Shown here: one piece after another, positions 1 to 64,000 of the stretch
Layout of the letters: every line of letters begins with the position of its first letter
Position numbering within the stretch: position 1 is the stretch's first letter
Assembly (NCBI GenBank): GCA_965204835.1
Contig: OZ242017.1
Span: 1,091,842 to 1,155,841, forward strand
Origin: Dehalococcoidia bacterium
Lineage (GTDB): Bacteria > Chloroflexota > Dehalococcoidia > UBA2979
Reading direction: 5' to 3'
DNA: 64,000 nucleotides
Made by a program: the position numbers and the translations under genes
Notes under the pieces: model-generated
The model's database searches: none
What the model was told of the DNA's origin: nothing
The model's input: only the letters and a program-made list of their open reading frames with translations

Positions 1-1
1 G

Positions 2-529
2 GACCTCGCCATCGACGGTATCTACTACCGCTACGCGGACTACTTCGCCGAGCTCACCGAGATCACGACGGAGCAGTTCCGCCAGGTCGGCATCAACCTC
101 AACTCGAGGAGCGTTGACTACACCGAGTTCAACTCGGCGTGGGTGCCCGCGAAGCTCGAGGAGGCGACGACCTCCGGCTGGCTGACGGTCGGCTTCGACG
201 GCGACAACTACTTCTACAACTCGGTGCACTCGGAGTCGCCCGGCAACCGCTGGCGGCTCAACGACCCGCAGGTCGACGCGTGGGCCGAGCAGCAGCAGAC
301 CGAGCTGGACCCGGACGCCCGGAAGGAGATCCACAAGACCATGTGGGACTACTTCCTCCAGAAGATGTTCTGGCCGCCGGTGCCCAGCGCGCTCTACATC
401 CAGACGTACCAGCCGTGGCTGCGCGGGATCCGCTTCGGCGGCATCTTCGGCACCAACAGCTCGTACTACGACTGGGGCGACCAGGTCGCATCCTCGTGGA
501 TCGACCCGGACGTGCCGGGCCGCGCCTAG
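2..529 (+). CDS. ABC transporter substrate-binding protein, family 5 (peptide/nickel type), C-terminal part; 5' end lies outside the window
   Basis: Frame 2 is open from base 2, so the ORF track's 'M' at 143 is an internal GTG. The translation (DLAIDGIYYRYADYF...WDYFLQKMFWPPVPSALYIQTYQPWLRGIRFGG...) matches the C-terminal domain of SBP_bac_5 proteins. Two terminator hairpins follow. Confidence 0.7.
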   Translation, partial: DLAIDGIYYRYADYFAELTEITTEQFRQVGINLNSRSVDYTEFNSAWVPAKLEEATTSGWLTVGFDGDNYFYNSVHSESPGNRWRLNDPQVDAWAEQQQTELDPDARKEIHKTMWDYFLQKMFWPPVPSALYIQTYQPWLRGIRFGGIFGTNSSYYDWGDQVASSWIDPDVPGRA

Positions 530-573
530 TACACGCAGTACCGGGCAACGCCTCCGCACTCGCGGAGACTTCG

Positions 574-633
574 AGGGGCGGCCGCAAGGCCGCCCCTCCT
601 GCGTGTCCGAGGCGGGCGGCCGCAAGGCCGCCC
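574..633 (+). terminator. Tandem pair of GC-rich terminator hairpins, each with a GCAA loop (AGGGGCGGCC-GCAA-GGCCGCCCCT at 574-597; GGGCGGCC-GCAA-GGCCGCCC at 614-633)
   Basis: Two perfect inverted repeats lie inside a 26-nt direct repeat (ggcggccgcaaggccgcccctcctgc, two copies) directly downstream of the SBP gene. There is no T-tract, which is typical of high-GC intrinsic terminators. Confidence 0.5.
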
Positions 634-737
634 CTCCTGCACGTCCGCCGCGCGTGCGGCGTCGAGGGACGCGTTGTGCGCTATGCTCCCCCGAACGACG
701 CCCGCGCGGGCGCAAAGAAGCGTGATGCGAGGATCCG

Positions 738-1721
738 ATGCAGATCAGCAAATCCGTGCGCGCCGCCATGGTGCCGGACGAGAACGTGATGCACCCCGAC
801 TTCACCTCGATCTACCTGATCGGGCCTCCCGGCGGGCAGTCCCTCACGATCGACTCGGGCGAGGCCACGGAGCGCTATCAGTGGTTCCTGCGCGGCTACC
901 TCGCCGCGACCGAGCACGCCGAGATCGGCATGGCGACCATCACGCACCACCACGCCGACCACTCCGGCAACCTCAAGTGGACCAAGGAGTTCCTGAACGC
1001 CGAGATCGCCATCCCGCGCGGCGGCCGGCGCCTGCTCACCGGCCGCATTCCCCGCAAGGTCGAGCAGTACGGTGACGGCGACGTGATCGAGATGGGCGGG
1101 GGCGTGAACCTCCAGGTCATCGAGACGCCCGGCCACAGCTCCGACTCGCTCTGCTACTACCTGGAGGACGAGGGCGTCCTGTTCACCGGCGACACGCTGC
1201 TCGGCTCCTCGACCACCACGGTGTGGGACCTCGGCGACTACCGGCGCAGCCTGGAGAGGCTGCTCGAGCTGCCGAACCTCACGGTCATCTGCCCCGGCCA
1301 CGGCAAGATCGTCGAGGACCCGCGCGAGCGGCTCCAGATGTACGTCAACCACCGCAACATGCGCGAGCAGCAGATCCTCGAGGTGCTCAAGGACGGCGAG
1401 CAGCTCAGTAGCTGGGACATCATGCTCCGCGTCTACGGCGACGAGATCGACACGCGCCTGCGCCGCGCCGCCGACGGCAACGTGCGCAGCCACCTCACCC
1501 AGCTGCTCGACGAGGGCCGCATCAACGAGTACGAGGGCAAGCCGAAGCGCCGCCGCAGCGAGCGAGCCATCGAGCGCCAGCACGAGCACGAGCGGGAGCG
1601 CGACCGCATCCTGCGCGAGGCGAAGAAGATCGAGGCCGCGCGCAGCCGCGAGGAGATCCGCCGCCAGGAGAACCCGCCCAGCGAGCAGTGGTCGAAGCCG
1701 CCGCTCTACGACCTCGCGTAG
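738..1721 (+). CDS. MBL-fold metallo-hydrolase (beta-lactamase-like)
   Basis: 327-aa ORF with the HxHxDH motif (ITHHHADHSGN) and a downstream GHG/D pattern (TPGHSSDS, CPGHGK), typical of metallo-beta-lactamase-fold hydrolases. Confidence 0.8.
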   Translation: MQISKSVRAAMVPDENVMHPDFTSIYLIGPPGGQSLTIDSGEATERYQWFLRGYLAATEHAEIGMATITHHHADHSGNLKWTKEFLNAEIAIPRGGRRLLTGRIPRKVEQYGDGDVIEMGGGVNLQVIETPGHSSDSLCYYLEDEGVLFTGDTLLGSSTTTVWDLGDYRRSLERLLELPNLTVICPGHGKIVEDPRERLQMYVNHRNMREQQILEVLKDGEQLSSWDIMLRVYGDEIDTRLRRAADGNVRSHLTQLLDEGRINEYEGKPKRRRSERAIERQHEHERERDRILREAKKIEAARSREEIRRQENPPSEQWSKPPLYDLA

Positions 1722-1823
1722 CGGAGGCGCCGTCTCCGTGCTCGCACAGCCACCGCTCCCCCTCGGCGCTTGCCTCGATCGGCGCTGCATCGGTAGGCTG
1801 CGCTCCTGCCGGGGGGCAGGCGC

Positions 1824-3032
1824 ATGACCGGACCGCTCGAGGGGGCGCGGGTCCTGGACCTCACGCAGGGGGTCACGGGTCCGTACGCGACCAAACTCTT
1901 CTCCGACTACGGCGCCGAGGTCACCAAGATCGAGCGTCCGGGACGCGGCGACGCCTCACGACGCCTCGGGCCGTACCCGAACGACATGCCGCACATCGAG
2001 ACCAGCGGGATGTTCCTGCACCTCAACACGGGCAAGCTCAGCGTCACGCTGGACCTCAAGACCGCCACCGGCCGCGAGCTGCTGCTGCGGCTGGCCGCCG
2101 ACGCCGACGTGATCGTCGAGAGCTTCCGGCCCGGCACCCTCGAACGGCTCGGCATCGGCCCCGACGTGCTGGCCGAGGCGAGCCCGGCGGCGGCGCTCGT
2201 CCGCATCTCGAGCTTCGGCCAGGACGGCCCCTACCGGGACTTCGAGGCCGACGACATGCTGCTCTACGCCTCCGGCGGCGTGATGCAGGTCACCGGCGAC
2301 CCCGACCGCGAGCCGATCAAGCTGGGGCTCTACACCCCGCTCTTCCTCGCGGGCGTCGTCACCGCCGGGATGATGATGGGCGCGATGCGCTCGTCGATGC
2401 GCGACGGGCAGGGTGAGCGCGTCGAGATCTCGATCAACGAGATCCTGACCGCCTCGATGGACCGTGGCGGGCCGAACATCATGGCCTACCAGTACTCCGG
2501 CGCGCTCATGATCGAGCGCATCAAGAACGTGGTGTACAGCGGGCTGCCCAGCGGTGTGTATCCGTGCGCCGACGGCTACGTGCAGGTCGCCACCCAGCCC
2601 GCGTGGTTCCCCCGCATGTGCCGCGCGATGGGCCGCGAGGACCTGATTGAGGACGAGCGCTTCGTCGCGAACGTCTACAACCCCGACTTCCTCCCGGAGG
2701 TCGAGGCGATCTTCTACCCGTGGCTGCTCTCCCACACCAAGCAGGAGGTCATGGAGCTCGCGCAGGCCGAGGGCTGGCCCGTGTGCGCCATCAACACCGT
2801 CGAGGACGCATACCGCGACCCCGCGTACCGGGCGCGCGACTTCTTCCGGACCATCGACCACCCGGTCGCCGGCTCCTACGAGTACGTCGGCCTGCCGGTG
2901 CGCTTCAAGAGCACGCCCGGTGAGATGCAATGCGCCCCGCTGCTCGGCGAGCACACCTTCCAGGTGCTGACCGAGCGGCTGGACCACACCCCCGAGGAAG
3001 TCGCGATCCTCGGGCAGCGTGGCGTGATCTAG
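1824..3032 (+). CDS. CoA-transferase family III (CaiB/BaiF) protein
   Basis: The N-terminus (LEGARVLDLTQGVTGPYATKLFSDYGAEVTKIERPGRGD) is a canonical family III CoA-transferase signature. Length is 402 aa. Confidence 0.85.
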   Translation: MTGPLEGARVLDLTQGVTGPYATKLFSDYGAEVTKIERPGRGDASRRLGPYPNDMPHIETSGMFLHLNTGKLSVTLDLKTATGRELLLRLAADADVIVESFRPGTLERLGIGPDVLAEASPAAALVRISSFGQDGPYRDFEADDMLLYASGGVMQVTGDPDREPIKLGLYTPLFLAGVVTAGMMMGAMRSSMRDGQGERVEISINEILTASMDRGGPNIMAYQYSGALMIERIKNVVYSGLPSGVYPCADGYVQVATQPAWFPRMCRAMGREDLIEDERFVANVYNPDFLPEVEAIFYPWLLSHTKQEVMELAQAEGWPVCAINTVEDAYRDPAYRARDFFRTIDHPVAGSYEYVGLPVRFKSTPGEMQCAPLLGEHTFQVLTERLDHTPEEVAILGQRGVI

Positions 3033-3041
3033 GAGCCGACG

Positions 3042-4343
3042 ATGGCCGACCCCGCAAAGCCCCTCGACGGCATCCGCGTGCTCGCACAGGGCATCGTCTG
3101 GGCCGGGCCGTTCTCGACGATGATCCTCGCCGACCTGGGCGCTGAGGTGATCGAGATCGAGTCGATCCAGCACCTCAACCCGACGCGCACCAACTTCCGG
3201 CACATCCCGCAGGCGCTCCTCGACGGACGCGCCGGCGCGTCGTACCTCAACCGCGACGGCAGCGAGGGCTTCTGGAACCGGCAGGCGTGGTTCAACTACG
3301 CGAAGCGCGGCTGCAAGTCCGTGACGCTCGACCTCCAGAGCGAGCGCGGGCACGAGCTCTTCCTCGACCTCATCCGCCACAGCGACGCGTACATCGAGAA
3401 CAACGCCGCCGACGTGGTCGACAACCTCGGCATCGGCTACGAGGTGCTGCGCGAGGTCAACCCGCAGCTGATCATGGTGCGGTTCCCGGGCTTCGGCATC
3501 GAGGGTCCGTACAGCGACTTCAAGGGCTACGGCGCGAACATGGAGGCCGTCGCGGGGCACACCGGCATCCGCGGCTACGAGGGCTCCGACCCCTCCGACA
3601 CCCCGGCCTCGCTGCACGGCGACCCCACCGCGGGGGCGCAGGTCGCGTTCGCCCTGCAGGCCGCGCTCTTCTCCCGGGACCGCACCGGCGAGGGCCAGCT
3701 CGTCGAGATCTCGCAGGTCGAGTCCGTGGCCAGCCACATCGGGCACGCGTTCATGGACTACGCGATGAACGGCCGCGTGCAGGGCCACTGGGGCAACCGG
3801 CACCCCTCGATGGCGCCGTACGGCGCCTTCCCGTGCGCGGGCGAGGATCGCTGGATCACGATCGCGATCCCCTCGGACGAGGCGTTCGCCGCGCTCTGCG
3901 CCGAGATGGGCCGCCCCGAACTCGCCGAGGACGAGCGCTTCGCCGACGCCGCGGTCCGCTACCGCAACACCGACGCGATCAACGCCGAGGTGGCGGCGTG
4001 GACGCCGGCGTTCGAGGACCACGACCTGATGTTGCGGCTCCAGGCGGCAGGCGTCCCCGCCATCGCGACCGTGCACCACGAGGAGGTCACCTCGAACCCG
4101 CACCACGTGGCGCGCGGCTACTTCCAGGAGATCACGCAGCACGAGGCGGGCACGCACCTCTACCCCGGCCCGATGGCGACGTTCGAGCGCACGCCGCTGC
4201 TGCCGGCGCGGCCCGCGCCCACCCTCGGCCGCCACAACGAGGAGCTCCTGCGTGACGTGCTCGGTCTCAGCGCCGAGGCGTACCAGCAGCTCCTCGACGA
4301 CGAGGTGATCGGGACGGTGTACGTGGAGGACGCGACGGCCTGA
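3042..4343 (+). CDS. CoA-transferase family III (CaiB/BaiF) protein, second adjacent paralog
   Basis: The N-terminus (LDGIRVLAQGIVWAGPFSTMILADLGAEVIEIE) matches the family. It starts 10 nt after the previous gene, so an operon pair is likely. Confidence 0.85.
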   Translation: MADPAKPLDGIRVLAQGIVWAGPFSTMILADLGAEVIEIESIQHLNPTRTNFRHIPQALLDGRAGASYLNRDGSEGFWNRQAWFNYAKRGCKSVTLDLQSERGHELFLDLIRHSDAYIENNAADVVDNLGIGYEVLREVNPQLIMVRFPGFGIEGPYSDFKGYGANMEAVAGHTGIRGYEGSDPSDTPASLHGDPTAGAQVAFALQAALFSRDRTGEGQLVEISQVESVASHIGHAFMDYAMNGRVQGHWGNRHPSMAPYGAFPCAGEDRWITIAIPSDEAFAALCAEMGRPELAEDERFADAAVRYRNTDAINAEVAAWTPAFEDHDLMLRLQAAGVPAIATVHHEEVTSNPHHVARGYFQEITQHEAGTHLYPGPMATFERTPLLPARPAPTLGRHNEELLRDVLGLSAEAYQQLLDDEVIGTVYVEDATA

Positions 4344-4395
4344 TCGCCGCTACAACGTCCGCGATGTTCCATATGTAGTATTCCGTACATGATGA

Positions 4396-4417
4396 GCGCA
4401 TCCCGAATGTGATGCGC
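4396..4417. promoter_or_regulatory. Inverted repeat GCGCATC-N8-GATGCGC in an AT-rich stretch upstream of the secreted nuclease-like gene; candidate operator
   Basis: The sequence is gcgcatcccgaatgtgatgcgc. It sits in an unusually AT-rich island at about 4350-4420 (catatgtagtattccgtacatgatg) in an otherwise 70% GC context, about 40 nt upstream of the 4458 start. Confidence 0.3.
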
Positions 4418-4457
4418 TCGACGCACCGCTGCGCCGGCGCCGCCGGTCCGACAGCAG

Positions 4458-5717
4458 GTGCGCATGGCTCGCGATGGCCTTCGCCGCCTCAGTGCGCTTG
4501 CGCTGTGGGCACTACTCGTTATTCCCGTTGCTGCGTGCACGAATCCCGCCGACGAGACCGTGGGTGGGGAGACCGTCGCTCCCTCACCGACAGCGGCCTC
4601 GACCCCCGCACCGGCGGCAACAGTCGCAACGAGCGCGACGCAGACCGCGACTCCCGCACCGACGGCGTCCGTTGCAGCGAGCCCGACACAGGTCCCGACT
4701 CCCGCACCGACGGCGACAGTCGCAGCAAGTCCCACGCAGGCTCCGACACCGCCCGCGACGCCCGTACCGCAGACCTCGCCAAGCCCAACGCCCGCTCCGG
4801 CAGCCACCACGACCGCGACGACTACGACGCTGAGCCTCGACGGAATCGCCGTGGCGCCCGAGAACTGCGCGGGGTACAACCGTGACCACTTCGCCGACTA
4901 TAACGCCCGCGCACTGCGCGACGGCTGGGACGCCGAGGATGGTGCGGCCGACGGCATCATCACCGGGTGGTACACCGGGCAGCGACTGGCGAACAACGGA
5001 CAGTCCGTCCACGTCGAGCACGTCGTCGCCCTCAAGGAAGCATGGTGCTCCGGCTATCGGGAGCCCTCGCTCGGGAACTGGTCGGCGAATCTTCGGCCGG
5101 CCCAGGCGGCCCTCAACCTGTCGAAGTCGGCTCGCGACCCCGCCGAGTGGGATCGGCCGGATCTCCCCGGCTGGTGTCGTTATCTCGCGCTCCACGTCCA
5201 GGTCAAGCGAGAGCTGGGGATGACCGCCGACCGTGCGGAACTCGAGTACATCGCCCGCTCATGGGCCGCCCACTGCGGCGACGCCGTGGCCGTGCCGACC
5301 GTCGAGCGAACACCGACTCCTGTGCCAACGGCGACGGCCGGATCGGTCTACACCGGGCCACAGCCGGCCCGGACCTGTGGAGAGTTCGGCTGGCGCGTCG
5401 ACCGTCGCACGCACCCGAATCTCTACGCTGCCCTGGACGCGCTGGGGATGCGCGACGGAAACAGCGACGGGATCATGTGCAACGCGGAGCGAGCCTACAA
5501 CGGACCGGACTACCCGGCCCAATCGCCGTCCGCGACTTCGACTCCAACGGCGAGTTCTAGTCCGGCGCAGGAGTTCCACTGCCACTGTAGACGCGTGATC
5601 AACGCCGGTACTCGCTGCGATCAGCGGTACACCGCGCAAGGCGGCCCCGGGTACTGCCACACCGGGGAGCCTCACGGAGCCTTCAATACATGGCCGCCGC
5701 CGCACAGCGGAAACTAG
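4458..5717 (+). CDS. Secreted lipoprotein with a DUF1524 (HNH/His-Me finger endonuclease-like, GmrSD C-terminal type) domain and a C-terminal Excalibur-like calcium-binding motif; Pro/Thr/Ala-rich linker
   Basis: There is a signal peptide with lipobox (LLVIPVAAC). The linker is low complexity (TPAPTASVAASPTQVPTPAPTATVAASPTQAPTPP). The core (NCAGYNRDHFADY...HVEHVVALKEAWCSGY...W...NL..A...NLSKSARDPAEW) matches secreted DUF1524 proteins. RDGNSDGIMCN resembles the Excalibur DxDxDGxxCE motif. The start may be GTG 4458 or ATG 4464. Confidence 0.65.
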   Translation: MRMARDGLRRLSALALWALLVIPVAACTNPADETVGGETVAPSPTAASTPAPAATVATSATQTATPAPTASVAASPTQVPTPAPTATVAASPTQAPTPPATPVPQTSPSPTPAPAATTTATTTTLSLDGIAVAPENCAGYNRDHFADYNARALRDGWDAEDGAADGIITGWYTGQRLANNGQSVHVEHVVALKEAWCSGYREPSLGNWSANLRPAQAALNLSKSARDPAEWDRPDLPGWCRYLALHVQVKRELGMTADRAELEYIARSWAAHCGDAVAVPTVERTPTPVPTATAGSVYTGPQPARTCGEFGWRVDRRTHPNLYAALDALGMRDGNSDGIMCNAERAYNGPDYPAQSPSATSTPTASSSPAQEFHCHCRRVINAGTRCDQRYTAQGGPGYCHTGEPHGAFNTWPPPHSGN

Positions 5718-5727
5718 TGGCGACTAC

Positions 5728-7011
5728 TCACGCGATCGCGCCGAGCTCTCGCAGGCGCGCGATCTCCGCGTCGTCGATGCCGTGCTCGCGCAGCACCTCG
5801 TCCGTGTGGCGGCCGAGGGGCGGCGAGGGGCGGTCGGTGCCCGTCGGCGTCTCCGACATGGAGACGATCGGGCCGACCATACGCTCGGGGCCCGTCAACT
5901 CGTGCTCCAGGTCGATCATGTAGCCCATCGCCTCGACCTGCGGGTCGTCGGCCATGTCCTCGGGCCAGTTCACCTTCGAGATTGGCGCGCCCTCGCGGTC
6001 GAAGATCTCGATCCACTCGTCCATGGTCTTCGTCATCATGATCCCGCGGATGCGCTCCAGCATCACGTCGACGAGCTTGCGGTTCTCCGGCGGGATCGAG
6101 TCGAACTCGGGGTCGGCCGTCGGGTCGTCCTCGACGCCGATGGCGCGCCGCATCTGGTCGCGGTTGAGCGGGGTGAGCGCGCCGAGGATGACGCCGCCGT
6201 CCTTGACGGCGTAGCCGCCGTAGAAGAGCCGCGCCGCGGCGCGCCCCATCACGTCGAAGAGGTTGCCGCGCGCGTCGAGCAGCTCCTTGTAGCTGCCGCC
6301 GGCCGCGCGCACCTCGTGCATCCGCTCCAGCGCCTTGTCGGTGGTCTGCGCGTCGAGCGCGGGGAGCTTGCCGATGCGCGTGCCCTGCAGCGCGAGGCCC
6401 GCGCGCAGCAGCGATGTCTCGACGAACTGGCCCTGCCCGGTGCGCTCGCGGTGGAAGAGCGCCGCCGAGATCGCCATGGCGCCGGCGAGGCCTGCCTGGA
6501 AGTCGGCGGGCGCGGTCGCGGTGATGATCTCGGGCTCGCCGAACTCGCCCACCTTGCCGTCGCCGGCGAGGAGGCCCGAGTAGGCCTGCGCGACGGCGTC
6601 GGAGCCCGAGCGGAACTCGCTGGGGCCGCCCCGGCCGAAGCCGGTGTTCTCGAAGTAGATGATGTCGGGGCGGAACTGCTTCAGCGTCTCGTAGTCGACT
6701 CGCAGCCGCTCGGGCACGCCCGGGCGGGCGTTGATGAGGAACACGTCGAAGCCCGGGATGATGCGGTGCACCATCTCCTGGGCGTCGGGCGAGCGCAGGT
6801 CGATGACGAGCGAGCGCTTGCCGCGGTTGAGGGAGTGGAATCCCTTGCTCTCGCCGGGCACGAAGCCGCCGGCCTGCCGGCTACCCTCGCCGCCCGGGGG
6901 CTCGACCTTGATCACGTCGGCCCCGAGGTCGGCCAGGTTGAGGCCGCAGTAGGGTCCCGCGACGATCTGCGAGACCTCGAACACCTTGATGCCATCCAGC
7001 GGACCCGGCAT
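5728..7011 (-). CDS. CoA-transferase family III (CaiB/BaiF) protein
   Basis: The N-terminus (LDGIKVFEVSQIVAGPYCGLNLADLGADVIKVEPPGG) matches the family. I chose the internal ATG at 7011 (MPGPLDG); the ORF track extends to 7086. Confidence 0.8.
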   Translation of the reverse strand: MPGPLDGIKVFEVSQIVAGPYCGLNLADLGADVIKVEPPGGEGSRQAGGFVPGESKGFHSLNRGKRSLVIDLRSPDAQEMVHRIIPGFDVFLINARPGVPERLRVDYETLKQFRPDIIYFENTGFGRGGPSEFRSGSDAVAQAYSGLLAGDGKVGEFGEPEIITATAPADFQAGLAGAMAISAALFHRERTGQGQFVETSLLRAGLALQGTRIGKLPALDAQTTDKALERMHEVRAAGGSYKELLDARGNLFDVMGRAAARLFYGGYAVKDGGVILGALTPLNRDQMRRAIGVEDDPTADPEFDSIPPENRKLVDVMLERIRGIMMTKTMDEWIEIFDREGAPISKVNWPEDMADDPQVEAMGYMIDLEHELTGPERMVGPIVSMSETPTGTDRPSPPLGRHTDEVLREHGIDDAEIARLRELGAIA

Positions 7012-7131
7012 GTACGACCCCTCCCCCATGTGCGGCGAACCCACGCCGCAGGCGCCTCGCCCCGACTCATGTACGCGAGGGCGCAAGCATACGCAACCGT
7101 GGAGCGGTCGAGGGGGCGGGGCCTGCCCCGG

Positions 7132-7737
7132 CTACGGGCAGTAGCCGGCGTTGTCGAGCAGCTCCGCCTGACGGAACGCGAGGTTGATCCACTCGTTCAC
7201 CGTGACGTTGCTGAACGCGATCTCCTCGGTGGTGTCGGCGGCGTCGATGATCACCTCCTGGTCGCGCAGCGCGTCGCGCAGTCCCTCGTAGGTCTGGCGC
7301 AGCAGCTCGTGCAGCGCCGCCGTCCGCTCCGGCGGCTCCATCAGCCCGAGCTGGTCGAGTGCTGCGTCGACCGCGAGGAACTGGCCCGGGAAGATCGAGT
7401 CGGCCCGCTCCTTGCGCTCCTCGATCGAGAGCTCCTGTGGGTCCCGCGGGTCGCCGCTGGCGAGGAAGTCCTGGGCGAAGGTGCGCGCGATGGTGCAGAT
7501 CCTCGCGCCCCAGAGCGCGACCTCGCGGTCCTCGCCCTGCAGGCCCGGGTCGATGGTGGCGGTCGGGGTCGGGGTCTCGGTGGTGAGGCCGCTTGCCGTG
7601 GCCGTTGGCGTGGGGGTGGCCTCCGGCGCGTCCGCGCCGCCGTCGCCGAGGCACGCGATCGCAGCGGCTCCAACCATGAGCGTGATGAAGAAAGCGAGCG
7701 TGCGAGCAGACGGCGCCCAGGGTCGGCTGGAGATCAT
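7132..7737 (-). CDS. Hypothetical lipoprotein
   Basis: Signal peptide plus lipobox (TLAFFITLMVGAAAIAC) followed by a Thr/Pro linker. No recognisable catalytic motif. Start chosen at ATG 7737. Confidence 0.5.
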   Translation of the reverse strand: MISSRPWAPSARTLAFFITLMVGAAAIACLGDGGADAPEATPTPTATASGLTTETPTPTATIDPGLQGEDREVALWGARICTIARTFAQDFLASGDPRDPQELSIEERKERADSIFPGQFLAVDAALDQLGLMEPPERTAALHELLRQTYEGLRDALRDQEVIIDAADTTEEIAFSNVTVNEWINLAFRQAELLDNAGYCP

Positions 7738-7850
7738 GGGTAGCTGCCTTCGCCGTCCCGTGGCGATCCGCGTTGCGGTGGGAAGCGGTTGCGCTCCGGC
7801 CATTCTAACCCGGTGCGGCTGTCAGTGGGGGAGATGGAGAAGCACCGTCC

Positions 7851-7871
7851 GCGAACGGGAAACATGTTCGC
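7851..7871 (+). promoter_or_regulatory. Inverted repeat GCGAAC-N9-GTTCGC upstream of amtB; further GTnAC/GAAAC-like half sites at 7924-7958
   Basis: The sequence is gcgaacgggaaacatgttcgc. The downstream stretch cgtaac...gtcaccctcggaaag resembles actinobacterial GlnR-box half sites (gTnAc-n6-GaAAc). The region has lower GC than its surroundings. Confidence 0.3.
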
Positions 7872-7971
7872 AATACCGGCGCAAGAAATGCGTCACCCAC
7901 TCTTCATCGAGGCGACACCGACGCGTAACGGCGCATTCCTAGTGTCACCCTCGGAAAGGGGGCACATACGT

Positions 7972-9450
7972 ATGAGAGTGCGCTATCTCGGCCCTGCAGC
8001 GGTAGTGATAGGCGGTGGGGCGGCGCTGGTCGCCGGGACCGGCGTGGCAGCCGCCGAGGATACGGTCGAGAGCCTGGCCGGGGCGATCGACGTCGCCTGG
8101 CTGCTCATCGCCGGCATCCTGGTGTTGTTCATGCAGGCCGGGTTCGGCCTGGTCGAGTCGGGGTTCATCCGCTCGAAGAACGTCACCAACATCCTCATGA
8201 AGAATGCGCTGGACCTCTCGTTCGGCGCGGTCGCCTACTGGGCGGTCGGTTTCGGCCTGGCCTATGGCACCACCGAGTTCATCGACATCAGGTTCTTCGG
8301 TGGCGGCAGCTTCTTCTACGGCGGCGAGGACGCCGACTACGCCACATTCTTCTTCCAGTTCGCGTTCGCGGCCACGGCGGCAACCATCGTCTCGGGCGCG
8401 GTCGCGGAGCGGACGAAGTTCGCCGCGTACCTGGTCTACACGGTGGTCATCACCGCGGTGATCTACCCGGTGGTCACCCACTGGGCGTGGGGCGACGGCT
8501 TCCTGAGCGCGTACGCCTCCGACATCGCGTTCGGCGACAACGGCATGATCGACTTCGCCGGCTCGACCGTCGTCCACTCGGTGGGCGGCTGGGCCGCGCT
8601 GGTGGGCGCCATCATGGTCGGCGCGCGCCGCGGCAAGTTCGGCGCCGACGGCAGCGTCAACGCGCTGCCGGGTCACTCGATGCCGCTGGGCTTCCTCGGC
8701 GTCATGATCCTGTGGATCGGCTGGTACGGCTTCAACGCCGGTTCGACGCTCGGGCTGAGCGGCGGCTTCGCCGACCTCGCGGCCCGCGTCGCGGTGACCA
8801 CGACGCTCGCGGCCGGCGCCAGCGCGGCGACGGCGATGTTCATCTCGCGGCTGCGCAGCGGCCACTCGGACCTCTCGCTGACGCTCAACGGCGTGCTGGG
8901 CGGCCTGGTCGGCATCACGGCCGGCTGCGCCACGGTGGAGCCGTGGGCGGCGGTCGTGATCGGCATCGTGGCCGGCATCATCATCGTGGCGGGCGTCGAG
9001 CTGCTCGACACCCTGAAGATCGACGACCCGGTGGGCGCGGTGCCGGTGCACCTGTTCAACGGGATCTGGGGCACGCTCGCGGTCGGCCTGTTCACGACCC
9101 AGGCGAACCTCGCACCGAACTACGCCGACTCGGCGAACTACGGCCTGCTCGTCGGCGGCGGCATCGAGCAGTTCCTGTACCAGGTCATCGGCGTGGTGGC
9201 CGTGGGTGTCTGGACCGTGGTGACGTCGGTCATCATGTTCGCCATCATCAAGGCCACGGTTGGCCTGCGCGTCTCCGAGTCCGAGGAGGAGAGCGGCCTG
9301 GACGTGGCGGAGCACGCCATGGAGGCGTACCCCGAGTTCACCGGTGGTCGCGACCCGTTCGGCCTGCACTTCGGCGCACCCGCGCTGCAGACCAGCGGTG
9401 GCGCGCCCATTGCAGGCGGCGCTCCCATGCCCGCGGACGACGAGGGGTAA
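7972..9450 (+). CDS. amtB: Ammonium transporter (Amt family)
   Basis: Amt signature regions are present (DVAWLLIAGILVLFMQAGFGLVESGFIRSKN ... GAVAERTKF ... multiple TM segments). The ATG at 7972 is preceded by GGAAAGGGGG. It is followed directly by glnK. Confidence 0.9.
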   Translation: MRVRYLGPAAVVIGGGAALVAGTGVAAAEDTVESLAGAIDVAWLLIAGILVLFMQAGFGLVESGFIRSKNVTNILMKNALDLSFGAVAYWAVGFGLAYGTTEFIDIRFFGGGSFFYGGEDADYATFFFQFAFAATAATIVSGAVAERTKFAAYLVYTVVITAVIYPVVTHWAWGDGFLSAYASDIAFGDNGMIDFAGSTVVHSVGGWAALVGAIMVGARRGKFGADGSVNALPGHSMPLGFLGVMILWIGWYGFNAGSTLGLSGGFADLAARVAVTTTLAAGASAATAMFISRLRSGHSDLSLTLNGVLGGLVGITAGCATVEPWAAVVIGIVAGIIIVAGVELLDTLKIDDPVGAVPVHLFNGIWGTLAVGLFTTQANLAPNYADSANYGLLVGGGIEQFLYQVIGVVAVGVWTVVTSVIMFAIIKATVGLRVSESEEESGLDVAEHAMEAYPEFTGGRDPFGLHFGAPALQTSGGAPIAGGAPMPADDEG

Positions 9451-9462
9451 GGGGGAGACAAG

Positions 9463-9801
9463 ATGCAAAAGGTTGAAGCGATCATCCGCCCCGAGAAGCT
9501 GGAAATCGTCAAGACCGCACTCGAGGAGCTCGACCACGCCGGTATGACGCTCACCGAGGTCCGCGGCCATGGCAAGCAGCGGGGCGTGACGGAGCAGTGG
9601 CGGGGCCGGAGCTTCGCGGTCGAGTACCTCACGAAGGTCAAGATCGAGCTCGTGGTCAACGACGAAGATGTCGACCCCATCATCGAGCGCATCGTCGACG
9701 CGGCGCGCACGGGCGAGGTAGGCGACGGCAAGATCTTCGTCACCCCGGTCAGCGGCGCGGTCCGCATCCGCACCGGCGAGAGCGACGAAGCGGCCCTGTA
9801 G
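9463..9801 (+). CDS. glnK: Nitrogen regulatory protein P-II
   Basis: 112-aa protein (MQKVEAIIRPEKLEIVKTALEEL...TEVRGHGKQRG...GDGKIFVTPV) with the canonical P-II fold signature. It lies immediately downstream of amtB. Confidence 0.9.
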   Translation: MQKVEAIIRPEKLEIVKTALEELDHAGMTLTEVRGHGKQRGVTEQWRGRSFAVEYLTKVKIELVVNDEDVDPIIERIVDAARTGEVGDGKIFVTPVSGAVRIRTGESDEAAL

Positions 9802-9934
9802 CCGCGGAGGACCGAGAGCCGAGCGCCATGACCGCGTCCCCGAGCGTGTGCGACTGGATTCCAGGAGCCACGCCCGGGGCGCGGGCATCGGCCCCGGCTC
9901 CCGGCCTCGAAGTGCATACGGCGGGAGTTTCCCG

Positions 9935-10267
9935 GTGAACGCACAGACCACCCCCGAGGTGCTGCCCGCGCGGCGCATTGCCGTGGGTGACCTCGTCATC
10001 GACCGCGAGCGCTACCTCGTCACCATCGGGGAGCGCACCGCCGAGCTGACCTACATGGAGTTCGAGGCGCTCTACCTCATCGCTTCCGAGGACGGGCGTG
10101 TCGCCTCGTACGAGACGCTCGCCGAGGCGCTGTGGGAGGACGCGGACAGCGGGCATCGCAGGCGCCTCGCCGTGCTGGTCTCGCGCATCCGCTCCAAGCT
10201 CGGGCACGGCGCGGACTACCTCCAGACCGTGCGCCAGGTCGGATACCGGCTGCTCGCGCACGAGTAG
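9935..10267 (+). CDS. Stand-alone OmpR/PhoB-type winged-helix DNA-binding protein (trans_reg_C domain only, no receiver domain)
   Basis: The domain pattern is (IAVGDLVIDRERYLVTIGERTAELTYMEFEALYLIAS...VLVSRIRSKLG...VRQVGYRL). The GTG start at 9935 leaves only about 110 aa and there is no receiver domain upstream in frame. It sits where glnD or glnR-associated genes often follow amtB-glnK. Confidence 0.6.
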   Translation: MNAQTTPEVLPARRIAVGDLVIDRERYLVTIGERTAELTYMEFEALYLIASEDGRVASYETLAEALWEDADSGHRRRLAVLVSRIRSKLGHGADYLQTVRQVGYRLLAHE

Positions 10268-10352
10268 GGGCCACTGGCCCGCCAGGGCGCTACGATGGCC
10301 CGAGCCGGCGCACCTCGCCGGCTCGTTCGCATTGCGAGGGCATCGAGGGGCC

Positions 10353-11513
10353 ATGGCCACGCGGGACCTCCACCAGGTCGCCATCGTCGGCGCGTACAAC
10401 ACCCTGCAGGCCCGGCGCCTGCCGGACGAGACATCGTTCTCGATCACCCTCGACGCCGTGCGCGGGGCCCTCGCGGACGCGGGCATCGAGGCCCGTGACG
10501 TCAACGGCCTGAACATCACGACCGGCACGGGGGCGGGCTCGCAAAACCAGCGGGACTGGGTGCACCAGTTCGGCGGCCGGCCGATGTGGATGGGCACGCA
10601 GTCGACGGGCATCCCCGCCGTGCTCGAAGCCGCCTCGGCGATCGCCGCCGGCTACTGCCACACGGTCGTGCTGGCCAACGGCCAGGCCGGCGCGTACACG
10701 GAGCGCGCCTCGACAGCCCCGTGGACGCGCCCGAGCAACGAGTTCGTCGAGTGCTGGGGGCTGTACACGGCGGCCGAGTTCGCGCTGATCGCGCAGCGCC
10801 ACATGCACCTCTACGGCACGAAGCCCGAGCACCTCGCCGAGGTGGCCTCGGCCGTGCGCACGCATGGCGGGATGAACCCCGAGGCCGTCTACTCGGACCG
10901 CGTGATCACGCCCGAGGACGTGCTCAACTCCCCGATGATCGCCGACCCGTTCCGCCTGCTCGACTGCGCGATGACCGGCGAGGGCGGCGCGGGGCTCGTG
11001 CTCACGTCGGTCGAGCGTGCCCGCGACCTCGACGTTCAGCCGGTCTACGTGCTCGGCGGCGGGCTCGACCGTCGAGGCCCCTCGTACGTCATGGCGCCGC
11101 TGTGGGACGTGGCGGGCGATGTCGGGCGGTTCGCGGCCGAGCAGGCCTTCGCGGCGTGCGGGCTGGGCCCCTCCGATGTCGACGTGTGCGAGTTCTACGA
11201 CCCGTTCTCGTTCGAGGTCATCCGCCAGTTCGAGGCGTACGGCTTCTGCGGGGAAGGCGAGGGCGGCCCGTTCGTCATGGACGGCCGCGTCCGCGGCGGC
11301 GGCGAGTACCCGATCTGCACCGACGGCGGCACCATGTCGTTCAGCCACCCCGGCACCGCGCAGCTGCTCCAGAAGGTCATCGCCGGCACGAAGCAGCTCC
11401 GCGGCACGGAGGGGCCCCGGCAGGTCGAGGGCGCTCAGGTGGCGATGGTGAGCAACGGCGGCGCGGGGGCGCTCTTCACGGACGTCGTGCTGCTCGGCAA
11501 CGAGCAGCCGTGA
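10353..11513 (+). CDS. Thiolase-like protein (SCP-x / nonspecific lipid-transfer thiolase family)
   Basis: ATG at 10353 ([17 protein letters not shown]...). The protein has a thiolase fold with the C-terminal CxDGG-like motif ([18 protein letters not shown]). Confidence 0.7.
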
Positions 11514-11553
11514 GCGCGTGCGCTATGATCGAGCGAGCGGAGGAGACCCACGC

Positions 11554-12447
11554 ATGACCGACCAGACCCTGCCCGTACGCGATATCCGCCAGGCCGTGAC
11601 CGAGCGCTACGGCGCGCGCGCCCGTGCCGCGCTCGGCGAGCACGCCGCCTCGACCGCCGAGGCGTGCTGCGCAGCTGACGCCGACGGCCCCCAGCCGATG
11701 GCGCTGCAGCTGCTGCAGTTGGGCGCGCCCGAGGGGCAGGCGTGCAGCGTCGACGGCGCCTGCGGACCCGTGGACGCGCAGATCGACGCGTCCGGGGACG
11801 CCACCGGGGACGACGGGGTGTGGGGCTCCGCGCTGTACGACTCGACGCAGCTCAGCGACGTGCCGGACGCGGCGCAGCTCGCCGCGGCCGGATGCGGCAA
11901 CCCGATCGCGATCGCCGAGCTGAGCCCCGGCGAGGCCGTGCTCGACCTCGGCTCCGGCGGCGGCATCGACTGCTTCCTCGCCGCGAAGCAGGTCGGCGAC
12001 GAGGGCGAGGTGTGGGGCCTCGACATGACCCCGGACATGGTCCAGCTCGCGCGCCACAACGCCGACACCGTCGGCGCGTCGAACGTGCGGTTCCGCCTCG
12101 GCGAGATCGAGGACATCCCGTTCGCCGACGGCACGTTCGACGTGATCATCTCGAACTGCGTGATCAACCTCTCGACCGACAAGCCGCACGTCTTCCGCGA
12201 GGCGTTCCGCGTGCTCAAGCCCGGCGGCCGCCTGCGCGTCTCCGACATGGTGCTCACCGCCGACCTCCCCGCCGCGGAGCGCGCCGACCTCGAGGCGTGG
12301 GCGGGCTGCGTCGCCGGCGCGCTGCCGGTCGCCGAGTACCTCGGCCACATCGAGGCAGCCGGGTTCGCCGACCCGCACGCCGAGTGCGCCGAGGAGATCC
12401 GTCCCGGCATCACCAGCGCCAACGTGACCGCGGTGCGCCCGGCGTAG
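11554..12447 (+). CDS. SAM-dependent methyltransferase, arsenite methyltransferase (ArsM)-like
   Basis: Motifs typical of ArsM/Methyltransf_31 are present: CC pair near the N-terminus, [31 protein letters not shown] and PGGRL. Confidence 0.6.
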
Positions 12448-12473
12448 CCGCGCCCGACTGCGAGGTCTGCCCC

Positions 12474-12683
12474 ATGTGCCGCAGCATCAAGGTCCTGCGC
12501 CAGGGCTCCGTGCCCGCCACCGACGAGGAGATCGAGGAAGCCGCGCTGCAGTTCGTGCGCAAGGTGAGCGGGTTCCGCAGCCCCTCGCGCGCGAACGCGG
12601 AGGTCTTCGACGCCGCCGTCGAGGAGGTCGCCGCCTCGACCCGGCAACTCCTCGCATCGCTCCGCATCGGCGCACGGGCGTAA
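12474..12683 (+). CDS. Small conserved hypothetical protein (DUF2277-like)
   Basis: 69 aa (MCRSIKVLRQGSVPATDEEIEEAALQFVRKVSGF...). It resembles short actinobacterial DUF2277 proteins. The ORF track hid it inside a longer alternative-frame ORF. Confidence 0.5.
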   Translation: MCRSIKVLRQGSVPATDEEIEEAALQFVRKVSGFRSPSRANAEVFDAAVEEVAASTRQLLASLRIGARA

Positions 12684-12785
12684 CCCCGCGGGCGCCGCGC
12701 GGGCGGCCTTCCGCGGCTCGCTCCACGTTCGTAGTCCAGACGCGGTACGCTGGATCGGCCCGTTCCCACCGCCACGGGAGTCCCG

Positions 12786-14450
12786 ATGCCACGACCGTAC
12801 CTGTCCACACCTCGATCGATCGCGCGCGCCGTCCTCGTCACGCTGGTGGTGCTGGCCGTGCTGGCGGCCGCCTGCACCTCCGGGGATGCCGGCCCCCAGG
12901 CGACTCCCACGGCTGAGCCTGCCGCGCAGACCACGCCCGCCACGTCCGGCGGGGACGCCGACGCGACCGCAACGGGCACCGCTACGCCGACGCCGTTGCC
13001 GACCCCCACGCCGCGCCCCCTGCCGACGCGGACGCCGCACCCGCTGCCCGACGCGTCCTCGGCACCCATCGGGGACGACGAGGCGGCCGAGTTGATGAAC
13101 ACGCTCTCGAACCCCGATGCGACCGAGGACGCGTTGCGCCTCGCCCTCGCGCGCATCGTCCACTCCGACGACGAGCGGTTCGCGGCCGTGCTCATCGAGC
13201 TGATGTGGGCGCGCGACACACGCATCCTGCCGCGCGGCCTCGACTACCTCGAGTACTTCGACGCGCTGGAGGCGATCACGGAGGCGGGCGTCGGTCCGAA
13301 CCGCCACTACTGGGTGCAGTGGTACGGCGCCTCGGACCTGGAGCCGCCGCCGGGCTTCACAGGCTGGAAGGGCCGGCTCCTCTCGGTCATCGACGAGCAG
13401 TTCGGCGAGTTCCTGTCCGACGAGCACGCCTCGGCGATCCGCGTCGAGGAGATCCTGTGGGGTGGCGTGCTGGTCGACTCGATCCCGCCGCTGGAGTTCC
13501 CGAACATGCTCGACCCGGAGGACGTGACATACCTCGAGCCCGATGAGGCGGTGTTCGGCATCGCCCTCAACGGCGAGGCGCACGCCTACCCGCTGCGCAT
13601 CCTCGACTGGCACGAGATGGCGAACATCGAGGTCGGCGGCGTGCCGATCTCGCTCGCGTACTGCACCCTCTGCGGCGCCGCTATCGCCTACGACGACCGG
13701 GGACCCGACGGCGTCACGTACAACTTCGGCACCTCGGGCTTCCTCTACCGCAGCAACAAGCTCATGTACGACCGCAACACGCGCACGCTGTGGAACCAGT
13801 TCACCGGCGAGCCCGTGCTCGGCCCGCTCGTCGGCAAGCTCGACCTCGAGGGCGAGCCGCTGCGGCTCGACCTGCTCCCGGTCGTGCTCTCGACGTACGA
13901 GGACTGGGTCGAGCGGCACCCGAACACGGTGGTGCTCGACATCAACACGGGGTTCCTGCGTCCGTACGAGCAGGGCGCCGCCTACGGCCACTACTTCTCG
14001 GTCGGCGAGACGATGTTCCCCGTCTGGCTGCGCAACGACGAGCTCTACCTGAAGGAGTACGTCTACGGCCTGCGCGCCGGCGGCGCGCGCAAGGCGTACC
14101 CCATCGACGTGCTCGCCGAGGAGCGCGTGGTCAACGACGTGTTCAACGACCGCCCGATCGTGCTCGTCACCGAACAGGCGATCGACACGCTCGGCTACGG
14201 CCGGGGGGTCGGGCCGGTGCTGTACCCCTCGGGCGGCGAGGTGCGCGCCTTCGACCGCGGGGAGCGGCGGTTCTACCCGGGCCCCGAGGACGGCACGGTC
14301 GTCGACGCGACCGGCGCGGAGTGGGAGGTGACCGAGGACGCCCTGGTCGGCCCCAACGGCGAGCGCCTCGCGCGCATCAGCGGCCATCTCGCGTTCTGGT
14401 TCGGGTGGTACGCGTTCTTCCCCGAGACCGAGATCTACCGCGGGGGATAG
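12786..14450 (+). CDS. DUF3179-like secreted lipoprotein
   Basis: Signal peptide plus lipobox (LAVLAAAC) and a Pro/Thr linker. The conserved core (ILDWHEMANIEVGGVPISLAYCTLCGAA...GTSGFLYRSNKLMYDRNTRTLWNQ) is reminiscent of DUF3179 proteins. Confidence 0.5.
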   Translation: MPRPYLSTPRSIARAVLVTLVVLAVLAAACTSGDAGPQATPTAEPAAQTTPATSGGDADATATGTATPTPLPTPTPRPLPTRTPHPLPDASSAPIGDDEAAELMNTLSNPDATEDALRLALARIVHSDDERFAAVLIELMWARDTRILPRGLDYLEYFDALEAITEAGVGPNRHYWVQWYGASDLEPPPGFTGWKGRLLSVIDEQFGEFLSDEHASAIRVEEILWGGVLVDSIPPLEFPNMLDPEDVTYLEPDEAVFGIALNGEAHAYPLRILDWHEMANIEVGGVPISLAYCTLCGAAIAYDDRGPDGVTYNFGTSGFLYRSNKLMYDRNTRTLWNQFTGEPVLGPLVGKLDLEGEPLRLDLLPVVLSTYEDWVERHPNTVVLDINTGFLRPYEQGAAYGHYFSVGETMFPVWLRNDELYLKEYVYGLRAGGARKAYPIDVLAEERVVNDVFNDRPIVLVTEQAIDTLGYGRGVGPVLYPSGGEVRAFDRGERRFYPGPEDGTVVDATGAEWEVTEDALVGPNGERLARISGHLAFWFGWYAFFPETEIYRGG

Positions 14451-14576
14451 CGCGAACAGCGCGCCTCGGCGACGATGGCGCACGCTCGCCGGAGACACGC
14501 GCACGCCCGCGAGCGCCGGGGCGGGGCGAGGGCAGGCGAGCGGTGTGGACCGACCGCACGAGGAGGCACGCAGCAC

Positions 14577-14951
14577 ATGGAAGTCGTACGCGCAGCCGAG
14601 GGTGACACCGTCGAGAGCAGCGCCGCCGAGATCTTCGAGGGCGGGCACGTCTGGGCACGTCGCATCGCCGGTGGGGACACCGGCCGGGGCGACCAGATGT
14701 CGTTCGGCATCGTCCAGTTCGCGGCGGGCGCCCGCACCCGGCTGCACCGGCACACGTCAGACCAGCTGCTCTACGTCGTGGCCGGCATCGGCAAGGTCGG
14801 CGCGGGCGGCGAGGAGCACGTGATCAGCGCGGGCGACTTCATCCACATCCCCGCCGGCGAGGACCACTGGCACGGCGCCGGTGACACCGGCTCGCCGATG
14901 TCCCACATCACCATCATGCTCGACGACTCCGTGTCGACGGTCACGGGGTAA
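14577..14951 (+). CDS. Cupin domain protein
   Basis: Two cupin motifs are present (G...HRHTSDQLLYVVAGIG ... GDFIHIPAGEDHWHG). The ATG at 14577 is preceded by GAGGAGG. Confidence 0.75.
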   Translation: MEVVRAAEGDTVESSAAEIFEGGHVWARRIAGGDTGRGDQMSFGIVQFAAGARTRLHRHTSDQLLYVVAGIGKVGAGGEEHVISAGDFIHIPAGEDHWHGAGDTGSPMSHITIMLDDSVSTVTG

Positions 14952-14974
14952 CGATCCGGGAGTCCGATTAAGCC

Positions 14975-15250
14975 ATGCCGACAACACGTCTCAACGTCCA
15001 CGTCACCCCTCGCGCGACCCACGAAGAAGTCGTGGGCTATGAGGAGGGGACGCTGCGCGTGCGGATCACGGCCCCGCCGGTCCGCGACCGCGCCAACCGC
15101 TCGCTCGAGCGGTTCCTCGCCAGGCGCCTCGACCTCCGCCCGTCGGCGGTCAGCGTCGTCTCCGGCCACGCCTCGCGGCAGAAGGTCGTGGAGTTCGAGG
15201 GGCTGGAGGAGGCGGAGGTGCTCGACCGCCTCGGGGCCGGCGGGAGCTAG
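14975..15250 (+). CDS. DUF167 (YggU/UPF0235) family protein
   Basis: 91 aa. The pattern LNVHVTPRATHEEVVGYEEGTLRVRITAPPVRDRANR...LA is typical of YggU. It is convergent with yggT, sharing a 4-nt stop overlap. Confidence 0.75.
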   Translation: MPTTRLNVHVTPRATHEEVVGYEEGTLRVRITAPPVRDRANRSLERFLARRLDLRPSAVSVVSGHASRQKVVEFEGLEEAEVLDRLGAGGS

Positions 15251-15513
15251 TACAGGCCGCCGCCGACGGTGAACCGCAGCACCAGCCACGTCACGAAGAG
15301 CAGCACCATCGCAACGAGCGGCGCGATGTCCCTCCCCGCGACGGGGGGCACCACGAGCCGCAGCGGCCCCGCGAGCGGCTCGACGAACGTGTCGAGCGCG
15401 CGCGCAACGAAGTGGTCGGGCCTGACCTCGAACCAGGTGAGCAGGCGCCGCGCGGCGATCGCCATCAGGTAGATCTCGACGACGCGAATCACGACGAAGA
15501 CGACGAAGTCCAA
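15247..15513 (-). CDS. YggT family membrane protein (copy 1)
   Basis: 88-aa two-TM protein with the YGGT pattern (ARALDTFVEPLAGPLRLVVPPVAGRDIAPLVAMVLL). Confidence 0.75.
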   Translation of the reverse strand: MDFVVFVVIRVVEIYLMAIAARRLLTWFEVRPDHFVARALDTFVEPLAGPLRLVVPPVAGRDIAPLVAMVLLFVTWLVLRFTVGGGLY

Positions 15514-15578
15514 ACCGGGCTCCCTCGACGTGCTCGATCAGTGGGCTGACGGCGGGCTGCGGCCTACGGTGGAGCTTG

Positions 15579-15842
15579 CTAGACCCCCGACGCGAGGCTG
15601 GAGCGCAGCGCCGCCGAGATCACGAAGATGAGGATGATCGCCACCATCGGCGTGATGTCGATCATGCCCACGCGCGGCACGACGCGCCGCAGCGGCTCCA
15701 GGATCGGCTCCGTGATCGCGTCGAGCGCACGCACGACGGGGCCGCTGGGGTCGATCGGGAACCAGCTGATGATCGCGCGGGCGAAGATGGCGAACCACAG
15801 GATCTGCAGGAACAGCAGGATGATCTCGACGAGCAGCGTCAT
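15579..15842 (-). CDS. YggT family membrane protein (copy 2)
   Basis: 87 aa (MTLLVEIILLFLQILWFAIFARAIISWFPIDPSGPVVRALDAITEPILEPLRRVVPRVGMIDITPMVAIILIF). It was hidden in the ORF track at the end of a 298-aa antisense-looking ORF. The start is ATG 15842, overlapping the proC stop. Confidence 0.75.
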   Translation of the reverse strand: MTLLVEIILLFLQILWFAIFARAIISWFPIDPSGPVVRALDAITEPILEPLRRVVPRVGMIDITPMVAIILIFVISAALRSSLASGV

Positions 15843-16645
15843 TCCAGCTCCCTCAGGTCCTGCGCCCGCCCGTAGGCCGCCTCGATCGCATCGTCGAAGG
15901 CGGACCGCAGGCCTGCTGCTTCCAGTTCGCCGAGCGCCGCGGCCGTGGTCCCACCGGGCGAGGTCACGGCGTTGCGCAGCGCCGCCGGGTGCTGCCCGGT
16001 CTCGATAGCGTAGCGCGCCGACCCTGCTACCGTCGCCAGCACCAGGTCCGTCGCCTCGGGGCGCTTCATCCCCAGCCGCACCGCCGAGTCGATCATCGAC
16101 TCGATCACGAGGTACACGTACGCCGGGCCCGAGCCGTGCAGGGCCGTCGCGAGGTCGACCGCGTCGTCGTCGTGTACCTCGACGACCGCGCCCGCGACGC
16201 CGCCGAGGAGCCGCTCGACGCGTTCGCGCTGGTCGGCCGTGACGGCCTCGCCGAGCAGGTAGGCGGCGGCGCCCTCGCCGATGGCGGCGGGCAGGTTCGG
16301 CATCACCCGCACCGAGGCGCGGTGGCCGCTGTGCTGCTGGATGTCGGCCAGCGCCACGCCCGCGGCGATCGAGACGAGCACGGCGTCGGAGCCGAGCGCG
16401 CCGGCGATGCTCGCCGCCACGTCCGGCACGTCGTCGGGCTTCACGGCGAGCAGCACGAGGTCCGCGCCGATGCACGCGCTCTGCGGGTCGTCGGTCACGC
16501 GCACGCCGTGCTCGCCCAGCTCGGTGCGGCGGGCCTCGACGACCTCGGCGACGGCGACCTCGGCCGGCGAGGCGACCTCGGCGCCGAGGATGCCGCGCAG
16601 GAACGCCTCGCCCATGAAGCCGCCGCCGATGATGCCAATGCGCAT
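15839..16645 (-). CDS. proC: Pyrroline-5-carboxylate reductase
   Basis: Rossmann N-terminus (MRIGIIGGGFMGEAF) and the ProC C-terminal signature (VTSPGGTTAAAL). Confidence 0.9.
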   Translation of the reverse strand: MRIGIIGGGFMGEAFLRGILGAEVASPAEVAVAEVVEARRTELGEHGVRVTDDPQSACIGADLVLLAVKPDDVPDVAASIAGALGSDAVLVSIAAGVALADIQQHSGHRASVRVMPNLPAAIGEGAAAYLLGEAVTADQRERVERLLGGVAGAVVEVHDDDAVDLATALHGSGPAYVYLVIESMIDSAVRLGMKRPEATDLVLATVAGSARYAIETGQHPAALRNAVTSPGGTTAAALGELEAAGLRSAFDDAIEAAYGRAQDLRELE

Positions 16646-16679
16646 CGCAGTCCCCTCGCTGTGCGTTTGCTGTGCTGGC

Positions 16680-17384
16680 CTAGGTGCGGCGCGGGCCGAA
16701 GATGACCCGTCCGAGCCGCACCACCGTCGCGCCCTCCTCGATGGCGACCTCGTAGTCCTCGGTCATGCCCATCGAGAGCTCGGCGAGGCCGTGCGCCTCG
16801 GCCAGCTCGCGCAGCTCGCGGAAGACGGGCCGCACCTGCTCCGGGTCGTCCACCTGCGGCGCGACGGTCATCAGGCCCGCCACCTCGACGTGCTGCAGGC
16901 CGGCGACGCCGCGCAGCAGCTCGCCGACCTCGGCGGGCTGGACGCCCTGCTTGGACGCCTCGCCGCCGACGTTGACCTCGAGGTAGCAGGGGAGCGCCAC
17001 GTCCGGGTCGGGTGCGCGGCCCTGTTCGGCGCGCTTCTCGATCTCGCCGGCGAGGCGCACGGAGTCGAGGGAGTGCAGGACGGCGATGTGCGGCAGGACC
17101 TGTCGCACCTTGTTGCGCTGCAGGCCCCCGATGAAGTGCCAGCGCGGCTCGAGGCCCATCTCCGCGGCCTGCTCGGCCTTCGGCACGAGCTCCTGCGCGC
17201 GGTTCTCGCCGAGGTCGAGCTGGCCTGCGGCGAGCGCCTCCTCGACGGCCTCGACGGGGTGCGTCTTGGTGACGCCGACGATGGTGACGTCAGCGGGGTC
17301 GCGCCCGGCGCGCTCGCAGGCCGCGGTGATGCGCTCGCGGACGGCGTCGAGCCGAGTGGCGATGGTTGCTGTCGTGGTAGTCAT
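16680..17384 (-). CDS. yggS: YggS/PLPHP family pyridoxal-phosphate homeostasis protein
   Basis: TIVGVTKTHPVEAVEEALAAGQLDLGENRAQE, an alanine-racemase N-domain-like TIM barrel of about 234 aa. Confidence 0.85.
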   Translation of the reverse strand: MTTTTATIATRLDAVRERITAACERAGRDPADVTIVGVTKTHPVEAVEEALAAGQLDLGENRAQELVPKAEQAAEMGLEPRWHFIGGLQRNKVRQVLPHIAVLHSLDSVRLAGEIEKRAEQGRAPDPDVALPCYLEVNVGGEASKQGVQPAEVGELLRGVAGLQHVEVAGLMTVAPQVDDPEQVRPVFRELRELAEAHGLAELSMGMTEDYEVAIEEGATVVRLGRVIFGPRRT

Positions 17385-17472
17385 GCTTCAAGGCTACGCC
17401 CCCCGCATGGCCGCCGCCAGACGCACCGCCGAAACCGAACCCGTCACGCGAGTGAACGGGACTTCCGGCCCG

Positions 17473-17751
17473 CTACCGCATCCCGCCGAACATGTCGTCG
17501 TCGAGGTCGTCGCCGCGATCGCGGTGGCGGCGCTTGTCGTAGAGGTAGACGCCGTACAGCGCTGCCGCCGCGAGGCCGAGGGGGATGAGGGCGAGCGCGG
17601 GGTGCGTCGCCAGCGCGTAGAACAGGAACAGCACCAGGAGCATGACGCCCATCAGCGCCAGGATGGCCGGCAGCAGGATCTGGAACGCGATGCGCGTGAG
17701 CAGCAGCACCTCGCGGCATCCGCCCGGCGCCTGCTCCTGGGTTTCGTACAT
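17473..17751 (-). CDS. Small hypothetical membrane protein
   Basis: 92 aa with two predicted TM helices (LLTRIAFQILLPAILALMGVMLLVLFLFYALA...LIPLGLAAAALYGVYLY). ATG at 17751. No homology call possible. Confidence 0.4.
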   Translation of the reverse strand: MYETQEQAPGGCREVLLLTRIAFQILLPAILALMGVMLLVLFLFYALATHPALALIPLGLAAAALYGVYLYDKRRHRDRGDDLDDDMFGGMR

Positions 17752-17819
17752 GCCTCCAGCATAGCGGCGCGGCGCGACGAGAGCCGCTACCATCCTCGCG
17801 CGCCGAGGAGGCACACCGC

Positions 17820-18257
17820 ATGCCCGATACCCGTGTCCCGCCCGAGTTCGACGCGTTCCTGGCCGAGCCGCGGAACGCCATCCTGTGCGTCGCGCGAGGC
17901 CCGGGCCGGCCGCCACACGCCACGCCCGTGTGGTTCGAGTACCGCGACGGCGCCTTCCGGGTCTCGACCGTCCGCGCCACGGTGAAGTACCGGCTGCTGC
18001 TCGACGCCCCCGACGTCACGCTCGTGATCGACGATCCGGCGACGTACCAGACCGTCATCGTCTCCGGGCGCGCCTCGGTGGTGGACGACGACGCCTCGCT
18101 CGTCGCGCTGCGGCGGACACTGCGGGCGAAGTACGGCGACTATCCCGGCCCGGCCTCCGACGATGATGAGGAGCTCGCCCGAGCACTCCGCGAGGAGGGC
18201 CGCGTGGTCATCACCATCGAGCCTGAGCTGGTGGTGTCCTGGACGGGCGGGGACTGA
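17820..18257 (+). CDS. PPOX class F420-dependent oxidoreductase / pyridoxamine 5'-phosphate oxidase family protein
   Basis: 145 aa. The pattern PRNAILCVARGPGRPPHATPVWFEYRDGAFRVSTVRATVKYRLLLDAPDVTLVIDD is typical of actinobacterial F420-dependent PPOX-fold enzymes. Confidence 0.7.
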   Translation: MPDTRVPPEFDAFLAEPRNAILCVARGPGRPPHATPVWFEYRDGAFRVSTVRATVKYRLLLDAPDVTLVIDDPATYQTVIVSGRASVVDDDASLVALRRTLRAKYGDYPGPASDDDEELARALREEGRVVITIEPELVVSWTGGD

Positions 18258-18267
18258 GCCGCGGGGC

Positions 18268-18993
18268 CTACTCGCCCCGCCGCGGGTTCTTCACGCCTGT
18301 CTCCAGCTTGTGCCGCACCTCGCGCTGCACGCGGGAGGCGAGGGCGTCCTCGTGCGCGTCGAGGAACGCGCGGACGGCGTCGGGATCGCGCGGGGCGAGC
18401 GTGCGCAGTGCCCATGAGACCGCCTTCACCACCATGTCATCGCGGTCGTGCATCAGCAGCTCGCACAGCGCGAGCGTCCGGGGCGCGTCGCCGGTGCTGC
18501 CCGCGCGCTTCTTGTTGAGCGCCGTCGTCGAGACGAGGGCGGCGCGACGCCACCAGCGGTCGGGCGAGCGCGCCCAGCGGTCGATGCGTGCGTCGTCGAT
18601 GGCGCCTGCGAGCCACGCCGGGCCGGCCAGGAGCGAGCAGTAGGCGTCGACGGACGCCCAGTTGTCCATGCCCGCGCCCAGCGCCTCGATGGCGTCGCCG
18701 TCGAGCGAGGCGAACGCGGTGCGATGGCGTGACAGCAGGATGTAGGCGAGCGTCCGCTCGTCGAACCCCCGGCTCGCGACGAGCCTCGATGCCAACTCGA
18801 CGGCTGCCTCCGGCTCCTCGCGTAGCCGCCGCGCGAGGTCGCCCGCGATGGCCCGCAGTGCGGGCGTGCGCACGCCCCGGATGCGCATCGAGGTGGCGTG
18901 GTAGCCCTCGCCGTGCGCGGCGCGTGCGGGGTCGGCCTCCGCCGCCAGGCGCTCGTCCACCTCGCCCAGCAGCGCGTCGAGGTCCGCGCTCAC
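18268..18993 (-). CDS. DNA alkylation repair protein (AlkD/AlkC-like HEAT-repeat glycosylase family)
   Basis: 241 aa with the family pattern (GYHATSMRIRGVRTPALRAIA ... WASVDAYCSLLAGP ... DMVVKAVSWALR). Confidence 0.75.
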   Translation of the reverse strand: MSADLDALLGEVDERLAAEADPARAAHGEGYHATSMRIRGVRTPALRAIAGDLARRLREEPEAAVELASRLVASRGFDERTLAYILLSRHRTAFASLDGDAIEALGAGMDNWASVDAYCSLLAGPAWLAGAIDDARIDRWARSPDRWWRRAALVSTTALNKKRAGSTGDAPRTLALCELLMHDRDDMVVKAVSWALRTLAPRDPDAVRAFLDAHEDALASRVQREVRHKLETGVKNPRRGE

Positions 18994-19040
18994 GTCAGTG
19001 CGCCTCGGCGACCGCCGTGGAAGTCGGGCCGGGAGGAGGG

Positions 19041-19680
19041 CTACTCAGCGCCTTCCTCCTCCATCCGCCGACGTCGTTCATCCAGTGACTCACCTTCGAA
19101 GTACCAATAGAGGGGACCTTGGGGAGTCCAGATACTCCTCCCGTTTCTCTGGAGGATCGAGCGTGCAGCGCCTGATAGTGAGGTCTCCTCACCCTCGAAG
19201 GCGATCCTGTTGCGTGACACCACCACGGCAGTGAAGGGCTCCTCGCCCTCGTCGGTGATGTCGCTGTATCGGAATTGCAGCTCGGCACCAGCGGCAATGC
19301 CAACCATGTCGAAATTGAATCTGCCGCGACGCACACGGGCTTGTTCCAGGGCTCGACGAGCCTCCTCATCCTCCACAACATCGTCGCGCGGAGTGACTTC
19401 CAGCCCGCCAGTTAGCTGCATGGCCGCGCGGACATGCTCGACTCCGACTCGGAAGAACTCGCGGTTCTTTCGGATACGCTGGGCGTCGAACACCTCGTGT
19501 AGCAGTTGCTCGACCTTGCCTGCGTCATCAACCTCGACGGCCATCACGCACTCGAACGGGACCGGGACACCCGTGTGACGGTCGAGTTCGCGCAGGCGCC
19601 GTTCGAGGTTGGTCGTCTTGCCGATCTTCACAAGATCAGGCATCGCCGGGTTCTCGAGGCAGTAGACGATTCCGGTCATG
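19041..19680 (-). CDS. GIY-YIG (T5orf172-type) nuclease family protein with a C-terminal DUF4357-like domain
   Basis: N-terminus GIVYCLENPAMPDLVKIGKTTNLERRLRELD is a T5orf172/GIY-YIG motif. The C-terminal module (FRYSDITDEGE...SLSGAA...GRSIWTPQGPLYWYFEGESL) is DUF4357-like. The gene body is about 58-60% GC against about 70% in its flanks. Confidence 0.7.
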
Positions 19681-19758
19681 GCACTCTCCGCTGGTCGGCG
19701 TGGTCCGGGGGCGAGTATACGTACGGCGGTCTGCACGTTCGTCGGGCCGGAACCGGCG

Positions 19759-22293
19759 TCAGTGCGCCTCGGCGACGATGCCGGCCTCGGCGCGCTCGAC
19801 GAGGGTGCGCAGGGCGCCGAGGTCCGACGCGGCCAGCTCCGGGTCGGCGTCGAGCAGCGTCTCCGCCTCGCGCCGCGTCGCTTCGATGAGGCGGCCGTCG
19901 AGCAGCGAGGCGACGCGCAGCGACGGGATGCCGGACTGGCGCGTGCCGAACAGCTCGCCCGGCCCTCGCAGCTCGAGGTCGGCTTGCGCCAGCTCGAAGC
20001 CGTTCGAGGTGCGCGCGACGAGCGACAGCCGGTCCTCGGCCTCGGGCGATGGGTCGTCTGCGAGCAGAAAGCACGTCGAGGCGTGGTCGCCGCGCCCGAC
20101 GCGCCCGCGGAACTGGTGCAGCTGCGAGAGCCCGAAGCGGTCCGCGCCCTCGATCACCATCACCGTCGCGTTCGGCACGTCGATGCCGACCTCGACGACG
20201 GCCGTCGAGACGAGCACCGACGCCTCGCCGGAGGCGAAGCGCTGCATGACGGCGTCCTTGTCGCGGCCCGACATGCGGCCGTGCAGCAACTCGATGCGCT
20301 CGGCGAGCTCGGGGAACTGCTCGTGGCGCAGGCGCTCGTACTCCTCGGTCGCGGCGCGCGACACCACGGCGTCCGAGCCCTCCACGAGCGGGCAGATCAC
20401 GAACGCCTGCCTGCCCGCGGCGACCTCGGCGCGCACGTGCTCGAACGCGGCCGGGCGCTCGATCGGCGTGAGCCAGCGTGTCTCGATGGGCGTCCGGCCC
20501 GGCGGCATCTCGTCGATGGTGGAGATGTCGAGGTCCCCGTAGAGCGTGAGCGCGAGCGATCGCGGGATCGGCGTCGCGGTCATGACGAGCAGGTGCGGCG
20601 TCGGCTTCCGGGGCGCTTCGAGGGCGGCGACCTCCTCCTCCTCGGCCTCGTCGGACTGGCCGCGGAGGGCGGCGCGCTGCATGACGCCGAAGCGGTGCTG
20701 CTCGTCGACGACGGCGAGGCCGAGCCGCTCGAAGTCGACGCCCTCCTGGATGAGGGCGTGCGTGCCTACGGCGATCTGCGCGCCGCCGTGCCGGATCGCG
20801 TCGAGGGCCGTGCGCCGCTCCTTCGCGCGCGTCGAGCCGGTGAGCAGCACGACCTGGAGCGGCTGGTCGAGGAAGGGCAGGGCGACGACGCCGTTGAGCG
20901 GCGGCTCGGGTTCGCCCGAGAGGAGCTTGCAGACCGTGCGGAAGTGCTGCTCCGCCAGCACCTCGGTGGGCGCCATGAGCACCGCCTGGTGCCCCGCCGC
21001 GACCGCCGCGAGCATCGCCGCGAGCGCGACCACGGTCTTGCCGGAGCCGACGTCGCCCTGCAGCAACCGCCCCATCGGCTGGGAGCGCGCGATGTCCGCG
21101 AGCACGTCGTCGAGCGAGCGCCGCTGCGCGCCGGTCAGCTCGAACGGCAGCGTGTCGAGGAACGCCTCGGCGGTCTCGCGACCCTCAAAGACCGGGGCGT
21201 CGCCGTGCTGCTCGCGCTCGCGCTTGCGGCGCACGACCCCCAGTTGCACGGCGAGCAGCTCGTCGAAGGCGAGGCGCTGGCGGGCCTGCTCGAGCTGCTC
21301 CTGGTCGTCCGGGTAGTGGATCCGGCGCGTCGCCTCGACGATGCCGGGGAGCCTTTGGCGCTCCCGCATCGCGGCGGGCAGCGGCTCGGGCAGGCGGTCG
21401 GCGAAGCGTTCGAGGAGGTCGGCGATCGCCTCTCGGAGCGCGCGCTGGGGGAGGCCCTGCGTGAGGTGGTAGACGGGCACGAGGCGGCCCGTGTGGCGGA
21501 GGTCGTCGGTGATGCGCTCGTACGCGGGGTTGTCGAACGTCGGCCGCCCGCGGTAGGCGCGCACGTTGCCGGCGACGGCGATCTCGGTGCCGGGCGGGAG
21601 CTGCTTCGCGAGGTAGGGCTGGTTGAACCACACGACGCGGATGCGTGCGCCGCTCGCGTCGCTGATGGTCGCCTCGGTCGCCTGCATCCGCCCACCGCGG
21701 CCCATGCGGATCGCGCGGGCGCGGTCGACCGTGCCGCGGATGGTCTGCTCGTGGCCGATACGCAGCTGCGAGATGGGAACGGTCTTCGAGAAGTCGTGGT
21801 GGCGGTACGGGTAGTGCCGCAGCGCGTCCGCGATGGTCACGACGCCGAGCTTCTCGAGGCGCGTGATATGCGCCTTGCCGAGCTTGGTCCCTGCCTGCGC
21901 GACCGGCAGCTCCAGCGCCTCCGGGCCCGGCGGGATGGGGACGGCCGCAGCGCGTCGAGGAGCCCTCGATGTGCGACGCCGGGGCGTCGCCTGCTTTCGG
22001 GCGGGGGCGCGTCGCTTGCTCGCGCGGCGGCCGTTGGCCGGGCCAGCGTCGAGCGCGTGCGCGACGGTGGCGCGGGCGCGGCGCAGCCACGTGCGACGCT
22101 CTTCGAGGTCGAGCGAGCGGTAGCCGGTCGCGGGCAGCGCGCCGACCATGCGGAGCAGGGGCGAGTTGGGAGGCTCGTCGCGGGCCTGGAGCCGCAGCAT
22201 CTCGTCGAGCCCGCCCTCGACGAGCGCGTCGTTGCAGCCGGCCTCGAACTCGCGCTCGAGGACCATGCCGAGCATCTCGAAGTCGACGGTCAC
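19759..22293 (-). CDS. recG: ATP-dependent DNA helicase RecG
   Basis: Wedge and helicase motifs are present (LTGAQRRSLDDVLADI...LQGDVGSGKTVVAL...DEQHRFGV...). The GTG at 22291-22293 overlaps the fakB stop as GTGA. The N-terminal roughly 100 aa is low-complexity Arg/Pro-rich, so the true start may be internal. Confidence 0.85.
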   Translation of the reverse strand: MTVDFEMLGMVLEREFEAGCNDALVEGGLDEMLRLQARDEPPNSPLLRMVGALPATGYRSLDLEERRTWLRRARATVAHALDAGPANGRRASKRRAPARKQATPRRRTSRAPRRAAAVPIPPGPEALELPVAQAGTKLGKAHITRLEKLGVVTIADALRHYPYRHHDFSKTVPISQLRIGHEQTIRGTVDRARAIRMGRGGRMQATEATISDASGARIRVVWFNQPYLAKQLPPGTEIAVAGNVRAYRGRPTFDNPAYERITDDLRHTGRLVPVYHLTQGLPQRALREAIADLLERFADRLPEPLPAAMRERQRLPGIVEATRRIHYPDDQEQLEQARQRLAFDELLAVQLGVVRRKREREQHGDAPVFEGRETAEAFLDTLPFELTGAQRRSLDDVLADIARSQPMGRLLQGDVGSGKTVVALAAMLAAVAAGHQAVLMAPTEVLAEQHFRTVCKLLSGEPEPPLNGVVALPFLDQPLQVVLLTGSTRAKERRTALDAIRHGGAQIAVGTHALIQEGVDFERLGLAVVDEQHRFGVMQRAALRGQSDEAEEEEVAALEAPRKPTPHLLVMTATPIPRSLALTLYGDLDISTIDEMPPGRTPIETRWLTPIERPAAFEHVRAEVAAGRQAFVICPLVEGSDAVVSRAATEEYERLRHEQFPELAERIELLHGRMSGRDKDAVMQRFASGEASVLVSTAVVEVGIDVPNATVMVIEGADRFGLSQLHQFRGRVGRGDHASTCFLLADDPSPEAEDRLSLVARTSNGFELAQADLELRGPGELFGTRQSGIPSLRVASLLDGRLIEATRREAETLLDADPELAASDLGALRTLVERAEAGIVAEAH

Positions 22294-23153
22294 GTCGCGG
22301 CGGCCGGGGAGCTTCCCTCGGCGGCGACGACGGCGCAGGCGAGCATGCCGGGCCCGGTGTGGACGCCGATGGCGGGTCCCACCTCGCCGGTGATGAACTC
22401 GGCCTCGGGCGCGATGGCGCGGAGTTCCCGGATCAGGTCCTCGGACTCGGCGGCGCTGTCGCCGTGCGCGGCCATCATCTGGTCGATCGGGCCGACCTCG
22501 GAGACGCGACGCAGCATGTCGGCCACGGCCTTCTTGCGCGTGCGGACGCGGCCGGCCGCCTCCACCTCGCCGTCGCGGATCGTCAGCAGGGGCTTCACCC
22601 GCAGCAGCGTGCCGATGGCCGCGCCCGCCCGTCCGATGCGCCCACCGCGCTGCAGGTACTCGAGGGTGTCGAGCAGGAAGTAGGTGTGCGTGCGGCCGAA
22701 CTGGGCGATGGCGAGGTCGCGCGCCTCCTCGAGACTCGCGCCGCCCGCAGCCGCTCGCGCGGCTGAGAGCACGCCGAGGCCCATCGCCATCGTGACGAGT
22801 TCCGAGTCAACGTGCTCGACGCGCACGCCCTCGAGGCCCTGTGCCCCCTGGCGGGCGGAGCCGATGGTGCCGCTCAGCTTCCCGGAGACGTGGATGGACA
22901 GGATCTCCGTGGCGCCCTCCGAGGCCAGTTGCTCGTAGGCGCCCCGGAACGCTCCGGGTGCGGGCGTCGAGGTAGTCGGCAGCACCGACTCGCGCGCGAG
23001 GCGCTCGTAGAACTGCTGCGACTGGATGTCGACGCCATCGAGGAGTTCCTCGTCGCCGAAGAGGACGCTCGCCGGGACGATGGTGATGTTGTGTTCGGCC
23101 GCCACCTCCGGTGGGAGGTCGGCGGTCGAGTCGGTAACGATCCGGATACTCAC
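22290..23153 (-). CDS. DegV family fatty-acid-binding protein (FakB-like)
   Basis: MSIRIVTDSTADLPPEVAAEHNITIVPASVLFGDE is the canonical DegV N-terminus. It is adjacent to the DAK2-domain gene. Confidence 0.85.
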   Translation of the reverse strand: MSIRIVTDSTADLPPEVAAEHNITIVPASVLFGDEELLDGVDIQSQQFYERLARESVLPTTSTPAPGAFRGAYEQLASEGATEILSIHVSGKLSGTIGSARQGAQGLEGVRVEHVDSELVTMAMGLGVLSAARAAAGGASLEEARDLAIAQFGRTHTYFLLDTLEYLQRGGRIGRAGAAIGTLLRVKPLLTIRDGEVEAAGRVRTRKKAVADMLRRVSEVGPIDQMMAAHGDSAAESEDLIRELRAIAPEAEFITGEVGPAIGVHTGPGMLACAVVAAEGSSPAAAT

Positions 23154-23184
23154 GATATCTGGTCCATCCGCGTACGCGTGCTCG

Positions 23185-24798
23185 CTATTCGATGCCCGCG
23201 AGGTAAGGGTAGTGCGGCTGCCCGCCCATGACCACCTCGACCTCCACGTCGGGGTGGGCCGCCTCGATCAGGTCCGTCAGGCTGTCCGCCGCGTCCTCGG
23301 GCGCGTCGGCGCCGAGGATGAGCGTGACGATCTCGCCGTCGTCGCCGATGGCCTCGGCGAGGCCGATCATCAGCGCCTCCTCGGGCGTCTCGGTGCGCGC
23401 CTTCAGCGTGCCGTCGACCAGCACGATGGAGTCGCCGATCTCCACGGCGACGCCGTCGACGGTGGTGTCGCGCACCGCCTCGGTGACCTCGACGTTGCGC
23501 ACGGAGGTCGCGGCCTCCTCGAGCTCCGCGGCGATGCCCTCCAGGTCCTCGCCCGGCACGAACGCGACGGCCGCGGCGAGGCCCGCCGACACCGACTTCG
23601 CGGGCACGACGGTGATGCGGTCCGGCTCCTGCGTGGCGGCCTGCTGCGCCGTCATCACCACGTTCGAGTCGTTGGGGAGGATGAAGGTGTGCTCGGTCCC
23701 GGCGCGCAGCGCCGCCTCCAGCACGTCGCCGGCGCTCGGGTTGTTCGTCGCGCCGCCGTCGACGATGCCCGTCGCGCCGAGGTCGCGGAACGCGATGCGC
23801 AGCCCGTCGCCCTGCACGACGGCGACGAGCCCGACGGGCGGAGCCTCGCCGGCGGCGTCCTCGTGCCCGGCGGCCCACTCGTCGTGCTGGGCCTGCATGT
23901 CTTCAACCTTGACGTTCTGGAGCTCGCCGAACCTCGCGCCGGCGTCCACCGCCGCTGCGGGCGTCTCCATGTGGACGTGGACGTGCAGCGTGCTCGTGTC
24001 GCCGACGACGAGCAGCGAGTCGCCGCCCTCCTCCGTCAGCATGGCGGCCAGCGCGTCGCGGTCCAGGTCTTCGCCGCTCACGAGGTACTCGACGCAGAAG
24101 CCGTGGCCCTCGTGGCCGACGCCTTCGAGCTGGACCATGCCGACCGGGGCCGGGGGCGGCGGCGGGAGGTCTTCGCCGATCACGCCGTAGCGCAGTCCTT
24201 CGAGGAGCACCGCGACGCCCTCGCCGCCGGCGTCCACCACGCCCGCGTCCTGGAGCTGCGGCAGCAGCTCCGGCGTGCGCTCCACGCTGACGCGCGCCGC
24301 GGCGACCGTCGCATCGAGCACCGACGCGAGCGACGGGTCGGGGGCCTGGTTCGCGACGGCGCCCTCGGCGGCCTCGCGCATGACGGTCAGCATCGTCCCC
24401 TCGACCGGCGTCGCGACCGCCGAGTAGGCCGCGGTCGCGGCCGACTCAAGCGCGCCGAGCAACTCGGACGGCCCGACGTCGGCGCTGCCCTCGAGGCCCT
24501 CGGCGAGCCCGCGCACCATCTGGGAGAGGATCACGCCGCTGTTGCCGCGCGCGCCCAGCAGGGCGCCCTGCGCCATCGCCCCCGTGAAGGCGCCGACGTC
24601 CGTGGCGGCTGCCTCCTCGTCGTCGGCGGCGCGCCGCGCGGCGCGCAGGGTGAGCAGCATGTTGGTCCCGGTGTCGCCGTCGGGGACGGGGTAGACGTTG
24701 ATCGCGTTGATGGCGTCGCGGTTCAACTCGAACCACTGGAGTGCGGTGTCGAGGGCGTCGCGGAAGCCTTCCGCATGCAGGCGTTGTGGTGGGGTCAT
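23185..24798 (-). CDS. DAK2 domain fusion protein YloV / fatty acid kinase FakA-like
   Basis: The Dak2 phosphatase-like motif is present (INVYPVPDGDTGTNMLLTL...GARGNSGVILSQ). The protein is 537 aa and sits upstream of the DegV gene, divergent from rpmB, which is a conserved arrangement. Confidence 0.85.
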   Translation of the reverse strand: MTPPQRLHAEGFRDALDTALQWFELNRDAINAINVYPVPDGDTGTNMLLTLRAARRAADDEEAAATDVGAFTGAMAQGALLGARGNSGVILSQMVRGLAEGLEGSADVGPSELLGALESAATAAYSAVATPVEGTMLTVMREAAEGAVANQAPDPSLASVLDATVAAARVSVERTPELLPQLQDAGVVDAGGEGVAVLLEGLRYGVIGEDLPPPPPAPVGMVQLEGVGHEGHGFCVEYLVSGEDLDRDALAAMLTEEGGDSLLVVGDTSTLHVHVHMETPAAAVDAGARFGELQNVKVEDMQAQHDEWAAGHEDAAGEAPPVGLVAVVQGDGLRIAFRDLGATGIVDGGATNNPSAGDVLEAALRAGTEHTFILPNDSNVVMTAQQAATQEPDRITVVPAKSVSAGLAAAVAFVPGEDLEGIAAELEEAATSVRNVEVTEAVRDTTVDGVAVEIGDSIVLVDGTLKARTETPEEALMIGLAEAIGDDGEIVTLILGADAPEDAADSLTDLIEAAHPDVEVEVVMGGQPHYPYLAGIE

Positions 24799-24900
24799 CG
24801 CCTTGCCGTTTCGTGTGCGCGATAGCGTGTCAGTAGGCGCAATGCTACCCTCTTAACCCCGATCGCGTATAACGAATGTTGCCCTGCGGCACGAGGATGG

Positions 24901-25164
24901 TTGGCGATGGCGTCCGGCAAGTGTGACCTCTGCCCGAAGCGCACGAAGTTCGGGCGCAACATTCGCCACAAGCACTCAGGTCGCTGGGAGCGCAAGGCTC
25001 CGCGCACGAACCGCGAGTTCCGCCCCAACGTCCAGAGCAAGCGCCTGCTCATCGATGGCCGCATGCGCCGCGTCAACGTCTGCACGCGCTGCCTGCGCAC
25101 GCAGCTCAAGCGCATGGCCGAGGGCAAGCCCGCGATCCCCGAAGGCGCGCTCGCAAAGGCGTAA
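24901..25164 (+). CDS. rpmB: 50S ribosomal protein L28
   Basis: Zinc-ribbon type L28 (CDLCPKRTKFGRNIRHKHSGRWERKAPRTNREFRPNVQSKRLL...VCTRCLR). The start is ATG 24901 or 24907. Confidence 0.85.
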   Translation: MAMASGKCDLCPKRTKFGRNIRHKHSGRWERKAPRTNREFRPNVQSKRLLIDGRMRRVNVCTRCLRTQLKRMAEGKPAIPEGALAKA

Positions 25165-25211
25165 CGCCCCGCACCCCTGTCCCATGTGAGCCGTGCAGGC
25201 GACCTCGTCGC

Positions 25212-25892
25212 CTACGAGGTGTGTCTGATCGCCGCGTGCAGCCCCGCGATCGCCTCGGCCGGGGTCTCGCGGTCGTTGTAGACCGCCGACCCGGCGACCA
25301 GCAGCGTCGCGCCCGCCTCGACGCACATCGAGGCGTTGTGCGCCTTCACCCCGCCGTCCACCTCGATGACGAGCGGCGCGCCCGCGGCCTCGGCCATCCG
25401 GCGTAGCTCGCCGACCTTCGGCAGCTGGTCGACGAGGAGCTCCTGGCCGCCCCGGCCGGGATGCACCAGCATCACAGTCACCATGTCCAGCGACCCCAGC
25501 CACGGATCGAGGCTCGACGCGGGCGTGGGTGGGCTGATGGCGATGCCGGCCTCGCAGCCCAGCTCGCGCGTGCGCTCGATCGCTCGCTGGGGGTCGGGTG
25601 CGGCCTCGATGTGGAAGATGAGCCGGTCCGCGCCCGCCTCCGCCAGCGGCGCGAGCTGCGCGAGCGGGTTGGCCACCATCATGTGCGCCTCGACGGGCAG
25701 CGTGGTGGCTCGCCGCACCGCTTCGAGCACCAGCGGGCCGAAGCTGATCTCCGGGACGAAGTGCCCGTCCATCACGTCGATGTGCATGACGTCGGCGCCG
25801 CCGGCCTCGGCGGCCGCCACGTCGTCGGCGAGACGGCCGAAGTCGGCGGTGAGGATCGAGGGTGCGATCAGCACCCGCGGCGCGGCGGTCAC
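25212..25892 (-). CDS. rpe: Ribulose-phosphate 3-epimerase
   Basis: Rpe motifs are present (APSILTADFGRL...HIDVMDGHFVPEISFGP...HMMV...VMLVHPGRGGQ). The GTG start at 25892 overlaps the argH stop. The ORF track's long Arg-rich N-terminal extension is rejected. Confidence 0.85.
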   Translation of the reverse strand: MTAAPRVLIAPSILTADFGRLADDVAAAEAGGADVMHIDVMDGHFVPEISFGPLVLEAVRRATTLPVEAHMMVANPLAQLAPLAEAGADRLIFHIEAAPDPQRAIERTRELGCEAGIAISPPTPASSLDPWLGSLDMVTVMLVHPGRGGQELLVDQLPKVGELRRMAEAAGAPLVIEVDGGVKAHNASMCVEAGATLLVAGSAVYNDRETPAEAIAGLHAAIRHTS

Positions 25893-27310
25893 TCGTCCTC
25901 CGCGCGCAGGCGCGCCCGCGCCGCCTCGCGCTGCTCCGCGACCCGCTCGGGCGCGGTACCGCCGGTCGCGCTGCGCGCGGCCAGCGACGCCTCGATGTCC
26001 AGCGCGAGCACCTCCTCGCCGAACGCGGCGTGCGCGGCGCGGTAGTCGTCGATCGTGAGCTCCTCGAACGTCCGGCCGCTGCGCTCGCACTCCGCGACGA
26101 GGGCGCCGACGGCCTCGTGGGCCTCGCGGAACGGCACCCCGCGCCGCACGAGGTGGTCGGCGAGGTCCGTCGCGAGCGCGAAGTCGCCGCCTGCCGCCTC
26201 GCGGCCGCGCGCGGCGTCGAAGCGCAGCGTGGGGACCATGGCCGCAACCACCCCGAGGGTCGCGAGCAGCGTGTCGACCGAGTCGAAGAGCGGCTCCTTG
26301 TCCTCCTGCAGGTCGCGGTTGTACGCCAGCGGCTGGGCCTTGAGCAGCGTGAGCGCCTGCACGAGGTTGCCGATGGCGCGCGCGCTCTTCCCGCGCGCCA
26401 GCTCAGCGACGTCGGGGTTGCGCTTCTGCGGCATGATGCTCGACCCGGTCGAGAAGGCGTCGTCGAGCTGCACGAGGCCGAACTCGGCCGAGGCCCACAG
26501 CACGATCTCCTCGGCGAAGCGCGAGACGTGCACCATCGTGAGTGCGGCGGCGGCGTGGAACTCCACGACAAAGTCACGGTCCGCCACCGCGTCCAGCGAG
26601 TTGGCCGCGACAGCGTCGAACCCCAGCTCGCGCGCCACGAGCTCGCGGTCGATGGGGTAGCCCACGCCGGCGAGCGCGCCCGAGCCGAGCGGCAGCACGT
26701 TTGCGGTCGCGCGCGCGGCGCGGAAGCGCGCGGCGTCGCGGGTCAGCATCTCCTCGTAGGCCTGGAGGTGGTGCGCGAGCAGCACCGGCTGCGCGCGCTG
26801 GAGGTGGGTGTACCCGGAGATCACCGTCTCCGCCTCGTGCTCGGCGAGGTCGAGCAGCGCGCCCCGCAGCGCCGCGAGGCGCTCGACGGCCTCGTCGCAC
26901 GCGGCGCGCACGAACATCCGCAGGTCCGTCGCGACCTGGTCGTTGCGGGAGCGTGCGGTGTGGAGCCGTCGCGCTGGCTCGCCGATCCGCTCGGCGAGCG
27001 CGGCCTCGATGTTGAGGTGGATGTCCTCGCGGTCCTCGCGGAACTCGAAGTCGCCGGCGGCGATCTCGGCCTCGATGGCCCCGAGGCCCGTGACGATGGC
27101 GTCGCGGTCGTCGTCGGAGATGATTCCCTGCGCGGCCAGCATCCGGGCATGCGCGATCGAACCCGCGATGTCCTCGCGGTAGAGCCGCCGGTCGAAGGCA
27201 ATCGAGGCGCCGTACGCCTCGACGAGCGCGTCCGTGGCGCCCTCGAAGCGGCCGCCCCAGAGCTTGGCCTCGCCGCCGGCGGATGGAGCCGAGTCGCCGT
27301 CCTCGTTCAT
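25889..27310 (-). CDS. argH: Argininosuccinate lyase
   Basis: 473 aa with lyase_1 signatures (GRFE...SSIMPQKRNPD...). Confidence 0.9.
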   Translation of the reverse strand: MNEDGDSAPSAGGEAKLWGGRFEGATDALVEAYGASIAFDRRLYREDIAGSIAHARMLAAQGIISDDDRDAIVTGLGAIEAEIAAGDFEFREDREDIHLNIEAALAERIGEPARRLHTARSRNDQVATDLRMFVRAACDEAVERLAALRGALLDLAEHEAETVISGYTHLQRAQPVLLAHHLQAYEEMLTRDAARFRAARATANVLPLGSGALAGVGYPIDRELVARELGFDAVAANSLDAVADRDFVVEFHAAAALTMVHVSRFAEEIVLWASAEFGLVQLDDAFSTGSSIMPQKRNPDVAELARGKSARAIGNLVQALTLLKAQPLAYNRDLQEDKEPLFDSVDTLLATLGVVAAMVPTLRFDAARGREAAGGDFALATDLADHLVRRGVPFREAHEAVGALVAECERSGRTFEELTIDDYRAAHAAFGEEVLALDIEASLAARSATGGTAPERVAEQREAARARLRAEDE

Positions 27311-27393
27311 CGTTCGAGGCTACATCGGGGCCCTGCGGTGCGCGAGCGGGCCACTCGCCTGGCGAGGTATCGTGCAGGCGGATCGGAGGGTCC

Positions 27394-27789
27394 GTGCCGC
27401 GACTGTTCCGTGTGATCGTGCCCGTGCCGGACATGGCGGCCGCCGACGCCTTCTACAGGCGCGTCCTCGACATCGAGCCCGACGAGGTCACGCCGACGCG
27501 GCACTACTTCGACTGTGGCGGCGTGATCCTCGCGCTCGTCGACCCGTCCGCGCACGGCCGGGCGTTCCGCGCGAATCCAGACCTGGTCTACCTCGCCGTC
27601 CCCGACCTCGAGGCCGCGCTCGAACGCGCGACGGAGGCAGGCGCGCAGCTCCTCGAAGATGACGACGTGGGGTGGGGCATCCAGCAGCGGGTGTGGGGCG
27701 AGCGTAGCGCCTACTTCACCGACCCGTTCGGCAACCCGCTCTGCCTGGTCGACGAGACGACGTTGTTCACGGGGAGCAGCCAGGAGTAG
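27394..27789 (+). CDS. VOC/glyoxalase family protein
   Basis: GTG at 27394 is preceded by GGAGGG at 27384-27389 (VPRLFRVIVPVPDMAAADAFYRRVLDIEPDE...). It is a small betaalphabetabetabeta-module protein. Confidence 0.6.
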   Translation: MPRLFRVIVPVPDMAAADAFYRRVLDIEPDEVTPTRHYFDCGGVILALVDPSAHGRAFRANPDLVYLAVPDLEAALERATEAGAQLLEDDDVGWGIQQRVWGERSAYFTDPFGNPLCLVDETTLFTGSSQE

Positions 27790-27841
27790 CGGGCGCGGGA
27801 CCATTCCCGACCGGCACGACAAGACCTGGCTGATGCGCGTG

Positions 27842-28291
27842 TCAGGCGTCGGCGTCGAAGGTGGCGATATCAATCACCCTGCCGGTCGCCGGACCGAACG
27901 TCCGTAGCATGCCGCGATCCGCAGTAATGACTGGGCAGCTATGGCGTAAGGCCAGGGCGACATACAGGCAGTCGTACGACGGATGCTCAAAAGCGAGCGC
28001 CAACTCAAGCGCCTGCGCGGCGAGCCCTGCGGCCGGCGTGAGTTCGGGTAACGTCCCGAGGAGCGTGTCGAGGGCCTCGCGGGCCTCGTCGCGCGTGAGG
28101 TCGCCACGCAGGTGTGCGCTCTTCCAGAGGATGTTGGTGACCTCGGGCACGTACACGTCCGGGGCCAGAAGGCTCGTGTCTCCCCGAGTGGCGCTATCGA
28201 GCAGTGCGATTGCACGGTCGGAGTCTGGCTCGGCCACTGCCCACTTCGCGCCGACCGAGGCGTCTACAACGAGCGTCTCGGCCGGGGTCAA
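27842..28291 (-). CDS. vapC: PIN-domain toxin VapC
   Basis: PIN acidic residues are present (LVVDASV...EV...D..YVALAL...ITAD). The TTG start at 28291 overlaps the vapB stop as TTGA. Confidence 0.75.
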   Translation of the reverse strand: MTPAETLVVDASVGAKWAVAEPDSDRAIALLDSATRGDTSLLAPDVYVPEVTNILWKSAHLRGDLTRDEAREALDTLLGTLPELTPAAGLAAQALELALAFEHPSYDCLYVALALRHSCPVITADRGMLRTFGPATGRVIDIATFDADA

Positions 28292-28551
28292 CGGTCGCGG
28301 TCTTCGCGGATGAGCGGCCAACTCTCGTCCAGCGGCCCTCCGTTGCGCTCCTCGATGCGCGCCCGCAGTGCGTTCATCTGCGGGATGATGTCGCGGGCGC
28401 GCTTCCGCCACTCACGCTGCTCGGCGAGCTGCTGCAGCGCTGCGCGCACCAGGGCGTTCATGCTTGTACTTTTTTCGGCTGCTTCTTCGCGGAGTGCCTC
28501 CATGACGTCGTCGGGCACGTTCCTGACAGTGATCTGGGCCATCTGGTTCAC
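28288..28551 (-). CDS. vapB: Ribbon-helix-helix antitoxin VapB (Arc/FitA-like)
   Basis: N-terminus (MAQITVRNVPDDVMEALREEAAEKSTSMNALVRAAL) is an RHH fold. It overlaps the downstream PIN gene by 4 nt. Confidence 0.75.
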   Translation of the reverse strand: MNQMAQITVRNVPDDVMEALREEAAEKSTSMNALVRAALQQLAEQREWRKRARDIIPQMNALRARIEERNGGPLDESWPLIREDRDR

Positions 28552-28567
28552 CTGGCGATCGCGAACT

Positions 28568-28596
28568 GCATGCTTCTATGGATGCATTATGCATGC
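28568..28596. promoter_or_regulatory. Nested palindromes GCATGC-N8-ATGCATtATGCATGC in the AT-rich region immediately upstream of vapB; putative VapB operator and promoter
   Basis: ATGCATTATGCAT is a 13-nt perfect palindrome flanked by two GCATGC sites. It lies 17-45 nt upstream of the vapB start. RHH antitoxins bind inverted repeats to autorepress. Confidence 0.45.
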
Positions 28597-28674
28597 TCAA
28601 CACTGACGCCAGCAATGTGACGTCGTCCTCGAGATCACCCAGGGAGAACCGAATCTGCATGCGACCCGCGCCGG

Positions 28675-29913
28675 CTACTCCTCGCCCGGCGCGGCGAGGC
28701 GCAACGGGTCCGTCGGCTCGCCGAGGAGTTGCTGGCGCGCTTGCACCTCCAGCGGCAGCCCCCACAGCTTGATGAAGCCGAGCGCGGCCTGCTGGTCGAA
28801 GTCGTCCTCCGAGCCGTACGTCGCCAGTGCGTAGTTGTAGAGGCTGCGGTCCGAGCGGCTCCCGACGGCGTCGGCGTGCCCGCGCCACAGCCGCACGCGC
28901 ACCTCGCCCGTCACGTGGCGCTGCGTCGACCGCACGTAGGCGGCGAGGTCCTGGTGGTGCGCGCTGAACCACAGGCCGTTGTAGACCAGGTCCGCGTACT
29001 CCTGCGCGACCCGCGCCTTCATGCGCATCTGGTCCTTGGACAGTGTGAGCGTCTCCAGCTTGCGGTGCGCGGCCAGCAGCGTCACCGCAGCGGGCGCCTC
29101 GTACACCTCGCGGGACTTGATGCCCACCAGGCGGTTCTCGACCATGTCGAGCCGCCCGACGCCGTGCTCGCCGGCCACCTCGTTGAGCCGGTCGACGAGG
29201 TCCACGGGCGTGACCCGGTCACCGTCGAGGGATACGGGCATGCCCTGCTCGAAACCGATTACGATCTCCGCGGCCTCGGCCGGGGTGTCGTCGATGGGGC
29301 GCGTCCACTGGTAGGCGTCCTCGGGCGGGGTCACCCACGGGTCCTCGAGCGCGCCCGCCTCGATGGCGCGGCCCCACATGTTCTCGTCGATGGAGTACGG
29401 CGAGCGCTCGCCGCCCTCGACGGAGATGCCGTGCTCGCGGCAGTACGCGAGCGCCTCGTCGCGCGTCCACTGGTGCTCGCGCGCCGTGCCCACGATGGTC
29501 AGGTTCGGCGCGAGCGTGGCGAGCGCGACGTCGAAGCGCACCTGGTCGTTGCCCTTGCCTGTGCAGCCGTGCGCGACGGCCGTCGCGCCCACCTCGCGCG
29601 CCTTGTCGACGAGCAGCTTCGCGATGAGCGGCCGTCCGAGGGCCGTCGCGAGGGGGTACTCGCCCTCGTAGACCGCGTTGGCGGCCAGCCCGGGGAAGGC
29701 GAAGTAGCGCAGGAAGTCGTCGCGCGCGTCGACGACGGCATACTCGATGGCGCCTGCCTCGTTCGCCCGCTGCTCGGCGCCCTCCATGTCCTCGACGTTG
29801 CCGAGGTCGATGAGCAGGCAGATCACCTCGTAGCCGCGGTCCTCCTGCAGCCACTTCGTGGCTGCGGACGTGTCGAGGCCGCCTGAGTAGGCAAGGACGA
29901 TGCGTTCGGCCAT
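28675..29913 (-). CDS. argG: Argininosuccinate synthase
   Basis: MAERIVLAYSGGLDTSAATKWL carries the PP-loop SGGLDTS. 412 aa. Confidence 0.9.
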   Translation of the reverse strand: MAERIVLAYSGGLDTSAATKWLQEDRGYEVICLLIDLGNVEDMEGAEQRANEAGAIEYAVVDARDDFLRYFAFPGLAANAVYEGEYPLATALGRPLIAKLLVDKAREVGATAVAHGCTGKGNDQVRFDVALATLAPNLTIVGTAREHQWTRDEALAYCREHGISVEGGERSPYSIDENMWGRAIEAGALEDPWVTPPEDAYQWTRPIDDTPAEAAEIVIGFEQGMPVSLDGDRVTPVDLVDRLNEVAGEHGVGRLDMVENRLVGIKSREVYEAPAAVTLLAAHRKLETLTLSKDQMRMKARVAQEYADLVYNGLWFSAHHQDLAAYVRSTQRHVTGEVRVRLWRGHADAVGSRSDRSLYNYALATYGSEDDFDQQAALGFIKLWGLPLEVQARQQLLGEPTDPLRLAAPGEE

Positions 29914-29943
29914 CAGTGTGTCTCCATCACTGGTCGTGTGTAG

Positions 29944-30342
29944 CTATGCCTCGCCGCCGGTGGGCGAGCCGAGTTCGACGATGATCCCGTCCGGGTCGCG
30001 CACGTACGCGACGGTCTGCCCCCACGGCTTCTCGACGGGCTCCGCGAGCGGCGTCGCGCCTGCCTCGACGGCGTGCGCGTACGCGCCGGCCACGTCCTCG
30101 ACCTCGAAGCCGATCTCGAACGCCGCGGGCGGCAGCCCGGGGTCGTTCTCGCGGATCGGCGGCGCGAAGTTCGAGGCGGCCATCGAGTTGGCCGCCAGGC
30201 CGAGCGCGGTCTCGCCGGTCTCGAGTTCCGCGTAGTCGCCGCCCTCTGCCGCGAAGCGCAGGCCGACGCCGAACGCGCGCTCGTAGAAGCGCACGGACGC
30301 CTCCACGTCGCGCACGTAGACGATCGCCCAGCGGAACTGCAC
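29944..30342 (-). CDS. VOC/glyoxalase family protein
   Basis: 132 aa (WAIVYVRDVEASVRFYERAFGV...DPDGIIVEL) inserted between argD and argG. Confidence 0.65.
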   Translation of the reverse strand: MQFRWAIVYVRDVEASVRFYERAFGVGLRFAAEGGDYAELETGETALGLAANSMAASNFAPPIRENDPGLPPAAFEIGFEVEDVAGAYAHAVEAGATPLAEPVEKPWGQTVAYVRDPDGIIVELGSPTGGEA

Positions 30343-30345
30343 TGG

Positions 30346-31533
30346 CTAGCCGGTGACTTCGGCGATGGCGCCGTCGATGATGTCGACCACCTGGTCGATC
30401 TCCTCGGCGCTGACGTTGAGCGGCGGCATCATCCGCACCACGTCGGGGCGCACCGGGTTGAGCAGCGCGCCGCGCGACACGGACTCGACGACGACCTGCG
30501 GGGCGATCGGCTCGTTAAGCTCGAGGCCGATCAGCAGCCCCCGCCCGCGCACGCCGCGCACCACGCTGTGCTTCTCGCCGAGCGCGGCCAGGCGGCTCGC
30601 GGCCTGCTCACCGCGGGCGCGGACGTTGGCGAGCGTGTCGCCCTCGACCACCCGGCGCAGCACGTGGGCCGCGGCGGCGGTGGCCAGCGGCTGCCCGCCG
30701 AAGGTGGAGCCGTGGTCGCCGGGCTCGAAGACCGAAGCTGCCTCGGTGGCCATCATCGCGGCCACGGGCACGCCCCCGCCGAGCGCCTTGGCGCTGGTCA
30801 TGATGTCCGGGATGATGCCCGCCTGCTCGTGCGCCCACAGCGTGCCGGTGCGGCCCATGCCGACCTGCACCTCGTCGAGGATGAGCAGCATGCCCTGCTC
30901 GTCGCACCACTCGCGCACGGCGCGGAGGTAGTTGTCGGCGGGGACGTTGATGCCGCCCTCGCCCTGGATCGGCTCGAGCATGACGGCGGCGGTGTGCTCG
31001 TTCGTCGCGGACTGGATCGCCTCGACGTCGTCGAAGTCGACGTAGACGAAGCCCGGCACGAGCGGCTCGAAGGGCTCGCGGTAGGCGGGCGTACCGGTGG
31101 CGGCGACGGTCGCCATCGTGCGGCCGTGGAAGCCGTTCTGCGCGACGACGATCTCGTGCGCGCCGTTGCGGTTGAGGCGGCCCCACTTACGGGCGAGCTT
31201 GAGTGCGGCCTCGTTGGCCTCGGCGCCCGAGTTGGCGAAGAAGACGCGGTCCATCGCCGAGTGGTCGATGAGCAGCTGGGCCAGCTCGATCTGCGGCTCG
31301 GTGAAGAAGATGTTCGAGACGTGGATCAGCGTGCGCGCCTGCTCCGCGATCACCTCGGCGAGTTCGGGGTCGGAGTGCCCGAAGGTGCAGGAGGCGATGC
31401 CGGCAACGAAGTCGAGGTACTCCTTGCCCTCGTCGTCCCAGACGCGGGTGCCTTCGCCGCGCACGAGCGTGACCGGGACGCGCCGCGCGGCCTGCATGTA
31501 GAGCTGGGCTTCCAGGGCCTGGGTATCCGTCAC
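30346..31533 (-). CDS. argD: Acetylornithine aminotransferase
   Basis: Class III aminotransferase. The PLP lysine context (DIMTSAKALGGGVP) and N-terminal pattern match ArgD. 395 aa. Confidence 0.85.
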   Translation of the reverse strand: MTDTQALEAQLYMQAARRVPVTLVRGEGTRVWDDEGKEYLDFVAGIASCTFGHSDPELAEVIAEQARTLIHVSNIFFTEPQIELAQLLIDHSAMDRVFFANSGAEANEAALKLARKWGRLNRNGAHEIVVAQNGFHGRTMATVAATGTPAYREPFEPLVPGFVYVDFDDVEAIQSATNEHTAAVMLEPIQGEGGINVPADNYLRAVREWCDEQGMLLILDEVQVGMGRTGTLWAHEQAGIIPDIMTSAKALGGGVPVAAMMATEAASVFEPGDHGSTFGGQPLATAAAAHVLRRVVEGDTLANVRARGEQAASRLAALGEKHSVVRGVRGRGLLIGLELNEPIAPQVVVESVSRGALLNPVRPDVVRMMPPLNVSAEEIDQVVDIIDGAIAEVTG

Positions 31534-31654
31534 GCTGCTCTCCCGTACTCCGTGCGCCGTCTGTGATCCGCGTGCCGAGGCACAACGGACAGCTTACCCG
31601 TCGTGGCCGTTTGGGGCTTGGCGCGGGGCCCGCCTCGAGGGCGTCTCTTCGCGC

Positions 31655-34318
31655 CTACTGCTCGTTCTGCAGCCGCTCGATCTCGTCGAGGATGGCGCGC
31701 AGCCGGTTGAGTTCGTCCTGGGCCGCGTCTGAGGCGTCCTGCGCCTGCCGTAACAGGTTGTCGAGGTCGCCTGTTGGTATCACCACGTCGGCAGTGTCGT
31801 CGTCGCGCGGCGGTGCGGGCGTCGGCGCGACCGAGCTGTCGCTGCCTGGCAGCGAGGAGGCGCGACGGCCGAAGACCACGTCGAGCGAGCGCTGGAACGT
31901 CTGCTCCATCGCGATGTTGTTGCCGTTGGCGACGACGACGCGCTTCAGCTCCGGGATCCTCGAGCTCTCGGCCTGCAGGTAGATGGGCTCGACGAACAGG
32001 AACGAGTCGCCGATGGGGATCATGAGCAGGTTGCCGCGGATCACCTCGGAGCCCGCGCCCTCCCACAGCGTGAGCTGCGCGGAGATGCCCGGGTCCTGGT
32101 CGATGCGGGCCTCGATCTGTGCGGGGCCGAAGACGAGGTCGTCGGTCGGGAAGCGGTAGGCACGCAGCGAGCCGAGGTTCTCGCCGTCGGAGCGACCGGC
32201 GAGCCACGCGATGGTGTTCTGCTTGTTGCGCGGCGTGAACGGCATGATCAGCGAGAATTCCTCGGTCTCCTCGCCGGGGAGCTTCATGATCACGTAGTAG
32301 GGCTCGAGCGGCTGCTCCTGCTGGCGGAACTTCTCCGTGGGGATGTTCCACAGGTCCTCGCCGAGGAAGAACACGCGCGGGTCGGTGATGTGGTAGCGCA
32401 GGTACTGCTGCGCCTGGAGCTGGAACATGTCCTCCGGGTAGCGCAGGTGCGACTGGAGGAACGCCGGCATCTCGTCCCGGTCCGTGAAGAGGTCCGGGAA
32501 GATCTTCGCCCATGTCGTGGCGACCGGGTCGTTCGGGTCCATGAGGTAGAAGGTCATGTCGCCGGTCTCGGCGTCGACCACGACCTTCACGCTGTTGCGG
32601 ATGTAGTTGACGGTCCCGAGGTGCTGCGAGTACGGGAAGTCGCCGGAGACCGTGTACGCGTCCTGGATCCACAGCAGCCCGCCGTCGGCGATGACGATGT
32701 ACGGGTCGCTGTCGAGCCGCAGGAACGGCGCCACCTTCGTGATGCGGTCGCCGAGCGAGCGGTGCATCAGCAGCGTCGACTCGCCCGTGATGCGGCCGGA
32801 GATGAGCAGGTTGCGGTCTCCGAGCTGCCACGCGAGCGCGAAGCGCCGCAGCAGGTTCGAGAGCTGGATGCCCCGATCCGGCTCGTAGACCGTCTCGACG
32901 GTCGATTCGCCGTCGGGGTAGTCGAACTCGTTCTCCTTCGTCTTGACGATGATGTAGTGGTCGGTGAGCTCGCCGAAGTAGATGCGCGCGCCCTCGGCCG
33001 TGAGCGGCACATCGTCGCCGACCGGCGGGATGTCGCGCGTCCACAGCACGGGCAGGCCCTCCGAGGTGATCTCGTTGACCGGCGCCACGACGGCGCCGAA
33101 GCCGTGCGTGAACTGCAGCCGCTCCTGCGTCCACCCGGAGCCCGCGGTCTGCGAGGCGCGCCGCAGGTCCAGCTCGCGCGGGGCCAGCATCACCTGCTGC
33201 TGCTCGCCGTCGATCACATAGCGGTCAACATCTACGTCCTCGAACGTGTAGAGCGGCCGGATCGACTGGATCTGCGTGAACGTGTCGCGCGTGGGCCGCG
33301 CGTCGAGGAGGCGGATGTTGGAGAGCGTCGCCTCGTTGGCGGCGATCTCCTCCTCGGTGACCTGGGCCTCGGCGGGGAACGTCGTGACCTCGATGTCGCT
33401 CAGGCCCCACGCCAGCCGCGTCATGTCGATGTTGCGGTCGATGTAGAGCTCTTCCTTCTCGAGCTCGTTGGGGTCGACCTGGAAGGACTGCACGAACGAC
33501 GGGTAGACGAACCCGCCGACGATGCCGGCGACGACCCAGAGGCCGATGGTGAAGACCGGGATCCGCCAGCTGCCGCTCAGGAGCGAGTTGGCGATGGTCG
33601 CGAGACCCGCGAAGGCGCCGAGCGCGACCATGGCGTAGCGCGCCGGGAGGCGCGCGGTGATGTCGGTGTAGGTCGCGCCCGTCACGATCCCGAGCCGCGA
33701 TGTGGCGAGGTCGAACGCGGAGAGGTACGTCCCCACCGCGATGACCAGCAGGATCAGGCCGACGAGCACCGAGATGTGGATGCGCATGCCGCGCGGCACG
33801 TGCAGCTCGAAGCGCTGCAGCGAGTACGTCAGCGCGTACACCGAGCCGGCGCCGAGCGCCGAGACCACGAGCAGCGAGAGCACCCAGCCCTGGAAGAGGT
33901 GCAGCGCCGGCAGGTCGAACATGTAGAACGAGACGTCGCGGTTGAACGCGGGGTCGTCCACGCCGAAGTCGACGGCGTACCACCACGACAGCACCGTCTC
34001 CCACGAGCCGGCCGCGACCGCGCCGAAGATGATCGCGAGGAACAGCGTCATCGCGATCATCACCACGGAGACGACGCGCCGGATGGCGTCGGGGTCGACG
34101 TCCTCGATGAACGACTCCTCGAAGCCCTGCGGCGCGAGCCGGCGTGCGAGCCAGATGTTGAAGCCGAGCACGACGAGCGTGATCAGCGTGCCGATCACGA
34201 ACAGCATCGCGCGCGCGGTCAGGACGCGCTGGAAGTTGCTCGCGTAGTCGACCGAGTCGAACCACAGGAAGTCGACGTAGATCGACTTGGCGACGTTCGC
34301 CGCCACGAAGAGCAGCAC
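31655..34318 (-). CDS. UPF0182 family large membrane protein; N-terminus probably extends upstream of 34318
   Basis: About 890 aa with seven or more N-terminal TM helices and a conserved C-terminal region (YVIMKLPGEETEEFSLIMPFTPRNKQNTIAWLAGRSDGENLG), matching actinobacterial UPF0182 proteins. The in-frame upstream sequence (RIGGANNFRSPISLRWIGLLAAVV) matches the family N-terminus but contains no canonical start. Confidence 0.75.
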   Translation of the reverse strand: MLLFVAANVAKSIYVDFLWFDSVDYASNFQRVLTARAMLFVIGTLITLVVLGFNIWLARRLAPQGFEESFIEDVDPDAIRRVVSVVMIAMTLFLAIIFGAVAAGSWETVLSWWYAVDFGVDDPAFNRDVSFYMFDLPALHLFQGWVLSLLVVSALGAGSVYALTYSLQRFELHVPRGMRIHISVLVGLILLVIAVGTYLSAFDLATSRLGIVTGATYTDITARLPARYAMVALGAFAGLATIANSLLSGSWRIPVFTIGLWVVAGIVGGFVYPSFVQSFQVDPNELEKEELYIDRNIDMTRLAWGLSDIEVTTFPAEAQVTEEEIAANEATLSNIRLLDARPTRDTFTQIQSIRPLYTFEDVDVDRYVIDGEQQQVMLAPRELDLRRASQTAGSGWTQERLQFTHGFGAVVAPVNEITSEGLPVLWTRDIPPVGDDVPLTAEGARIYFGELTDHYIIVKTKENEFDYPDGESTVETVYEPDRGIQLSNLLRRFALAWQLGDRNLLISGRITGESTLLMHRSLGDRITKVAPFLRLDSDPYIVIADGGLLWIQDAYTVSGDFPYSQHLGTVNYIRNSVKVVVDAETGDMTFYLMDPNDPVATTWAKIFPDLFTDRDEMPAFLQSHLRYPEDMFQLQAQQYLRYHITDPRVFFLGEDLWNIPTEKFRQQEQPLEPYYVIMKLPGEETEEFSLIMPFTPRNKQNTIAWLAGRSDGENLGSLRAYRFPTDDLVFGPAQIEARIDQDPGISAQLTLWEGAGSEVIRGNLLMIPIGDSFLFVEPIYLQAESSRIPELKRVVVANGNNIAMEQTFQRSLDVVFGRRASSLPGSDSSVAPTPAPPRDDDTADVVIPTGDLDNLLRQAQDASDAAQDELNRLRAILDEIERLQNEQ

Positions 34319-34448
34319 GACGGCCGCGAGGAGTCCGATCCAGCGCAGCGAGATGGGTGAGCGGAAGTTGTTCGCCCCGCCGATCCGGAACGGCTCGTCG
34401 GGTGGCCCGAGTGGGCCGCGGTCTTCCCGGTCCTCGAAGAAGCCCAGG

Positions 34449-35234
34449 TTACACCTCGATCCGTGTGCCGAGCGCTTCGCCCGCTGCGATCCGCTCCAGT
34501 GTACGCCGCGCGCGGCCCTGCGCCACGTGCACGCGCACCTCTTCCTCGGCCGCGCGCAGGCTGGCGTCGATCTTGGGCAGCATTCCGCCCGCCAGCGTAC
34601 CTGCCTCGCGCAACGTCGATGCCTGCTCGCCGCCCAGGGTCTCGATGAGATCTCCGTCGCCGTCGAGGACGCCGTCCACGTCGGTCATGAAGACCAGCAG
34701 CCGCGCCCGCAGCGCGCGGGCGACCTCGCCGGCGACCGTGTCGGCGTTGATGTTGAGCGGCTGGCTCGGCGGCTCCAGCCCGATCGGGGCGATCACCGGG
34801 ATCGCGCCGCCCTCGAGGATCGGGTGCAGCACCGAGGCGTCGATGCCCGTGATCTCGCCGACGAAGCCGAGCCGCTCGTCGGCGCGGCGCGCCTGCACGA
34901 GCCCGCCGTCGACGCCCGAGACGCCGACCGCGCGGCCGCCGAGGCGCACGATCTCGCTCACGAGCCGCGTGTTCACGACGCCGCGCAGCACGCCGATCAC
35001 CACCTCCAGCGCCTCCTCGCTCGTCGCGCGCAGGCCGTCGACGAAGACGGCCGGGACATCGAGGCGCTCAAGCCAGTCCGTGATCATCGCGCCGCCGCCG
35101 TGGACGACGATGGGGTAGTAGCCCTCGCCACGGAGCGCGACGACGTCGACGAGCGTGGTGTCCTCGTCGCCGAGGGTGGAGCCGCCGATCTTGACGACGA
35201 TCATGCGGTCGCTGGTGATGGGTGGGTCGGTCAT
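34449..35234 (-). CDS. argB: Acetylglutamate kinase
   Basis: MIVVKIGGSTLGD...VVHGGG are amino-acid kinase family motifs. The ATG at 35234 overlaps the argJ stop as ATGA. Confidence 0.9.
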   Translation of the reverse strand: MTDPPITSDRMIVVKIGGSTLGDEDTTLVDVVALRGEGYYPIVVHGGGAMITDWLERLDVPAVFVDGLRATSEEALEVVIGVLRGVVNTRLVSEIVRLGGRAVGVSGVDGGLVQARRADERLGFVGEITGIDASVLHPILEGGAIPVIAPIGLEPPSQPLNINADTVAGEVARALRARLLVFMTDVDGVLDGDGDLIETLGGEQASTLREAGTLAGGMLPKIDASLRAAEEEVRVHVAQGRARRTLERIAAGEALGTRIEV

Positions 35235-36556
35235 GTCGTGTAGTCCGCGTTGATGCTCACGTACTCGGCGGTCAGGTCGCATCCCCACGCCGTCGCGGTC
35301 GCCTCACCGCAGGCCAGGTCGATGCGGATCGTGACCTCCTCGGTGTCCATGGCGGCGGAGATCTCCGCCTCGCTCGTCGCGGCCGGCGCGCCGCGGTCGA
35401 ACGCGACGTGCTCGCCGATCCACACGCTGGCGGCGGCAAGGTCGATCGAGGCGCCCGAGCGCCCAGCGGCCATGAGCACGCGCCCCCAGTTCGGGTCGCG
35501 GCCGGTCACCATCGTCTTCACGAGCGGCGACGAGCTGATCGTGCGAGCGCACAGCCGCGCGTCCCCGGCGCTCGCCGCGCCCTCGACCACCACCGTGATG
35601 AGCGTGTTCGCCCCCTCGCCGTCGCGCGCGAGCTGGCGCGCGAGGTCCACCGAGACCGCCTCGACGGCGCGTTCGAGGGCGTCTGCCGCGGGGTGCCCGT
35701 CGCGGACGGGCTCGCCGCCTGCCGCGCCGCTGGCGAGCAGCAGCACGGTGTCGGACGTCGAGGTGTCCATGTCCACGTCGACCATGTTGAAGGAGCGGTC
35801 GCAGACGCGGCGCAGCGTGGCCTGGAGCCACTCGCGGTCGGCGGGCGCGTCGGTGGTGAGGAAGCCGAACATCGTCGCCATGTCGGGGTGGATCATCCCC
35901 GACCCCTTGGCGACGCCGCCGACGGTGTAGGTGCGGCCGTCCACTTCGACGCGGACGGCGGCCTCCTTGGGGTGCGTGTCGGTGGTCATAATCGCGCGCG
36001 CGAACGCCTCGCCGCCCGACTCCGAGACCTCGACGGCGTCGATGCCGGCCTCGATGCGGTCCATCGGGAGGAGGCGGCCGATCACGCCTGTCGAGCCGAC
36101 GAGCACGTGCTCCGTGTCGACGCCGAGCTTCGCGGCGGCGAGCGCGGTCATGCGCAGCGCGTCCTCGACGCCCTGCGCGCCCGTCGCGACGTTCGAGCAG
36201 CCGGAGTTGGCGACGATGGCGCGCGCGACGCCACCCGCCGCCCGCTCGCGGGTGAGCCGCACCGGCTCGCCGACGACGGCGTTGCGCGTGTAGACGCCCG
36301 CGACGGTGCACGGGCGGTCGGCGGCGAGGATGCCCACGTCGAGGCGCGGCTCGGGGCCGTAGGTCTTGATGCCGGCGTAGCTGCCGCCCGCGACGAACCC
36401 CGCGGGCGCGGTCACGCCGCCCTCGATGGTCTCGATGCGCGCCTCGACGGCCTGCGGGGGGTTGGTCAAGCGTGGCTCCCGTCCGGCGACTGAGTATAGG
36501 CAGCGATGCCGCTTGTGCTCAGCCTGCCGGGATCGCCTCGGCTCAGGCCGGGGCAA
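35231..36556 (-). CDS. argJ: Bifunctional glutamate N-acetyltransferase / amino-acid acetyltransferase
   Basis: ArgJ autoproteolytic-site region (ATLRRVCDRSFNMVDVDMDTSTSDTVLLLASG). The start is either ATG 36556 or TTG 36469. Confidence 0.85.
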   Translation of the reverse strand: MPRPEPRRSRQAEHKRHRCLYSVAGREPRLTNPPQAVEARIETIEGGVTAPAGFVAGGSYAGIKTYGPEPRLDVGILAADRPCTVAGVYTRNAVVGEPVRLTRERAAGGVARAIVANSGCSNVATGAQGVEDALRMTALAAAKLGVDTEHVLVGSTGVIGRLLPMDRIEAGIDAVEVSESGGEAFARAIMTTDTHPKEAAVRVEVDGRTYTVGGVAKGSGMIHPDMATMFGFLTTDAPADREWLQATLRRVCDRSFNMVDVDMDTSTSDTVLLLASGAAGGEPVRDGHPAADALERAVEAVSVDLARQLARDGEGANTLITVVVEGAASAGDARLCARTISSSPLVKTMVTGRDPNWGRVLMAAGRSGASIDLAAASVWIGEHVAFDRGAPAATSEAEISAAMDTEEVTIRIDLACGEATATAWGCDLTAEYVSINADYTT

Positions 36557-37250
36557 GCCCCACGCGCGGGCAGTGCGCGAGCAGGGGGCAGCGCTCGCAC
36601 TCGGGGTTGCGGGCGTGGCACGTGCGGCGGCCGTGCTGGATCAGGTCGACGTGGAACGGGAGCATCTGCTCGGGCTCCAGCATCTCCTCGATCAGCTCGG
36701 CCTGGCGGTCCGGCGACGCCTTCTCGGGCGTCAGTCCCAGCCGCTTCGCCACCCGCCCGACGTGCGTGTCGACGGGCATCGCGGGGCGGCCGAGGGCGAA
36801 CATGAGCGTGACCGCCGCGCTCTTGTGGCCCACGCCCGGCAGCGAGCGCAGCCACGCCTTCGCCTCCTCGATCGGCATCGTCTCGAGGAAGTCGATGTCG
36901 AAGTCCGGGACGCGGTCGCGCACCTCGGCGAGGAGCGCCTGCAGCCGGGGCGCCTTCGTCGGCGCGAGCCCGCCCGGCCGGATCGCGTCCTCGACCGCGC
37001 TCGTCGGCGCCTCGATCACGTCCTCCCACGCGGGGAAGCGCTCGATCAGGCGGTGGAACGCCCGGCCCGAGTTGTGGTCCGAGGTGTGTTGCGAGAGCAG
37101 CGCGAGCACGAGCTCGGAGATCGCGTCGCCGTGCGGGCGCTCCGGCGGACGGCCGTACGCCTCGTCGAGGATCGCGAGCATCCCGGCGATGTCCCAGCGA
37201 TCGGACAGACCCTCGGACGAAGCGGTCGCGAGACTGCGTGTCGATGGCAT
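36543..37250 (-). CDS. Endonuclease III-like HhH-GPD base-excision glycosylase with a 4Fe-4S cluster loop
   Basis: HhH-GPD motif (LPGVGHKSAAVTLMFALGRPAMPVDTHV) and C-X6-C-X2-C-X5-C (CHARNPECERCPLLAHC). ATG at 37250. Confidence 0.75.
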   Translation of the reverse strand: MPSTRSLATASSEGLSDRWDIAGMLAILDEAYGRPPERPHGDAISELVLALLSQHTSDHNSGRAFHRLIERFPAWEDVIEAPTSAVEDAIRPGGLAPTKAPRLQALLAEVRDRVPDFDIDFLETMPIEEAKAWLRSLPGVGHKSAAVTLMFALGRPAMPVDTHVGRVAKRLGLTPEKASPDRQAELIEEMLEPEQMLPFHVDLIQHGRRTCHARNPECERCPLLAHCPRVGLAPA

Positions 37251-37293
37251 GGCGGCATCGTACGATGGGGAGCGCACGAGCGGAGGGCAGCGC

Positions 37294-38340
37294 GTGACGG
37301 CTGAGCAGATTCGCCTCACCGACCTCGCATCCTGCGGCGGCTGAGCGGGAAAGCTGGGTCTCGCGACCCTGGCGCAGGTGCTGCGCCCCCTGCATGAGGT
37401 CTTCGCTCCCGGGCAGCACCCCGAGCTGCTCGTTGGCCTCGCGCCGTCCGATGACGCCGCGGTGTTCCGCGTGAGCGACGACCTCGCCGTCATCCAGACG
37501 CTCGACTTCTTCCCGCCGGTGGTCGACGACCCCTACATCTACGGGCAGATCGCCGCGGCGAACGCCATGTCCGACGTGTACGCGATGGGCGGCGAGGTGA
37601 AGCTCGCGCTCAACATCGCGGCGTTCCCGGAGGACCTCGACCCCGAGCTGCTCGCCGAGATCGTGCGCGGCGGCGCGGACAAGGTCGCCGAGGCGGGCGG
37701 CGTCGTGGCCGGCGGCCACACGGTGATCGACGCGGAGCCGAAGTACGGGCTCTCCGTGATGGGCGTGATCCACCCCGACGCCGTGCTCACCACCGGCGGC
37801 GCGCAGCCCGGCGACGCGCTGCTGCTCACCAAGCCGCTCGGCACCGGCATCCTCATGAGCGCCGCCGGCCGCGAGGGCGCCGAGGCGGGCTTCGAGGCTG
37901 CCGTCGAGTCGATGCGCGCGCTCAACCGCCACCCGGCCCACCTCGCACGCGCCGCGGCGGCGCACGCGGTCACGGACGTGACGGGGTTCGGGCTCGCCGG
38001 CCACGCCTCCGAGGTGGCGCAGCAGAGCGGCGCGACGCTGGTCTTCGACCTCGACGCGTTGCCGCTGCTGCCGGACGCCGCCCGCTTCGCCGCCGAGGGC
38101 GTCGTGACGGGCGGCGGCAACCGCAACGTCGCGCACCTCGGCGACCGCGTGCGCATCGAGGGCGAGCCCGACCAGGCGCTCGTCGACGTGTTCTACGACC
38201 CGCAGACCTCGGGCGGCCTGCTCATCGCCGTGCCCGAGGCCGATGCCGCCGCGCTCAGCGACGCAATCGCGGGCGAGGGCGGCGGATGCTGGCGCATCGG
38301 GCACGTCGAGGAGGGCCCGCCGCTCGTGGTGGCACGGTGA
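37294..38340 (+). CDS. selD: Selenide, water dikinase (selenophosphate synthetase) encoded as a selenoprotein: in-frame UGA (Sec) at 37342-37344
   Basis: GTG at 37294 is preceded by GGAGGG at 37282-37287. It translates to VTAEQIRLTDLASCGG-U-AGKLGLATLAQVLRPLHEV..., which aligns with E. coli SelD [20 protein letters not shown], with U17 on Cys17 and K20 on K20. The rest (DDAAVF...DFFPPVVDDPY...TDVTGFGLAGH...DPQTSGGLL) is an unambiguous SelD body. The ORF track reported only the part after the UGA (37378-38340). Two small hairpins lie 10-45 nt downstream of the UGA. Confidence 0.85.
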
Positions 38341-39083
38341 GGCGGCTGCTCGGGGCGCTGCTCGCCCTGCTGGCCATCGTGCTGGCACTGGCGGCCGCGG
38401 CCTGCTTCGGCGGCGACGAGGAACCAGCGGCGCCCACCGCCACTCCGACTGCGACCTCGATGCCGGTACCGACCCCCACGCCCGTCGACCCGGCCGCGGT
38501 GGTCCACGAGTCGGCCGACCGCATGGAGGGCATCCAGCGGTTCCACTTCACGCTCGACCACGAGAACGGGGCGAGCGAGATCGTGCGCGGCATCATGATG
38601 GTGTACGCCGAAGGCGACTTCGACGGCGCGGAGCGCATGCGCGCGGAGATCGAGGGTGCGCTCGGCACGGTGAAGTTCGAGACCGCCGTCATCGTGCTAC
38701 CCGAGGGGAGCTGGCTCAAGAACCCGTTCGACCGCTCGTGGGAGGCCGAGGAGATCTCCATCGAGGAGTTCTTCGACCCGCAGAACGGCGTCGCCGCGCT
38801 CATGCGCCAGGTGACGGAGCCCACCCTCGTCGGCCGCGAGGAGTTCGGGGGCGTCGAGACGTACCGCATCGACGTGCTCGCCGACTCGGGCGACCTCGCG
38901 ATCTTCCCGACCGCCGAGCCCGGCTTCGAGGTGCGTGCGACGCTCTGGATCGGCGTGGACGACCTGCTGCTGTACCGCGTGGACGTGCTCGGCGCGATCT
39001 CGGAGGACGAGGAGTCCGACATCCTGCGACGCCTCGAGCTGAGCCGCTTCGGCGAGGACGTGGACATTGCCCCGCCGCCGTGA
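38337..39083 (+). CDS. Lipoprotein, LppX/LprG-like (putative)
   Basis: The GTG at 38337 overlaps the selD stop as GTGA. Signal peptide plus lipobox (LLALLAIVLALAAAAC) and a Pro/Thr linker. The mature domain has weak LprG-like beta-rich features. Its position directly upstream of an MFS pump mirrors the mycobacterial lprG-p55 operon. Confidence 0.5.
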   Translation: MRRLLGALLALLAIVLALAAAACFGGDEEPAAPTATPTATSMPVPTPTPVDPAAVVHESADRMEGIQRFHFTLDHENGASEIVRGIMMVYAEGDFDGAERMRAEIEGALGTVKFETAVIVLPEGSWLKNPFDRSWEAEEISIEEFFDPQNGVAALMRQVTEPTLVGREEFGGVETYRIDVLADSGDLAIFPTAEPGFEVRATLWIGVDDLLLYRVDVLGAISEDEESDILRRLELSRFGEDVDIAPPP

Positions 39084-40569
39084 TCCGGGCCACGATGAGG
39101 CCGAAGACCTCGACGCCTCCACGTCGCGCGGCAGCGCCTCGCTGCTGATCGCCGTCGCGGGCGGCGTCTTCATCGCCGCCGACGACCAGACCTCGGTGGT
39201 CACGGTGCTGCCGGCGCTCATCCCCGACATCGGCCTCGCGGTCGACGACTTCTTCCTCGCGTCGTGGGTGATCAACGGCTACCTGCTCGGCTACATCGTG
39301 GCGCTGCCGATCGTCGGCCGCATCGCCGATGCGCGCGGGCACGGCCGCGTGTACGCGGGCTCGCTCGGCGTGTTCATGCTCGGCAGCGCGCTGGTGGCCG
39401 CCGCGCCGGACTTCTGGTCCCTCGTCGTCGCGAGGGGCCTGCAGGCCGTCGGCGGCGGCGCGGTCGTGCCGGTGGCGATGGCCATCGTCGTGACGCAGAT
39501 GCCGCCCGAGCGCCGCGCGCTGGGGCTGGGTGCGATCGCCGCGGCGTCTGAGGCGGGAGCACTCGTTGGCCCGCTCTGGGGCGGCCTCATCACCGAGCTG
39601 TGGGGCTGGCGGTGGATGTTCTGGCTCAACCTGCCCATGTCGCTGCCGGTGCTCGGCGCCGTGTGGTGGCTCGCGCGCAACGAACGCGCCGAGGGTCGCA
39701 TCGACTGGCCGGGCGCGGCGCTCCTCGCTGCGGCGCTGGCCGCGCTCACCATCGCCATCGCCGACGACCCGATCGCGCCCCGCCACTGGGCGATCACGAC
39801 GCTGCTCCTCGCGGGGACGGCCGCGCTCGCGGTCGTCTTCGCGCTGCGTCAGCGCTGCGTCGAGGAGCCGATGGTGCGGCTCTCGATGTTCGCCTCGAAG
39901 CAGGTGTCGAGCGCCGCAGTGATGAGCGTGCTGGTGGGCGCGGGGCTCATCACCGCGCTGATCAGCGTGCCGCTGTTCGTGAACCTCGTGCTCGTCGAGC
40001 GACCGATCGACGGGGGCTTCACGCTGCTGCGCTTCACCGCCGCCGTGCCCGTCGGCGCGCTCGCCGGGGGGTGGGTTACGGGGCGCATCGGGCCGCGGCT
40101 GCCGGCCGCCGCCGGCGTGCTGCTCGGCGCCGCATGCTTCGCGGGGCTGCTGCCGTGGGATGAGGTGCTCCCCGAGGTGTGGCGCAGCACGCCGCTCATC
40201 GTCGGCGGCTTCGGGTTCGGGCTGCTGATCGCCCCGCTCGGCGTGGCGGTGCTCAGCCACGTGCGCGAGGAGGAGCGCGCCGTGGCCGCCTCGTGGCTCA
40301 CGCTGGCGCGGATGGGCGGGATGCTGGTGGGGACGGGCCTGCTCACCTCGCACGGCCTCGGGCGCTTCTACGCGCGGGCCGGTGCGATCGAGTTCGACTC
40401 GCCGGAGTTCGCCGAGCTGGTGACCGAGGCGCAGGTCTCGACCTTCCACGAGATCTGGGTCGTCGCCGCACTCGTGCTGGTGGTGACCGCTGCGCTAGCG
40501 TGGTGGCTCGGTGGCCGCGCCGAGCCCGGCGAGGAGGCCGCGGAGTGGTGGTCCGCGCCGACCAGGTAG
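39067..40569 (+). CDS. MFS transporter (DHA2 drug:H+ antiporter-like, about 14 TM)
   Basis: MFS motifs (ADDQTSVVTVLPALIPDIG...GRIADARGHGRV...RGLQAVGGGAVVP). The TTG start at 39067 overlaps the end of the lipoprotein gene, so the start is uncertain. Confidence 0.75.
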   Translation: MPRRRDPGHDEAEDLDASTSRGSASLLIAVAGGVFIAADDQTSVVTVLPALIPDIGLAVDDFFLASWVINGYLLGYIVALPIVGRIADARGHGRVYAGSLGVFMLGSALVAAAPDFWSLVVARGLQAVGGGAVVPVAMAIVVTQMPPERRALGLGAIAAASEAGALVGPLWGGLITELWGWRWMFWLNLPMSLPVLGAVWWLARNERAEGRIDWPGAALLAAALAALTIAIADDPIAPRHWAITTLLLAGTAALAVVFALRQRCVEEPMVRLSMFASKQVSSAAVMSVLVGAGLITALISVPLFVNLVLVERPIDGGFTLLRFTAAVPVGALAGGWVTGRIGPRLPAAAGVLLGAACFAGLLPWDEVLPEVWRSTPLIVGGFGFGLLIAPLGVAVLSHVREEERAVAASWLTLARMGGMLVGTGLLTSHGLGRFYARAGAIEFDSPEFAELVTEAQVSTFHEIWVVAALVLVVTAALAWWLGGRAEPGEEAAEWWSAPTR

Positions 40570-40594
40570 GCGCCCTCGGTCGACACACGCGAAC

Positions 40595-40616
40595 GCGCCC
40601 CGGGCAACCGGGGCGC
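40595..40616. terminator. Perfect hairpin GCGCCCCGG-GCAA-CCGGGGCGC between the convergent MFS gene and ACAD copy A
   Basis: 9-bp GC stem with a GCAA loop. A nearly identical element recurs downstream of each ACAD paralog. Confidence 0.5.
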
Positions 40617-40642
40617 GCTGCGTGGTGCGTGCGAGGGCGGGA

Positions 40643-41866
40643 CTAGCCGCGCGGCAGCGCGAGTCCTCGCGTCGCGATGATGTTGCGCTGGATCTCGTTC
40701 GAGCCGCCGAAGATCGTGTAGACGACGCTGTGCACGTAGAGCTGGGTGAACCGCGCGTCGAGCGGGGTGCGCTCGTGGGCGCGGTCCCAGATGTTCGAGT
40801 AGAGCCCGAACACCTTCATGCCGGTGTTCGCGGTGCGCTGGTTCAGCTCGGAGCCGAAGATCTTCGAGGTCGACGCCTCGTAGTTCGGGACCATCCCGCT
40901 CGCCTGGATCGAGATGATGCGGAACGAGAAGTTGAACAGCACCTCCGACTCGATCCAGCGGTCGGCGATGAGCGTGCGGGCGCGGTCGCCGCGGTCCTGC
41001 GCCCGCAGCCGGCCCTCGTCGGTGTCGAGGTAGTCGATGAGCGAGCGGAGGCGTCGCCGCGTCTCGACCGCGCCGGCGATGTTGGAGCGCTCGAAGTCGA
41101 GCAGCGTCATGCCGACGTACCAGCCGCGGTTGACCTCGCCGATGACGTTGGTGGCGGGGACGCGGACGTCCTCGAAGAACGTCTCGTTGGTGCCGTGCTC
41201 CCAGCCCATGGTGATGATGGGGCGGACGGAGATCCCGTTGTTCTCCTGGGGCATCACCATGAAGGTGATGCCGCGGTGCTTCGGGGCGTCGGGGTCGGTG
41301 CGGAACATCCCGAAGACCCAGTTGGACTTGTGGGCCGAGGAGGTCCACATCTTCTGGCCGTTGATGATGTACTCGTCGCCGTCGCGGACCGCGCGCGTCT
41401 GCAGCGAGGCGAGGTCCGACCCCGCGCCCGGCTCCGAGAACCCCTGCGCCCAGAGGATCTCGCCGCGCAGCGTCGGGGGTAGCAGCCGCTCCTTCTGCTC
41501 GTCGGTGCCGTGGATGAGCACCGTGGGGCCGAGCAGCGAGAGGCCGCCGCCGCCCACCAGCGGCGCCTCGGCCTCGGCCATCTCCATGTTGAAGATGAAC
41601 TGCTCCATGGTCGTCAGGCCGGCGCCGCCGTACTCCTGTGGCCAGTGCGGGGCGGACCAGCTGCGCGAGTCCAGCGTCGCGGCCCACTCGCGCGCCGCGG
41701 CCTGCGCCTCCTCGCTGCCGTGGACCATGTCCTGCTGCCAGTTGTCCTCGAGGGTGACGGCGCTCCAGCGCCGCTTGTCCTTGTAGTACTGCGGCAGGTT
41801 CTCGTCGATGAAGCTGCGCACGTCCTCGCGGAACGCGGCCTGCTCTGCAGTGTCTTCCCAGTCCAT
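40643..41866 (-). CDS. Acyl-CoA dehydrogenase (tandem paralog A)
   Basis: 407 aa from ATG 41866 (MDWEDTAEQAAFREDVRSF...). ACAD N/M/C domain signatures are present (GFSEPGAGSDLASLQTRAVRDGDEYIINGQKMWTS ... YEASTSKIFGSE). Confidence 0.85.
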   Translation of the reverse strand: MDWEDTAEQAAFREDVRSFIDENLPQYYKDKRRWSAVTLEDNWQQDMVHGSEEAQAAAREWAATLDSRSWSAPHWPQEYGGAGLTTMEQFIFNMEMAEAEAPLVGGGGLSLLGPTVLIHGTDEQKERLLPPTLRGEILWAQGFSEPGAGSDLASLQTRAVRDGDEYIINGQKMWTSSAHKSNWVFGMFRTDPDAPKHRGITFMVMPQENNGISVRPIITMGWEHGTNETFFEDVRVPATNVIGEVNRGWYVGMTLLDFERSNIAGAVETRRRLRSLIDYLDTDEGRLRAQDRGDRARTLIADRWIESEVLFNFSFRIISIQASGMVPNYEASTSKIFGSELNQRTANTGMKVFGLYSNIWDRAHERTPLDARFTQLYVHSVVYTIFGGSNEIQRNIIATRGLALPRG

Positions 41867-41918
41867 GCGCTGCCTCCTCGGCGTGCCGGTCACGTCTCCG
41901 GCGTGATTGCTGCGAGGG

Positions 41919-41928
41919 AGTCTAACAG
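41919..41928 (-). promoter_or_regulatory. Conserved extended -10-like motif cTGtTAGACT upstream of ACAD copy A; equivalents are upstream of copy B (about 43305) and copy C (about 44985)
   Basis: The motif on the gene strand is ACGCTG(T/C/G)TAGA(C/A)TC(C/T)C(T/G)CGCA. It occurs about 50 nt upstream of each of the three ACAD starts and resembles the actinobacterial extended -10 (TGnTAnnnT). Confidence 0.35.
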
Positions 41929-41984
41929 CGTCCCTGCTCACGGGCGTCTGGCTCGCAGGCGCCAGCCCGGCGGGCGACGCGAAC

Positions 41985-42006
41985 GCGCCCCGGTTGCCCG
42001 GGGCGC
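41985..42006. terminator. Hairpin GCGCCCCGG-TTGC-CCGGGGCGC downstream of ACAD copy B (loop inverted relative to the other two copies)
   Basis: Same 9-bp stem as at 40595 and 43661, but the loop reads TTGC instead of GCAA. Confidence 0.5.
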
Positions 42007-42031
42007 GCTGCGTGGTGCCTGCGAGGTGGGA

Positions 42032-43255
42032 CTAGCCGCGCGGCAGGGCCAGCCCTCGCGTCGCGATGATGTTGCGCTGGATCTCGTTGGAGCCGCCGAA
42101 GATCGTGAACACCACGCTGTGCACGTAGAGCTGCGTGAAGCGCGCGTCCAGCGGGGTCAACTCGTGCGCCCGGTCCCAGATGTTGGCGTACAGGCCGAAC
42201 GCCTTCATGCCGGTGTTCGCCGTGCGCTGGTCCAGCTCGGAGCCGAAGATCTTCGAGGTCGACGCCTCGTAGTTCGGGACCATCCCGCTCGACTGCATCG
42301 AGATGATGCGGAACGAGAAGTTGAACAGCACCTCGGACTCGATCCAGCGGTCGGCGATCAGCGCGCGCGTCCGTTGCGCCCGGTCCTGCGACCGCAACTG
42401 CCCGTCGTCCGTGTCGAGGTAGTCGATCAGCGACTGCAGCCGCCGACGAGTCTCGACCGCGCCCGCGATGTTGGAGCGCTCGAAGTCGAGCAGCGTCATC
42501 CCGACGTACCAGCCGCGGTTGACCTCGCCGATGACGTTGTTGGCGGGCACGTGGACGTCCTCGAAGAACGTCTCGTTGGTGCCGTGCTCCCAGCCCATGG
42601 TGGTGATGGGACGGACGGTGATGCCGTTGTTGAGCTGCGGCATGACCATGAACGTGATGCCGCGGTGCTTCGGGGCGTCGGGGTCCGTGCGGAACATCCC
42701 GAACAGCCAGTTGGACTTGTGGGCCGAGGAGGTCCACAGCTTCTGGCCGTTGATGATGTACTCGTCACCGTCGCGCACCGCGCGCGTCTGCAGCGAGGCG
42801 AGGTCTGAGCCGGCGCCCGGCTCCGAGAAGCCCTGCGACCACAGCATCTCGCCGCGCAGCGACGGCTCCAGCAGGCGCTCCTTCTGCTCGTCGGTGCCGT
42901 GGATCAGCACCGTCGGCCCGAGGAGCGAGAGGCCGCTGCCGCCGACCATGGGAGCCTCGGCCTCGGCCATCTCCATGTTGAAGATGAACTGCTCCATGGT
43001 GGTGAGCCCGCCGCCGCCGTACTCGTTCGGCCAGTGCGGCGCGACCCAGTTCCGCGAGGAGAGCACGTCGGCCCACTCCTGCGCGGCGGCCTTGGCCTCG
43101 TCGCTGCCGTGCATCATGTGGTCCTGCCAGTCATCCTCCAGGGTGACTGCGTTCCACTCCCGCTTGTCCTTGTAGTACTGCGGCAGGTTCTCCTCGATGA
43201 ACGAGCGGACGTCCTCGCGGAACGTCGCCTGCTCTGCAGTGTCTTCCCAGTCCAT
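42032..43255 (-). CDS. Acyl-CoA dehydrogenase (tandem paralog B)
   Basis: 407 aa, about 85-90% identical to copies A and C (MDWEDTAEQATFREDVRSFIEENLPQYYKDKREWNAVTLEDDW...). Confidence 0.85.
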   Translation of the reverse strand: MDWEDTAEQATFREDVRSFIEENLPQYYKDKREWNAVTLEDDWQDHMMHGSDEAKAAAQEWADVLSSRNWVAPHWPNEYGGGGLTTMEQFIFNMEMAEAEAPMVGGSGLSLLGPTVLIHGTDEQKERLLEPSLRGEMLWSQGFSEPGAGSDLASLQTRAVRDGDEYIINGQKLWTSSAHKSNWLFGMFRTDPDAPKHRGITFMVMPQLNNGITVRPITTMGWEHGTNETFFEDVHVPANNVIGEVNRGWYVGMTLLDFERSNIAGAVETRRRLQSLIDYLDTDDGQLRSQDRAQRTRALIADRWIESEVLFNFSFRIISMQSSGMVPNYEASTSKIFGSELDQRTANTGMKAFGLYANIWDRAHELTPLDARFTQLYVHSVVFTIFGGSNEIQRNIIATRGLALPRG

Positions 43256-43399
43256 GCGCTGCCTCCTCGTGGACGCGTCGCGTCCGCCGTGCGTATCTGC
43301 GAGGGAGTCTAGCAGCGTCTGTCACGCCACCGGAGCGGATCACGGGCGGGTCGCGAGGTCGCTGGCCATCGGGAGCGACTGCTGAGCTATGATCCGGTC

Positions 43400-43630
43400 A
43401 TGGCGACCACACGACTCGACATGGACGGGGCGCAAGCCCAGCTCCCGGAGCACGTCGCGCGGCTGGAGCCCGGCGATAGCATCATCCTGTGTCGCGAAGG
43501 CCGCCCCGTGGCCGAGATCCGGCCGATCGAGGAGCCCCTGGCCGAGCCTCGCCCGGTCGGGTTGGGCAAGGGTCTCGTCGAGATCCCCGACTCCTTCTTC
43601 GAGCCGCTTCCCCCGTCTGCCTTCTCGTAG
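43400..43630 (+). CDS. Orphan type II antitoxin-like protein (VapB/Phd-like; C-terminal LGxGKGxxEIPDSFFEPLP motif)
   Basis: 76 aa (MATTRLDMDGAQAQLPEHVARLEPGDSIILCREGRPVAEIRPIEE...PVGLGKGLVEIPDSFFEPLP). It resembles antitoxins whose C-terminus carries the (L)LKG...DDFDxPL motif. No cognate toxin gene follows it. Confidence 0.5.
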   Translation: MATTRLDMDGAQAQLPEHVARLEPGDSIILCREGRPVAEIRPIEEPLAEPRPVGLGKGLVEIPDSFFEPLPPSAFS

Positions 43631-43660
43631 CGATAGCGCACGGTCCACGCAGATGCAAAC

Positions 43661-43682
43661 GCGCCCCGGGCAACCGGGGCGC
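43661..43682. terminator. Hairpin GCGCCCCGG-GCAA-CCGGGGCGC downstream of ACAD copy C
   Basis: Third copy of the element, about 25 nt after the copy C stop. Confidence 0.5.
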
Positions 43683-43707
43683 GCTGCTGCGTGCGTGCGA
43701 GGAGGGA

Positions 43708-44931
43708 CTAGCTGCGAGGCAGCGCCAGTCCGCGCGTCGCGATGATGTTGCGCTGGATCTCGTTCGACCCACCGAAGATCGTGAACACCACGCTGTGGAC
43801 GTAGAGCTGCGTGAAGCGCGCGTCCAGCGGCGTGAGCTCGTGCCCGCGGTCCCAGATGTTCGCGTAGAGCCCGAACGCCTTCATGCCGGTGTTTGCCGTG
43901 CGCTGCGAGAGCTCCGAGCTGAAGATCTTCGAGGTCGACGCCTCGTAGTTCGGGACCATCCCGCCCGCCTGCATCGAGATGATGCGGAACGAGAAGTTGA
44001 ACAGCACCTCGGACTCGATCCAGCGGTCGGCGATCAGCCCGCGCGTCCGGCCTGCGCGGTCCTGCGACTTCAGCGAGCCCTCGTCCGTGTGCAGGTAGTC
44101 GATCAGCGACTGCAGCCGCCGACGCGTCTCGACCGCGCCCGCGATGTTGGAGCGCTCGAAGTCGAGCAGGGTCATGCCGACGTACCAGCCGCGGTTGACC
44201 TCGCCGATGACGTTGTTGGCGGGGACGCGCACGTCCTCGAAGAACGTCTCGTTGGTGGCGTGCTCGAAGCCCATCGAGATGATCGGGCGGACCGAGATGC
44301 CGTTGTTGGTCTGCGGCATGACCATGAAGCTGATGCCGCGGTGCTTCGGCGCGTCGGGGTCGGTGCGGAACATGCCGAACAGCCAGTTGGACTTGTGGGC
44401 CGTGGAGGTCCACATTTTCTGGCCGTTGATGATGTACTCGTCGCCGTCGCGGACGGCGCGCGTCTGCAGCGAGGCGAGGTCTGAGCCGGCGCCCGGCTCG
44501 GAGAAGCCCTGCGACCAGAGCATCTCACCGCGCAGCGTCGGCGCCAGCAGGCGCTCCTTCTGCTCGTCGGTGCCGTGGATCAGCACGGTCGGGCCCATGA
44601 GCGAGAGGCCCTGGCCGCCGACCATGGGGGCCTCGGCCTCGGCCATCTCCATGTTGAAGATGAACTGCTCCATGGTGGTGAGGCCGGCGCCGCCGTACTC
44701 CTGCGGCCAGTGCGGGGCGACCCAGTTGCGCGAGGACATGCGGTCGGACCACTCCTGCGCGGCGGCCTTCGCCTGGTCGCTGCCGTGGACCATGTCCATC
44801 TGCCAGTCATCCTCGAGGGTGACGGCGTTCCAGGCCCGCTTGTCCTTGTAGTACTGCGGCAGGTTGTCGTCGATGAAGCTGCGGACGTTCTCGCGGAATG
44901 CCGCCTGCTCTTCGGTGTCTGCCCAATCCAT
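43708..44931 (-). CDS. Acyl-CoA dehydrogenase (tandem paralog C)
   Basis: 407 aa (MDWADTEEQAAFRENVRSFIDDNLPQYYKDKRAWNAVTLEDDW...). Same family as copies A and B. Confidence 0.85.
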   Translation of the reverse strand: MDWADTEEQAAFRENVRSFIDDNLPQYYKDKRAWNAVTLEDDWQMDMVHGSDQAKAAAQEWSDRMSSRNWVAPHWPQEYGGAGLTTMEQFIFNMEMAEAEAPMVGGQGLSLMGPTVLIHGTDEQKERLLAPTLRGEMLWSQGFSEPGAGSDLASLQTRAVRDGDEYIINGQKMWTSTAHKSNWLFGMFRTDPDAPKHRGISFMVMPQTNNGISVRPIISMGFEHATNETFFEDVRVPANNVIGEVNRGWYVGMTLLDFERSNIAGAVETRRRLQSLIDYLHTDEGSLKSQDRAGRTRGLIADRWIESEVLFNFSFRIISMQAGGMVPNYEASTSKIFSSELSQRTANTGMKAFGLYANIWDRGHELTPLDARFTQLYVHSVVFTIFGGSNEIQRNIIATRGLALPRS

Positions 44932-45029
44932 GCATGCCTCCTCGCCGTGCGCGTCGCGCCGCTGCGTGTGTGCTGACGCGAGATTCTACCAGCGTTTCCC
45001 GTTACGTCCCGCCGCCGCGCCGACGAGGA

Positions 45030-45671
45030 TCAGGCGGCGCTGATGAACTGGTGGAGCAGGTCGTAGACCTCCTGCTCCACCCCCAGCAGGCGGTGGCCCG
45101 TGCCCGGCAGGATCACCATGTGCTTCGGGTCCTGCGCCCGCTGGTAGATGTCGTCCGAGGCCAGCGGTAGCAGCACCTGGTCGTCCTCGCCGTGGATCAG
45201 CAGCAGCGGCTTGCCAAGCTGGTCGACCTCCTGCGTGCCGTAGCGCTGCGCGGCCAGCGCCGCGACGGCCGTCAGGAACGGGCTCAACACGCCCGACTTG
45301 ATCGCCACCGCGCCCGCGTAGGAGTGCCCGACCACGACCGCGCGCCCACCGCCGAGCCCCTTCAGCAGTGAGCACGCCGCGAGGACGTCGATCACGGTCT
45401 CCTCGAGCTCGCCGGTGAGTCGCGGGCTGATGCGCAGCGACGTCACGCCCTGCTCGACGAGGTCCTCGGCGAGCTTCGCGTAGACGCCCCCGGCGGGGCC
45501 CTCGGTGCCGACGAAGATCGCGCACTTCACGCTGCCCTCGGCCGGGTCCATGAGCGCGCTCAGCGGGCCGTGGTTCGTCTCGATGTTGACCTCGAGGCGG
45601 TTGCCCTCGCCCGTCGGCTGGGCGCTGACCTGCTCGATGCGGACGACGACGTCGCCGCCCGGCTCGGCCAT
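45030..45671 (-). CDS. Alpha/beta hydrolase (dienelactone hydrolase-like)
   Basis: GHSYAG nucleophile elbow and a C-terminal HG...GH pattern (LLIHGEDDQV...GTGHRL). Start chosen at ATG 45671. Confidence 0.65.
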   Translation of the reverse strand: MAEPGGDVVVRIEQVSAQPTGEGNRLEVNIETNHGPLSALMDPAEGSVKCAIFVGTEGPAGGVYAKLAEDLVEQGVTSLRISPRLTGELEETVIDVLAACSLLKGLGGGRAVVVGHSYAGAVAIKSGVLSPFLTAVAALAAQRYGTQEVDQLGKPLLLIHGEDDQVLLPLASDDIYQRAQDPKHMVILPGTGHRLLGVEQEVYDLLHQFISAA

Positions 45672-45749
45672 GCTGCCGGAGCCCTGGCTCACCATGTCTC
45701 GCCTCCCGGTCCCGACCGAGTCACCGTCGCGCCGGACGGAGCCGCCTGC

Positions 45750-46379
45750 TCAGCGTCTCCGGCCGAAGCGCTCGCGGAACTCCTCGGTGGTGTTCACATG
45801 CGGGTAGGGGTCGTCCGGCACGGGCACGTCGAGGAACTCGCAGAGGGGGCCCCAGCCGCTGCCGGTCTCGTAGACCAGCAGGCGGTCGGACGGGATGGCC
45901 GCCTGCACGGCCGCGGTACGCGCCTCGTACACGCCGATGACGTGGTCCTTGTCCTCCATGCGGTCGTCGAAGTTGGTCTCCCAGATGAACCAGTGCGCCC
46001 ACTCCGCCCGCTCCCGCTCGGCGTCGTCCTCGGCCTGGAGGCCCGCGGACGTGCTGAGGTGGATCGTGTTGCGGATGCTGGCGTACCAGCGCTCCGGGTC
46101 GCGCACGCTGAGCAGCACCTTCGACTCCGGGTAGTGCTCGGAGAGCTCCCACCAGAAGTCGCACGCCGGCCAGTCCACCGACGCCTTGAAGTCGGCGAAC
46201 ATCGCGTCCCAGTCGACGGCCTCGCCGCGGCGGGCCGCCGACCACAGGTCGCGGTGGTCCGGATACCTGCCGACTTCGAGCATGTGGTACGTCTTGTCGA
46301 AGCCGAGCTGCTCCAGCGCGTACTTCAGCGAGAGCGTCCCGGTGCGCCCGAGGCCCGCACCGACGATGTCCAGCGCCAC
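45750..46379 (-). CDS. Sulfotransferase family protein (putative)
   Basis: N-terminus (IVGAGLGRTGTLSLKYAL) is a P-loop-like PAPS-binding motif, and SVRDPERWYASI is typical of the Sulfotransfer_3-like family. Confidence 0.5.
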   Translation of the reverse strand: MALDIVGAGLGRTGTLSLKYALEQLGFDKTYHMLEVGRYPDHRDLWSAARRGEAVDWDAMFADFKASVDWPACDFWWELSEHYPESKVLLSVRDPERWYASIRNTIHLSTSAGLQAEDDAERERAEWAHWFIWETNFDDRMEDKDHVIGVYEARTAAVQAAIPSDRLLVYETGSGWGPLCEFLDVPVPDDPYPHVNTTEEFRERFGRRR

Positions 46380-46386
46380 GGCGCGG

Positions 46387-47487
46387 CTACGCCTCGACCG
46401 CCGCGCCGACGCTCTCGAAGCAGTCCAGCGCCTCCTCGGCGAGGCCGTAGACGACGTCGGCGGCGGGCCGGACGGCGTGGATCCCGACGGCGCTCTGGCC
46501 GGCCGGTGTGGTCATCCACTCCTCCATCTTGCCGTCCTTGATGCCGTCGAGGATGTCGCCGACAAGCATGCCCTGCAGCGGCATCGGCAGCGGGTCGGGT
46601 GCGTCGGGCTGCTTCCAGGCGTCGGACCAGCGCGAGGGCAGCTGGCGGACGGGCTTCCCGGACATCGCGCGCGACTGGATGGGGTCCTCCGCGCGCGCCT
46701 CGATGAGGCGCTGCTTGAGGAACATCTCGGTCTCCGACTCGTGGGTGGCGAGCCAGATCGTGCCGGTCCACACGCCCGCGGCACCCATGGTCAGCGTGGC
46801 CGCGAGCTGCTTGCCGTTGTTGATCCCGCCGGCGGCGAGCACCAGTGAGTTCGAGCCCTTCGCCATCTCGACGACCTCGGGCACGAGGGTGAACGTACCG
46901 ACCGTGCCGCTGTGGCCGCCGGAGTCGTAGCCCTGTGCGACGATCACGTCGACGCCGGCGTCGACCTGGCGCTGCGCCTGGCGCGGCAGCCCGACCAGGC
47001 CCCACACCTTCATGCCCGCCTCGTGCGCTCGGTCGAGGATGAACGCGGGGCTGCCCAGGCCGGAGACGAAGATCGGCACCTCCTCCTCGAACAGCACCTC
47101 GAGCGAGGCGCGAGAGCGTTCGAGCAGGTCGTGGCTGCTGGGCCGCGCCTCGTTGGGGTCGGGGTCGGGGATGCCGTGCTCGTCCTTGAGGTTCTGGATG
47201 AACGCCCGGTGCTCGTCCGGGATCATCTCCTCGAGGTCCTCGAGGTTGCCCTGGACGAAGGACGCCGGCACGAGCAGGTCGATGCCGAACGGCTTGTCGC
47301 CGACCTTGTCGCGGATCCAGCGGATGTCGGAGCGCAGCTCGTCGGGCGTGAGGCTGGTGGCGCCGAGGACGCCGATGCCACCGGCGTTGCTGACCGCGGC
47401 GATCACGTCCTTGGTGTGCGCGAACGCGACGACCGGGATCTCGCAGCCGTACTCCTCGCACAGTCTCGAAAACAGGGGGTTACTCAT
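46387..47487 (-). CDS. Nitronate monooxygenase / 2-nitropropane dioxygenase (NMO, FabK-like) family FMN enzyme
   Basis: FMN TIM-barrel pattern (IPVVAFAHTKDVIAAVSNAGGIGVLG...AQGYDSGGH...LAAGGINNGKQLAA). ATG at 47487. Confidence 0.8.
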   Translation of the reverse strand: MSNPLFSRLCEEYGCEIPVVAFAHTKDVIAAVSNAGGIGVLGATSLTPDELRSDIRWIRDKVGDKPFGIDLLVPASFVQGNLEDLEEMIPDEHRAFIQNLKDEHGIPDPDPNEARPSSHDLLERSRASLEVLFEEEVPIFVSGLGSPAFILDRAHEAGMKVWGLVGLPRQAQRQVDAGVDVIVAQGYDSGGHSGTVGTFTLVPEVVEMAKGSNSLVLAAGGINNGKQLAATLTMGAAGVWTGTIWLATHESETEMFLKQRLIEARAEDPIQSRAMSGKPVRQLPSRWSDAWKQPDAPDPLPMPLQGMLVGDILDGIKDGKMEEWMTTPAGQSAVGIHAVRPAADVVYGLAEEALDCFESVGAAVEA

Positions 47488-47630
47488 CGGGGGTCTCCTC
47501 TCGGTCAAGGCCGAGTCTAGGCGAAATCGCCGGGGCTGGGGCGGAGTGCGACTCATCCCATCCCTCGCGCGTTGCACGATACCCTCGATGCGCCACGGTC
47601 GGAGTGGCCCGGCGGGACAGGAGCGAAGCG

Positions 47631-49589
47631 ATGGCGGACGAGCAGCGACAGCCCTTCGGCAGCGACTTCGTCACCGGCCTGCCCGCCGTCGGCGCGCCCT
47701 CGGTGCGCTCGACGGACGGCGCCGTCGCGTACGTCCACACGAGCGTCGACGCCGAGACGCTGGAGACCAGCGCGCACATCGAGGTTGCGCCGTTCGAGGG
47801 CGGCCCGTCGCGCAGGCTCACCGCCGGGCCGCGCGACGGCGCGCCGCGCTGGTCGCCGGACGGCTCGCAGCTCGCGCTCCGTCGCCGCGCCGACGAGGAC
47901 GCCCCGGCGCAGCTCTGGCTGCTGCCGAGCGACGGCGGGGAGGCGGCGCAGCTCACCGACATCCCCGGCGGCGTCATGGACTACGCCTGGTCGCCCGACG
48001 GCCGGACGATCTACTGCCTCAGCGACGTCGACCCCTCGCGCGGCGAGGATGACGACGGCCCGGACCGGCCCCGCACGCGCGAGGCGCGCGAGATCTACTA
48101 CCGCGGCGACACGCTCGGGTGGCGCGGCGAGACGCGCACGCACGTCTTCCGCGTCGAGGTGGCCGACGGCGCGCACGAGCAGCTCACGGACGGTGACTTC
48201 AACCACCGCTCGCTCGCCGTCTCGCCCGACGGCGAGCGCCTCGCGTTCGTCTCGGACCGTTCACCGCGCCGCTTCCTGCGCGCGCCGTGGGGCGGCGAGC
48301 TGTGCGTCATGCCGGCCGGGGGCGGGCGCGTGCGGCGGCTCGTGTGGGAGAGCGTCGCGGCGGGCGGCGCCGCGTGGTCGCCAGACGGCCGCGAGATCGC
48401 GTTCATCGGGATGTCCGACGACAACGCGTGGCAGCACTACGTCTACCTCGCCGACGCGGAGACCGGCGCCTGCCGCCGCCTGACCGACGACTCGCTGGAG
48501 CCGCAGGCCGGCTTCTTCCCCATCGCCGCCGCGCCGCCCGTCGCCTGGCGCGGCGACCGCATCGTCTTCGCCGCCGACGCGAACGCCTCGTCCGGCGTCT
48601 ACAGCGTCGACCGCGACGGCGATGTGCGCGCCGAGCGGGCGACCGACGAGGTCCTCGGCGGCCTCGTCGCGTCGCCGGATGGCCGCCGCCTCGGCTTCGT
48701 CGCCTCGACGCTCGACCGGCCCGGCGAGGTGACGACGCTCGACCTCGCCGGCGGCGCAGGCGCCGTGCTCACGTCGGGCGCCGGGGAGTACCTCGCGGGC
48801 CACGCCATCGGGCGCACCGAGCGCTTCCAGGTGGAGCGCGACGGCGTCGAGATCGACTGCTTCCTCGTGTACCCGCCGGGCTTCGACGAGTCACGCCGCT
48901 ACCCGCTCGTGCTCGAGATCCACGGCGGACCGAACGGCTTCTTCGGCACCGGGTTCAGCCCCCTGCACCAGGTGATCGCGTGCGCCGGCAACCTCGTGCT
49001 CTACACGAACCCGCGCGGCTCCACGACCTACGGCGAGGACTTCACCGCCGCGGTCTTCGAGGACTGGGGCGGCGAGGACGCCCGCGACCTCCTCGCCGCG
49101 CTCGACGCGGTCTGCGAGCGGCCGTACGTCGACGCGGACCGGCTGGGCGTCCACGGCTACTCGTACGGCGGGTTCATGTCCTCGTGGCTCATCGGGCACG
49201 ACCAGCGCTTCCGAGCCGCGGCGATCGGTGCGCCGGTCACGAACCTGCTCTCGATGTACGGCCAGACGGACATCGCCGCGAGCTTCGGCGAGCAGCAGTG
49301 GGGCGGGCTGCCCCAGGACCGCCTCGAGCACTACCTGGAGCGCTCTCCCGTCATGTACGTCGACGCGATCGAGACGCCGGTGCTGCTGCAGCACGGCGAC
49401 GCGGATATCCGCGTCCCGATCTCGCAGTCGGAGGAGCTGTTCGCGGGGCTCAAGCGCCGGGGCAAGACGGTCGAGTTCATCCGCTACCCGGACTGCTCGC
49501 ACCTCTTCCTGCGCGTCGGCCACCCGAGCCTGCGCATGGAGTATTACGACCGCGTGGTGGAGTGGTTCGCGCGCTGGCTGGGGGCGTGA
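47631..49589 (+). CDS. S9 family peptidase (prolyl oligopeptidase / acylaminoacyl-peptidase-like) with an N-terminal beta-propeller
   Basis: TolB-like propeller repeats (WSPDG x4). The C-terminal catalytic region carries GYSYGG (Ser), a later Asp and His (HGDADIRV ... CSHLF). Confidence 0.8.
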   Translation: MADEQRQPFGSDFVTGLPAVGAPSVRSTDGAVAYVHTSVDAETLETSAHIEVAPFEGGPSRRLTAGPRDGAPRWSPDGSQLALRRRADEDAPAQLWLLPSDGGEAAQLTDIPGGVMDYAWSPDGRTIYCLSDVDPSRGEDDDGPDRPRTREAREIYYRGDTLGWRGETRTHVFRVEVADGAHEQLTDGDFNHRSLAVSPDGERLAFVSDRSPRRFLRAPWGGELCVMPAGGGRVRRLVWESVAAGGAAWSPDGREIAFIGMSDDNAWQHYVYLADAETGACRRLTDDSLEPQAGFFPIAAAPPVAWRGDRIVFAADANASSGVYSVDRDGDVRAERATDEVLGGLVASPDGRRLGFVASTLDRPGEVTTLDLAGGAGAVLTSGAGEYLAGHAIGRTERFQVERDGVEIDCFLVYPPGFDESRRYPLVLEIHGGPNGFFGTGFSPLHQVIACAGNLVLYTNPRGSTTYGEDFTAAVFEDWGGEDARDLLAALDAVCERPYVDADRLGVHGYSYGGFMSSWLIGHDQRFRAAAIGAPVTNLLSMYGQTDIAASFGEQQWGGLPQDRLEHYLERSPVMYVDAIETPVLLQHGDADIRVPISQSEELFAGLKRRGKTVEFIRYPDCSHLFLRVGHPSLRMEYYDRVVEWFARWLGA

Positions 49590-49651
49590 GCGCGCGCCTG
49601 CCGCAGCCGGAGGGGGCCGGGTAGGGAAAATCGCCCGCCGACCGTCCTACG

Positions 49652-52093
49652 ATGCCTCACATGGAGCGTAATCCCCGCGGCCGCCCGCGCCACCCCGACG
49701 TCCTGACGCCGGCCGAGTGGCGCGTCCTGGAGGAGCTCCGCGAGGGCGGCACGAACGCCGAGATCGCCTCGCGGCTCGGCATCAGCGGCGACGCGGTCAA
49801 GTACCACATCTCGAACATGCTCGGGAAGCTCGAGCTGCGCGACCGCCGCGCCCTCGCGGAATGGCGCCCGGACACAGGTCGAGGCCGCCTCGGCGCGCTG
49901 GGCGCCTTTCCTGCGGCGCTCGGGTTGGTTGCTCGATCGGTCACCTGGATGGGGACGGGCGCGGCTGTGGCGGCCGGCGTGGCGGTGGTGTCGGTCACGA
50001 CCATGCTGGTGATCGCCGTGGTCGCGACCCAGCGGGGCGGGGAGCCGGCCACGGTGATCGAGGTGCCGGTCGCGGTGACGAGAGCGCCCGATACGCCGGC
50101 CACGCCGATCGTGCTGGCGCCCGCGGCGCCCACCGGGATACCCGCTGGGATGCAGACGCCCGGGCCGACCGCTTCGCCAACCCCGACTCTGCGGCCAACG
50201 GCAACCCCGACTCCGCCGCCAACGGCGACGCCGGCACCGGGGCCCGCATTGGCGCCAGGACAGGAGGTCGTGTTTCTCGGGGAAGTGCCCGAGGAGGATC
50301 GGTCCATGGTTCGCGAAGAACTCACGAGCATCATCTCGTTCTTCGACGACCGTTTCGGCGTCGTGGTACCCGAGTTCACCTTCTATTTCTCCATGGAGCC
50401 GGGCCCGCTCGCCGCGCATTACGAGGAGCTGCATGATCGGGAGGCTCCATTCGCCAGCGGCTGGGCGGTGGGCCTGCTCGACGGGACCACCGAAGCCTAT
50501 GTCACGCACCCGGATCCTCATCCGAGGGCTGCAATCCTGGCGCATGAGTACTACCACCTCTTGCAGCATCACGTGGTGCAATCACATGCCGACGGTCCGC
50601 GCTACGCTCCCGCCTGGCTGATCGAGGGAACGGCCGAATACGCCGCCGACTTGTATGCCCTGCGGAACAGCGAGGGCGAGGCGGAATTCATGTGGCTGTG
50701 GGAAACCCTGGCGCGTACGAATATCCCGATCACGGCCGTCGTCCATAACGAGGCGATGCCCTGGGCGATCCTTCCAGGCGGAGGGCCGATCCGGGGGATA
50801 CTCGATCCCGTGTACTACCAACTGGCAGCCTCGGGTATTGCGTGGCTGGTGGCGAATTCCGGCGACGACCACGCTCACCTGAGTTACTGGCGCTTGCTGG
50901 CGGAGACTGACGATCCCGACGGTGCTTTTGCATCCGCCTTTCGCATCACGGTGGACGACTATGCCGAAGTGTTCGAGGAGTACCGGGCCGCGTCGGTGGA
51001 TGATCTCCCGCAGATCCGCGCTGTGGTCATGGACTCCGCAGGGAGGCCCCTGCCCGGCGTGGGAGTAGGCGTTGGACCCGCGCCTGCCGCCGACCCGCAG
51101 ACCCTTGAAGGGTTTCACCGCAACGCGACGTTCCTGAGCCAGCGTGCCAGCATCACCGAGGGGATCACGGCGAGTGATGGCTCAGTCGCTCTCTCCGTCC
51201 TTCCTGGGAGGGCCTATTACGTATCTCTCGCCTGGACGATCCCGGCCTCATCGGAAGTGGAGGCCGAATGGGTCTTCTTCGGTCTCCCGGTGCACCCCTC
51301 GTCTGGCGATGTGAACCGGTGCGGGCCGCTCACCGCCCTCGTCGTGGATGACCAGGATGTCGAAGACCTGACGATACGGCTAACGCCCGCGGTGCTGGTC
51401 CGAGACCCGGCGCCGGGGGTCCGGGCCCAACTCCTGCGTGCGACGCCCGAGGAGTTCAACCGGTTGATCCTGGATCTGGCTCCACCCTGCGGCGAGGGGC
51501 TCCGCGATGCGGTTTCCCTGTCCGGCGTCGTGCGCGGCCCGGACGCCAGGCCGGCTGCATCCGTCCTTGTCTGCGCGGTGCGCGAGGAGAGTCCCGGGCT
51601 GCAGTCGCCTTGCACCGAGACGACAGCGGACGGCTCATTCGTGCTCATGGTTCAGCCCGGCATGTTCGGGCTCCAACTCCTCCCGCCGGGTTCGCGGTAT
51701 GGCTGGTACGGCGAGGATGGCTTCTTCACCGGAGAGAGCCAGCGTGAGGTCATCGAGCTGGGCAGCGCCGATGTGCGAGGGATCGAGGTGCGGCTACCTG
51801 CGTTCATCACTGGAACGGTGCTGGGGCCCGGTTCCGACCCGACGGTGTGGGGAACCATCATGATCTGCGCGGAACCGACCTCTCCCGAGATCCATCCCGG
51901 CTGCGCCATGCTCGGGCACGACGGGACATTTGCGGTCGCGGCTCCGGAGGGGGCCGTCTGGCTGCGTGTGCTTCTCCGCGGGAGCCAACTGGGTTGGTAC
52001 GGTGCCGATGGTTCCGTCGTGGGCGATGACGAGCGGACTGCAATCACGATAGCGGGCCAGAACGTCGACGGAATCGAAATCCACCTACCCTGA
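49652..52093 (+). CDS. Membrane-anchored LuxR-type HTH regulator fused to an extracytoplasmic HExxH (gluzincin / Peptidase_MA_2-like) domain and three CarboxypepD_reg-like beta-sandwich repeats
   Basis: N-terminal GerE/LuxR HTH (LTPAEWRVLEELREGGTNAEIASRLGISGDAVKYHISNMLGKLELRDRRALAEW, about residues 19-70). Single TM helix (AAVAAGVAVVSVTTMLVIAVVA). Pro/Thr linker. HEYYH at 50543-50557, with WLIEGTAEYAAD 24-27 aa later (E at 50624 or 50633), giving a gluzincin HExxH...E signature. The C-terminal repeats (TADGSFVLMVQPGMFGLQLLPPGSRYGWYGEDGFF...GIEVRLP and GWYGADGSVVG...GIEIHLP) resemble carboxypeptidase regulatory-like domains. Confidence 0.6.
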   Translation: MPHMERNPRGRPRHPDVLTPAEWRVLEELREGGTNAEIASRLGISGDAVKYHISNMLGKLELRDRRALAEWRPDTGRGRLGALGAFPAALGLVARSVTWMGTGAAVAAGVAVVSVTTMLVIAVVATQRGGEPATVIEVPVAVTRAPDTPATPIVLAPAAPTGIPAGMQTPGPTASPTPTLRPTATPTPPPTATPAPGPALAPGQEVVFLGEVPEEDRSMVREELTSIISFFDDRFGVVVPEFTFYFSMEPGPLAAHYEELHDREAPFASGWAVGLLDGTTEAYVTHPDPHPRAAILAHEYYHLLQHHVVQSHADGPRYAPAWLIEGTAEYAADLYALRNSEGEAEFMWLWETLARTNIPITAVVHNEAMPWAILPGGGPIRGILDPVYYQLAASGIAWLVANSGDDHAHLSYWRLLAETDDPDGAFASAFRITVDDYAEVFEEYRAASVDDLPQIRAVVMDSAGRPLPGVGVGVGPAPAADPQTLEGFHRNATFLSQRASITEGITASDGSVALSVLPGRAYYVSLAWTIPASSEVEAEWVFFGLPVHPSSGDVNRCGPLTALVVDDQDVEDLTIRLTPAVLVRDPAPGVRAQLLRATPEEFNRLILDLAPPCGEGLRDAVSLSGVVRGPDARPAASVLVCAVREESPGLQSPCTETTADGSFVLMVQPGMFGLQLLPPGSRYGWYGEDGFFTGESQREVIELGSADVRGIEVRLPAFITGTVLGPGSDPTVWGTIMICAEPTSPEIHPGCAMLGHDGTFAVAAPEGAVWLRVLLRGSQLGWYGADGSVVGDDERTAITIAGQNVDGIEIHLP

Positions 52094-52157
52094 CCCGCGT
52101 CCACGTTGCTCACACGTCCTGCGGGCAGCATCGGTCGCTCGCGCTATCCTCCGCGCC

Positions 52158-53495
52158 ATGACCGCCGAGCCCCACGTCGCTGACGACGACACGCCACCAC
52201 GCCCGCCGCCCCCGAGGCGGCGAGGCGTCTACTGGGGCTGGTGGATCGTCGGCGGGGCGGTCATCGCGCAGTTCGCGGCGATGGGGACCGCGGGCGCCAT
52301 CGCCGGGGTGTTCCTGCGGCCGATGACCGAGGAGCTCGGGTGGAGCGCCGCCGAGTTCACGCTCGGCGGCTCGGCCGCGTTCCTGCTCGGCGGGCTCTCG
52401 GGGTTGGTCGTCGGGCCGCTCGTCGACCGGCACGGGGCGCGTCCGCTGATGCTCGCGGGCGCGTGCATCTACGCGCTCGCGTTCCTCGGCATGTCGCGCG
52501 TCGAGGAGCTGTGGCAGTTCATCGCGCTCTCGATGGCTGCGGGCGGCGCTGGCTCTTCGATGGTCGGCCCGCTCGTCTCGAACGTGACGCTCTCGAAGTG
52601 GTTCGTGGTGCGGCGAGGGTGGGCGATCGCGCTCGGCTCCTCGGGCGTCTCGTTCGCGGGGCTGGTCATGCCGGTGACGATGACACGCGTCGTCGATGCG
52701 ATCGGGTGGCGCGACGCGTACGCGGCGCTCGCCGTGGCGATGTTCGTGGTGATCGTGCCGGTGGCGCTGATCATGCGCCGGCGTCCCGAGGACTACGGGA
52801 TGCTCCCCGACGGCCTCGACCCCGAGGCGGCCCAGGGCGCGGGCACGATGGCGGCGGAGGCGCAGGCGCGCGACGCGGCCAACTCATACACGCGCGCCGA
52901 GGCGGTACGGACGCGCGCGATCTGGCTACTCATCGCCGGGTACGGGCTGAACATGATGGCGCTGTCCGGGGTGCTGGTGCACGCCATCCCGTTCATGACC
53001 GACCACGGCTTCGCGCGCGCCGAGGCGGCGCTGGCCCTGGCCGTGAACGGCGGCGCGAACCTCACCTCGAAGTTCGTGTGGGGGTTCTTCCTGCAACGCG
53101 TCCACGTCCGCTACCTGGGCGCGACGGCGCTCGCGACGTCGGCGACGGGTGTCGTGCTCATGCTGGTCGCGGCGCCGACGGGGGCGCTGCCGCTGATGTT
53201 CGTCGCGTTCTTCCTGTGGGGCTTCGGGTTCGGCGGGACGGTGCCGCTGAGCGAGTTCATCTTCGCGAAGTACTTCGGGCGCGTGTACATCGGCGCGGTG
53301 AGGAGCGTGGGCCTGCCGATCACGATCCTGCTCGGCGCGGCCGGGCCGATCCTCGCCGGCCTGTACTTCGACGTGGCCGGGTCGTACGAGGGCGTCTATG
53401 CGGGGTTCGTGCTCGCGTACCTGGCGGGCGCGACGGCGATCCTCGTCTCGCGCGAGCCGCCGCCGAAGCAGGCCCCGGCCGTGGCTCCAGGCTAG
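52158..53495 (+). CDS. MFS transporter (oxalate/formate antiporter-like OFA family)
   Basis: 12-TM MFS with N-terminal GVYWGWWIVGGAVIAQFAAMGTAGAIAGVFLRPMTEELGWS, typical of OFA/MCT-like MFS. Confidence 0.75.
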   Translation: MTAEPHVADDDTPPRPPPPRRRGVYWGWWIVGGAVIAQFAAMGTAGAIAGVFLRPMTEELGWSAAEFTLGGSAAFLLGGLSGLVVGPLVDRHGARPLMLAGACIYALAFLGMSRVEELWQFIALSMAAGGAGSSMVGPLVSNVTLSKWFVVRRGWAIALGSSGVSFAGLVMPVTMTRVVDAIGWRDAYAALAVAMFVVIVPVALIMRRRPEDYGMLPDGLDPEAAQGAGTMAAEAQARDAANSYTRAEAVRTRAIWLLIAGYGLNMMALSGVLVHAIPFMTDHGFARAEAALALAVNGGANLTSKFVWGFFLQRVHVRYLGATALATSATGVVLMLVAAPTGALPLMFVAFFLWGFGFGGTVPLSEFIFAKYFGRVYIGAVRSVGLPITILLGAAGPILAGLYFDVAGSYEGVYAGFVLAYLAGATAILVSREPPPKQAPAVAPG

Positions 53496-53513
53496 CCGGC
53501 CAGTTCCCCCCGC

Positions 53514-54686
53514 TCACCAGGGGGTCGACTCGGTGTCCTTCACCGCGTCGGGCAGGCGGTAGCTGATCCCCGCGTCGTCGTATACCGATCGCTGCATCAT
53601 CCCCGCGAAGTTATTGAAGTCGTGTGATGGTGCGCCGGGCACGATCCGCGAGCGCAGGATCTGGAACCGCCGTTGCATCCGCACCAGCGCGAGCGCCCCA
53701 AACGTGGACTGCTTCGGGAAGTCGAGCCGATCGGCCAGGTCGTTGCCGATGAGGGCGCGCGAGGTCCGCATGAGAAGCCGGAGGAGCTTCTGCGCCTTCC
53801 CCGGATCGGTGACGCCCAGGAGTTCGGGGACGGTGTTGATGTAGCCGTGCGCCACGGCGATGCCCATCGGGCCGGGTGGGCTCTCACAGGCGTGGGCAAC
53901 GGCCCGGATGCGGTGCGCATCCTCCTCGGTCTCCCACAACAGCGATTCGGGCACACCGAGCAGCCACGTGACGTAGCGCCAGGTGTGCATGAACCCGGCG
54001 CTCTCTTCGTCGGTGAGGCGGACGCCCAGCATCCGGGCGGATTCGAGGTTGAAGGCGGAGAATCCCGTGGACGCCAGCGCCATGTGCGCCATGTGCAGGG
54101 GCACACCCTCGGCCTCCACGTCCCATTCGTCTGAATCGCCGAGCAGGCGCCGTAGCTGGGCGTGGATGAGCCGGATCCGCACCGTGATCTTCCACCCGTC
54201 GCCGTCGCGATCGAGGCCGCCGGGCAGTGTCACCTCCACCAGGTGGCGGGTGTTTTGCTTCACGCGCCGAAGGTTCCCCGCGGTTCTCCCCGTGATATAG
54301 AAGGCCTTCGCCAGTTCCTCCGTGAGTCCGGTGATGAGCGAGTGGAGCACGAGCCCGACGAAGAACAGGTCCGACTGCCGGAAGAAGGCGCGCGAGCCCG
54401 GGAGCGCCTTCGCCGGGGCGAACTCGAACGGCGGAGGGGTCTCGAGCGCGTCGAAGAACTCGCGCAGCGCGAGCGGGGCCCCGGTCAGGCCGCGCTCGTC
54501 GCGATCCATCGCGGCGGCTACGAAGCGCTGTGCGCTTTCCGGATCGAAGGCGTCGAGGGCGGCCACCGCTGCGTCGGCCAGTGGGTCGCCGACCATTGTG
54601 TGCTCGATGTATGTATCGGCCATCGACGAATCGATCGCGTGTGCGCGATCGTAGCTACGAACATAGTTCGACGGAATCGATTGCAT
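53514..54686 (-). CDS. DUF2236 / MpaB-type (rubber-oxygenase-like catalytic domain) oxygenase family protein
   Basis: 390 aa. The conserved pattern (FFRQSDLFFVGLVLHSLITG...RLIHAQLRRLL...HMAHMALASTGF) matches ER-bound oxygenase mpaB/DUF2236. Confidence 0.55.
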   Translation of the reverse strand: MQSIPSNYVRSYDRAHAIDSSMADTYIEHTMVGDPLADAAVAALDAFDPESAQRFVAAAMDRDERGLTGAPLALREFFDALETPPPFEFAPAKALPGSRAFFRQSDLFFVGLVLHSLITGLTEELAKAFYITGRTAGNLRRVKQNTRHLVEVTLPGGLDRDGDGWKITVRIRLIHAQLRRLLGDSDEWDVEAEGVPLHMAHMALASTGFSAFNLESARMLGVRLTDEESAGFMHTWRYVTWLLGVPESLLWETEEDAHRIRAVAHACESPPGPMGIAVAHGYINTVPELLGVTDPGKAQKLLRLLMRTSRALIGNDLADRLDFPKQSTFGALALVRMQRRFQILRSRIVPGAPSHDFNNFAGMMQRSVYDDAGISYRLPDAVKDTESTPW

Positions 54687-54769
54687 CCGGGACAGGATAG
54701 CCCGGCGACTGTGATTAAGCGACTATTCGGTAGGCTCTGTGCCGCTGAACGCTCCGGCTAGATGCGTTA

Positions 54770-55567
54770 CTACATTTGGGATAGCACCTCGGCGAAGAAG
54801 GCGTCGACGCGGGCGTTGAAGAACTCTGGGAGCTCCCAGTACAGCGAGTGGCCCGCCTCCGGCACGCGCTCGATGCGCGAGCCCGCGACGTGCTGCTGCG
54901 CCGCCGCCGTCAGCTCGATCGGGATCGTGGCGTCCTCCTCGCCCGCGAGGAACAGCACGGGCACGTCGAGGTTGGCGAGGTTCGCGATGGGGATCGCGCC
55001 GTCCTCAACGGTGTAGCCCTCGGGGAGGTCGATCGGCGGGTTGAGCGCGCGCACCTGCTGGTACAGGAAGAGCCGCTCGGGGTGCTCCCGCTTGAAGCGG
55101 TCGCCCACCATGTTGGTCTGCTCGGCGGGCACGACGGCCGGGTCCAGGCGCGCGAGGCCCGACCAGTGCTCGCGCGCCCGCGCCATGAGGCCCTCGTCGC
55201 CGACGCCGAGGAAGGTGTTGGCCATGACGAGCGCCCACACGCGCTCCGGGTGCGTGCCCGCGAAGGTCATGCCCGTGAACCCGCCCATCGACTGCGCGAT
55301 GATCGCCGTCGACTCGACGCCGAGGTGGTCCAGGAGCTCCTCGAGGTCACGTGGGTACGCGCGGATGGTCTCGCCCGAGTGGTCGAGGCTCTGGCCGAAG
55401 CCGCGATGGTCGATGGTGATGCAGCGGTAGCGCTGCGAGAAGTGCGGCACCTGCTGCCACCAGCTCAGGTGGTTCCCGCCCGCGCCGTGCGCGAACACGA
55501 TCGCGCGGTCGCCGTCGCCGCGGTCCTCGTAGTAGAGCTCGCCACCGGTGACATCGAGCATGGGCAT
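54770..55567 (-). CDS. Alpha/beta hydrolase
   Basis: MPMLDVTGGELYYEDRGDGDRAIVFAHGAGGNHLSWWQQ...AQSMGG nucleophile elbow...AGHSLYWE. ATG at 55567. Confidence 0.8.
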   Translation of the reverse strand: MPMLDVTGGELYYEDRGDGDRAIVFAHGAGGNHLSWWQQVPHFSQRYRCITIDHRGFGQSLDHSGETIRAYPRDLEELLDHLGVESTAIIAQSMGGFTGMTFAGTHPERVWALVMANTFLGVGDEGLMARAREHWSGLARLDPAVVPAEQTNMVGDRFKREHPERLFLYQQVRALNPPIDLPEGYTVEDGAIPIANLANLDVPVLFLAGEEDATIPIELTAAAQQHVAGSRIERVPEAGHSLYWELPEFFNARVDAFFAEVLSQM

Positions 55568-55663
55568 CGCGGACCTCCTCGCCTCGCGTGTCGGCCCGTG
55601 CAGCGTACCGCGTGACGGGGCCCCGGCGTGGTACCGTCTCGCGAGCACCGAAGGGGGCGCACG

Positions 55664-56524
55664 ATGACGAGCGAGCCGGATACCAGCACCTGGAAGAAGA
55701 CGCCCGACGGGATCGCGATCCCGCCGCCCTCGCCCGACGACGTGCTCTACGAGGCGGCCGACGGCGTGGCGAAGATCACGCTCAACCGCCCCATCGTGCT
55801 CAACGCGATCAACAAGAACGTCACCCGCCTCCTCGACGCCGCGCTCGACCAGGCCGAGGCCGACGAGGACGTGCGCGCGGTGATCCTGACCGGCGCCGGC
55901 CGCGCCTTCTCCGCGGGCGGCGACCTCTGGTCCTCGCTCTACCCGGACGACGACCCCGCGCCCGACGCGCTGGACGTGCAGTTGCGGATCTGGTCGTTCG
56001 ACAAGCCGGTGATCGCGGCGGTGCGCGGCCACGCGGTGGGGCAGGCGTGCGAGCTGGCCGGGGTGTGCGACATGACCATCGCCGGCGAGAGCGCGCGCCT
56101 CGGCGAGATCCAGATCCGCCACGGCTTCGGCGTCCCGGTACTCATCACCCCCTTCATCACCAACCAGAAGCTGGCCAAGGAAGTGCTGCTGCTCGGCGAG
56201 GTGATCCCGGCCGAGGACGCGCTGCGCATGGGACTCGTCAACCGCGTGGTCCCGGACGACGAGCTGGACGAGGCGGCGATGGAGATGGCGCGCAAGCTGG
56301 CGGCGCTGCCGCCGGTGGCGGTGCGGCTCAACAAGCGCCTCGTGAACCTCGTGTACGAGCAGATGGGGCTGATCGACGCGGTGCGCTACCGCGACAACGA
56401 CGCGCTGATGGAGTACCTGGAGGCCGAGGACACCGTCGGCACGGCCCGCCAGCGCGTCCGCGAGGAGCAGGGCTGGGCGGCGTTCAAGCGTGAACGCGAC
56501 CAGGGCTACGAGGAGGCGAAGTAG
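55664..56524 (+). CDS. Enoyl-CoA hydratase/isomerase (crotonase) family protein
   Basis: The ATG at 55664 is preceded by GAAGGGGG. Crotonase motifs are present (ITLNRPIVLNAIN...LTGAGRAFSAGGDL...AAVRGHAVGQACELA). Confidence 0.8.
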   Translation: MTSEPDTSTWKKTPDGIAIPPPSPDDVLYEAADGVAKITLNRPIVLNAINKNVTRLLDAALDQAEADEDVRAVILTGAGRAFSAGGDLWSSLYPDDDPAPDALDVQLRIWSFDKPVIAAVRGHAVGQACELAGVCDMTIAGESARLGEIQIRHGFGVPVLITPFITNQKLAKEVLLLGEVIPAEDALRMGLVNRVVPDDELDEAAMEMARKLAALPPVAVRLNKRLVNLVYEQMGLIDAVRYRDNDALMEYLEAEDTVGTARQRVREEQGWAAFKRERDQGYEEAK

Positions 56525-56590
56525 CCCCGGGGGCGCGCGGCCGCCGCGCTGCTCGCGCGGTGGCGCGGAGCCGGGGCGCCGCTAGAATAG

Positions 56591-58123
56591 CCGCCGTACA
56601 GGCTCAGGCGCCGGCAAGGAGGCTGCCGCATCGTCACCACATACGAACCGGCGGCAGTCGACCACCCGCTGGACCCAATCTTCAACCCGCGCGGCGTCGC
56701 CGTGGTCGGCGTATCGACGCGACCAGGCCCGGATGGGCGCATGGGCGGCATCTTCCTCAACTCGCTGCTGGAGCAGGGCTACCACCACGGTCGCGCGCTC
56801 TACGCCGTGAACCCGAAGATGACCGAGGTGCGCGGCGTGCCGTGCTACCCCACGGTGCTCGACTGCCCGGATCCCATCGACCACGTCATCTCGCAGATCC
56901 CGTCCGAGGGGCTCCCGACGCTCGTCGAGCAGTGCATCGAGAAGGGTGTGCGGTCGCTCCACTCGTTCACGGCTGGCCTCGCCGAGACGGGCGACCCGGA
57001 CCTCGTCGCGCAGGAGCGCGCCATGGTGGCGCGCGCCCGCGAGGCGGGCATGCGGCTGATCGGCCCGAACTGCATGGGGCTCTACGTCCCCGGCGTCGGC
57101 CTCGGCTTCAACCCGCGTTCGCCGAACGAGCCGGGCAACGTCTTCCTGCTCTCGCAGTCCGGCGCGAACGCCGGCGGCATCATCGACGGCCTGGGGCGGC
57201 GCGGCCTGCGCTTCTCCAAGGGCGTCTCCTACGGCAACGCCGCCGACCTCAAGTCGCACGACTTCCTCGAGTACGCGATGGAGGACCCCCAGACGGAACT
57301 CGTCGTCGCCTACATCGAGGGGCCGCGCGACGGGCGGGCGTTCTTCGAGGCGCTGAAGAGGCTCGCCCGCGTCAAGCCGACCATCGTGCTCAAGGGCGGC
57401 ATCACCGACGACGGCGCGCGCGCGGCGAACTCGCACACCGGCTCGCTCGCCGGCTCCATCGACGTCTTCGACGCGCTGTGCCGGCAGGCCGGGGCGATGC
57501 GTGTGCGCACGCTCGAGGACCTGCTCGACCTCGCGGTGGCGATGACCACGGACATGCGCTACCTCGGCGGCAACAAGGTCACGCTCGTGGGCGCCGGCGG
57601 CGGCTTCGCGGTGCTCTCCACCGACCAGATGGCGATGGAGGGCCTCGAGGTACCGTGGCTGCCCGAGGCGACCCAGGAGCAGCTACGCGAGATCATCCCC
57701 ATCGCGGGCACCAGCATCCGCAACCCCGTCGACGCCAACTTCGGGCGCGACCACCCGATGGACTTCAGCAGCGACACCGGCCTCACCCGGCGCGTGTTCC
57801 AGTCGATTGCCTCCGCGCACTCGACCGACCTCGTGCTGACCACGGTCGGCACGCGCTGGTACCCCGGCCAGGACCACTCGGACGAGGCGCGGCAGCAGCA
57901 GCTGTCGCTGACCGCCGAGGAGCTCTCGATCATCTCGCGCGAGCACGGCGTGCCGATGGCGCTGATCCTGCGCGAGGCGCGGCTGGAGGACGCGGGCGAC
58001 TTCGTCCACGACCACGGCGTGGCTTCGTTCCCGTCGATCGAGCGCGCCGCGCGGGCGGCCGCGACGATCCTCGAGTGGCGCCGCCGGCGCGAGGGCCTGC
58101 CGGACTTCTTCACGGACAACTAG
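56591..58123 (+). CDS. Acyl-CoA synthetase (NDP-forming) / CoA-binding domain protein; start codon unresolved
   Basis: The conserved N-terminal motif LDPIFNPRGVAVVGVS lies upstream of the first canonical start (GTG 56702), and the frame is open from 56591. Succinyl-CoA-synthetase-like CoA-binding and ligase-CoA domains follow (LIGPNCMGLYVPGVGL...GGITDDGARAANSHTGSLAGS). GGAGG at 56617-56621 is followed by ATC at 56630 in frame. Confidence 0.65.
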   Translation, partial: PPYRLRRRQGGCRIVTTYEPAAVDHPLDPIFNPRGVAVVGVSTRPGPDGRMGGIFLNSLLEQGYHHGRALYAVNPKMTEVRGVPCYPTVLDCPDPIDHVISQIPSEGLPTLVEQCIEKGVRSLHSFTAGLAETGDPDLVAQERAMVARAREAGMRLIGPNCMGLYVPGVGLGFNPRSPNEPGNVFLLSQSGANAGGIIDGLGRRGLRFSKGVSYGNAADLKSHDFLEYAMEDPQTELVVAYIEGPRDGRAFFEALKRLARVKPTIVLKGGITDDGARAANSHTGSLAGSIDVFDALCRQAGAMRVRTLEDLLDLAVAMTTDMRYLGGNKVTLVGAGGGFAVLSTDQMAMEGLEVPWLPEATQEQLREIIPIAGTSIRNPVDANFGRDHPMDFSSDTGLTRRVFQSIASAHSTDLVLTTVGTRWYPGQDHSDEARQQQLSLTAEELSIISREHGVPMALILREARLEDAGDFVHDHGVASFPSIERAARAAATILEWRRRREGLPDFFTDN

Positions 58124-58242
58124 CGGCGGCGGGGGATCGGTCGCACGGACTGCGTCGGGCTCCCGGCCCGGCGCGTGGCCGGGCGCGCGTTGTGAGAGCA
58201 TAGATAGCCGCCACGCCGCAGACCCGCTGCACACGGGGGAAC

Positions 58243-59700
58243 ATGGCTCGCACGCCCGCAGGCACCACGCCCCCGACCGCCCCCGGTGAGCGCCTCTGCC
58301 CGCGCTGCGGGCGCACCGTGCTGGAGACCAGCATTCGGTGCCGCTTCTGCATGGCCGACCTGCGCGACACCAGGCTCGGTCCCCGCAGCAGGAGGGCGCG
58401 GCCCGAGCGCCGGCGCTGGATCCCGAGGATCCGTCACCGCTGGTCGCGCCGTCGTGGCTTCGCCGTCATCTTCCTGGCGATCGTGCTCTTCTACGGCGGG
58501 CGCTGGGCCTGGGTGCACCACATCTCGACGGCCCAGCCGCTCCCCGTGGGGGTGTCGGCCGCCATCAGCCTCGAAGCGACACCGTCCACCTCGTGGCCGA
58601 CGCCCAACGGCGGCCTCTCCCAGGACCGCACGACCACCGCGCGCGCCGCCCTCGACGGCGAGGTGGCGTGGCAGGTCGGCCTGCCGGAGCAGGTGACGCG
58701 CGATCCCGTCGCCGACGAGGAGCGCATCTACGTCATGTACCGCGACAGCTTCGCGGCGTACTCGCTCGACGACGGCAGCGAGGTATGGCACTTCACGCGG
58801 CCCGGCCTGCTCAGCAGCCCGGCGGTCGTCGGCGACCGGCTGTACCTCTCGCTGCGCAGCGGCCGCGTGCTGGGCATCGACGCCGCGTCGGGCGAGATCG
58901 AGTGGACGACGATCCTCGACGAGGAGCTGTTCACCACACCCATCGCGTTCGAGGGCGTGCTCTACGTCTACGCCCCCGGGCGGCTGTACGGCCTGGATGC
59001 CGAGAACGGCGACGAGCTCTGGACCCGGGACGTCGAGGGTAACTGGGGCGAGTCCTCGCCCGTGGTGAGCGAGGACCGCGTCGCGGTCGCGGCGCGCAAG
59101 GCCGTGGTCGTGCTGGACCGCGAGACCGGCGTGCGCACGTTCCGCCACCCGCACACCTCGATCGCCGGGCTGGTGTTCGGCCGGGACTACATCTACAGCA
59201 TCTCGCCGGCGTTCGCGGCGGGGATCGACCCGGCGTCGACGCTGCCGTGGTGGGAGGGCACGAGGCTCTACTGGAACTGGCTCTGGGCGTTCGGGGCCGC
59301 GCCAGAGCCGCCGCGGCCCGAGATCGAGTGGGTGTCCCGCGAGCGCCCGAGCGACCTGCGCTCGGGCACCGCGTTCTCGCTGATGTTCAAGCCGGCGTTC
59401 GACGGCGAGCGCATCATCACCTCGGACACCACGGGCCTGGTCCGGGCGTTCGACGGGACGACCGGTGCGCTGGCGTGGGAGCGCAAGCTCGACGCGGTAC
59501 ACGGCCCGGCGACCGTGACGCCGGACGGGTTGGTGGTACCCGTCTCCGACGCGATGCTCCTGCTGGACGCCGACACCGGCGAGGTGGTGGATGAGCGGCC
59601 ACTCGACACGATCCGGACGCGCGTGAAGCGCTGGGTCGTGGTGCTGGAGCGGGGCACGTTCGTGGTCGACGAGCCCGGCGCCCTGCTGGGCCTCCGGTAG
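58243..59700 (+). CDS. Membrane protein with an N-terminal zinc ribbon, one TM helix and a PQQ-like beta-propeller (BamB-like repeats)
   Basis: CPRCG...CRFC zinc ribbon, TM (GFAVIFLAIVLFYGG), then repeated ...G.LY..D..TG...W motifs (RLYLSLRSGRVLGIDAASGEIEWT, RLYGLDAENGDELWT, LVRAFDGTTGALAWE). Confidence 0.6.
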   Translation: MARTPAGTTPPTAPGERLCPRCGRTVLETSIRCRFCMADLRDTRLGPRSRRARPERRRWIPRIRHRWSRRRGFAVIFLAIVLFYGGRWAWVHHISTAQPLPVGVSAAISLEATPSTSWPTPNGGLSQDRTTTARAALDGEVAWQVGLPEQVTRDPVADEERIYVMYRDSFAAYSLDDGSEVWHFTRPGLLSSPAVVGDRLYLSLRSGRVLGIDAASGEIEWTTILDEELFTTPIAFEGVLYVYAPGRLYGLDAENGDELWTRDVEGNWGESSPVVSEDRVAVAARKAVVVLDRETGVRTFRHPHTSIAGLVFGRDYIYSISPAFAAGIDPASTLPWWEGTRLYWNWLWAFGAAPEPPRPEIEWVSRERPSDLRSGTAFSLMFKPAFDGERIITSDTTGLVRAFDGTTGALAWERKLDAVHGPATVTPDGLVVPVSDAMLLLDADTGEVVDERPLDTIRTRVKRWVVVLERGTFVVDEPGALLGLR

Positions 59701-59730
59701 CGGCGTGCAGCCGGACGAGGCGGAGCAGGC

Positions 59731-60993
59731 GTGACGACCTCGACACAGCAGGTGCAGGCCCCGCGCTACCGCTTCGTGGTCGAGGGCGCCCTGCTGTGGA
59801 TCCAGATCGCGATGGGGCTGAGCTTCATCGCCGTCGCGCCGCTGTTCCCGCTCATCATCGACGACTACGGCATCGACAACGCCACGGCCAGCCTCCTCGT
59901 CGGCGGCACCGCGCTGGCGTTCGCGGTCTCGACGATCCCGGGCGGCCTGATCGCGGCGCGCTTCGGGTGGTGGCGCGCGACGTTCTTCGGCGGGCTGCTG
60001 ATGTCGGCGATGGTGCTGTCGCCGCTGGCGTCGAGCTTCACGATCCTGCTCGGGCTGCGGCTCCTGTTCGCCGCCGGGGGCGCGACCGTGATGGGCGCGC
60101 TGCCCTCTGCGGTCATGAGCTGGTTCCCGTTGCGCGAGTTGCCCGTGGTCAATGGGACGAACATCGTCGGGCAAAGCATCGGCGTCACCGTCTCCGTGTT
60201 CATCGTGGCCGGCCTCGCCGGCCTCGTCGGATGGCGCGAGTCGCTCATGCTCTTCGGGCTCGTCTCGCTCGCCGGGGTGGGGGTCTTCGTGTTCCTCGCG
60301 CGCACGCCTGACGTTCCCGTGGGCGCGCCGATCAGCCCGGCGTTCTCACCCACGCTGCTCCTGTCCGTCCTGCGCGACCCGCCCACGCTGCTGCTCGGCT
60401 TCGGCATCGCGGGCGGCGTGGCCGCGTTCATCGGCCTCAACTCGTGGCTCCCGACGTACTACCAGCAGGAGTGGGGATGGTCGCTGGAGCGCGCCGGGCA
60501 GGTGGTGGCGATCCCGTCGTTCTTCGGCATCGTCGGGTCGCTGGCCGGGTCGGCGGTACCCGTCGGGATCGGGTTGCGGCGGCCGCTGATCATCGCCGCC
60601 GGCGTCGTCATGCCGGTCGCGGTGTTCGGGAGCTTCATCTCGGAGTCGCCGCTGGTGCTGTTCCCGAGCCTCGCGCTGCTCGGCTTCGTGAGCTGGATCC
60701 ACTTCCCGTCGGTGATGACCATGCCGATGGAGTTCCCGGGCAACACGCTCGAGCGCGCGACGCTGTCGTTCGCCACCGTGATGACCATCGGCAACGTCAG
60801 CGGCTTCTTCTCGCCGCTGATGGTCGGGTTCCTGCGCGATCAGACCGGGAGCTTCGGGCTCGGCTTCCTGATCTGTGTCTTCTTCCCGCTCAGCCTCGTC
60901 ATCGCGGGCCTGCTCGTGCCCGAGACCGGGCCCCGCGCGCGCAGGCGGCCGGTCCAGGCCACCGAGGCCGCCGAGTCCGTCGAGGTCTCGTAG
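59731..60993 (+). CDS. MFS transporter
   Basis: 12-TM MFS, 420 aa (GGLIAARFGWWRATFFGGLLMSAMVL...). Confidence 0.75.
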   Translation: MTTSTQQVQAPRYRFVVEGALLWIQIAMGLSFIAVAPLFPLIIDDYGIDNATASLLVGGTALAFAVSTIPGGLIAARFGWWRATFFGGLLMSAMVLSPLASSFTILLGLRLLFAAGGATVMGALPSAVMSWFPLRELPVVNGTNIVGQSIGVTVSVFIVAGLAGLVGWRESLMLFGLVSLAGVGVFVFLARTPDVPVGAPISPAFSPTLLLSVLRDPPTLLLGFGIAGGVAAFIGLNSWLPTYYQQEWGWSLERAGQVVAIPSFFGIVGSLAGSAVPVGIGLRRPLIIAAGVVMPVAVFGSFISESPLVLFPSLALLGFVSWIHFPSVMTMPMEFPGNTLERATLSFATVMTIGNVSGFFSPLMVGFLRDQTGSFGLGFLICVFFPLSLVIAGLLVPETGPRARRRPVQATEAAESVEVS

Positions 60994-60999
60994 CGACGC

Positions 61000-61947
61000 C
61001 TACAGCACCGCGATCGGGTTGACCGGCGAGCCGGTCCCGCCGTGGACGCGCAGCGGCGCGACCATCAGCAGGAACTCGTACCGGCCCGCCTCGGCGCACG
61101 CGTCCGCGAGGTCGTCGAGGTTCGCGTTGTCGAGCAGCGGCATCCCCATCCACGGGATCACGATCTCGTGGATCGGCACGCCGACCGTGTCGCCGTCCGG
61201 CCTCGGCAGGCCGTGGCCCAGCCCCTGCTGCCCGGCGTCGAGGAGGTCCCAGACGAGCACGGCGGCGTCGTGCATGTAGAGGAACTCGATGGCCGAGCCG
61301 TGCACGCCCGGCATCTCGTTGAACATGCCCATCTCGAAGTCCGGCCGCGAGGCGTAGAACGCGTTCGCGCCCGAGCGCACGACCACGGCGTCGCCGGGCC
61401 GTGGCTCGACGCCCTGCGCCGCGGCGATGTCCTCGAGCTCCCAGCCGTGGACGGGCGCGTCGATGGTGACGAAATCCGCGCCGCGATGGCGCGGCACGTC
61501 GTAGAGCACGCCGCGCGTGACGATGCCGTCGTGGTACGGCTCGACGGAGCCGCTGCCGGCGCCGTCGAGGGTGACGTCGGAGCCCGGGCGGCCGTTGTAG
61601 AGCTCGCCGCCGGGGCCGGTGAAGATGTGGCACAGCGCGTCCAGGTGCGTGACGGTCCAGCCGTGGAAGTTGATGCTGATGCGGTCGCCGGAGCTGTTCG
61701 GCCCCACGCGCATCTCCTGCTCGAAGCCCGACACCATGCTCGACCGCGGATCCTTGCTGATGACGAGCGAGAGCGAGACGGTGCGGCCCTGCTGCGGAAG
61801 CGTGAGGGCGTGGCGGCGCACCTCGGGCGTGATGTGGTTGAGGGTGCCGAGGTGGTCGTCGGGTCCCCAGCGGCCCCAGTTGCTGAAGCGCTCGCGGTAG
61901 GTCTCGTACTCCTCGGGGGTGGGAGGGGTGCGGTCGGCCAGGCTCAT
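61000..61947 (-). CDS. Cyclase family protein (kynurenine formamidase-like metal-dependent hydrolase)
   Basis: WGPDDHLGTLN...HLDALCHIF...D resembles the putative cyclase (PF04199) HxGTHxDxPxH-type motif region. Confidence 0.65.
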   Translation of the reverse strand: MSLADRTPPTPEEYETYRERFSNWGRWGPDDHLGTLNHITPEVRRHALTLPQQGRTVSLSLVISKDPRSSMVSGFEQEMRVGPNSSGDRISINFHGWTVTHLDALCHIFTGPGGELYNGRPGSDVTLDGAGSGSVEPYHDGIVTRGVLYDVPRHRGADFVTIDAPVHGWELEDIAAAQGVEPRPGDAVVVRSGANAFYASRPDFEMGMFNEMPGVHGSAIEFLYMHDAAVLVWDLLDAGQQGLGHGLPRPDGDTVGVPIHEIVIPWMGMPLLDNANLDDLADACAEAGRYEFLLMVAPLRVHGGTGSPVNPIAVL

Positions 61948-61992
61948 CGCGTGCTCCTCTGCGCTGCGGCCGCTCTCGGCGCGGGGACGGTA

Positions 61993-62868
61993 TCACGACC
62001 GCTTGGCGTTGGACTTCTTGAGTTGGTCGAGGAACAGGAGTTGGCCTGCATAGCCCGCGTGCTCCCCGAACTGCGTCTGCGCCCGCGCGCGCAACCCCGC
62101 GTGTGCGCCGCTTCCACGGTAGCGCTGCCCATAGAGTTCGCTCATTCGGCTGCCGATGTGCCGGTCGATGGGGAAGACTCCAGGCCGATCGAGCCCGAAC
62201 AGGCAGACGCAGTCTGCGATCTTGTCCCCGATCCCGTCGTAGCTCATCAGCACGCCCCGAGCTTGGGCGTCCGGCATCCGGGCGAGCGCATTCAGGTCCA
62301 GGCGGCCGTCTGCGATATCAGAGGCGACCGCGTGAATGCGGTGTCCACGATCGAACCCGCGCGCCACCTCCATGAGCGCGTTGCCTCCGAATGAGACGAG
62401 GCGCCGCGGTGTGGGGAACGCTCGGCCCGGCACCCCGCCGAGCGTGCGCAGGCTCCCGTAGGTCTTTGCCAGCCCGTTCACGATCTTCGCGATGCCCTCA
62501 ACTTCGTTCTGCTGCGAGCAGATGTAGGCGGCGAGGCACTCCCACAGATCTTGGCGCAGAATGCGCATCCCCCCGTACTTCTTGATCAGGGAGTCCATCG
62601 TGCCAGTCGAGTCGCTTTGCCTGAGACCCCCGTGGACCTTCGAGATGTCCTGATCCAGACGGAAGTAGTGGGTGACGTGCGGCTCCAGCGCCTCGTCGGA
62701 GGCGTCGCTCTCGAACTCGATGCCGTCCTGAGCGTTGCGAACCCTGATGAGGCTGTCGTGGACGATGCCGTAGTACCAGCCGTCCTTATTCGGCTCGGTC
62801 CACCGGAACGCCTGCGCCTGGAGCCAGTCGAGTTCGAGTTCGAACGGCTGGATAGCAGGCAGGAACAA
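61993..62868 (-). CDS. 8-oxoguanine DNA glycosylase / N-glycosylase-DNA lyase (Ogg-type HhH-GPD)
   Basis: HhH-GPD region (GVLMSYDGIGDKIADCVCLFGLDRPGVFPIDRHI) with a catalytic Lys/Asp arrangement typical of Ogg. The gene is about 62% GC against about 72% in its neighbours. Confidence 0.65.
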   Translation of the reverse strand: MFLPAIQPFELELDWLQAQAFRWTEPNKDGWYYGIVHDSLIRVRNAQDGIEFESDASDEALEPHVTHYFRLDQDISKVHGGLRQSDSTGTMDSLIKKYGGMRILRQDLWECLAAYICSQQNEVEGIAKIVNGLAKTYGSLRTLGGVPGRAFPTPRRLVSFGGNALMEVARGFDRGHRIHAVASDIADGRLDLNALARMPDAQARGVLMSYDGIGDKIADCVCLFGLDRPGVFPIDRHIGSRMSELYGQRYRGSGAHAGLRARAQTQFGEHAGYAGQLLFLDQLKKSNAKRS

Positions 62869-62884
62869 ATCGAGCCTCCGAGGG

Positions 62885-63688
62885 CTACTGGGCAGCAGGG
62901 GCGTTGTCGGCGATGAAGCGGGTCAGCGCCTCCATGTAGGGGACCTGGCCCACCCACAGGATCGTGTTGTGGTCCCCGTACGGGATCACGACGATCTCGC
63001 GCGACGTGCCCTCCAGCAGGTTGTAGAGCTCCGCCGCCGTCTGCATCGGCACCAGCTGGTCGACCTCGCCGTGGATCTGCATCGTCGGCAGGCGGATCGA
63101 GCGGATCTTCGCCTCGTGCGCCTCGATGAGCTCGAGGGCCGTCCCGTGCTCGGCGACGCCGAAGCGCTCGAGCATCCCGCGCACGCCCGCCGCGCCGCTC
63201 TCGATCACCACGCCCCGGAAGCCCTCGGCCGCGTTCGCCGCGATCTCGAGGGCGGGCGAGGCGCCCATGCTGCGGCCCATGACGTAGCGCCGCGCGTCGT
63301 AGCCCAGCTCGTCGAGCGTGGCGTGGAAGAACGCCGCGACCGGACGGGCGTCGGTGACGAGGTGCTCCATCGAGGAGGCGCCGCCGCTCTTCCCGTACCC
63401 CCGGAACTCCGCGACGAAGAGGTTGATGCCGTGGTCGTAGTAGAGGCTGACGAACTGGTCGTGGTCGCCGACGATCTCGCCGTTGCCGTGGAAGTAGAGG
63501 ATCGAGGGGTGGTCGGGCCCCGGCTGGTGGTAGAACCGAGCACCGACCGAGACGCCCGGGTCGACCTCGACCAGGTAGTCGGTCGCGCCCTCCGGCGGGC
63601 GGGTGTGGTCGGGGCGGGGGAAGAACGCCATCGAGGCCGCGCCGAGGCGGTCGAGCAGCGCGTAGTCGGGTTCGTTCGCGTCGGGCAT
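62885..63688 (-). CDS. Alpha/beta hydrolase
   Basis: HGNGE...GRSMGAS nucleophile elbow...HGEVDQLVP...DH. Confidence 0.7.
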   Translation of the reverse strand: MPDANEPDYALLDRLGAASMAFFPRPDHTRPPEGATDYLVEVDPGVSVGARFYHQPGPDHPSILYFHGNGEIVGDHDQFVSLYYDHGINLFVAEFRGYGKSGGASSMEHLVTDARPVAAFFHATLDELGYDARRYVMGRSMGASPALEIAANAAEGFRGVVIESGAAGVRGMLERFGVAEHGTALELIEAHEAKIRSIRLPTMQIHGEVDQLVPMQTAAELYNLLEGTSREIVVIPYGDHNTILWVGQVPYMEALTRFIADNAPAAQ

Positions 63689-63760
63689 CGGCGTCTCCTC
63701 ACGCGGTGGTGGCGATGATACGCGAGGGGCGGCCCCGCAGCGGGCCGGGCGGTCAGCGGG

Positions 63761-64000
63761 CTACCAGGGCTCGTCCATCTGCGCGAAGCCGCTGTGGCTC
63801 GCCTGCGCGGCGACGATCGGCCGGCGGTAGGGGCGGGTCTGGCCCGTCGCGCGGCCGACGAGCAGCCAGAACATCCCCACGACCGCGAGGCCGCCCGAGG
63901 CCCAGTACACCATCGGCACGTCGAACCAGCTCGCCACGACGCCGAGCACCACGCCGCCGGCGAGCCCGCTGATGTCCCACGCGAGCTGCAGCACGGCCGT
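63761..64000 (-). CDS. Hypothetical membrane protein; 5' part lies outside the window
   Basis: The visible C-terminal part has two predicted TM helices (GGVVLGVVASWF...GGLAVVGMFWLLVG). It reads into the window from beyond 64000 on the minus strand. Confidence 0.4.
   Translation of the reverse strand, partial: TAVLQLAWDISGLAGGVVLGVVASWFDVPMVYWASGGLAVVGMFWLLVGRATGQTRPYRRPIVAAQASHSGFAQMDEPW

Follow-up and report, generated by a model that had tools for sequence, protein, structure and literature searches.

A Dehalococcoidia selD gene with an in-frame UGA codon predicted to encode selenocysteine at the catalytic position

Analysis of a 64-kb stretch of Dehalococcoidia DNA (64,000 nucleotides, hereafter the window) indicated with high confidence that the selD gene at 37294-38340 on the forward strand encodes a full-length selenophosphate synthetase whose residue 17 is selenocysteine (Sec), specified by UGA at 37342-37344, with a hairpin downstream of this codon (hairpin 2) as most likely the SECIS. 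That the catalytic residue is selenocysteine read from the in-frame UGA is almost certain. The initial annotation had proposed that selD is a UGA-Sec gene with its UGA lying on Cys17 of the E. coli protein. This proposal was upheld by profile matches, by alignment to E. coli SelD, by the alternation of TGA and Cys codons among homologues, by the conserved peptide upstream of the TGA and by a hairpin found in TGA-type genes. A Sec-containing SelD with an in-frame UGA is an arrangement that is already known and is routinely missed by gene callers; the finding opens no new question on selenium biology, and its main value is the correction of the annotation.

The selD reading frame and its in-frame TGA

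The full-length selD gene is made of 348 codons including Sec17. The frame reads VTAEQIRLTDLASCGG, followed by the in-frame TGA (37342-37344, + strand; predicted Sec codon 17) and AGKLGLATLAQVLRPLHEV, and remains open to the TGA stop at 38338-38340. Translation is predicted to start at the GTG at 37294-37296 (+). Reading the sequence confirmed that a Shine-Dalgarno-like GGAGGG (37282-37287, +) lies 6 nt before this codon, as described previously. The position of the start was kept among homologous loci (numbered from L001): the codon was GTG in L001-L006 and L008-L016 and ATG in L019, L020, L022 and L023, while in L007, L017, L018 and L021 an ATG stood one codon upstream. A GGAGG-type motif was found at the equivalent place in L001-L021, and similarity among the loci was lost upstream of the ribosome-binding site.

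Profile scoring, carried out with Cys substituted at codon 17, identified the product as SelD. TIGR00476 (selD) matched residues 7-317 from profile position 1 with 368.2 bits (cut-off 125), and NF002098 matched residues 3-339 of the full-length translation with 308.3 bits (cut-off 299); the translation of 37294-38340 thus matches SelD families from residue 3-7 onward. A phmmer search matched E. coli SelD (3u0o) with E = 5.7e-62, residues 4-320 of the query aligning with residues 4-317. The N-terminus aligned without gaps, placing codons 17 and 20 on Cys17 and Lys20, respectively, a match that presupposes both the start at 37294 and readthrough of the TGA. The same ungapped alignment bore out two details of the initial annotation, namely that IRLT occupies residues 6-9 and that Lys20 is kept (AAG at 37351-37353, +, in the N-terminal catalytic loop). 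The equivalents of Cys/Sec17 and Lys20 are required for catalysis by SelD. The DDAAV, DFF (TxDFF), NAxSDxxAMGG and TDVTGFG motifs, the AIRS-type ATP/metal-binding motifs of SelD, were intact and aligned with those of the E. coli and Aquifex aeolicus proteins. E. coli SelD and the window protein therefore have the catalytic motifs in common, as well as IRLT at 6-9, position 17 and Lys20, but the former carries Cys17 encoded by a TGC-type codon and no SECIS, whereas the window gene has UGA and a predicted SECIS; the window protein also has Ala-Gly where E. coli SelD has Gly-Cys19.

Haemophilus influenzae SelD is another Sec-containing bacterial SelD. Similarly to the window gene, A. aeolicus SelD (PDB 2yye/2zod) belongs to the same family and places its UGA within the Gly-rich loop of the N-terminus (xSxGU-A-x-K), and the two proteins aligned across the Sec site. 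Sec-containing bacterial SelD genes also resemble the window gene in having a bacterial SECIS (bSECIS) within the coding sequence just past the UGA. Nothing essential differs from these genes, the window representing an uncultured Dehalococcoidia lineage with 70% G+C; position -3 of the protein is Cys (C-G-G-U), a residue missing from the Clostridia-type sequences (S-S-G-U). Among prokaryotic selenoprotein families, SelD has been described as the second most widespread (PMC13188914), and its Sec-containing form as frequently misannotated (PMC13326102).

Among 80 homologous loci from genomes of different GTDB species, the codon aligned with the in-frame TGA was TGA in 68 cases and a Cys codon (TGC/TGT) in the remaining 12, indicating that the TGA is shared at codon 17 more than by chance. 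The 16 codons that precede the TGA were conserved across the 68 TGA-type species with synonymous variation, and within the L017-L023 clade they differed among members largely at synonymous sites. The upstream peptide xRLTxLASCGG was conserved, and conservation began at the ribosome-binding site and start codon. Columns 10-11 of the alignment (AA, the first two bases of the Lys20 codon) were invariant in both Sec-type and Cys-type sequences. One base change would suffice to turn a Cys codon (TGC/TGT) into TGA by sequencing or assembly error, but TGA occupies this codon in 68 genomes that were assembled independently, among them the near-identical L001 and L002 and long-read chromosome-level assemblies, and we regard the chance of such an error as negligible.

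In this genome TGA serves as an ordinary stop codon: 14 of 42 confident open reading frames, selD among them, end with it, and global reassignment of TGA was rejected on this basis. The only other Sec-like TGA in the window, at 45750 on the reverse strand, was also rejected: it corresponded to the boundary between separate sulfotransferase and hydrolase genes.

As the initial annotation had pointed out, the mechanical list of open reading frames missed the N-terminus of selD: it opens the gene only at the GTG at 37378, giving 320 aa. The public gene calls for the locus all correspond to the same truncated 320-aa form, and in the public protein cluster all 10 of 10 members have 320 aa. These callers read the TGA as a real stop, in which case the product would be the 320-aa protein or the gene a decaying pseudogene, and no Sec machinery was found in the 64-kb window (see below), which would be in favour of this reading. 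Such a protein would however lose the N-terminal loop with the equivalents of Cys/Sec17 and Lys20. No Shine-Dalgarno motif precedes the GTG at 37378, whereas GGAGGG precedes 37294. Conservation of the 16 codons before the TGA, with their synonymous variation over 68 species, and the presence after the TGA of a hairpin specific to TGA-type genes also argue against termination at this codon, and the remainder of selD is undamaged and gives the score of a full SelD, unlike a pseudogene. We therefore consider a genuine stop at codon 17 highly improbable. With selD read through as a Sec-containing gene, the public 320-aa protein and its nine cluster mates are fragments without the catalytic loop, and the correct product is a selenoprotein of 348 residues.

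Two hairpins downstream of the UGA

The initial annotation had described two hairpins after the UGA and put both forward as SECIS candidates. Hairpin 1 (GGGUC-UCGC-GACCC) was located correctly at 37356-37369 (+), beginning 11 nt after the UGA. Hairpin 2 had been assigned to 37367-37381, which is upstream of its true place by about 5 nt; its 6-bp form (GCGCAG-GUG-CUGCGC) lies at 37372-37386 and the full 7-bp stem (GGCGCAG-GUG-CUGCGCC) at 37371-37387 (+). Its GUG apical loop (37378-37380, +) also supplies the spurious GTG start of the 320-aa reading frame. The proposal that these hairpins are SECIS candidates held for hairpin 2, based on agreement with the published bSECIS model and on compensatory changes, and is less likely for hairpin 1, whose loop lacks the expected G.

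The published bSECIS model describes an apical loop of 3-9 nt with G within its first two positions, a stem of 4-16 bp, a UGA-to-loop distance of 16-37 nt and a minimum free energy of -7.5 kcal/mol or lower (PMC13188914, Fig. 2A). Hairpin 2 agreed with all four published criteria: its loop has G then U at positions 1-2, the UGA-to-loop distance is 33 nt and the folding energy is -11.3 to -12.1 kcal/mol. A hairpin passing all four was present in 43 of 60 Sec-type sequences vs 1 of 12 Cys-type sequences, and the loop GU was found at the hairpin 2 columns in 54 of 60 and 7 of 12, respectively. Hairpin 1 folds alone at -8.2 kcal/mol, and its UCGC loop, without a G at positions 1-2, does not conform to the loop rule.

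Pairing at hairpin 2 was counted in 60 distinct Sec-type and 12 Cys-type sequences. Paired cells made up 88.8% of the Sec-type vs 47.6% of the Cys-type alignment, and neither the observed percentage nor the covariation score was reached by any of 500 shuffles. Six of the seven pairs were changed on both sides, and a Mann-Whitney test gave p = 5e-6; pair 33-43 was GC in 32 sequences, AU in 9, UA in 9 and CG in 1. RNAalifold predicted the helix independently and showed compensatory changes for 5 of its 6 pairs; this was the sole helix that the program found across phyla. The SelB-type features of hairpin 2, including the loop GU, were kept in all 17 species of the clade.

Hairpin 2 encodes Ala-Gln-Val-Leu-Arg, and the GC/AU/UA covariation also alters the residue that is encoded (R, C or S). 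The conserved AQVL(R/C/S) of Sec-type SelD, encoded by the SECIS hairpin, offers a clean case of RNA structure constraining protein sequence. As a separate observation, AQVLR is itself conserved, so part of the conservation of hairpin 2 reflects protein constraint.

At the site of hairpin 1, only 60% of cells were paired in a fixed register owing to register shifts between lineages, although all 5 pairs were changed on both sides. Per-sequence folding was therefore used in place of fixed-register covariation, and gave a median of -6.45 kcal/mol in Sec-type vs -2.15 kcal/mol in Cys-type sequences (p = 5e-5). This enrichment in Sec-type genes would also fit a model in which hairpin 1 is the SelB-binding SECIS and hairpin 2 an accessory element or a by-product of the conserved AQVLR. 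Hairpin 1 starts 11 nt after the UGA, as does the minimal SECIS of E. coli fdhF, and the first hairpin is the one given for Acetomicrobium SelD as the "canonical SECIS" example of BSepDB (PMC13326102). Against this assignment, the UCGC loop departs from the published model and both the loop sequence and the register of hairpin 1 vary between lineages, whereas hairpin 2 combines a near-invariant GU loop, recovery by RNAalifold and amino-acid-changing covariation. We consider the assignment to hairpin 1 unlikely, though less so than the other alternatives discussed here. Comparative evidence thus points to hairpin 2, the predicted SelB-binding element, as most likely the SECIS of selD, and hairpin 1 is probably an accessory or spacer hairpin.

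An arrangement of two successive stems matching that of the window has been described for the Clostridiales SelD bSECIS (Mariotti et al. 2015, Supplementary Material S6, Fig. SM6.1A); the window extends it to Chloroflexota, and we also found it in Planctomycetota, Acidobacteriota, Halanaerobiales and other loci of our set. A model holding for bacteria in general could not be derived in that study (PMC4561486).

The SECIS of E. coli fdhF is a single hairpin with a bulged U, its upper stem starts 11 nt after the UGA, and its loop GU has a role in SelB binding. Hairpin 2 resembles it as a stem-loop that follows the UGA within the coding sequence and whose apical loop contains G and U. The window element differs in that its GU loop lies 33 nt from the UGA, an extra hairpin stands between the two, and a bulged U is not evident.

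Two further results were negative. Searches of Rfam returned no match in the window at gathering score, nor in 37200-37500 at E <= 10; bacterial SECIS elements share little sequence (reviews; PMC13188914), and this result is therefore not evidence against a bSECIS. The fold of 37342-37420 as a single sequence was no more stable than that of shuffled controls (z = 0.33). At 70% G+C this test is uninformative, and the structural case accordingly rests wholly on comparative evidence.

Decoding of the UGA and selenocysteine machinery

Following the established bacterial Sec pathway, from which Sec insertion, SelB binding to hairpin 2 and the role of hairpin 1 are taken, we propose that the ribosome would translate the first 16 codons of selD while the downstream mRNA folds into two adjacent hairpins. 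Hairpin 2, with its G+C-rich 7-bp stem and GUG loop, would act as the bacterial SECIS and bind SelB-GTP-Sec-tRNA(Sec), and the bound complex would compete with RF2 at the UGA and decode it as Sec. Hairpin 1 probably serves as an accessory or spacer which, when folded, would reduce the unpaired stretch from the UGA to the hairpin 2 base to about 12 nt. A Sec-containing SelD might exert positive autoregulation of selenium use.

Scans for tRNA-Sec, selA and selB found none in the 64-kb window (tRNA scan; Pfam scans of about 43 open reading frames), and in L001-L016, the 16 closest relatives, none lay within 6 kb of selD; the tRNA scans covered the window and 60 loci. Homology searches for SelA gave no hit that could be assigned to an assembly with the window-type selD. 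Both selB and tRNA-Sec were detected near selD in the Chloroflexota relatives L017 and L023, together with selA in L023. The stem of hairpin 2 is identical in L017, and in L023 it differs by a G-U for G-C closing pair alone.

To our knowledge, SelD has no role besides making the selenium donor. Its retention argues for selenium use, and thus against a lineage that has lost selA, selB and selC and reads the UGA without Sec, as with near-cognate insertion of Trp or Cys. This possibility would agree with the lack of Sec machinery in the window and within 6 kb of selD in L001-L016, and it has a precedent in non-Sec readthrough proposed for some eukaryotic SPS genes, e.g. insect SPS1-UGA (Mariotti et al. 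2015, PMC4561486); if true, selD would be a bacterial counterpart of those genes. However, hairpin 2 retains its bSECIS features and loop GU in 17 of 17 clade species, and its stem is the same, or one closing pair different, in the two relatives where selB and tRNA-Sec lie near selD. Dehalococcoidia have in addition been reported among the most selenoprotein-rich bacteria (PMC13326102). This conserved SelB-type hairpin makes Sec-independent readthrough very unlikely. With Sec as the preferred reading of the UGA, the organism is a probable selenocysteine user, selA, selB and selC are predicted to lie in its genome outside the window, and further UGA-interrupted genes are expected elsewhere in its genome, which would fit the reported selenoprotein richness of Dehalococcoidia.

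Gene neighbourhood

Downstream of selD lies a gene for an LppX/LprAFG-family lipoprotein (38337-39083, +; Pfam PF07161, 3.2e-13); its GTG start and the stop of selD overlap (GTGA), and it is probably co-transcribed with selD. The adjacency of the two genes was kept in L001-L016 and in ENA ERZ25068475 contig_1. The end of the lipoprotein gene is in turn overlapped by a gene for an MFS transporter (39067-40569, +; Pfam PF07690, 1.1e-39), the synteny of which was kept in L001-L016. On the other side, an endonuclease III-like (HhH-GPD) gene (36546-37250, -; Pfam PF00730, PF10576) is divergent from selD, with its ATG 43 nt from the selD start, and adjoins selD in L001-L016 and L022.

Reading frame and identity of selD

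The selD frame (+ strand) runs from GTG 37294 through VTAEQIRLTDLASCGG to an in-frame TGA at 37342-37344 (codon 17), and then through AGKLGLATLAQVLRPLHEV to the TGA stop at 38338-38340. A Shine-Dalgarno-like GGAGGG (37282-37287, +) lies 6 nt before the GTG. For profile scoring of the 348-residue product, codon 17 was set to Cys. The product scored 368.2 bits against NCBIfam TIGR00476 (selD; cut-off 125), with residue 7 matching profile position 1, and 308.3 bits against NF002098 (cut-off 299), with a match from residue 3. E. coli SelD (3u0o) was the top match among solved structures (E = 5.7e-62); residue 4 aligned with chain residue 4 and the N-terminus was gap-free, which places the TGA on Cys17 and the next Lys on Lys20. 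The DDAAV, TxDFF, NAxSDxxAMGG and TDVTGFG motifs were all intact. By sequence, the full 348-residue product is a clear SelD; the profile matches, structure alignment and intact motifs indicated that the stretch before the TGA is homologous to the SelD N-terminus, and that the predicted enzyme looks functional rather than decayed.

The mechanical ORF list contained only 37378-38340, a 320-aa ORF with a GTG start. Public gene calls did likewise: the exact 320-aa product is present in a public protein collection, and its 90% cluster has 10 members, each of 320 aa, one being named 'selenide,water dikinase' (largest contigs carrying members, 2.73 and 2.93 Mb). On ENA ERZ25068475 contig_1 the gene was also called as 320 aa, with the true N-terminus inside a 197-nt 'intergenic' gap. 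The initial annotation was thus correct that the ORF track had missed the N-terminus; its ribosome-binding site, 6-nt gap, start codon and in-frame TGA all match the window sequence, and its alignment of the TGA with Cys17, with Lys20 retained, was borne out when the comparison with SelD families was run.

Conservation of the TGA codon

A scan with one genome per GTDB species yielded 80 homologous selD loci. The nearest were Dehalococcoidia/Chloroflexota MAGs, with amino-acid identities to the window of 99% (L001 and L002), 91-95% (L003-L006), ~78% (L007-L016) and ~60% (L017-L023), which places the window in an uncultured member of the Dehalococcoidia. The codon aligned with 37342-37344 was TGA in 68/80 loci (Sec-type) and TGC or TGT in 12/80 (Cys-type). 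The pre-TGA peptide xRLTxLASC[GA]G was kept in all loci. Within L017-L023, differences between pre-TGA codons were largely synonymous (e.g. CTG/TTG/CTC, TCA/TCG) and the residues unchanged except I/V and S/T. At the position of GTG 37294, the start codon was GTG in L001-L006 and L008-L016 and ATG in L019, L020, L022 and L023; L007, L017, L018 and L021 start at an ATG one codon upstream. Sequence similarity collapsed upstream of the ribosome-binding site.

A sequencing error at the TGA was excluded because the codon recurs in 68 independent assemblies. Genome-wide reassignment of TGA was also rejected: of 42 confident ORFs in the window, 14 terminate at TGA, selD itself among them, and TGA is therefore still a normal stop in this genome.

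Stop usage in the window (G+C 70.7%) was unusual for a 70% G+C genome, with 25 TAG, 14 TGA and 3 TAA among confident high-GC3 ORFs. In high-G+C bacteria, TGA is normally a much commoner stop than TAG. The same count gave TAG 28 / TGA 20 in L001-L006 and TAG 22 / TGA 33 in L007-L016. Scanning the window for further in-frame TGAs flanked on either side by coding signal returned none besides 45750, which was rejected as a Sec candidate and marks an ordinary gene boundary.

Codons 8-16 (window 37315-37344; CTC ACC GAC CTC GCA TCC TGC GGC GGC) were identical at every base, synonymous sites included, in the window and 15 of the 16 loci L001-L016, the sole deviant being L004 with one base changed (GAC to GAG). 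Overall SelD identity between the two subclades of this group is just ~78%. An additional constraint may therefore act on the nucleotide sequence ahead of the Sec codon. Cys14-Gly-Gly-Sec17 (37333-37344) forms a C-x-x-U motif; Cys-type relatives, L019, L024 and L025 among them, have C-x-x-C there. Unlike the window lineage, Clostridia-type Sec SelDs carry S-S/A-G-U, without the Cys at -3, whereas E. coli SelD has its second Cys at +2. The position of the resolving thiol may differ among lineages.

Hairpins downstream of the TGA

Two hairpins follow the TGA on the + strand, both proposed in the initial annotation as SECIS candidates. Hairpin 1 (GGGUC-UCGC-GACCC) lies at 37356-37369, where it had been placed; hairpin 2 (GCGCAG-GUG-CUGCGC core) occupies 37372-37386, extending to 37371-37387 if the stem is taken as 7 bp, and sits ~5 nt further downstream than the earlier placement at ~37367-37381. 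Single-sequence fold stability was uninformative at the G+C of the window (z = 0.33) and no Rfam family matched the TGA region; comparative analysis was therefore used, and was decisive.

Alignment A1 comprised the TGA and following 51 nt from the window and 68 TGA-type loci, without gaps; A2 covered the same region in the 12 Cys-type loci. Hairpin 2 corresponds to A1 columns 30-36 paired with 40-46. Paired cells amounted to 88.8% across 60 distinct Sec-type sequences versus 47.6% in the Cys-type set. Both-side changes were found in 6/7 pairs; pair 33-43, for example, was G-C (32), A-U (9), U-A (9) or C-G (1). None of 500 shuffles matched the paired-cell percentage or covariation score, and pairing fell to 35-52% when the 3' partner was slid by 1-3 columns. 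RNAalifold on all 69 sequences, run independently of the window's own fold, returned exactly the hairpin 2 helix as the sole common structure, with compensatory changes in 5/6 pairs. Per-sequence folding gave median energies of -9.9 (Sec-type) versus -2.9 kcal/mol (Cys-type) at the hairpin 2 site (p = 5e-6), and -6.45 versus -2.15 kcal/mol at the hairpin 1 site (p = 5e-5). Hairpin 1 differs in register and loop from lineage to lineage, and for this reason just 60% of its cells were paired in a fixed register.

In the published bacterial SECIS (bSECIS) model, a stem of 4-16 bp carries an apical loop of 3-9 nt, one of the first two loop bases is G (with G or U usually next), the UGA and the loop are 16-37 nt apart and the MFE is <= -7.5 kcal/mol (PMC13188914, Fig. 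2A). Hairpin 2 agrees on 4/4 criteria (loop GUG, with G then U; 7-bp stem; 33-nt spacing; -11.3 to -12.1 kcal/mol). Hairpin 1 (loop UCGC; 5-bp stem; 16-nt spacing; -7.0 to -8.2 kcal/mol) fails the loop-G rule. A bulge-free hairpin passing 4/4 criteria was present in 43/60 Sec-type sequences versus 1/12 Cys-type sequences, and in 38 of those 43 it lay at the hairpin 2 site. The loop GU was retained in 54/60 Sec-type versus 7/12 Cys-type sequences. Given this model fit and Sec-type enrichment, and the loop-G failure of hairpin 1, the SelB-binding element is probably hairpin 2 and not hairpin 1; of the two earlier candidates, the second is the better supported. Taking hairpin 1 as the SECIS instead has a precedent in the BSepDB canonical example for another SelD, which is the first hairpin, but is improbable here in view of the UCGC loop. 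With hairpin 2 as the SelB-binding SECIS, hairpin 1 would be an accessory or spacer hairpin. Its folding would leave the foot of hairpin 2 ~12 unpaired nt from the UGA, a distance similar to the 11 nt found in the minimal E. coli fdhF element.

The GTG from which ORF finders begin the 320-aa ORF forms the apical loop of the predicted SECIS. Hairpin 2 encodes Ala-Gln-Val-Leu-Arg. Across A1 the fifth of these codons is CGC (Arg), UGC/UGU (Cys) or AGC (Ser), and its first base (column 43) covaries with the wobble position of the Ala codon (GCG, GCA or GCU; column 33), so that the residue after Leu depends on the Ala codon. On this covariation, the protein sequence is shaped by RNA structure, the residue after Leu being set by base pairing in the predicted SECIS.

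The central observation of the initial annotation was confirmed, and both the TGA/Cys comparison and hairpin 2 support its reading as a selenoprotein gene; we are highly confident that selD here encodes Sec and contains an in-frame bSECIS. Features of this kind have been described before. By one published account, only one prokaryotic selenoprotein family is more widespread than Sec-containing SelD, whose N-terminal loop has Sec as its catalytic residue (PMC13188914). The bSECIS of Sec-type SelD was analysed by Mariotti et al. 2015, who reported that in Clostridiales a stem 2, downstream of stem 1, fits the bSECIS model by itself (PMC4561486, Supplement S6), the same arrangement as in the window. 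The tandem layout also occurred in Planctomycetota, Acidobacteriota, Halanaerobiales and other loci of our set, a modest extension of the Clostridiales description rather than a new kind of element. Putative positive autoregulation can reasonably be inferred from SelD needing its own product.

Three Sec-type loci from Methylomirabilota / Rokuibacteriota (L028, L031 and L056) were without the two-hairpin layout. They carry one long perfect palindrome, CUCCUGGAG-AU-CUCCAGGAG, from TGA+16 to TGA+35 across the junction of both sites, which may be a different bSECIS solution.

Sec machinery and genomic context

No tRNA genes were detected in the 64-kb window, no SelA or SelB among ~43 window ORFs scanned against Pfam, and no tRNA-Sec within 6 kb of selD in the 16 closest relatives. 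In the next Chloroflexota clade, the Sec machinery adjoins selD: L023 has selD, selB (TIGR00475, 316.8 bits), tRNA-Sec and selA (TIGR00474, 553.6 bits) in a single cluster, and L017 has selD, selB and tRNA-Sec together. Hairpin 2 of L017 (GGCGCAG-GUA-CUGCGCC) has the window stem and differs in the third loop base alone; that of L023 (GGCGCAG-GUC-UUGCGCC) differs in the third loop base and in a G-U for G-C closing pair. Among the best 120 of ~8000 matches in SelA homology searches, none could be tied to an assembly with a window-type selD, a result that says nothing on absence. Loss of the machinery in the window lineage is very unlikely, because the TGA and an intact SelB-type hairpin persist across 17 species of the clade. 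Dehalococcoidia genomes are listed with 46-49 selenoproteins in a source that also describes SelD as often misannotated (PMC13326102). The practical value of the present result is a corrected annotation and a genome flagged for a selenoproteome search. In other high-G+C Dehalococcoidia (SelA loci L081-L090), selA adjoins serA (phosphoglycerate dehydrogenase) and a class V aminotransferase gene (serC-like), and is thus found beside serine-biosynthesis genes, not selB/selD.

In the window, selD is divergent from an endonuclease III-like gene and an arg cluster (argJ, argB, a UPF0182 gene, argD, a glyoxalase-family gene, argG and argH). The 1.35-kb gap between argH and argG (27319-28675) held no high-GC3 ORF and no Rfam match, and its G+C dips to 0.62-0.66. 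Downstream, the start of an LppX/LprAFG-family lipoprotein gene overlaps the selD stop (GTGA, 38337), translationally coupling the two, and an overlapping MFS transporter gene extends to 40569. The neighbourhood arrangement was conserved in L001-L016 only, and the selD-lipoprotein-MFS trio in L001-L016 and ERZ25068475. The lipoprotein and MFS pairing resembles mycobacterial lprG-p55; we know of no selenium link for it. Tandem paralogues at 1797-7131 and 40643-44985 comprise three family III CoA-transferase and three acyl-CoA dehydrogenase genes. The window also has thiolase-like, enoyl-CoA hydratase and CoA-ligase-like genes at other positions, and together these genes suggest a broad capacity for acyl-CoA catabolism.

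Follow-up and report, generated by a model that had tools for sequence, protein, structure and literature searches.

In one clade of Dehalococcoidia, selD is followed by an lprG-like lipoprotein gene and an rv1410-like MFS transporter gene in what is most likely an operon of two functionally separate parts, with the pump independent of selD. The pump most likely carries no selenium compound. The operon was analysed in a 64,000-nucleotide stretch of contig OZ242017.1 (referred to here as the window), in which the relevant features are as follows.

36543..37250, minus strand: Endonuclease III-like (HhH-GPD) gene, nth, an open reading frame divergent from selD
37294..38340, plus strand: selD (selenide water dikinase, selenophosphate synthetase), 348 codons, one selenocysteine codon among them
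37342..37344, plus strand: in-frame TGA, read as selenocysteine (Sec), in the motif SCGG-U-AGK
37345..37393, plus strand: candidate SECIS, two adjacent hairpins in ViennaRNA folds of the window and its relatives
38337..38340, plus strand: GTGA junction, the selD stop overlapping the lipoprotein start, conserved as NTGA in relatives
38337..39083, plus strand: LprG-like lipoprotein (LppX_LprAFG family), 248 aa, GTG start at 38337, stop at 39081-39083
39067..39083, plus strand: 17-nt overlap of the lipoprotein gene end with the MFS TTG start, from the open reading frame coordinates
39067..40569, plus strand: Rv1410/P55-like DHA2 MFS transporter, 500 aa, TTG start, the first in-frame start after a stop

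Gene order, together with the family scores, predicted folds and key residues of the lipoprotein and the MFS protein, gives good support for a true lprG/p55 (Rv1410)-like pair. The initial annotation had proposed such a pair, and this assignment is upheld by both members. The lipoprotein scores 50.4 bits against the Pfam family PF07161 (LppX_LprAFG; cut-off 24) over model positions 1-192 of 192, and PF07161 is present in all of the lipoprotein homologues found (26/26). The N-terminus (MRRLLGALLALLAIVLALAAAA-C23) is composed of an MRR n-region, a hydrophobic core and the lipobox residue Cys23 (codon 38403-38405), which is invariant in an alignment of 15 homologues; no other conserved Cys residue is found in that alignment. 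The AF2 model of the protein (pLDDT 84.5) has its best PDB fold matches in Mycobacterium tuberculosis LprG (3mh8, 4zra and 3mha; E of ~1e-12, target TM-score 0.76-0.81), and the top nine PDB fold matches are to LprG, LprF and LppX (E of 8e-13 to 4e-10, target TM-score 0.72-0.81). At the sequence level, the lipoprotein is 17-19% identical to LprG, and a profile of its family matches the LprG sequence at 1.4e-7. A scan against NCBIfam gave only a sub-threshold match to SCO4651, which is uninformative. An LppX_LprAFG/LprG-type protein with a predicted half-barrel LolA-like fold is well supported by these results.

The MFS protein is closest to MHAS2168/Rv1410 among solved structures, by sequence and by fold. 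It matches the Pfam model MFS_1 at 136.7 bits, and its best NCBIfam match is a DHA2/EmrB-type model (162.8 bits, below the curated cut-off of 230.2). Its best PDB sequence match is MHAS2168 (PDB ID: 8pnl, chain A; 31% identity, 4.8e-48), followed by EfpA (3e-30), and the AF2 model (pLDDT 80) likewise has its best fold match in 8pnl_A (E of 2e-19, TM-score 0.78-0.81). Residues Asp40 (39184-39186), Arg123, Gln126 and Asn188 align to Asp35, Arg118, Gln121 and Asn184 of MHAS2168, and Glu162 (39550-39552) and Arg415 (40309-40311) align to the Glu157-Arg426 ion lock; all six are invariant in 15 MFS homologues (alignment A3). In the mycobacterial proteins, the TM1 Asp (Asp22 in M. tuberculosis Rv1410, Asp35 in MHAS2168) has Arg118, Gln121 and Asn184 as partners, and the ion lock joins a Glu of TM5 to an Arg of TM11 (Glu157/Arg426 in MHAS2168, Glu147/Arg417 in Rv1410). 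Mutagenesis in Rv1410 and MHAS2168 showed that Asp35, Arg118, Gln121 and Asn184 are needed and that the ion lock is essential for function (PMC10576003). In the predicted model, TM12 is a 37-residue helix (446-482) and TM11 is followed by an additional short helix (431-438); pLDDT in this region is 67-78, and the TM11-TM12 linker is ~16 residues shorter than that of MHAS2168. In mycobacteria, helical extensions of these two segments reach 31-38 residues into the periplasm. No invariant Cys residue is found in the MFS alignment. A GTG at 39196 was rejected as the start codon of the transporter, as it would delete TM1 with the conserved Asp40.

A different reading takes the MFS protein for a conventional DHA2 efflux pump for drugs or xenobiotics, the role in which P55 was initially reported; the lipoprotein would then be an accessory protein and selD an unrelated neighbor. 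In its favor, DHA2/EmrB-type efflux models head the NCBIfam matches, and EfpA, EmrB, QacA and NorC are further strong fold matches in the PDB. This reading is nevertheless highly improbable. The Rv1410 homologue is the best match in both sequence and fold, with a wide sequence margin over EfpA, and across distant lineages the transporter is obligatorily paired with a lipid-binding LprG-fold protein. Moreover, the Glu-Arg ion lock is present, and this lock is reported to be missing from 46 further MFS transporters that have been characterised (PMC10576003). The drug phenotypes of Rv1410 are themselves now ascribed to envelope lipid transport (PMC10576003, PMC6519032).

The gene order points in the same direction, as the lprG-rv1410c (P55) locus of M. 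tuberculosis and the MHAS2167/MHAS2168 locus of M. hassiacum likewise place the lipoprotein gene before the DHA2 MFS gene, with the two tightly joined. By analogy with Rv1410, the MFS protein would act as a proton-coupled 14-helix transporter that extracts a hydrophobic, probably acylated lipid from the cytoplasmic membrane, and the extracted lipid would then be handed to the hydrophobic pocket of the lipoprotein, which is tethered to the outer side of the same membrane. That the substrate of the pair is a lipid would follow from homology. Unlike the mycobacteria, the Dehalococcoidia hosts have no mycomembrane, and delivery of triacylglyceride or lipoarabinomannan to an outer membrane therefore cannot be the role of the pair as such. 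Another difference from the mycobacterial lprG operon is the selD gene at the operon front in the Dehalococcoidia clade; the M. tuberculosis lprG locus presumably has no selD in this position.

The window selD most likely encodes a selenophosphate synthetase of the ordinary kind, which is a selenoprotein in its own right (UGA at codon 17). The reading frame runs from a GTG start at 37294 to a TGA stop at 38338-38340. With the in-frame TGA codon read as Cys, the protein matches TIGR00476 over its full length (368.2 bits, cut-off 125) and NF002098 (308 bits, cut-off 299), and both the AIRS (PF00586) and AIRS_C (PF02769) domains are found by Pfam. The N-terminal glycine-rich loop carries Sec at the catalytic position, followed by a conserved Lys. 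We take the Sec to correspond to the catalytic Cys17 of Escherichia coli SelD and the Lys to Lys20. SelD proteins of the Sec type are known from several bacteria, from archaea and, as SPS2, from mammals; compared with the Sec-containing SelD proteins of TIGR00476, the window protein shows nothing unusual, and only its operon partners are unusual. Among all fetched relatives in which the selD N-terminus was inspected, the TGA is retained (loci L001-L021, L023, L024, L026 and L102-L106), with the single exception of L022, which has TGC (Cys) in its place. Directly 3′ of the UGA, two hairpins conserved in relatives are predicted by ViennaRNA, GGGUC-n4-GACCC (37356-37369) and GGCGCAG-GUG-CUGCGCC (37371-37387), the first beginning 14 nt past the first base of the UGA. 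Substitutions in this element are few, and pairing is preserved as G-U in L008 and L024. These hairpins are a candidate SECIS by structure prediction. A scan of the whole window against Rfam returned 0 matches, and hence no curated SECIS or riboswitch.

The coordinates given by the initial annotation for both junctions are correct: the selD stop and the lipoprotein start overlap as GTGA at 38337-38340, and the MFS TTG at 39067 precedes the lipoprotein stop at 39081-39083. The 4-nt NTGA overlap is the commonest operon junction, and such gene overlaps are therefore unremarkable by themselves. At the first junction, GTGA, ATGA or TTGA is found in every fetched selD-bearing relative, with TAGTG in L006, and the overlap with the selD stop persists while the lipoprotein start codon varies. 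An ATG at 38286 was considered as the lipoprotein start and rejected, because such upstream starts occur in some relatives only, whereas the NTGA is universal and yields a proper signal peptide. At the second junction, a GAGGA Shine-Dalgarno-like motif lies ~8 nt 5′ of the TTG, and the 17-nt overlap with a TTG start is shared by the closer relatives (L001-L021) apart from L007, in which the MFS gene starts with ATG and overlaps the lipoprotein gene by 26 nt. The more distant clade members L107 and L027 have a short gap between these genes in place of an overlap, and in L109-L111 they are separated by an insertion of ~450 nt, which rules out the notion that insertions never interrupt the trio. 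Insertions gather outside the selD-lipoprotein junction, and none lies within it. The stop/start overlap at this junction suggests translational coupling, and all three genes are probably transcribed together and coupled in translation. Retention of the NTGA despite start-codon variation, and survival of the trio through substantial protein divergence, are compatible with selection for co-expression, which tells against the two-part reading.

This arrangement would also allow a regulatory link, in which low selenium, through the Sec-tRNA needed to read past the UGA, leads to an early stop in selD and coupling or Rho-type polarity then lowers expression of the lprG-like and mfs genes. If so, envelope-lipid export would be selenium-responsive. 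A conserved UGA with downstream hairpins ~1 kb 5′ of a conserved stop/start overlap speaks for such a link, as does the placement of insertions outside the selD-lipoprotein junction. The genes moreover have no intergenic space, and a scan revealed neither a terminator-like site nor a sigma-70-like promoter between them. Against this, the scan (36400-41000, no promoter or terminator sites) used the sigma-70 consensus only, which is uninformative for Chloroflexota, and promoters inside selD are possible. In addition, L022 retains the operon with Cys in place of Sec, so that UGA gating is not required. The proposed link is deduced mechanistically from the gene layout, and polarity, even if real, shows no sign of being adaptive. 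Taken together, regulatory coupling is unlikely.

The distribution of the genes bears on the reading of an operon with two separate parts. The initial annotation suggested checking whether selD is kept beside the pair in related genomes, and this is the case: the selD-lipoprotein-MFS trio occurs, besides the window, in 37 fetched loci, some of them non-independent and all from one Dehalococcoidia clade. Identities to the window proteins are 67-99% for SelD, 60-96% for the MFS protein and 43-92% for the lipoprotein. The initial annotation called the arrangement undescribed, and a literature search found no paper on it. The locus search was seeded with 11 closer lipoprotein sequences. The selD homologues were the best 120 listed, all at least 67% identical, so that selD neighborhoods were sampled within this clade; selD may also have become linked to lprG independently in other phyla. 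Lipoprotein and MFS genes paired in this same order were also found at 15 more distant loci, each with at least 700 nt of upstream sequence (MFS 31-49% identical by tblastn, plus the P0026 contig with a lipoprotein 31% identical), and selD is present in none of the 15. Where upstream sequence is available, nearly every relative whose MFS score reaches ~170 bits has a lipoprotein gene directly 5′ of the MFS gene, and MFS relatives scoring below ~135 bits lack a lipoprotein partner altogether.

A single locus within the clade is also informative. In L027, argB-argJ-GNAT-nth is followed directly by the lipoprotein and MFS genes, both intact and with the MFS key residues retained, and selD is absent from the locus. 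In an unbootstrapped NJ tree of the MFS proteins, L027 is nested in the selD-bearing clade; in the selD of its near relative L022, Sec has already been replaced by Cys. We infer that L027 lost selD secondarily from this locus, although the gene may have relocated to another part of the L027 genome. Because the 15 distant pairs and the L027 locus lack selD, the pair needs no adjacent selD. The lipoprotein-MFS module is most likely older than its linkage to selD, and this linkage looks like a single origin in one Dehalococcoidia clade, as judged from sequence comparison. Under this scenario, selD would have landed directly 5′ of the module in the clade ancestor and stayed joined to the lipoprotein gene through the stop/start overlap, before the lineage leading to L027 lost it. 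The alternative offered by the initial annotation, operon drift, is closer to this evidence than selenium coupling is, even though the arrangement has long been stable within the clade, where selD joined to the pair is a stable clade marker.

The same data bear on the other suggestion of the initial annotation, that selenium metabolism is coupled to transport of a selenium compound. In this reading, the pair imports or exports selenite, selenide, organoselenium or a selenium-modified lipid, either feeding SelD or detoxifying excess. The reasoning resembles that applied to YedE, as a membrane protein is encoded beside selD in both. YedE and YedF are a candidate selenium transporter and redox protein from selD gene-neighborhood analysis (Lin et al. 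2015, PMC5322559); YedE co-occurs with selD in many phyla at statistical significance and has a conserved Cys (PMC5322559). Unlike YedE, the lipoprotein-MFS pair is linked to selD in one clade, is widespread without it and has no conserved thiol. Within the clade, operon membership and the selD overlap are retained throughout, loci L102-L106 carry an ArsR-type metalloregulator gene directly 5′ of selD on the same strand, and a dedicated YedE-like transporter was not found in the window, leaving that role locally vacant. Each of these would suit selenium transport. However, adjacency of selD to the pair was found in none of the 15 pairs outside the clade and traces to one clade, that is, to a single evolutionary event. 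The selD-free pairs described above speak against the coupling claim, which is not supported, and MFS or lipoprotein partners are absent from published selD-neighborhood surveys. The MFS protein bears residues peculiar to the Rv1410 lipid transporter, the lipoprotein has an LprG fold, and neither has a CxxC motif or, beyond the lipobox, a conserved Cys for binding selenium. Transport of a selenium compound is consequently very unlikely. A module that is under selenium control through UGA readthrough or, more radically, handles a selenium-bearing hydrophobic compound derived from selenophosphate is distinctly unlikely.

The surroundings of the trio were also compared. The starts of nth and selD are ~43 nt apart and the genes are transcribed away from each other; orthologues of the window Endonuclease III-like gene carry the HhH-GPD domain (PF00730). 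By tblastn, nth is next to selD in all of L001-L021, and some loci have insertions between the two. The downstream flank changes among loci (acyl-CoA dehydrogenases, Cpn60 and RusA). Because the UPF0182-argB-argJ-nth flanking block is as syntenic as the trio within the clade, conservation of gene order tells little in either direction. No selenium gene other than selD was found within the 64 kb: selA, selB, yedE or similar domains are absent from the ~40 window open reading frames scanned, and a tRNA scan of the window returned no genes, and hence no tRNA-Sec nearby.

The LprG/Rv1410 system is mostly treated as a virulence factor and an adaptation of the mycobacterial envelope. The joining of selD to such a module points at most to a possible selenium-dependent operon polarity and provides no grounds for proposing a new selenium transporter. 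An LprG/Rv1410-type module with its ion-lock and proton-coupling residues intact is, on the other hand, widespread in Dehalococcoidia, which have no mycomembrane. These homologues provide diverse sequences for structure-function work, and they suggest that the system has an older and more general job, in which hydrophobic lipids leave the membrane for a lipoprotein at the surface.

The three genes lie on one strand at exactly the coordinates of the initial annotation, which also had both gene overlaps and all three reading frames right:

37294-38340, + strand: selD, ORF from GTG 37294 to TGA 38338-38340
38337-39083, + strand: lipoprotein gene, GTG 38337, stop 39081-39083, 248 aa
39067-40569, + strand: MFS transporter gene, from TTG 39067, 500 aa

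The selD and lipoprotein genes meet at GTGA, and the lipoprotein and MFS genes overlap by 17 nt. TTG 39067 is the first in-frame start of the MFS gene and is preceded by a GAGGA motif ~8 nt upstream. The GC3 of the three frames is 0.92-0.97, as high as in the real genes of the window (70.7% G+C). Because there is no intergenic space within the trio and a scan, itself a weak test, detected no promoter-like or terminator-like site between its genes, the trio is probably carried on one mRNA and translationally coupled.

With its UGA codon translated as Cys, the selD product scores 368 bits against the TIGR00476 equivalog (cut-off 125) and 308 bits against NF002098 (cut-off 299). The in-frame TGA is codon 17 (37342-37344), in the motif SCGG-U-AGK, and the protein is predicted from its sequence to be a selenoprotein itself. 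Two conserved hairpins 3' of the TGA (37356-37369 and 37371-37387, region 37342-37393) look like a bacterial SECIS, as a candidate only, and have no Rfam match. Gene callers shorten such selD genes to 320-330 aa by placing the start after the TGA. Neither a tRNA gene nor another selenium gene was found near selD in the window scan and the ORFs scanned (64 kb). In the metagenome locus L022 (Ga0194132_10012532), the Sec codon is TGC (Cys) rather than TGA (2361-2363). A regulatory role, in which UGA readthrough in selD might gate downstream expression, is mechanistically plausible; since L022 has Cys at this position, such gating is not required, and we consider it unlikely.

The lipoprotein begins with an MRR n-region and a hydrophobic core followed by Cys23, which is invariant among homologues. 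It matches Pfam LppX_LprAFG over the full model length (50.4 bits, gathering score 24), and a profile of 15 homologues, run against solved structures, retrieves Mycobacterium tuberculosis LprG, LprF and LppX (1.4e-7 to 2e-6). The AlphaFold2 models of the lipoprotein (pLDDT 84.5) and the MFS protein (pLDDT 80) were both built on shallow alignments of 15 sequences. For the lipoprotein model, the nine best PDB matches are LprG, LprF and LppX (E 8e-13 to 4e-10, target TM-score 0.72-0.81), bearing out the LprG-like fold proposed earlier; the LolA/LolB/RseB superfamily ranks after them.

For the MFS protein, the closest NCBIfam models are those of DHA2 (EmrB/QacA-type) efflux pumps, at 162.8 bits, under the curated cut-off of 230.2. 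Its best solved sequence relative is 8pnl_A (MHAS2168, E 4.8e-48), followed by EfpA (3e-30), and 8pnl_A is also the best fold match of the model (E 2e-19, TM-score 0.78-0.81, 31% identity). MHAS2168 is the M. hassiacum homologue of Rv1410/P55; in these proteins a Glu(TM5)-Arg(TM11) ion lock closes a cavity that is very hydrophobic (Remm et al. 2023, PMC10576003). The lock is essential, and 46 other MFS transporters that have been characterised lack it; a TM1 Asp partnered by Arg, Gln and Asn and a periplasmic extension of both TM11 and TM12 are further features (PMC10576003). In a HMMER alignment, the key residues correspond to D40, R123, Q126, E162, N188 and R415, all six invariant among 15 MFS homologues at 57-89% identity. 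In the model, the TM12 helix spans 37 residues, but the TM11-TM12 linker falls ~16 residues short of that of MHAS2168, and the extension is at best partly shared. As in the mycobacterial lprG-rv1410 operon, the lipoprotein gene precedes the MFS gene and is tightly joined to it. Family scores, folds, key residues and gene order together make the lprG-p55-like pair of the initial annotation well supported. The residues specific to Rv1410, together with an obligatory LprG partner, make a plain drug-efflux pump very unlikely.

To follow the linkage, 111 loci were fetched with the lipoprotein, MFS and selD proteins as probes. All loci reached through the lipoprotein (L001-L021, Dehalococcoidia or Chloroflexota MAGs) carry the endonuclease III-like gene nth on one strand and selD-lipoprotein-MFS on the other. 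Identities to the window proteins are 67-99% for selD, 60-96% for MFS and 43-92% for the lipoprotein, by far the fastest-evolving member. The trio is also present in L102-L106 (reached via selD at 67-69% identity), L107 and L109-L111 (via MFS at 61-64%), and the metagenome loci L022-L024, L026, L056, L063 and L064. Related genomes thus keep selD beside the pair, within one clade. In selD-bearing relatives the selD-lipoprotein junction is NTGA throughout (start GTG, ATG or TTG), except for TAGTG in L006. The 3' flank varies by sublineage (three acyl-CoA dehydrogenases, Cpn60 or RusA). Between nth and selD, L003-L005 have an inserted minus-strand HTH_3 and Gp49 (HigB/HigA-like toxin-antitoxin) gene pair (8099-8759), and L102-L106 have an AHSA1/SRPBCC gene and an ArsR-type (HTH_20/HTH_5) regulator gene directly upstream of selD on its strand (5105-5889); with the trio, these two may make up a five-gene operon that includes a metalloregulator. 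The persistence of the trio and its NTGA junction while flanks change and insertions arise speaks well for an operon that is stable within the clade. The UPF0182-argB-argJ-nth block upstream is conserved equally well and all loci come from one clade, so the many occurrences are to be read as a single evolutionary event, not as repeated confirmation. Separately, L109 (5546-6000), like L110 and L111, has a ~450-nt insertion between the lipoprotein and MFS genes with a G-rich palindromic repeat (e.g. 5809-5856); the repeat recurs shortly past the MFS gene (7500-7650; 96% identity across 48 nt), and the two copies look like a REP/MITE-like element on both sides of that gene.

Metagenome contigs were then scanned with the MFS alignment, and all loci were searched with a lipoprotein HMM and with selD (phmmer); the selD neighbourhoods sampled are those within the clade. 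Where MFS identity is ~55% or more, the arrangement is selD-lipoprotein-MFS. At 31-49% identity (~170-440 bits), the lipoprotein gene is still directly upstream, and selD is upstream of the pair in none of the 14 loci whose upstream sequence reaches 700 nt or more, including the nearest outgroup, L029. P0026, the most distant lipoprotein homologue found, lies on a contig with this same layout, again lacking selD. Below ~135 bits, no lipoprotein partner occurs in the loci searched. From this three-tier distribution, the pair looks like an old unit that selD joined once. Within the clade, L027 (MFS 60% identical) has argB-argJ-GNAT-nth followed directly by lipoprotein-MFS, with a nth-lipoprotein gap of ~75 nt (5180-5260) and no selD at the locus; both proteins are intact and all key residues are kept. 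In a neighbour-joining tree of MFS proteins, drawn without support values, L027 nests among selD-bearing loci beside L022. Most simply, one sublineage first exchanged Sec for Cys and then lost selD, with the pair kept in place; the pair is beside nth in both loci, and the selenocysteine trait looks to have been lost here, at this locus, step by step. These distributions speak against transport of a selenium compound by the pair, which had been raised initially. Adjacency to selD and the ArsR-type gene of one sublineage favour it, but the 15 assessable pairs outside the clade and L027 lack selD, neither protein has conserved thiols, and the scanned ORFs hold no other selenium gene; we regard it as very unlikely.

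Several features of the wider window were recorded. Three tandem paralogous acyl-CoA dehydrogenase genes lie directly 3' of the MFS gene, on the strand opposite to it (40643-44931, -). Two encode 407 aa, and the first ORF gives 432 aa when read from the earliest start codon; two or three copies occur in relatives. A group of three neighbouring family III CoA-transferase paralogues lies within 1824-7086 (1824-3032, +; 3042-4343, +; 5728-7086, -). The arginine-biosynthesis cluster (25889-36556; argH, argG, glyoxalase, argD, argB, argJ) is syntenic clade-wide and is interrupted by a UPF0182 membrane protein gene (31655-34318, -, 887 aa). A 1001-codon ORF (19678-22683, +) has a GC3 of 0.79 against ~0.95 in neighbouring genes and no Pfam match, and may not be real or may mask a true gene in another frame or strand.

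Overall, the locus is likely an old LprG/Rv1410-type lipid-handling operon headed by a gene for an ordinary selenophosphate synthetase that contains Sec. By analogy, the MFS protein would use the proton gradient (D40/R123, E162/R415) to pull a hydrophobic acyl lipid out of the cytoplasmic membrane; the surface-anchored lipoprotein would then receive this lipid in its pocket. Unlike mycobacteria, this bacterium has no mycomembrane, and the lipid substrate is assigned by homology. A literature search turned up no paper that connects selD to LprG or to an MFS transporter, and the two selenium-utilisation comparative-genomics surveys searched (Lin et al. 2015, PMC5322559; PMC5029168) mention neither MFS nor lipoprotein partners. 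The selD-lprG-mfs arrangement is therefore undescribed, as first annotated; its components all come from known families, and the arrangement is a clade-specific gene order rather than a novel type of system. Of greater use is a by-product of the analysis: Dehalococcoidia commonly carry true Rv1410/LprG-type modules in which the ion lock is intact.

Follow-up and report, generated by a model that had tools for sequence, protein, structure and literature searches.

The question raised by this locus is whether three tandem acyl-CoA dehydrogenase (ACAD) genes arose by a recent, dosage-driven amplification of a gene-plus-regulatory cassette, as the sequence-only reading proposed, or whether they are an old and stable set of paralogues. 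Three minus-strand ORFs of 407 aa, designated copies C, B and A in the direction of transcription, were confirmed at exactly the coordinates first read (Table 1), and the ACAD domains Acyl-CoA_dh_N, _M and _1 (PF02771, PF02770 and PF00441) scored above the Pfam gathering threshold in each. The conserved ATG at 41866, rather than an upstream GTG at 41941, is the likely start of copy A. Protein identity is 88.7 % for A/B, 87.3 % for A/C and 89.7 % for B/C, in agreement with the approximately 85-90 % first estimated, and the gap-free nucleotide alignments give 88.5-90.3 % identity. The array is the sole long direct repeat of the window (the whole 64-kb stretch of DNA that was analysed), with periods of 1389 and 1676 nt. 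Pairwise alignment of the units with their flanks, proposed earlier as a check, showed homology past the gene on both sides, over about 75 nt before the ATG and about 55 nt after the stop codon, and the duplicated unit did take in the -10-like box, the Shine-Dalgarno sequence and the 3' hairpin.

Table 1 Features of the ACAD array and its neighbours (positions are those of the window)
Feature	Position	Strand	Remarks
MFS transporter gene	39067-40569	plus	Convergent on copy A; neighbour also in relatives
Conserved 3' element, copy A	40587-40642	minus	Core hairpin 40594-40617; between copy A and convergent MFS gene
ACAD copy A	40643-41866	minus	407 aa ORF; third in transcription direction
Shine-Dalgarno GAGGAGG, copy A	41873-41879	minus	Sequence reading; kept in orthologous loci
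Extended -10-like box TGTTAGACT, copy A	41919-41927	minus	Orthologous sites GGGTAGACT, GCGTAGAAT or GGGTAGAAT
Conserved 3' element, copy B	41976-42031	minus	Core hairpin 41984-42007; loop GCAA in gene sense
ACAD copy B	42032-43255	minus	407 aa ORF; second in transcription direction
Shine-Dalgarno GAGGAGG, copy B	43262-43268	minus	Sequence reading; kept in orthologous loci
Extended -10-like box TGCTAGACT, copy B	43306-43314	minus	Orthologous sites TGCTAGGAT, TGGTAGGAT or TGCTAGACT
Phd/YefM-type antitoxin relic (orphan, decayed)	43400-43630	plus	C-B spacer; 74.6 % protein identity to L090 antitoxin
Conserved 3' element, copy C	43652-43707	minus	Core hairpin 43660-43683; CCTCGCACGC...CGCGCCCCGG-UUGC-CCGGGGCGCG-UUUGC
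ACAD copy C	43708-44931	minus	407 aa ORF; first in transcription direction
Shine-Dalgarno GAGGAGG, copy C	44937-44943	minus	Sequence reading; kept in orthologous loci
Extended -10-like box TGGTAGAAT, copy C	44983-44991	minus	Also before copy 1 in L001, L002, L003 and L084
Alpha/beta-hydrolase gene	45030-45695	minus	Just upstream of array; neighbour also in relatives

The extended -10-like box claimed at about -50 was found before each gene as TGnTAGAMT, with its hexamer ending 50-52 nt upstream of the ATG. The sequence ACGCTGNTAGAMTC has three exact matches in the window, all on the minus strand (41918-31, 43305-18 and 44982-95), and TGNTAGRMT occurs in the 64 kb only at these three array sites. 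The equivalent of the copy C box is TGGTAGACT in loci L089 and L115. In a set of 19 related genes, to which the single-copy relative L086 also belongs, the distance from the end of the hexamer to the ATG is 45-53 nt; the hexamer fits TA[GC][AG][ACT]T at every site and is preceded two bases upstream by TG at 14 of the 19. The box is kept while the neighbouring spacer sequence diverges, and its TGn plus TAnnnT at a conserved position upstream of a gene is the sigma-70-type extended -10 pattern; a consensus scan of the array found no -35/-10 promoter and no recognisable -35 element. The box is probably a promoter, and each gene would then be transcribed separately from its own box.

The pattern GCGCCCCGG-N4-CCGGGGCGC is matched only three times in the 64 kb (40595-616, 41985-42006 and 43661-82), with 0.15 matches expected by shuffling and none of 100 shuffles giving three. 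The description of the same 22-nt hairpin after each copy stands for the stem, but not for the loop, which on the plus strand is TTGC for B and its reverse complement, GCAA, for A and C. Mean identity among copies is 0.89-0.90 in the 3' element and 0.37-0.46 in the DNA immediately beyond it. The G-U and A-U/G-U pairs of the stem are compatible with gene-sense RNA only, and in the single-copy relatives L086 and L088 a homologous hairpin is found in which one pair has changed from C-G to U-A, a compensated change. Like an intrinsic terminator, each hairpin is a GC-rich stem-loop directly after its gene, 20-30 nt past the stop codon, but a U-tract is absent after all three stems, UUCGCGU or variable sequence standing in its place, and for this reason the terminator scan calls none of them. 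In high-GC bacteria, GC-rich stem-loops at gene ends without a U-tract occur as "I-shaped" terminators or 3' mRNA stabilisers. The array hairpins resemble these in their stems of 10-16 pairs (16 pairs and -32 kcal/mol for the consensus) and their loops, which are mostly GNRA-type tetraloops, and have in addition a conserved stretch of about 20 nt 5' of the stem (CCTCGCACGCACAACGCAG). The identical stem sequence is found in many unrelated metagenome contigs, where, unlike at the array, a T-run often comes next, the arrangement of classical terminators. With the U-tract missing, the role of the hairpin as terminator or as mRNA stabiliser is putative, and each mRNA probably ends at, or is shielded by, its own stem-loop.

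The same features could belong to a single operon, possibly continuing from the NMO-sulfotransferase-hydrolase genes, in which the hairpins would be intercistronic stability or processing elements and the box a protein or RNase site rather than a promoter. This is unlikely, but it deserves some weight: the genes from 47487 down to 40643 all lie on the same strand, the U-tract, a called terminator and a -35 element are lacking, and the G-U pairs, which point to selection on the stem at the RNA level, fit a stabiliser as well as a terminator. A single operon does not sit well with a box that matches TGnTAnnnT and is conserved at a fixed distance from the ATG amid diverging spacer sequence, nor with the retention of both box and hairpin by single-copy relatives in other gene neighbourhoods, and its spacers of 140-450 nt, one of them holding an opposite-strand gene, would be unusual. 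No hairpin lies upstream of copy C, so read-through from the hydrolase operon into the array is possible.

The opposite-strand gene is the antitoxin relic in the C-B spacer, which is about 290-310 nt longer in the window than in relatives; the relic is present only in the window's version. Its region is 75.5 % identical in DNA, over 364 aligned positions, to locus L090, where the antitoxin matches PF02604 (E 1.8e-5) and is followed by a gene for a PIN toxin. In the window the approximately 500 nt holding the PIN gene are missing, leaving the ORF without the toxin partner of a type II toxin-antitoxin system, and in its correct frame it has no Pfam or NCBIfam match.

Judged by alignment, the three proteins are closest to alpha subunits of the ChsE4/Tcur3483/PimC type. 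The closest solved relatives are Tcur3483 of Thermomonospora curvata and ChsE4 (FadE26) of Mycobacterium tuberculosis, alpha subunits of alpha2-beta2 steroid side-chain ACADs (PDB 4x28, 6wy8 and 6wy9), with E about 1e-56 over residues 60-406. With these, A, B and C have in common a C-terminal "GG-x-NE-x-QR" motif and a "...LGLPR" tail. They also conserve, as P102, the proline of ChsE4 (P89) by which helix E is unwound and the cavity made larger (PMC11153573). The array proteins are distant homologues only and, unlike ChsE4 and Tcur3483, have an extra block at about residues 41-80; the genes stand as three consecutive alpha-like paralogues that each possess a promoter-like box and a hairpin, in a Chloroflexi host and among neighbours that are not steroid-catabolism genes. 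The best NCBIfam model is the pimeloyl-CoA dehydrogenase large subunit PimC (TIGR03204), which aligns end to end (residues 6-402 with model positions 5-393) at 263-267 bits, far under the 623.85-bit cut-off of this equivalog. E259 is invariant in 19 family members and aligns with ChsE4 E247 on helix G and with the MCAD T255 position (IVD/LCAD-type site), while Gly occupies the MCAD E376 position, as in ChsE4; all three copies thus have a catalytic glutamate at one of the two known positions. In MCAD, T136, S142, W166 and T168 are taken here to be contacts to the FAD of the same subunit, and Q349 and G353 to that of the neighbouring subunit. Alignment to human MCAD (sequence verified against PDB 1ege) places S144, S150, W174 and S176, kept in all three copies, at the first four positions, and own-subunit FAD-contact residues are accordingly present in A, B and C. 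In alpha2-beta2 ACADs the alpha subunit is expected to lack the residues for the ADP-ribose of its partner's FAD, which gives two FAD per tetramer. The Q349 and G353 positions hold K351 and L355, where ChsE4 has E and T, and the MCAD R281 region aligns ambiguously.

It is doubtful that the three proteins are components of hetero-oligomeric ACADs, pairing mutually or with a beta subunit encoded elsewhere to give combinatorial enzymes, in the manner of ChsE4-ChsE5 or PimC-PimD (which, with ChsE1-ChsE2, were taken as alpha2-beta2 heterotetramers). The identity of the best solved relatives and of the best NCBIfam model suits this arrangement, as do the residues at the Q349 and G353 positions, which are as divergent as those of ChsE4, and downstream of some more distant members of the family lies a weak ACAD-like gene (23-30 % identity), preceded in a few loci by two alpha-like genes. 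The adjacent, co-transcribed alpha and beta gene pair of heterotetrameric ACADs is absent from the array, however: a tblastn search of the whole 64 kb with copy B matched the three array genes alone, no further ACAD gene lies within flanks of about 1 to 8 kb beside the orthologous arrays, and no gene for a PimD-like small subunit is found near the array. The catalytic glutamate and own-subunit FAD contacts are kept in all three copies, and hence none of them is a beta subunit. Separate promoters and hairpins speak against obligatory co-expression in a fixed ratio, and 59 of the 90 loci L001-L090 have a single alpha-like gene with no partner. An elaboration of this scheme, to which still less credence is given, would have the alpha-type proteins assemble mutually or with one remote beta subunit into combinatorial dehydrogenases whose cavities differ at residues 103 and 107, the mix being tuned by the independent promoters and the approximately 56-nt 3' element perhaps serving as a shared post-transcriptional control site; if true, it would give sponge-associated Chloroflexi a modular attack on bulky or branched acyl-CoAs.

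The differences among the copies do not lie where they were first placed. Only 16 of the 65 variable positions fall in residues 1-60, which had been said to hold most of them; the densest regions are 41-80 and 281-300. A pocket-lining role of the first 60 residues is contradicted by alignment to MCAD and ChsE4, in which the variable block 41-80 is largely a family-specific insertion. The pocket-related differences are instead those of residues 103 and 107, which lie in the loop that follows Pro102, and these two are among 30 positions that are fixed within orthologue groups yet differ between groups, some of which lie in the substrate-cavity loop. Substrate preferences may differ among A, B and C, a reading based solely on alignment to ChsE4 and MCAD. 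Between paralogues dN is 0.06-0.08 and dN/dS 0.18-0.30, between orthologues dN is 0.001-0.033 and dN/dS 0.01-0.17, and all copies are under purifying selection. The paralogue dN/dS and the 30 group-fixed positions form a signature of divergence and not of dosage, contrary to the suggestion that the array is dosage-adaptive.

The age of the array is indicated by its relatives. The same three-ACAD array was found in at least four other Chloroflexi/Dehalococcoidia assemblies, at five loci (L001, L002, L003 and L084/L085, the L085 sequences being identical to L084 where compared), always in the order alpha/beta-hydrolase, three ACAD genes and convergent MFS gene, and each complete array seen has three copies. 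Protein identity is 95-100 % between positional orthologues (96-99 % for copy C in L001, L002, L003 and L084, 99 % for copy B and 95-96 % for copy A), as against 86-90 % between paralogues. The orthologue groups have bootstrap support of 74 % for copy 1 (C) and 100 % for both copy 2 (B) and copy 3 (A), and the window's own three copies group together in 0 % of whole-gene bootstrap trees. Synonymous divergence is 0.25-0.35 between paralogues, barely above the 0.09-0.37 between orthologues, but GC3 is 0.97, which compresses these values and makes absolute dating unreliable. At locus L089 the upstream synteny is that of the arrays, but a single ACAD gene is followed there by a different gene; this ACAD nevertheless falls within the array clade, at a support of only 68 %, and any depth assigned to the triplication is tentative. 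In Dehalococcoidia the ACAD subfamily generally has several copies, and 16 of 80 loci from reference genomes hold two or more full-length relatives.

A recent, dosage-driven amplification, with an unstable array of variable copy number, is very improbable on this evidence. The repeat unit does contain the promoter-like box and the hairpin, and short tracts at the unit ends look homogenised and are candidates for gene conversion (in the window the 5' end of copy A compared with B, in L002 the 3' ends). However, the copies are not near-identical, differing at 10-11.5 % of nucleotides, they carry 30 fixed paralogue-specific residues, and the one-to-one positional orthologues in at least four other assemblies run counter to a recent origin, just as the constant number of three runs counter to a recombination-prone array. 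Copies within a genome are closer than orthologues in a few 90-nt windows at unit ends only, and not over whole genes, as concerted evolution would have it. An assembly artefact, in which one gene was falsely multiplied or a larger number of copies was merged into three, had been named as a way in which the reading could fail and is excluded for practical purposes, as a difference of about 11 % makes the copies easy to tell apart and the same array occurs in independent NCBI and ENA assemblies, two of them with contigs of 1.56 and 2.58 Mb.

The locus is thus quite probably a stable array of three FAD-dependent ACAD paralogues that have diverged from one another, the product of an old tandem triplication on a high-GC Chloroflexi/Dehalococcoidia chromosome. 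The ancestor would have been a single-gene cassette with a TGnTAnnnT promoter box, some 45 nt of leader containing the ribosome-binding site GAGGAGG, a 407-codon gene and a GC-rich stem-loop of GNRA type; single-copy relatives with the same box and a homologous hairpin argue for such a monocistronic promoter-gene-hairpin cassette, duplicated twice long ago. Both tandem duplications would precede the divergence of the present related genomes, after which each copy would have gained fixed amino-acid changes peculiar to it, a part of them in the acyl-binding-cavity loop, and would have been held since by purifying selection. The output would be three related enzymes whose substrate preferences differ somewhat, and not more of one. 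Retention of tandem duplicates is described by the innovation-amplification-divergence model, and the many mycobacterial fadE genes are an example of paralogues kept after tandem duplication and divergence. As in such families, the copies of the array carry their own regulatory ends and show faster amino-acid change between paralogues than between orthologues, followed by purifying selection, and the array is not distinct from them in kind.

As an old triplication kept in related Chloroflexi genomes, and not a recent dosage amplification, the array is an ordinary finding that matters little beyond annotation. It cautions against taking tandem genes of about 89 % identity for recent amplification, and offers a clean example, datable in relative terms, of a whole promoter-gene-hairpin cassette that was duplicated and whose copies then diverged. 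The host belongs to an uncultured Chloroflexi lineage with genomes rich in paralogues of acyl-CoA metabolism. For this group the locus provides a candidate promoter consensus, TGnTAGAMT, together with a candidate 3'-end element, and it marks residues 103, 107 and 218-225 as sites to inspect for differences in specificity among ChsE4-like dehydrogenases.

Three tandem acyl-CoA dehydrogenase (ACAD) genes are located on the minus strand of the window, and are designated C, B and A in the order of transcription. The sequence-only reading had described three copies of 407 aa, and these are borne out by ORFs in which all three ACAD domains of Pfam (N-terminal, middle and C-terminal) score above the gathering threshold. 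Its estimate of about 85-90 % identity agrees with the pairwise alignments, in which the gap-free protein identity is 88.7 % for A/B, 87.3 % for A/C and 89.7 % for B/C, and the nucleotide identity is 88.5-90.3 %. The 64-kb window has no long direct repeat other than the ACAD units, the periods of which are 1389 and 1676 nt. The units are homologous from about 75 nt 5' of the ATG until about 55 nt beyond the stop codon, where the similarity ends abruptly. The paralogues had been read as differing mainly in the N-terminal 60 residues, and this is refuted by the alignment, as 16 of the 65 variable protein positions are in residues 1-60 and the densest variable blocks are residues 41-80 and 281-300.

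Features of the window, with positions counted from its start
Feature	Position	Strand	Remark
Family-III CoA-transferase gene	1824-3032	+	
Family-III CoA-transferase gene	3042-4343	+	
ORF with repeats	4458-5717	+	
48-nt repeat in ORF	4587-4747		3.4 units, 77 % matches
Family-III CoA-transferase gene	5728-7086	-	
Thiolase-like gene	10098-11513		
LppX/LprAFG-family lipoprotein gene	38286-39083	+	
MFS transporter gene	39067-40569	+	
Hairpin core, A	40595-40616		
Conserved stretch, stop to stem, A	40625-40642	-	about 20 nt
ACAD copy A	40643-41866	-	407-codon ORF
Hairpin core, B	41985-42006		
Conserved stretch, stop to stem, B	42014-42031	-	about 20 nt
ACAD copy B	42032-43255	-	407-codon ORF
Antitoxin-like ORF	43400-43630	+	76 codons, in extra spacer DNA
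Hairpin core, C	43661-43682		
Conserved stretch, stop to stem, C	43690-43707	-	about 20 nt
ACAD copy C	43708-44931	-	407-codon ORF
Enoyl-CoA hydratase gene	55628-56524		
ADP-forming acyl-CoA synthetase-like gene	56702-58123		

The closest database proteins to the array ACADs are from uncultured Chloroflexi/Dehalococcoidia. A complete three-gene array was found in GCA_034423375.1 (L001), a 1.56-Mb ENA contig (L002), a 2.58-Mb ENA contig (L003), GCA_009840945.1 (L084) and an ENA scaffold (L085) with sequences identical to L084 where compared; for L002 and L003, 17 kb of each contig was compared. The gene order common to these loci is S9 peptidase, NMO-like oxidoreductase, sulfotransferase, alpha/beta-hydrolase and three ACADs, with a convergent MFS gene and LprG-like lipoprotein gene, and the number of ACAD genes is three in all complete arrays. 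Every window copy has a positional orthologue in each relative's array (copies 1, 2 and 3 corresponding to C, B and A) with 95-100 % protein identity, and the paralogues are 86-90 % identical inside every genome with the array. A distance tree of the ACAD copies, bootstrapped 200 times, recovered the orthologue groups of copies 2 and 3 at 100 % each and that of copy 1 at 74 %, and A, B and C of the window formed a single group in 0/200 replicates. The positional orthology and the bootstrap groups indicate that the triplication is older than the divergence of the array-bearing genomes, and a triplication of that age is incompatible with a recent amplification or with concerted evolution and excludes an assembly artefact. 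The recent tandem amplification suggested from the sequence is contradicted by these identities and groupings, and assembly expansion or collapse by the same array being present in the relatives' assemblies, the two long contigs among them. The orthologue dS is 0.09-0.37 among the array genomes, and the dS of the neighbouring hydrolase gene is 0.14-0.41. The proposed dating from synonymous sites yielded a paralogue dS of 0.25-0.35, scarcely higher than that of orthologues, but an absolute age is unsafe because the GC3 of 0.97 compresses synonymous distances. Of two further related loci, L089 has the same upstream neighbours and a single ACAD gene followed by a different gene, and it is placed inside the array clade at only 68 % support; L090 has at least two ACAD copies.

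Gene conversion was detected as short candidate tracts at unit ends only. The tract in the window covers the promoter (41867-41932, compared with 43256-43320) and the first 90 nt of A, which are B-like and closer to B of the same genome than to the copy-3 orthologues, and the tract in L002 covers the last 100 nt of the copies. Upstream of copy B, the sequence is similar to that preceding the L090 copy and unlike those of L001, L002 and L003. This cross-resemblance of upstream regions argues that the spacers are mosaics of short conversion or recombination tracts and the genes are not. The C-B spacer (43256-43707) has a length of 452 nt, compared with 122-187 nt for the spacers of relatives. 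Its antitoxin-like ORF has 74.6 % protein identity to an 83-aa gene of L090, which is a weak match to Phd/YefM antitoxins (E 1.8e-5, below the gathering score) and is followed by a PIN-domain toxin gene, the pair being located between two ACAD copies. The window spacer is 75.5 % identical to L090 over 364 aligned positions and is without about 500 nt of the L090 version, in which the antitoxin gene ends and the entire toxin gene is located; the ORF is altered C-terminally and ends 30 nt before the copy C hairpin. In L115, another related locus, the end of a PIN gene follows the copy-1 hairpin. The similarity to L090 and the missing toxin gene show that the window carries a decayed toxin-antitoxin insertion. 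The structural variation of the array is in its spacers, and not in the ACAD copy number.

The motif ACGCTGNTAGAMTC has exactly three matches in the window, one 5' of each ACAD gene, and TGNTAGRMT is limited to the same three sites, with the hexamer ending 50-52 nt 5' of the ATG, which confirms the conserved extended -10-like box previously noticed at about -50 of each copy. The hexamer TA[GC][AG][ACT]T is present in 19/19 related genes and ends 45-53 nt before the ATG, and is preceded by TG two bases 5' in 14 of them. These genes include that of the single-copy relative L086, which has another gene neighbourhood, and outside the box their spacers are divergent. GAGGAGG is located 7 nt 5' of each ATG. 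No -35/-10 pair was found at the array by consensus scan, and the box fits a putative promoter of the extended -10 class, in which the -35 is weak or absent and the activity of which we infer.

The hairpin GCGCCCCGG-N4-CCGGGGCGC occurs exactly three times in the window, once after each stop codon (0.15 expected from shuffles). The stem thus follows all three copies, as first described, but the hairpin is not the same throughout, the B loop being the reverse complement of the A and C loops. The hairpin is part of a 3' element of about 56 nt, which extends from just past the stop codon through CGCGCCCCGG-loop-CCGGGGCGCG-UUCGCGU and has a mean identity of 0.89-0.90 for orthologues and paralogues alike, with 0.37-0.46 in adjacent DNA. 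Stronger conservation of the element than of the coding sequence was considered and rejected (0.89 vs 0.885-0.90). Folding of the consensus gives a stem of 16 pairs that has a single bulge (-32 kcal/mol). One G-U pair is found in 15/15 copies and one A-U pair is changed to G-U in four, both of which pair in the gene-sense RNA only. The gene-sense loops of B and 12 orthologous copies are GCAA, GUGA, GGAA or GCAC, mostly of the GNRA type. A homologous hairpin is located at the equivalent site in the single-copy relatives L086 and L088; one stem pair, which is C-G throughout the crown group, reads U-G in L086 and U-A in L088. The presence of the hairpin in single-copy relatives and the pairing in gene-sense RNA only indicate that the hairpin and box predate the triplication and that the hairpin is selected as an RNA structure. 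A U-run is absent after all three stems, so the hairpin is not a canonical intrinsic terminator. In high-GC bacteria, stems of this U-less kind may be poor terminators and serve instead as 3' mRNA protectors; the hairpin may have either role. On its own the stem sequence is generic and was found in more than 120 unrelated metagenome contigs, in many of which it is followed by a T-run as in classical terminators, and L115 was the only relevant contig among those matching the core of the hairpin alone. No Rfam match above threshold was obtained for the region or the whole window.

The flipped A and C loops are UUGC in gene sense, and those of B and the 12 orthologous copies (L001, L002, L003 and L084) are of the GCAA type. 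As the stems are perfect palindromes, the flipped loops look like the result of two small inversions of the loop in the window lineage, or of a single inversion that was then copied. Each of the two flipped hairpins is opposite a convergent ORF on the plus strand; an adaptation to convergent genes was considered and not adopted, because the orthologous copy-3 hairpins face the same gene and are unflipped. A stretch of about 20 nt 5' of the stem, CCTCGCACGCACAACGCAG, is nearly invariant in 15/15 copies, as well as in L090 and L115. Within this stretch, CCUC(C)UCG is complementary to the region CGAGGAGG at which the ribosome binds in the same genes, and no conserved downstream pairing partner was found for the stretch.

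With a GC content of 70.7 %, genes of arginine biosynthesis and recG, the window is ordinary chromosomal DNA, and no tRNA genes were found in it. It is rich in genes of acyl-CoA metabolism, including three CoA-transferase genes that are near one another but are old paralogues, being just 24-30 % identical. The 48-nt repeat encodes a Thr/Pro/Ala-rich linker, and the product of its ORF is probably a secreted protein or lipoprotein. The lipoprotein gene overlaps the start of the MFS transporter gene, and the pair, which is convergent on the ACAD array and kept in L002, L003 and L084, resembles the mycobacterial LprG-P55 pair in its arrangement. The ACAD subfamily is multi-copy across Dehalococcoidia, with more than one full-length relative at 16/80 reference-genome loci among the matches listed, and the reference-genome relatives among these matches have at most 62 % identity. 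Literature searches for an expansion of ACAD paralogues in Chloroflexi of the SAR202 group or of sponges gave nothing directly relevant.

The top NCBIfam model for A, B and C is PimC, the pimeloyl-CoA dehydrogenase large subunit, with scores of 263-267 bits that are far under the model cut-off of 623.85 bits. The best solved relatives are Tcur3483 (6wy8, 6wy9) and ChsE4/FadE26 (4x28), each with E of about 1e-56. In alpha2-beta2 steroid side-chain ACADs, alpha subunits of the ChsE4/Tcur3483 type hold the catalytic Glu and the isoalloxazine and substrate sites, and the beta subunit binds the ADP-ribose of FAD (PMC11153573). E259 of the array ACADs is invariant in the family and aligns with the catalytic E247 of ChsE4, the position of MCAD Glu376 being Gly, and P102 aligns with ChsE4 Pro89, a helix-E proline that makes the cavity larger (PMC11153573). 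The own-subunit FAD contacts are retained in all three copies in the alignment to human MCAD (PDB 1ege). The loop directly after P102 contains position 103, which is M/M/L among the paralogues, and position 107, which is Q/S/G and distinct in all three. Position 107 adjoins the residue aligned with MCAD Glu99, which is at the bottom of the acyl pocket. With these paralogue-specific residues in the loop, differing substrate preferences of A, B and C are plausible. Thirty positions are constant within each orthologue group (five genomes) and different between groups. The paralogue dN is 0.058-0.084 (dN/dS 0.18-0.30) and the orthologue dN is 0.001-0.033 (dN/dS 0.01-0.17), a pattern expected of copies that diverged once duplicated and were each constrained thereafter, and not of extra dosage of one enzyme. 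This pattern and the invariable copy number argue against the earlier view of a recombination-prone, dosage-adaptive array.

It is improbable that A, B and C are heteromer subunits, of the ChsE4-like alpha type with a partner. The positions of MCAD Q349 and G353, residues which contact the FAD of the neighbouring subunit, are K and L in all three copies, a divergence like that of ChsE4. No further ACAD-like gene is present in the 64-kb window, or beside the orthologous arrays in flanks of about 1 to 8 kb. Some distant family members are followed by a weak ACAD-like gene (23-30 % identical), and at a few loci such a gene follows two alpha-like genes, yet the alpha-like gene is alone at 59/90 loci (L001-L090). 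None of A, B and C is a beta subunit, because all three have the catalytic and isoalloxazine-side residues. In L042, L052, L056 and L057 of reference Dehalococcoidia, more distant members of the family occur as two tandem alpha-like genes that precede a weakly similar (25-30 %) ACAD-like gene, which could be a shared beta subunit. A 395-aa gene downstream of the L086 single-copy ACAD was rejected as a hidden beta subunit, as no similarity to PDB or Pfam entries was found for it. It is likewise improbable that alpha-type subunits form combinatorial heteromers and that the 3' element is a control site common to their genes.

The array consists of three ChsE4/PimC-like ACAD paralogues that have diverged from one another, is old and conserved, and originated by the tandem duplication of a complete, probably monocistronic cassette.
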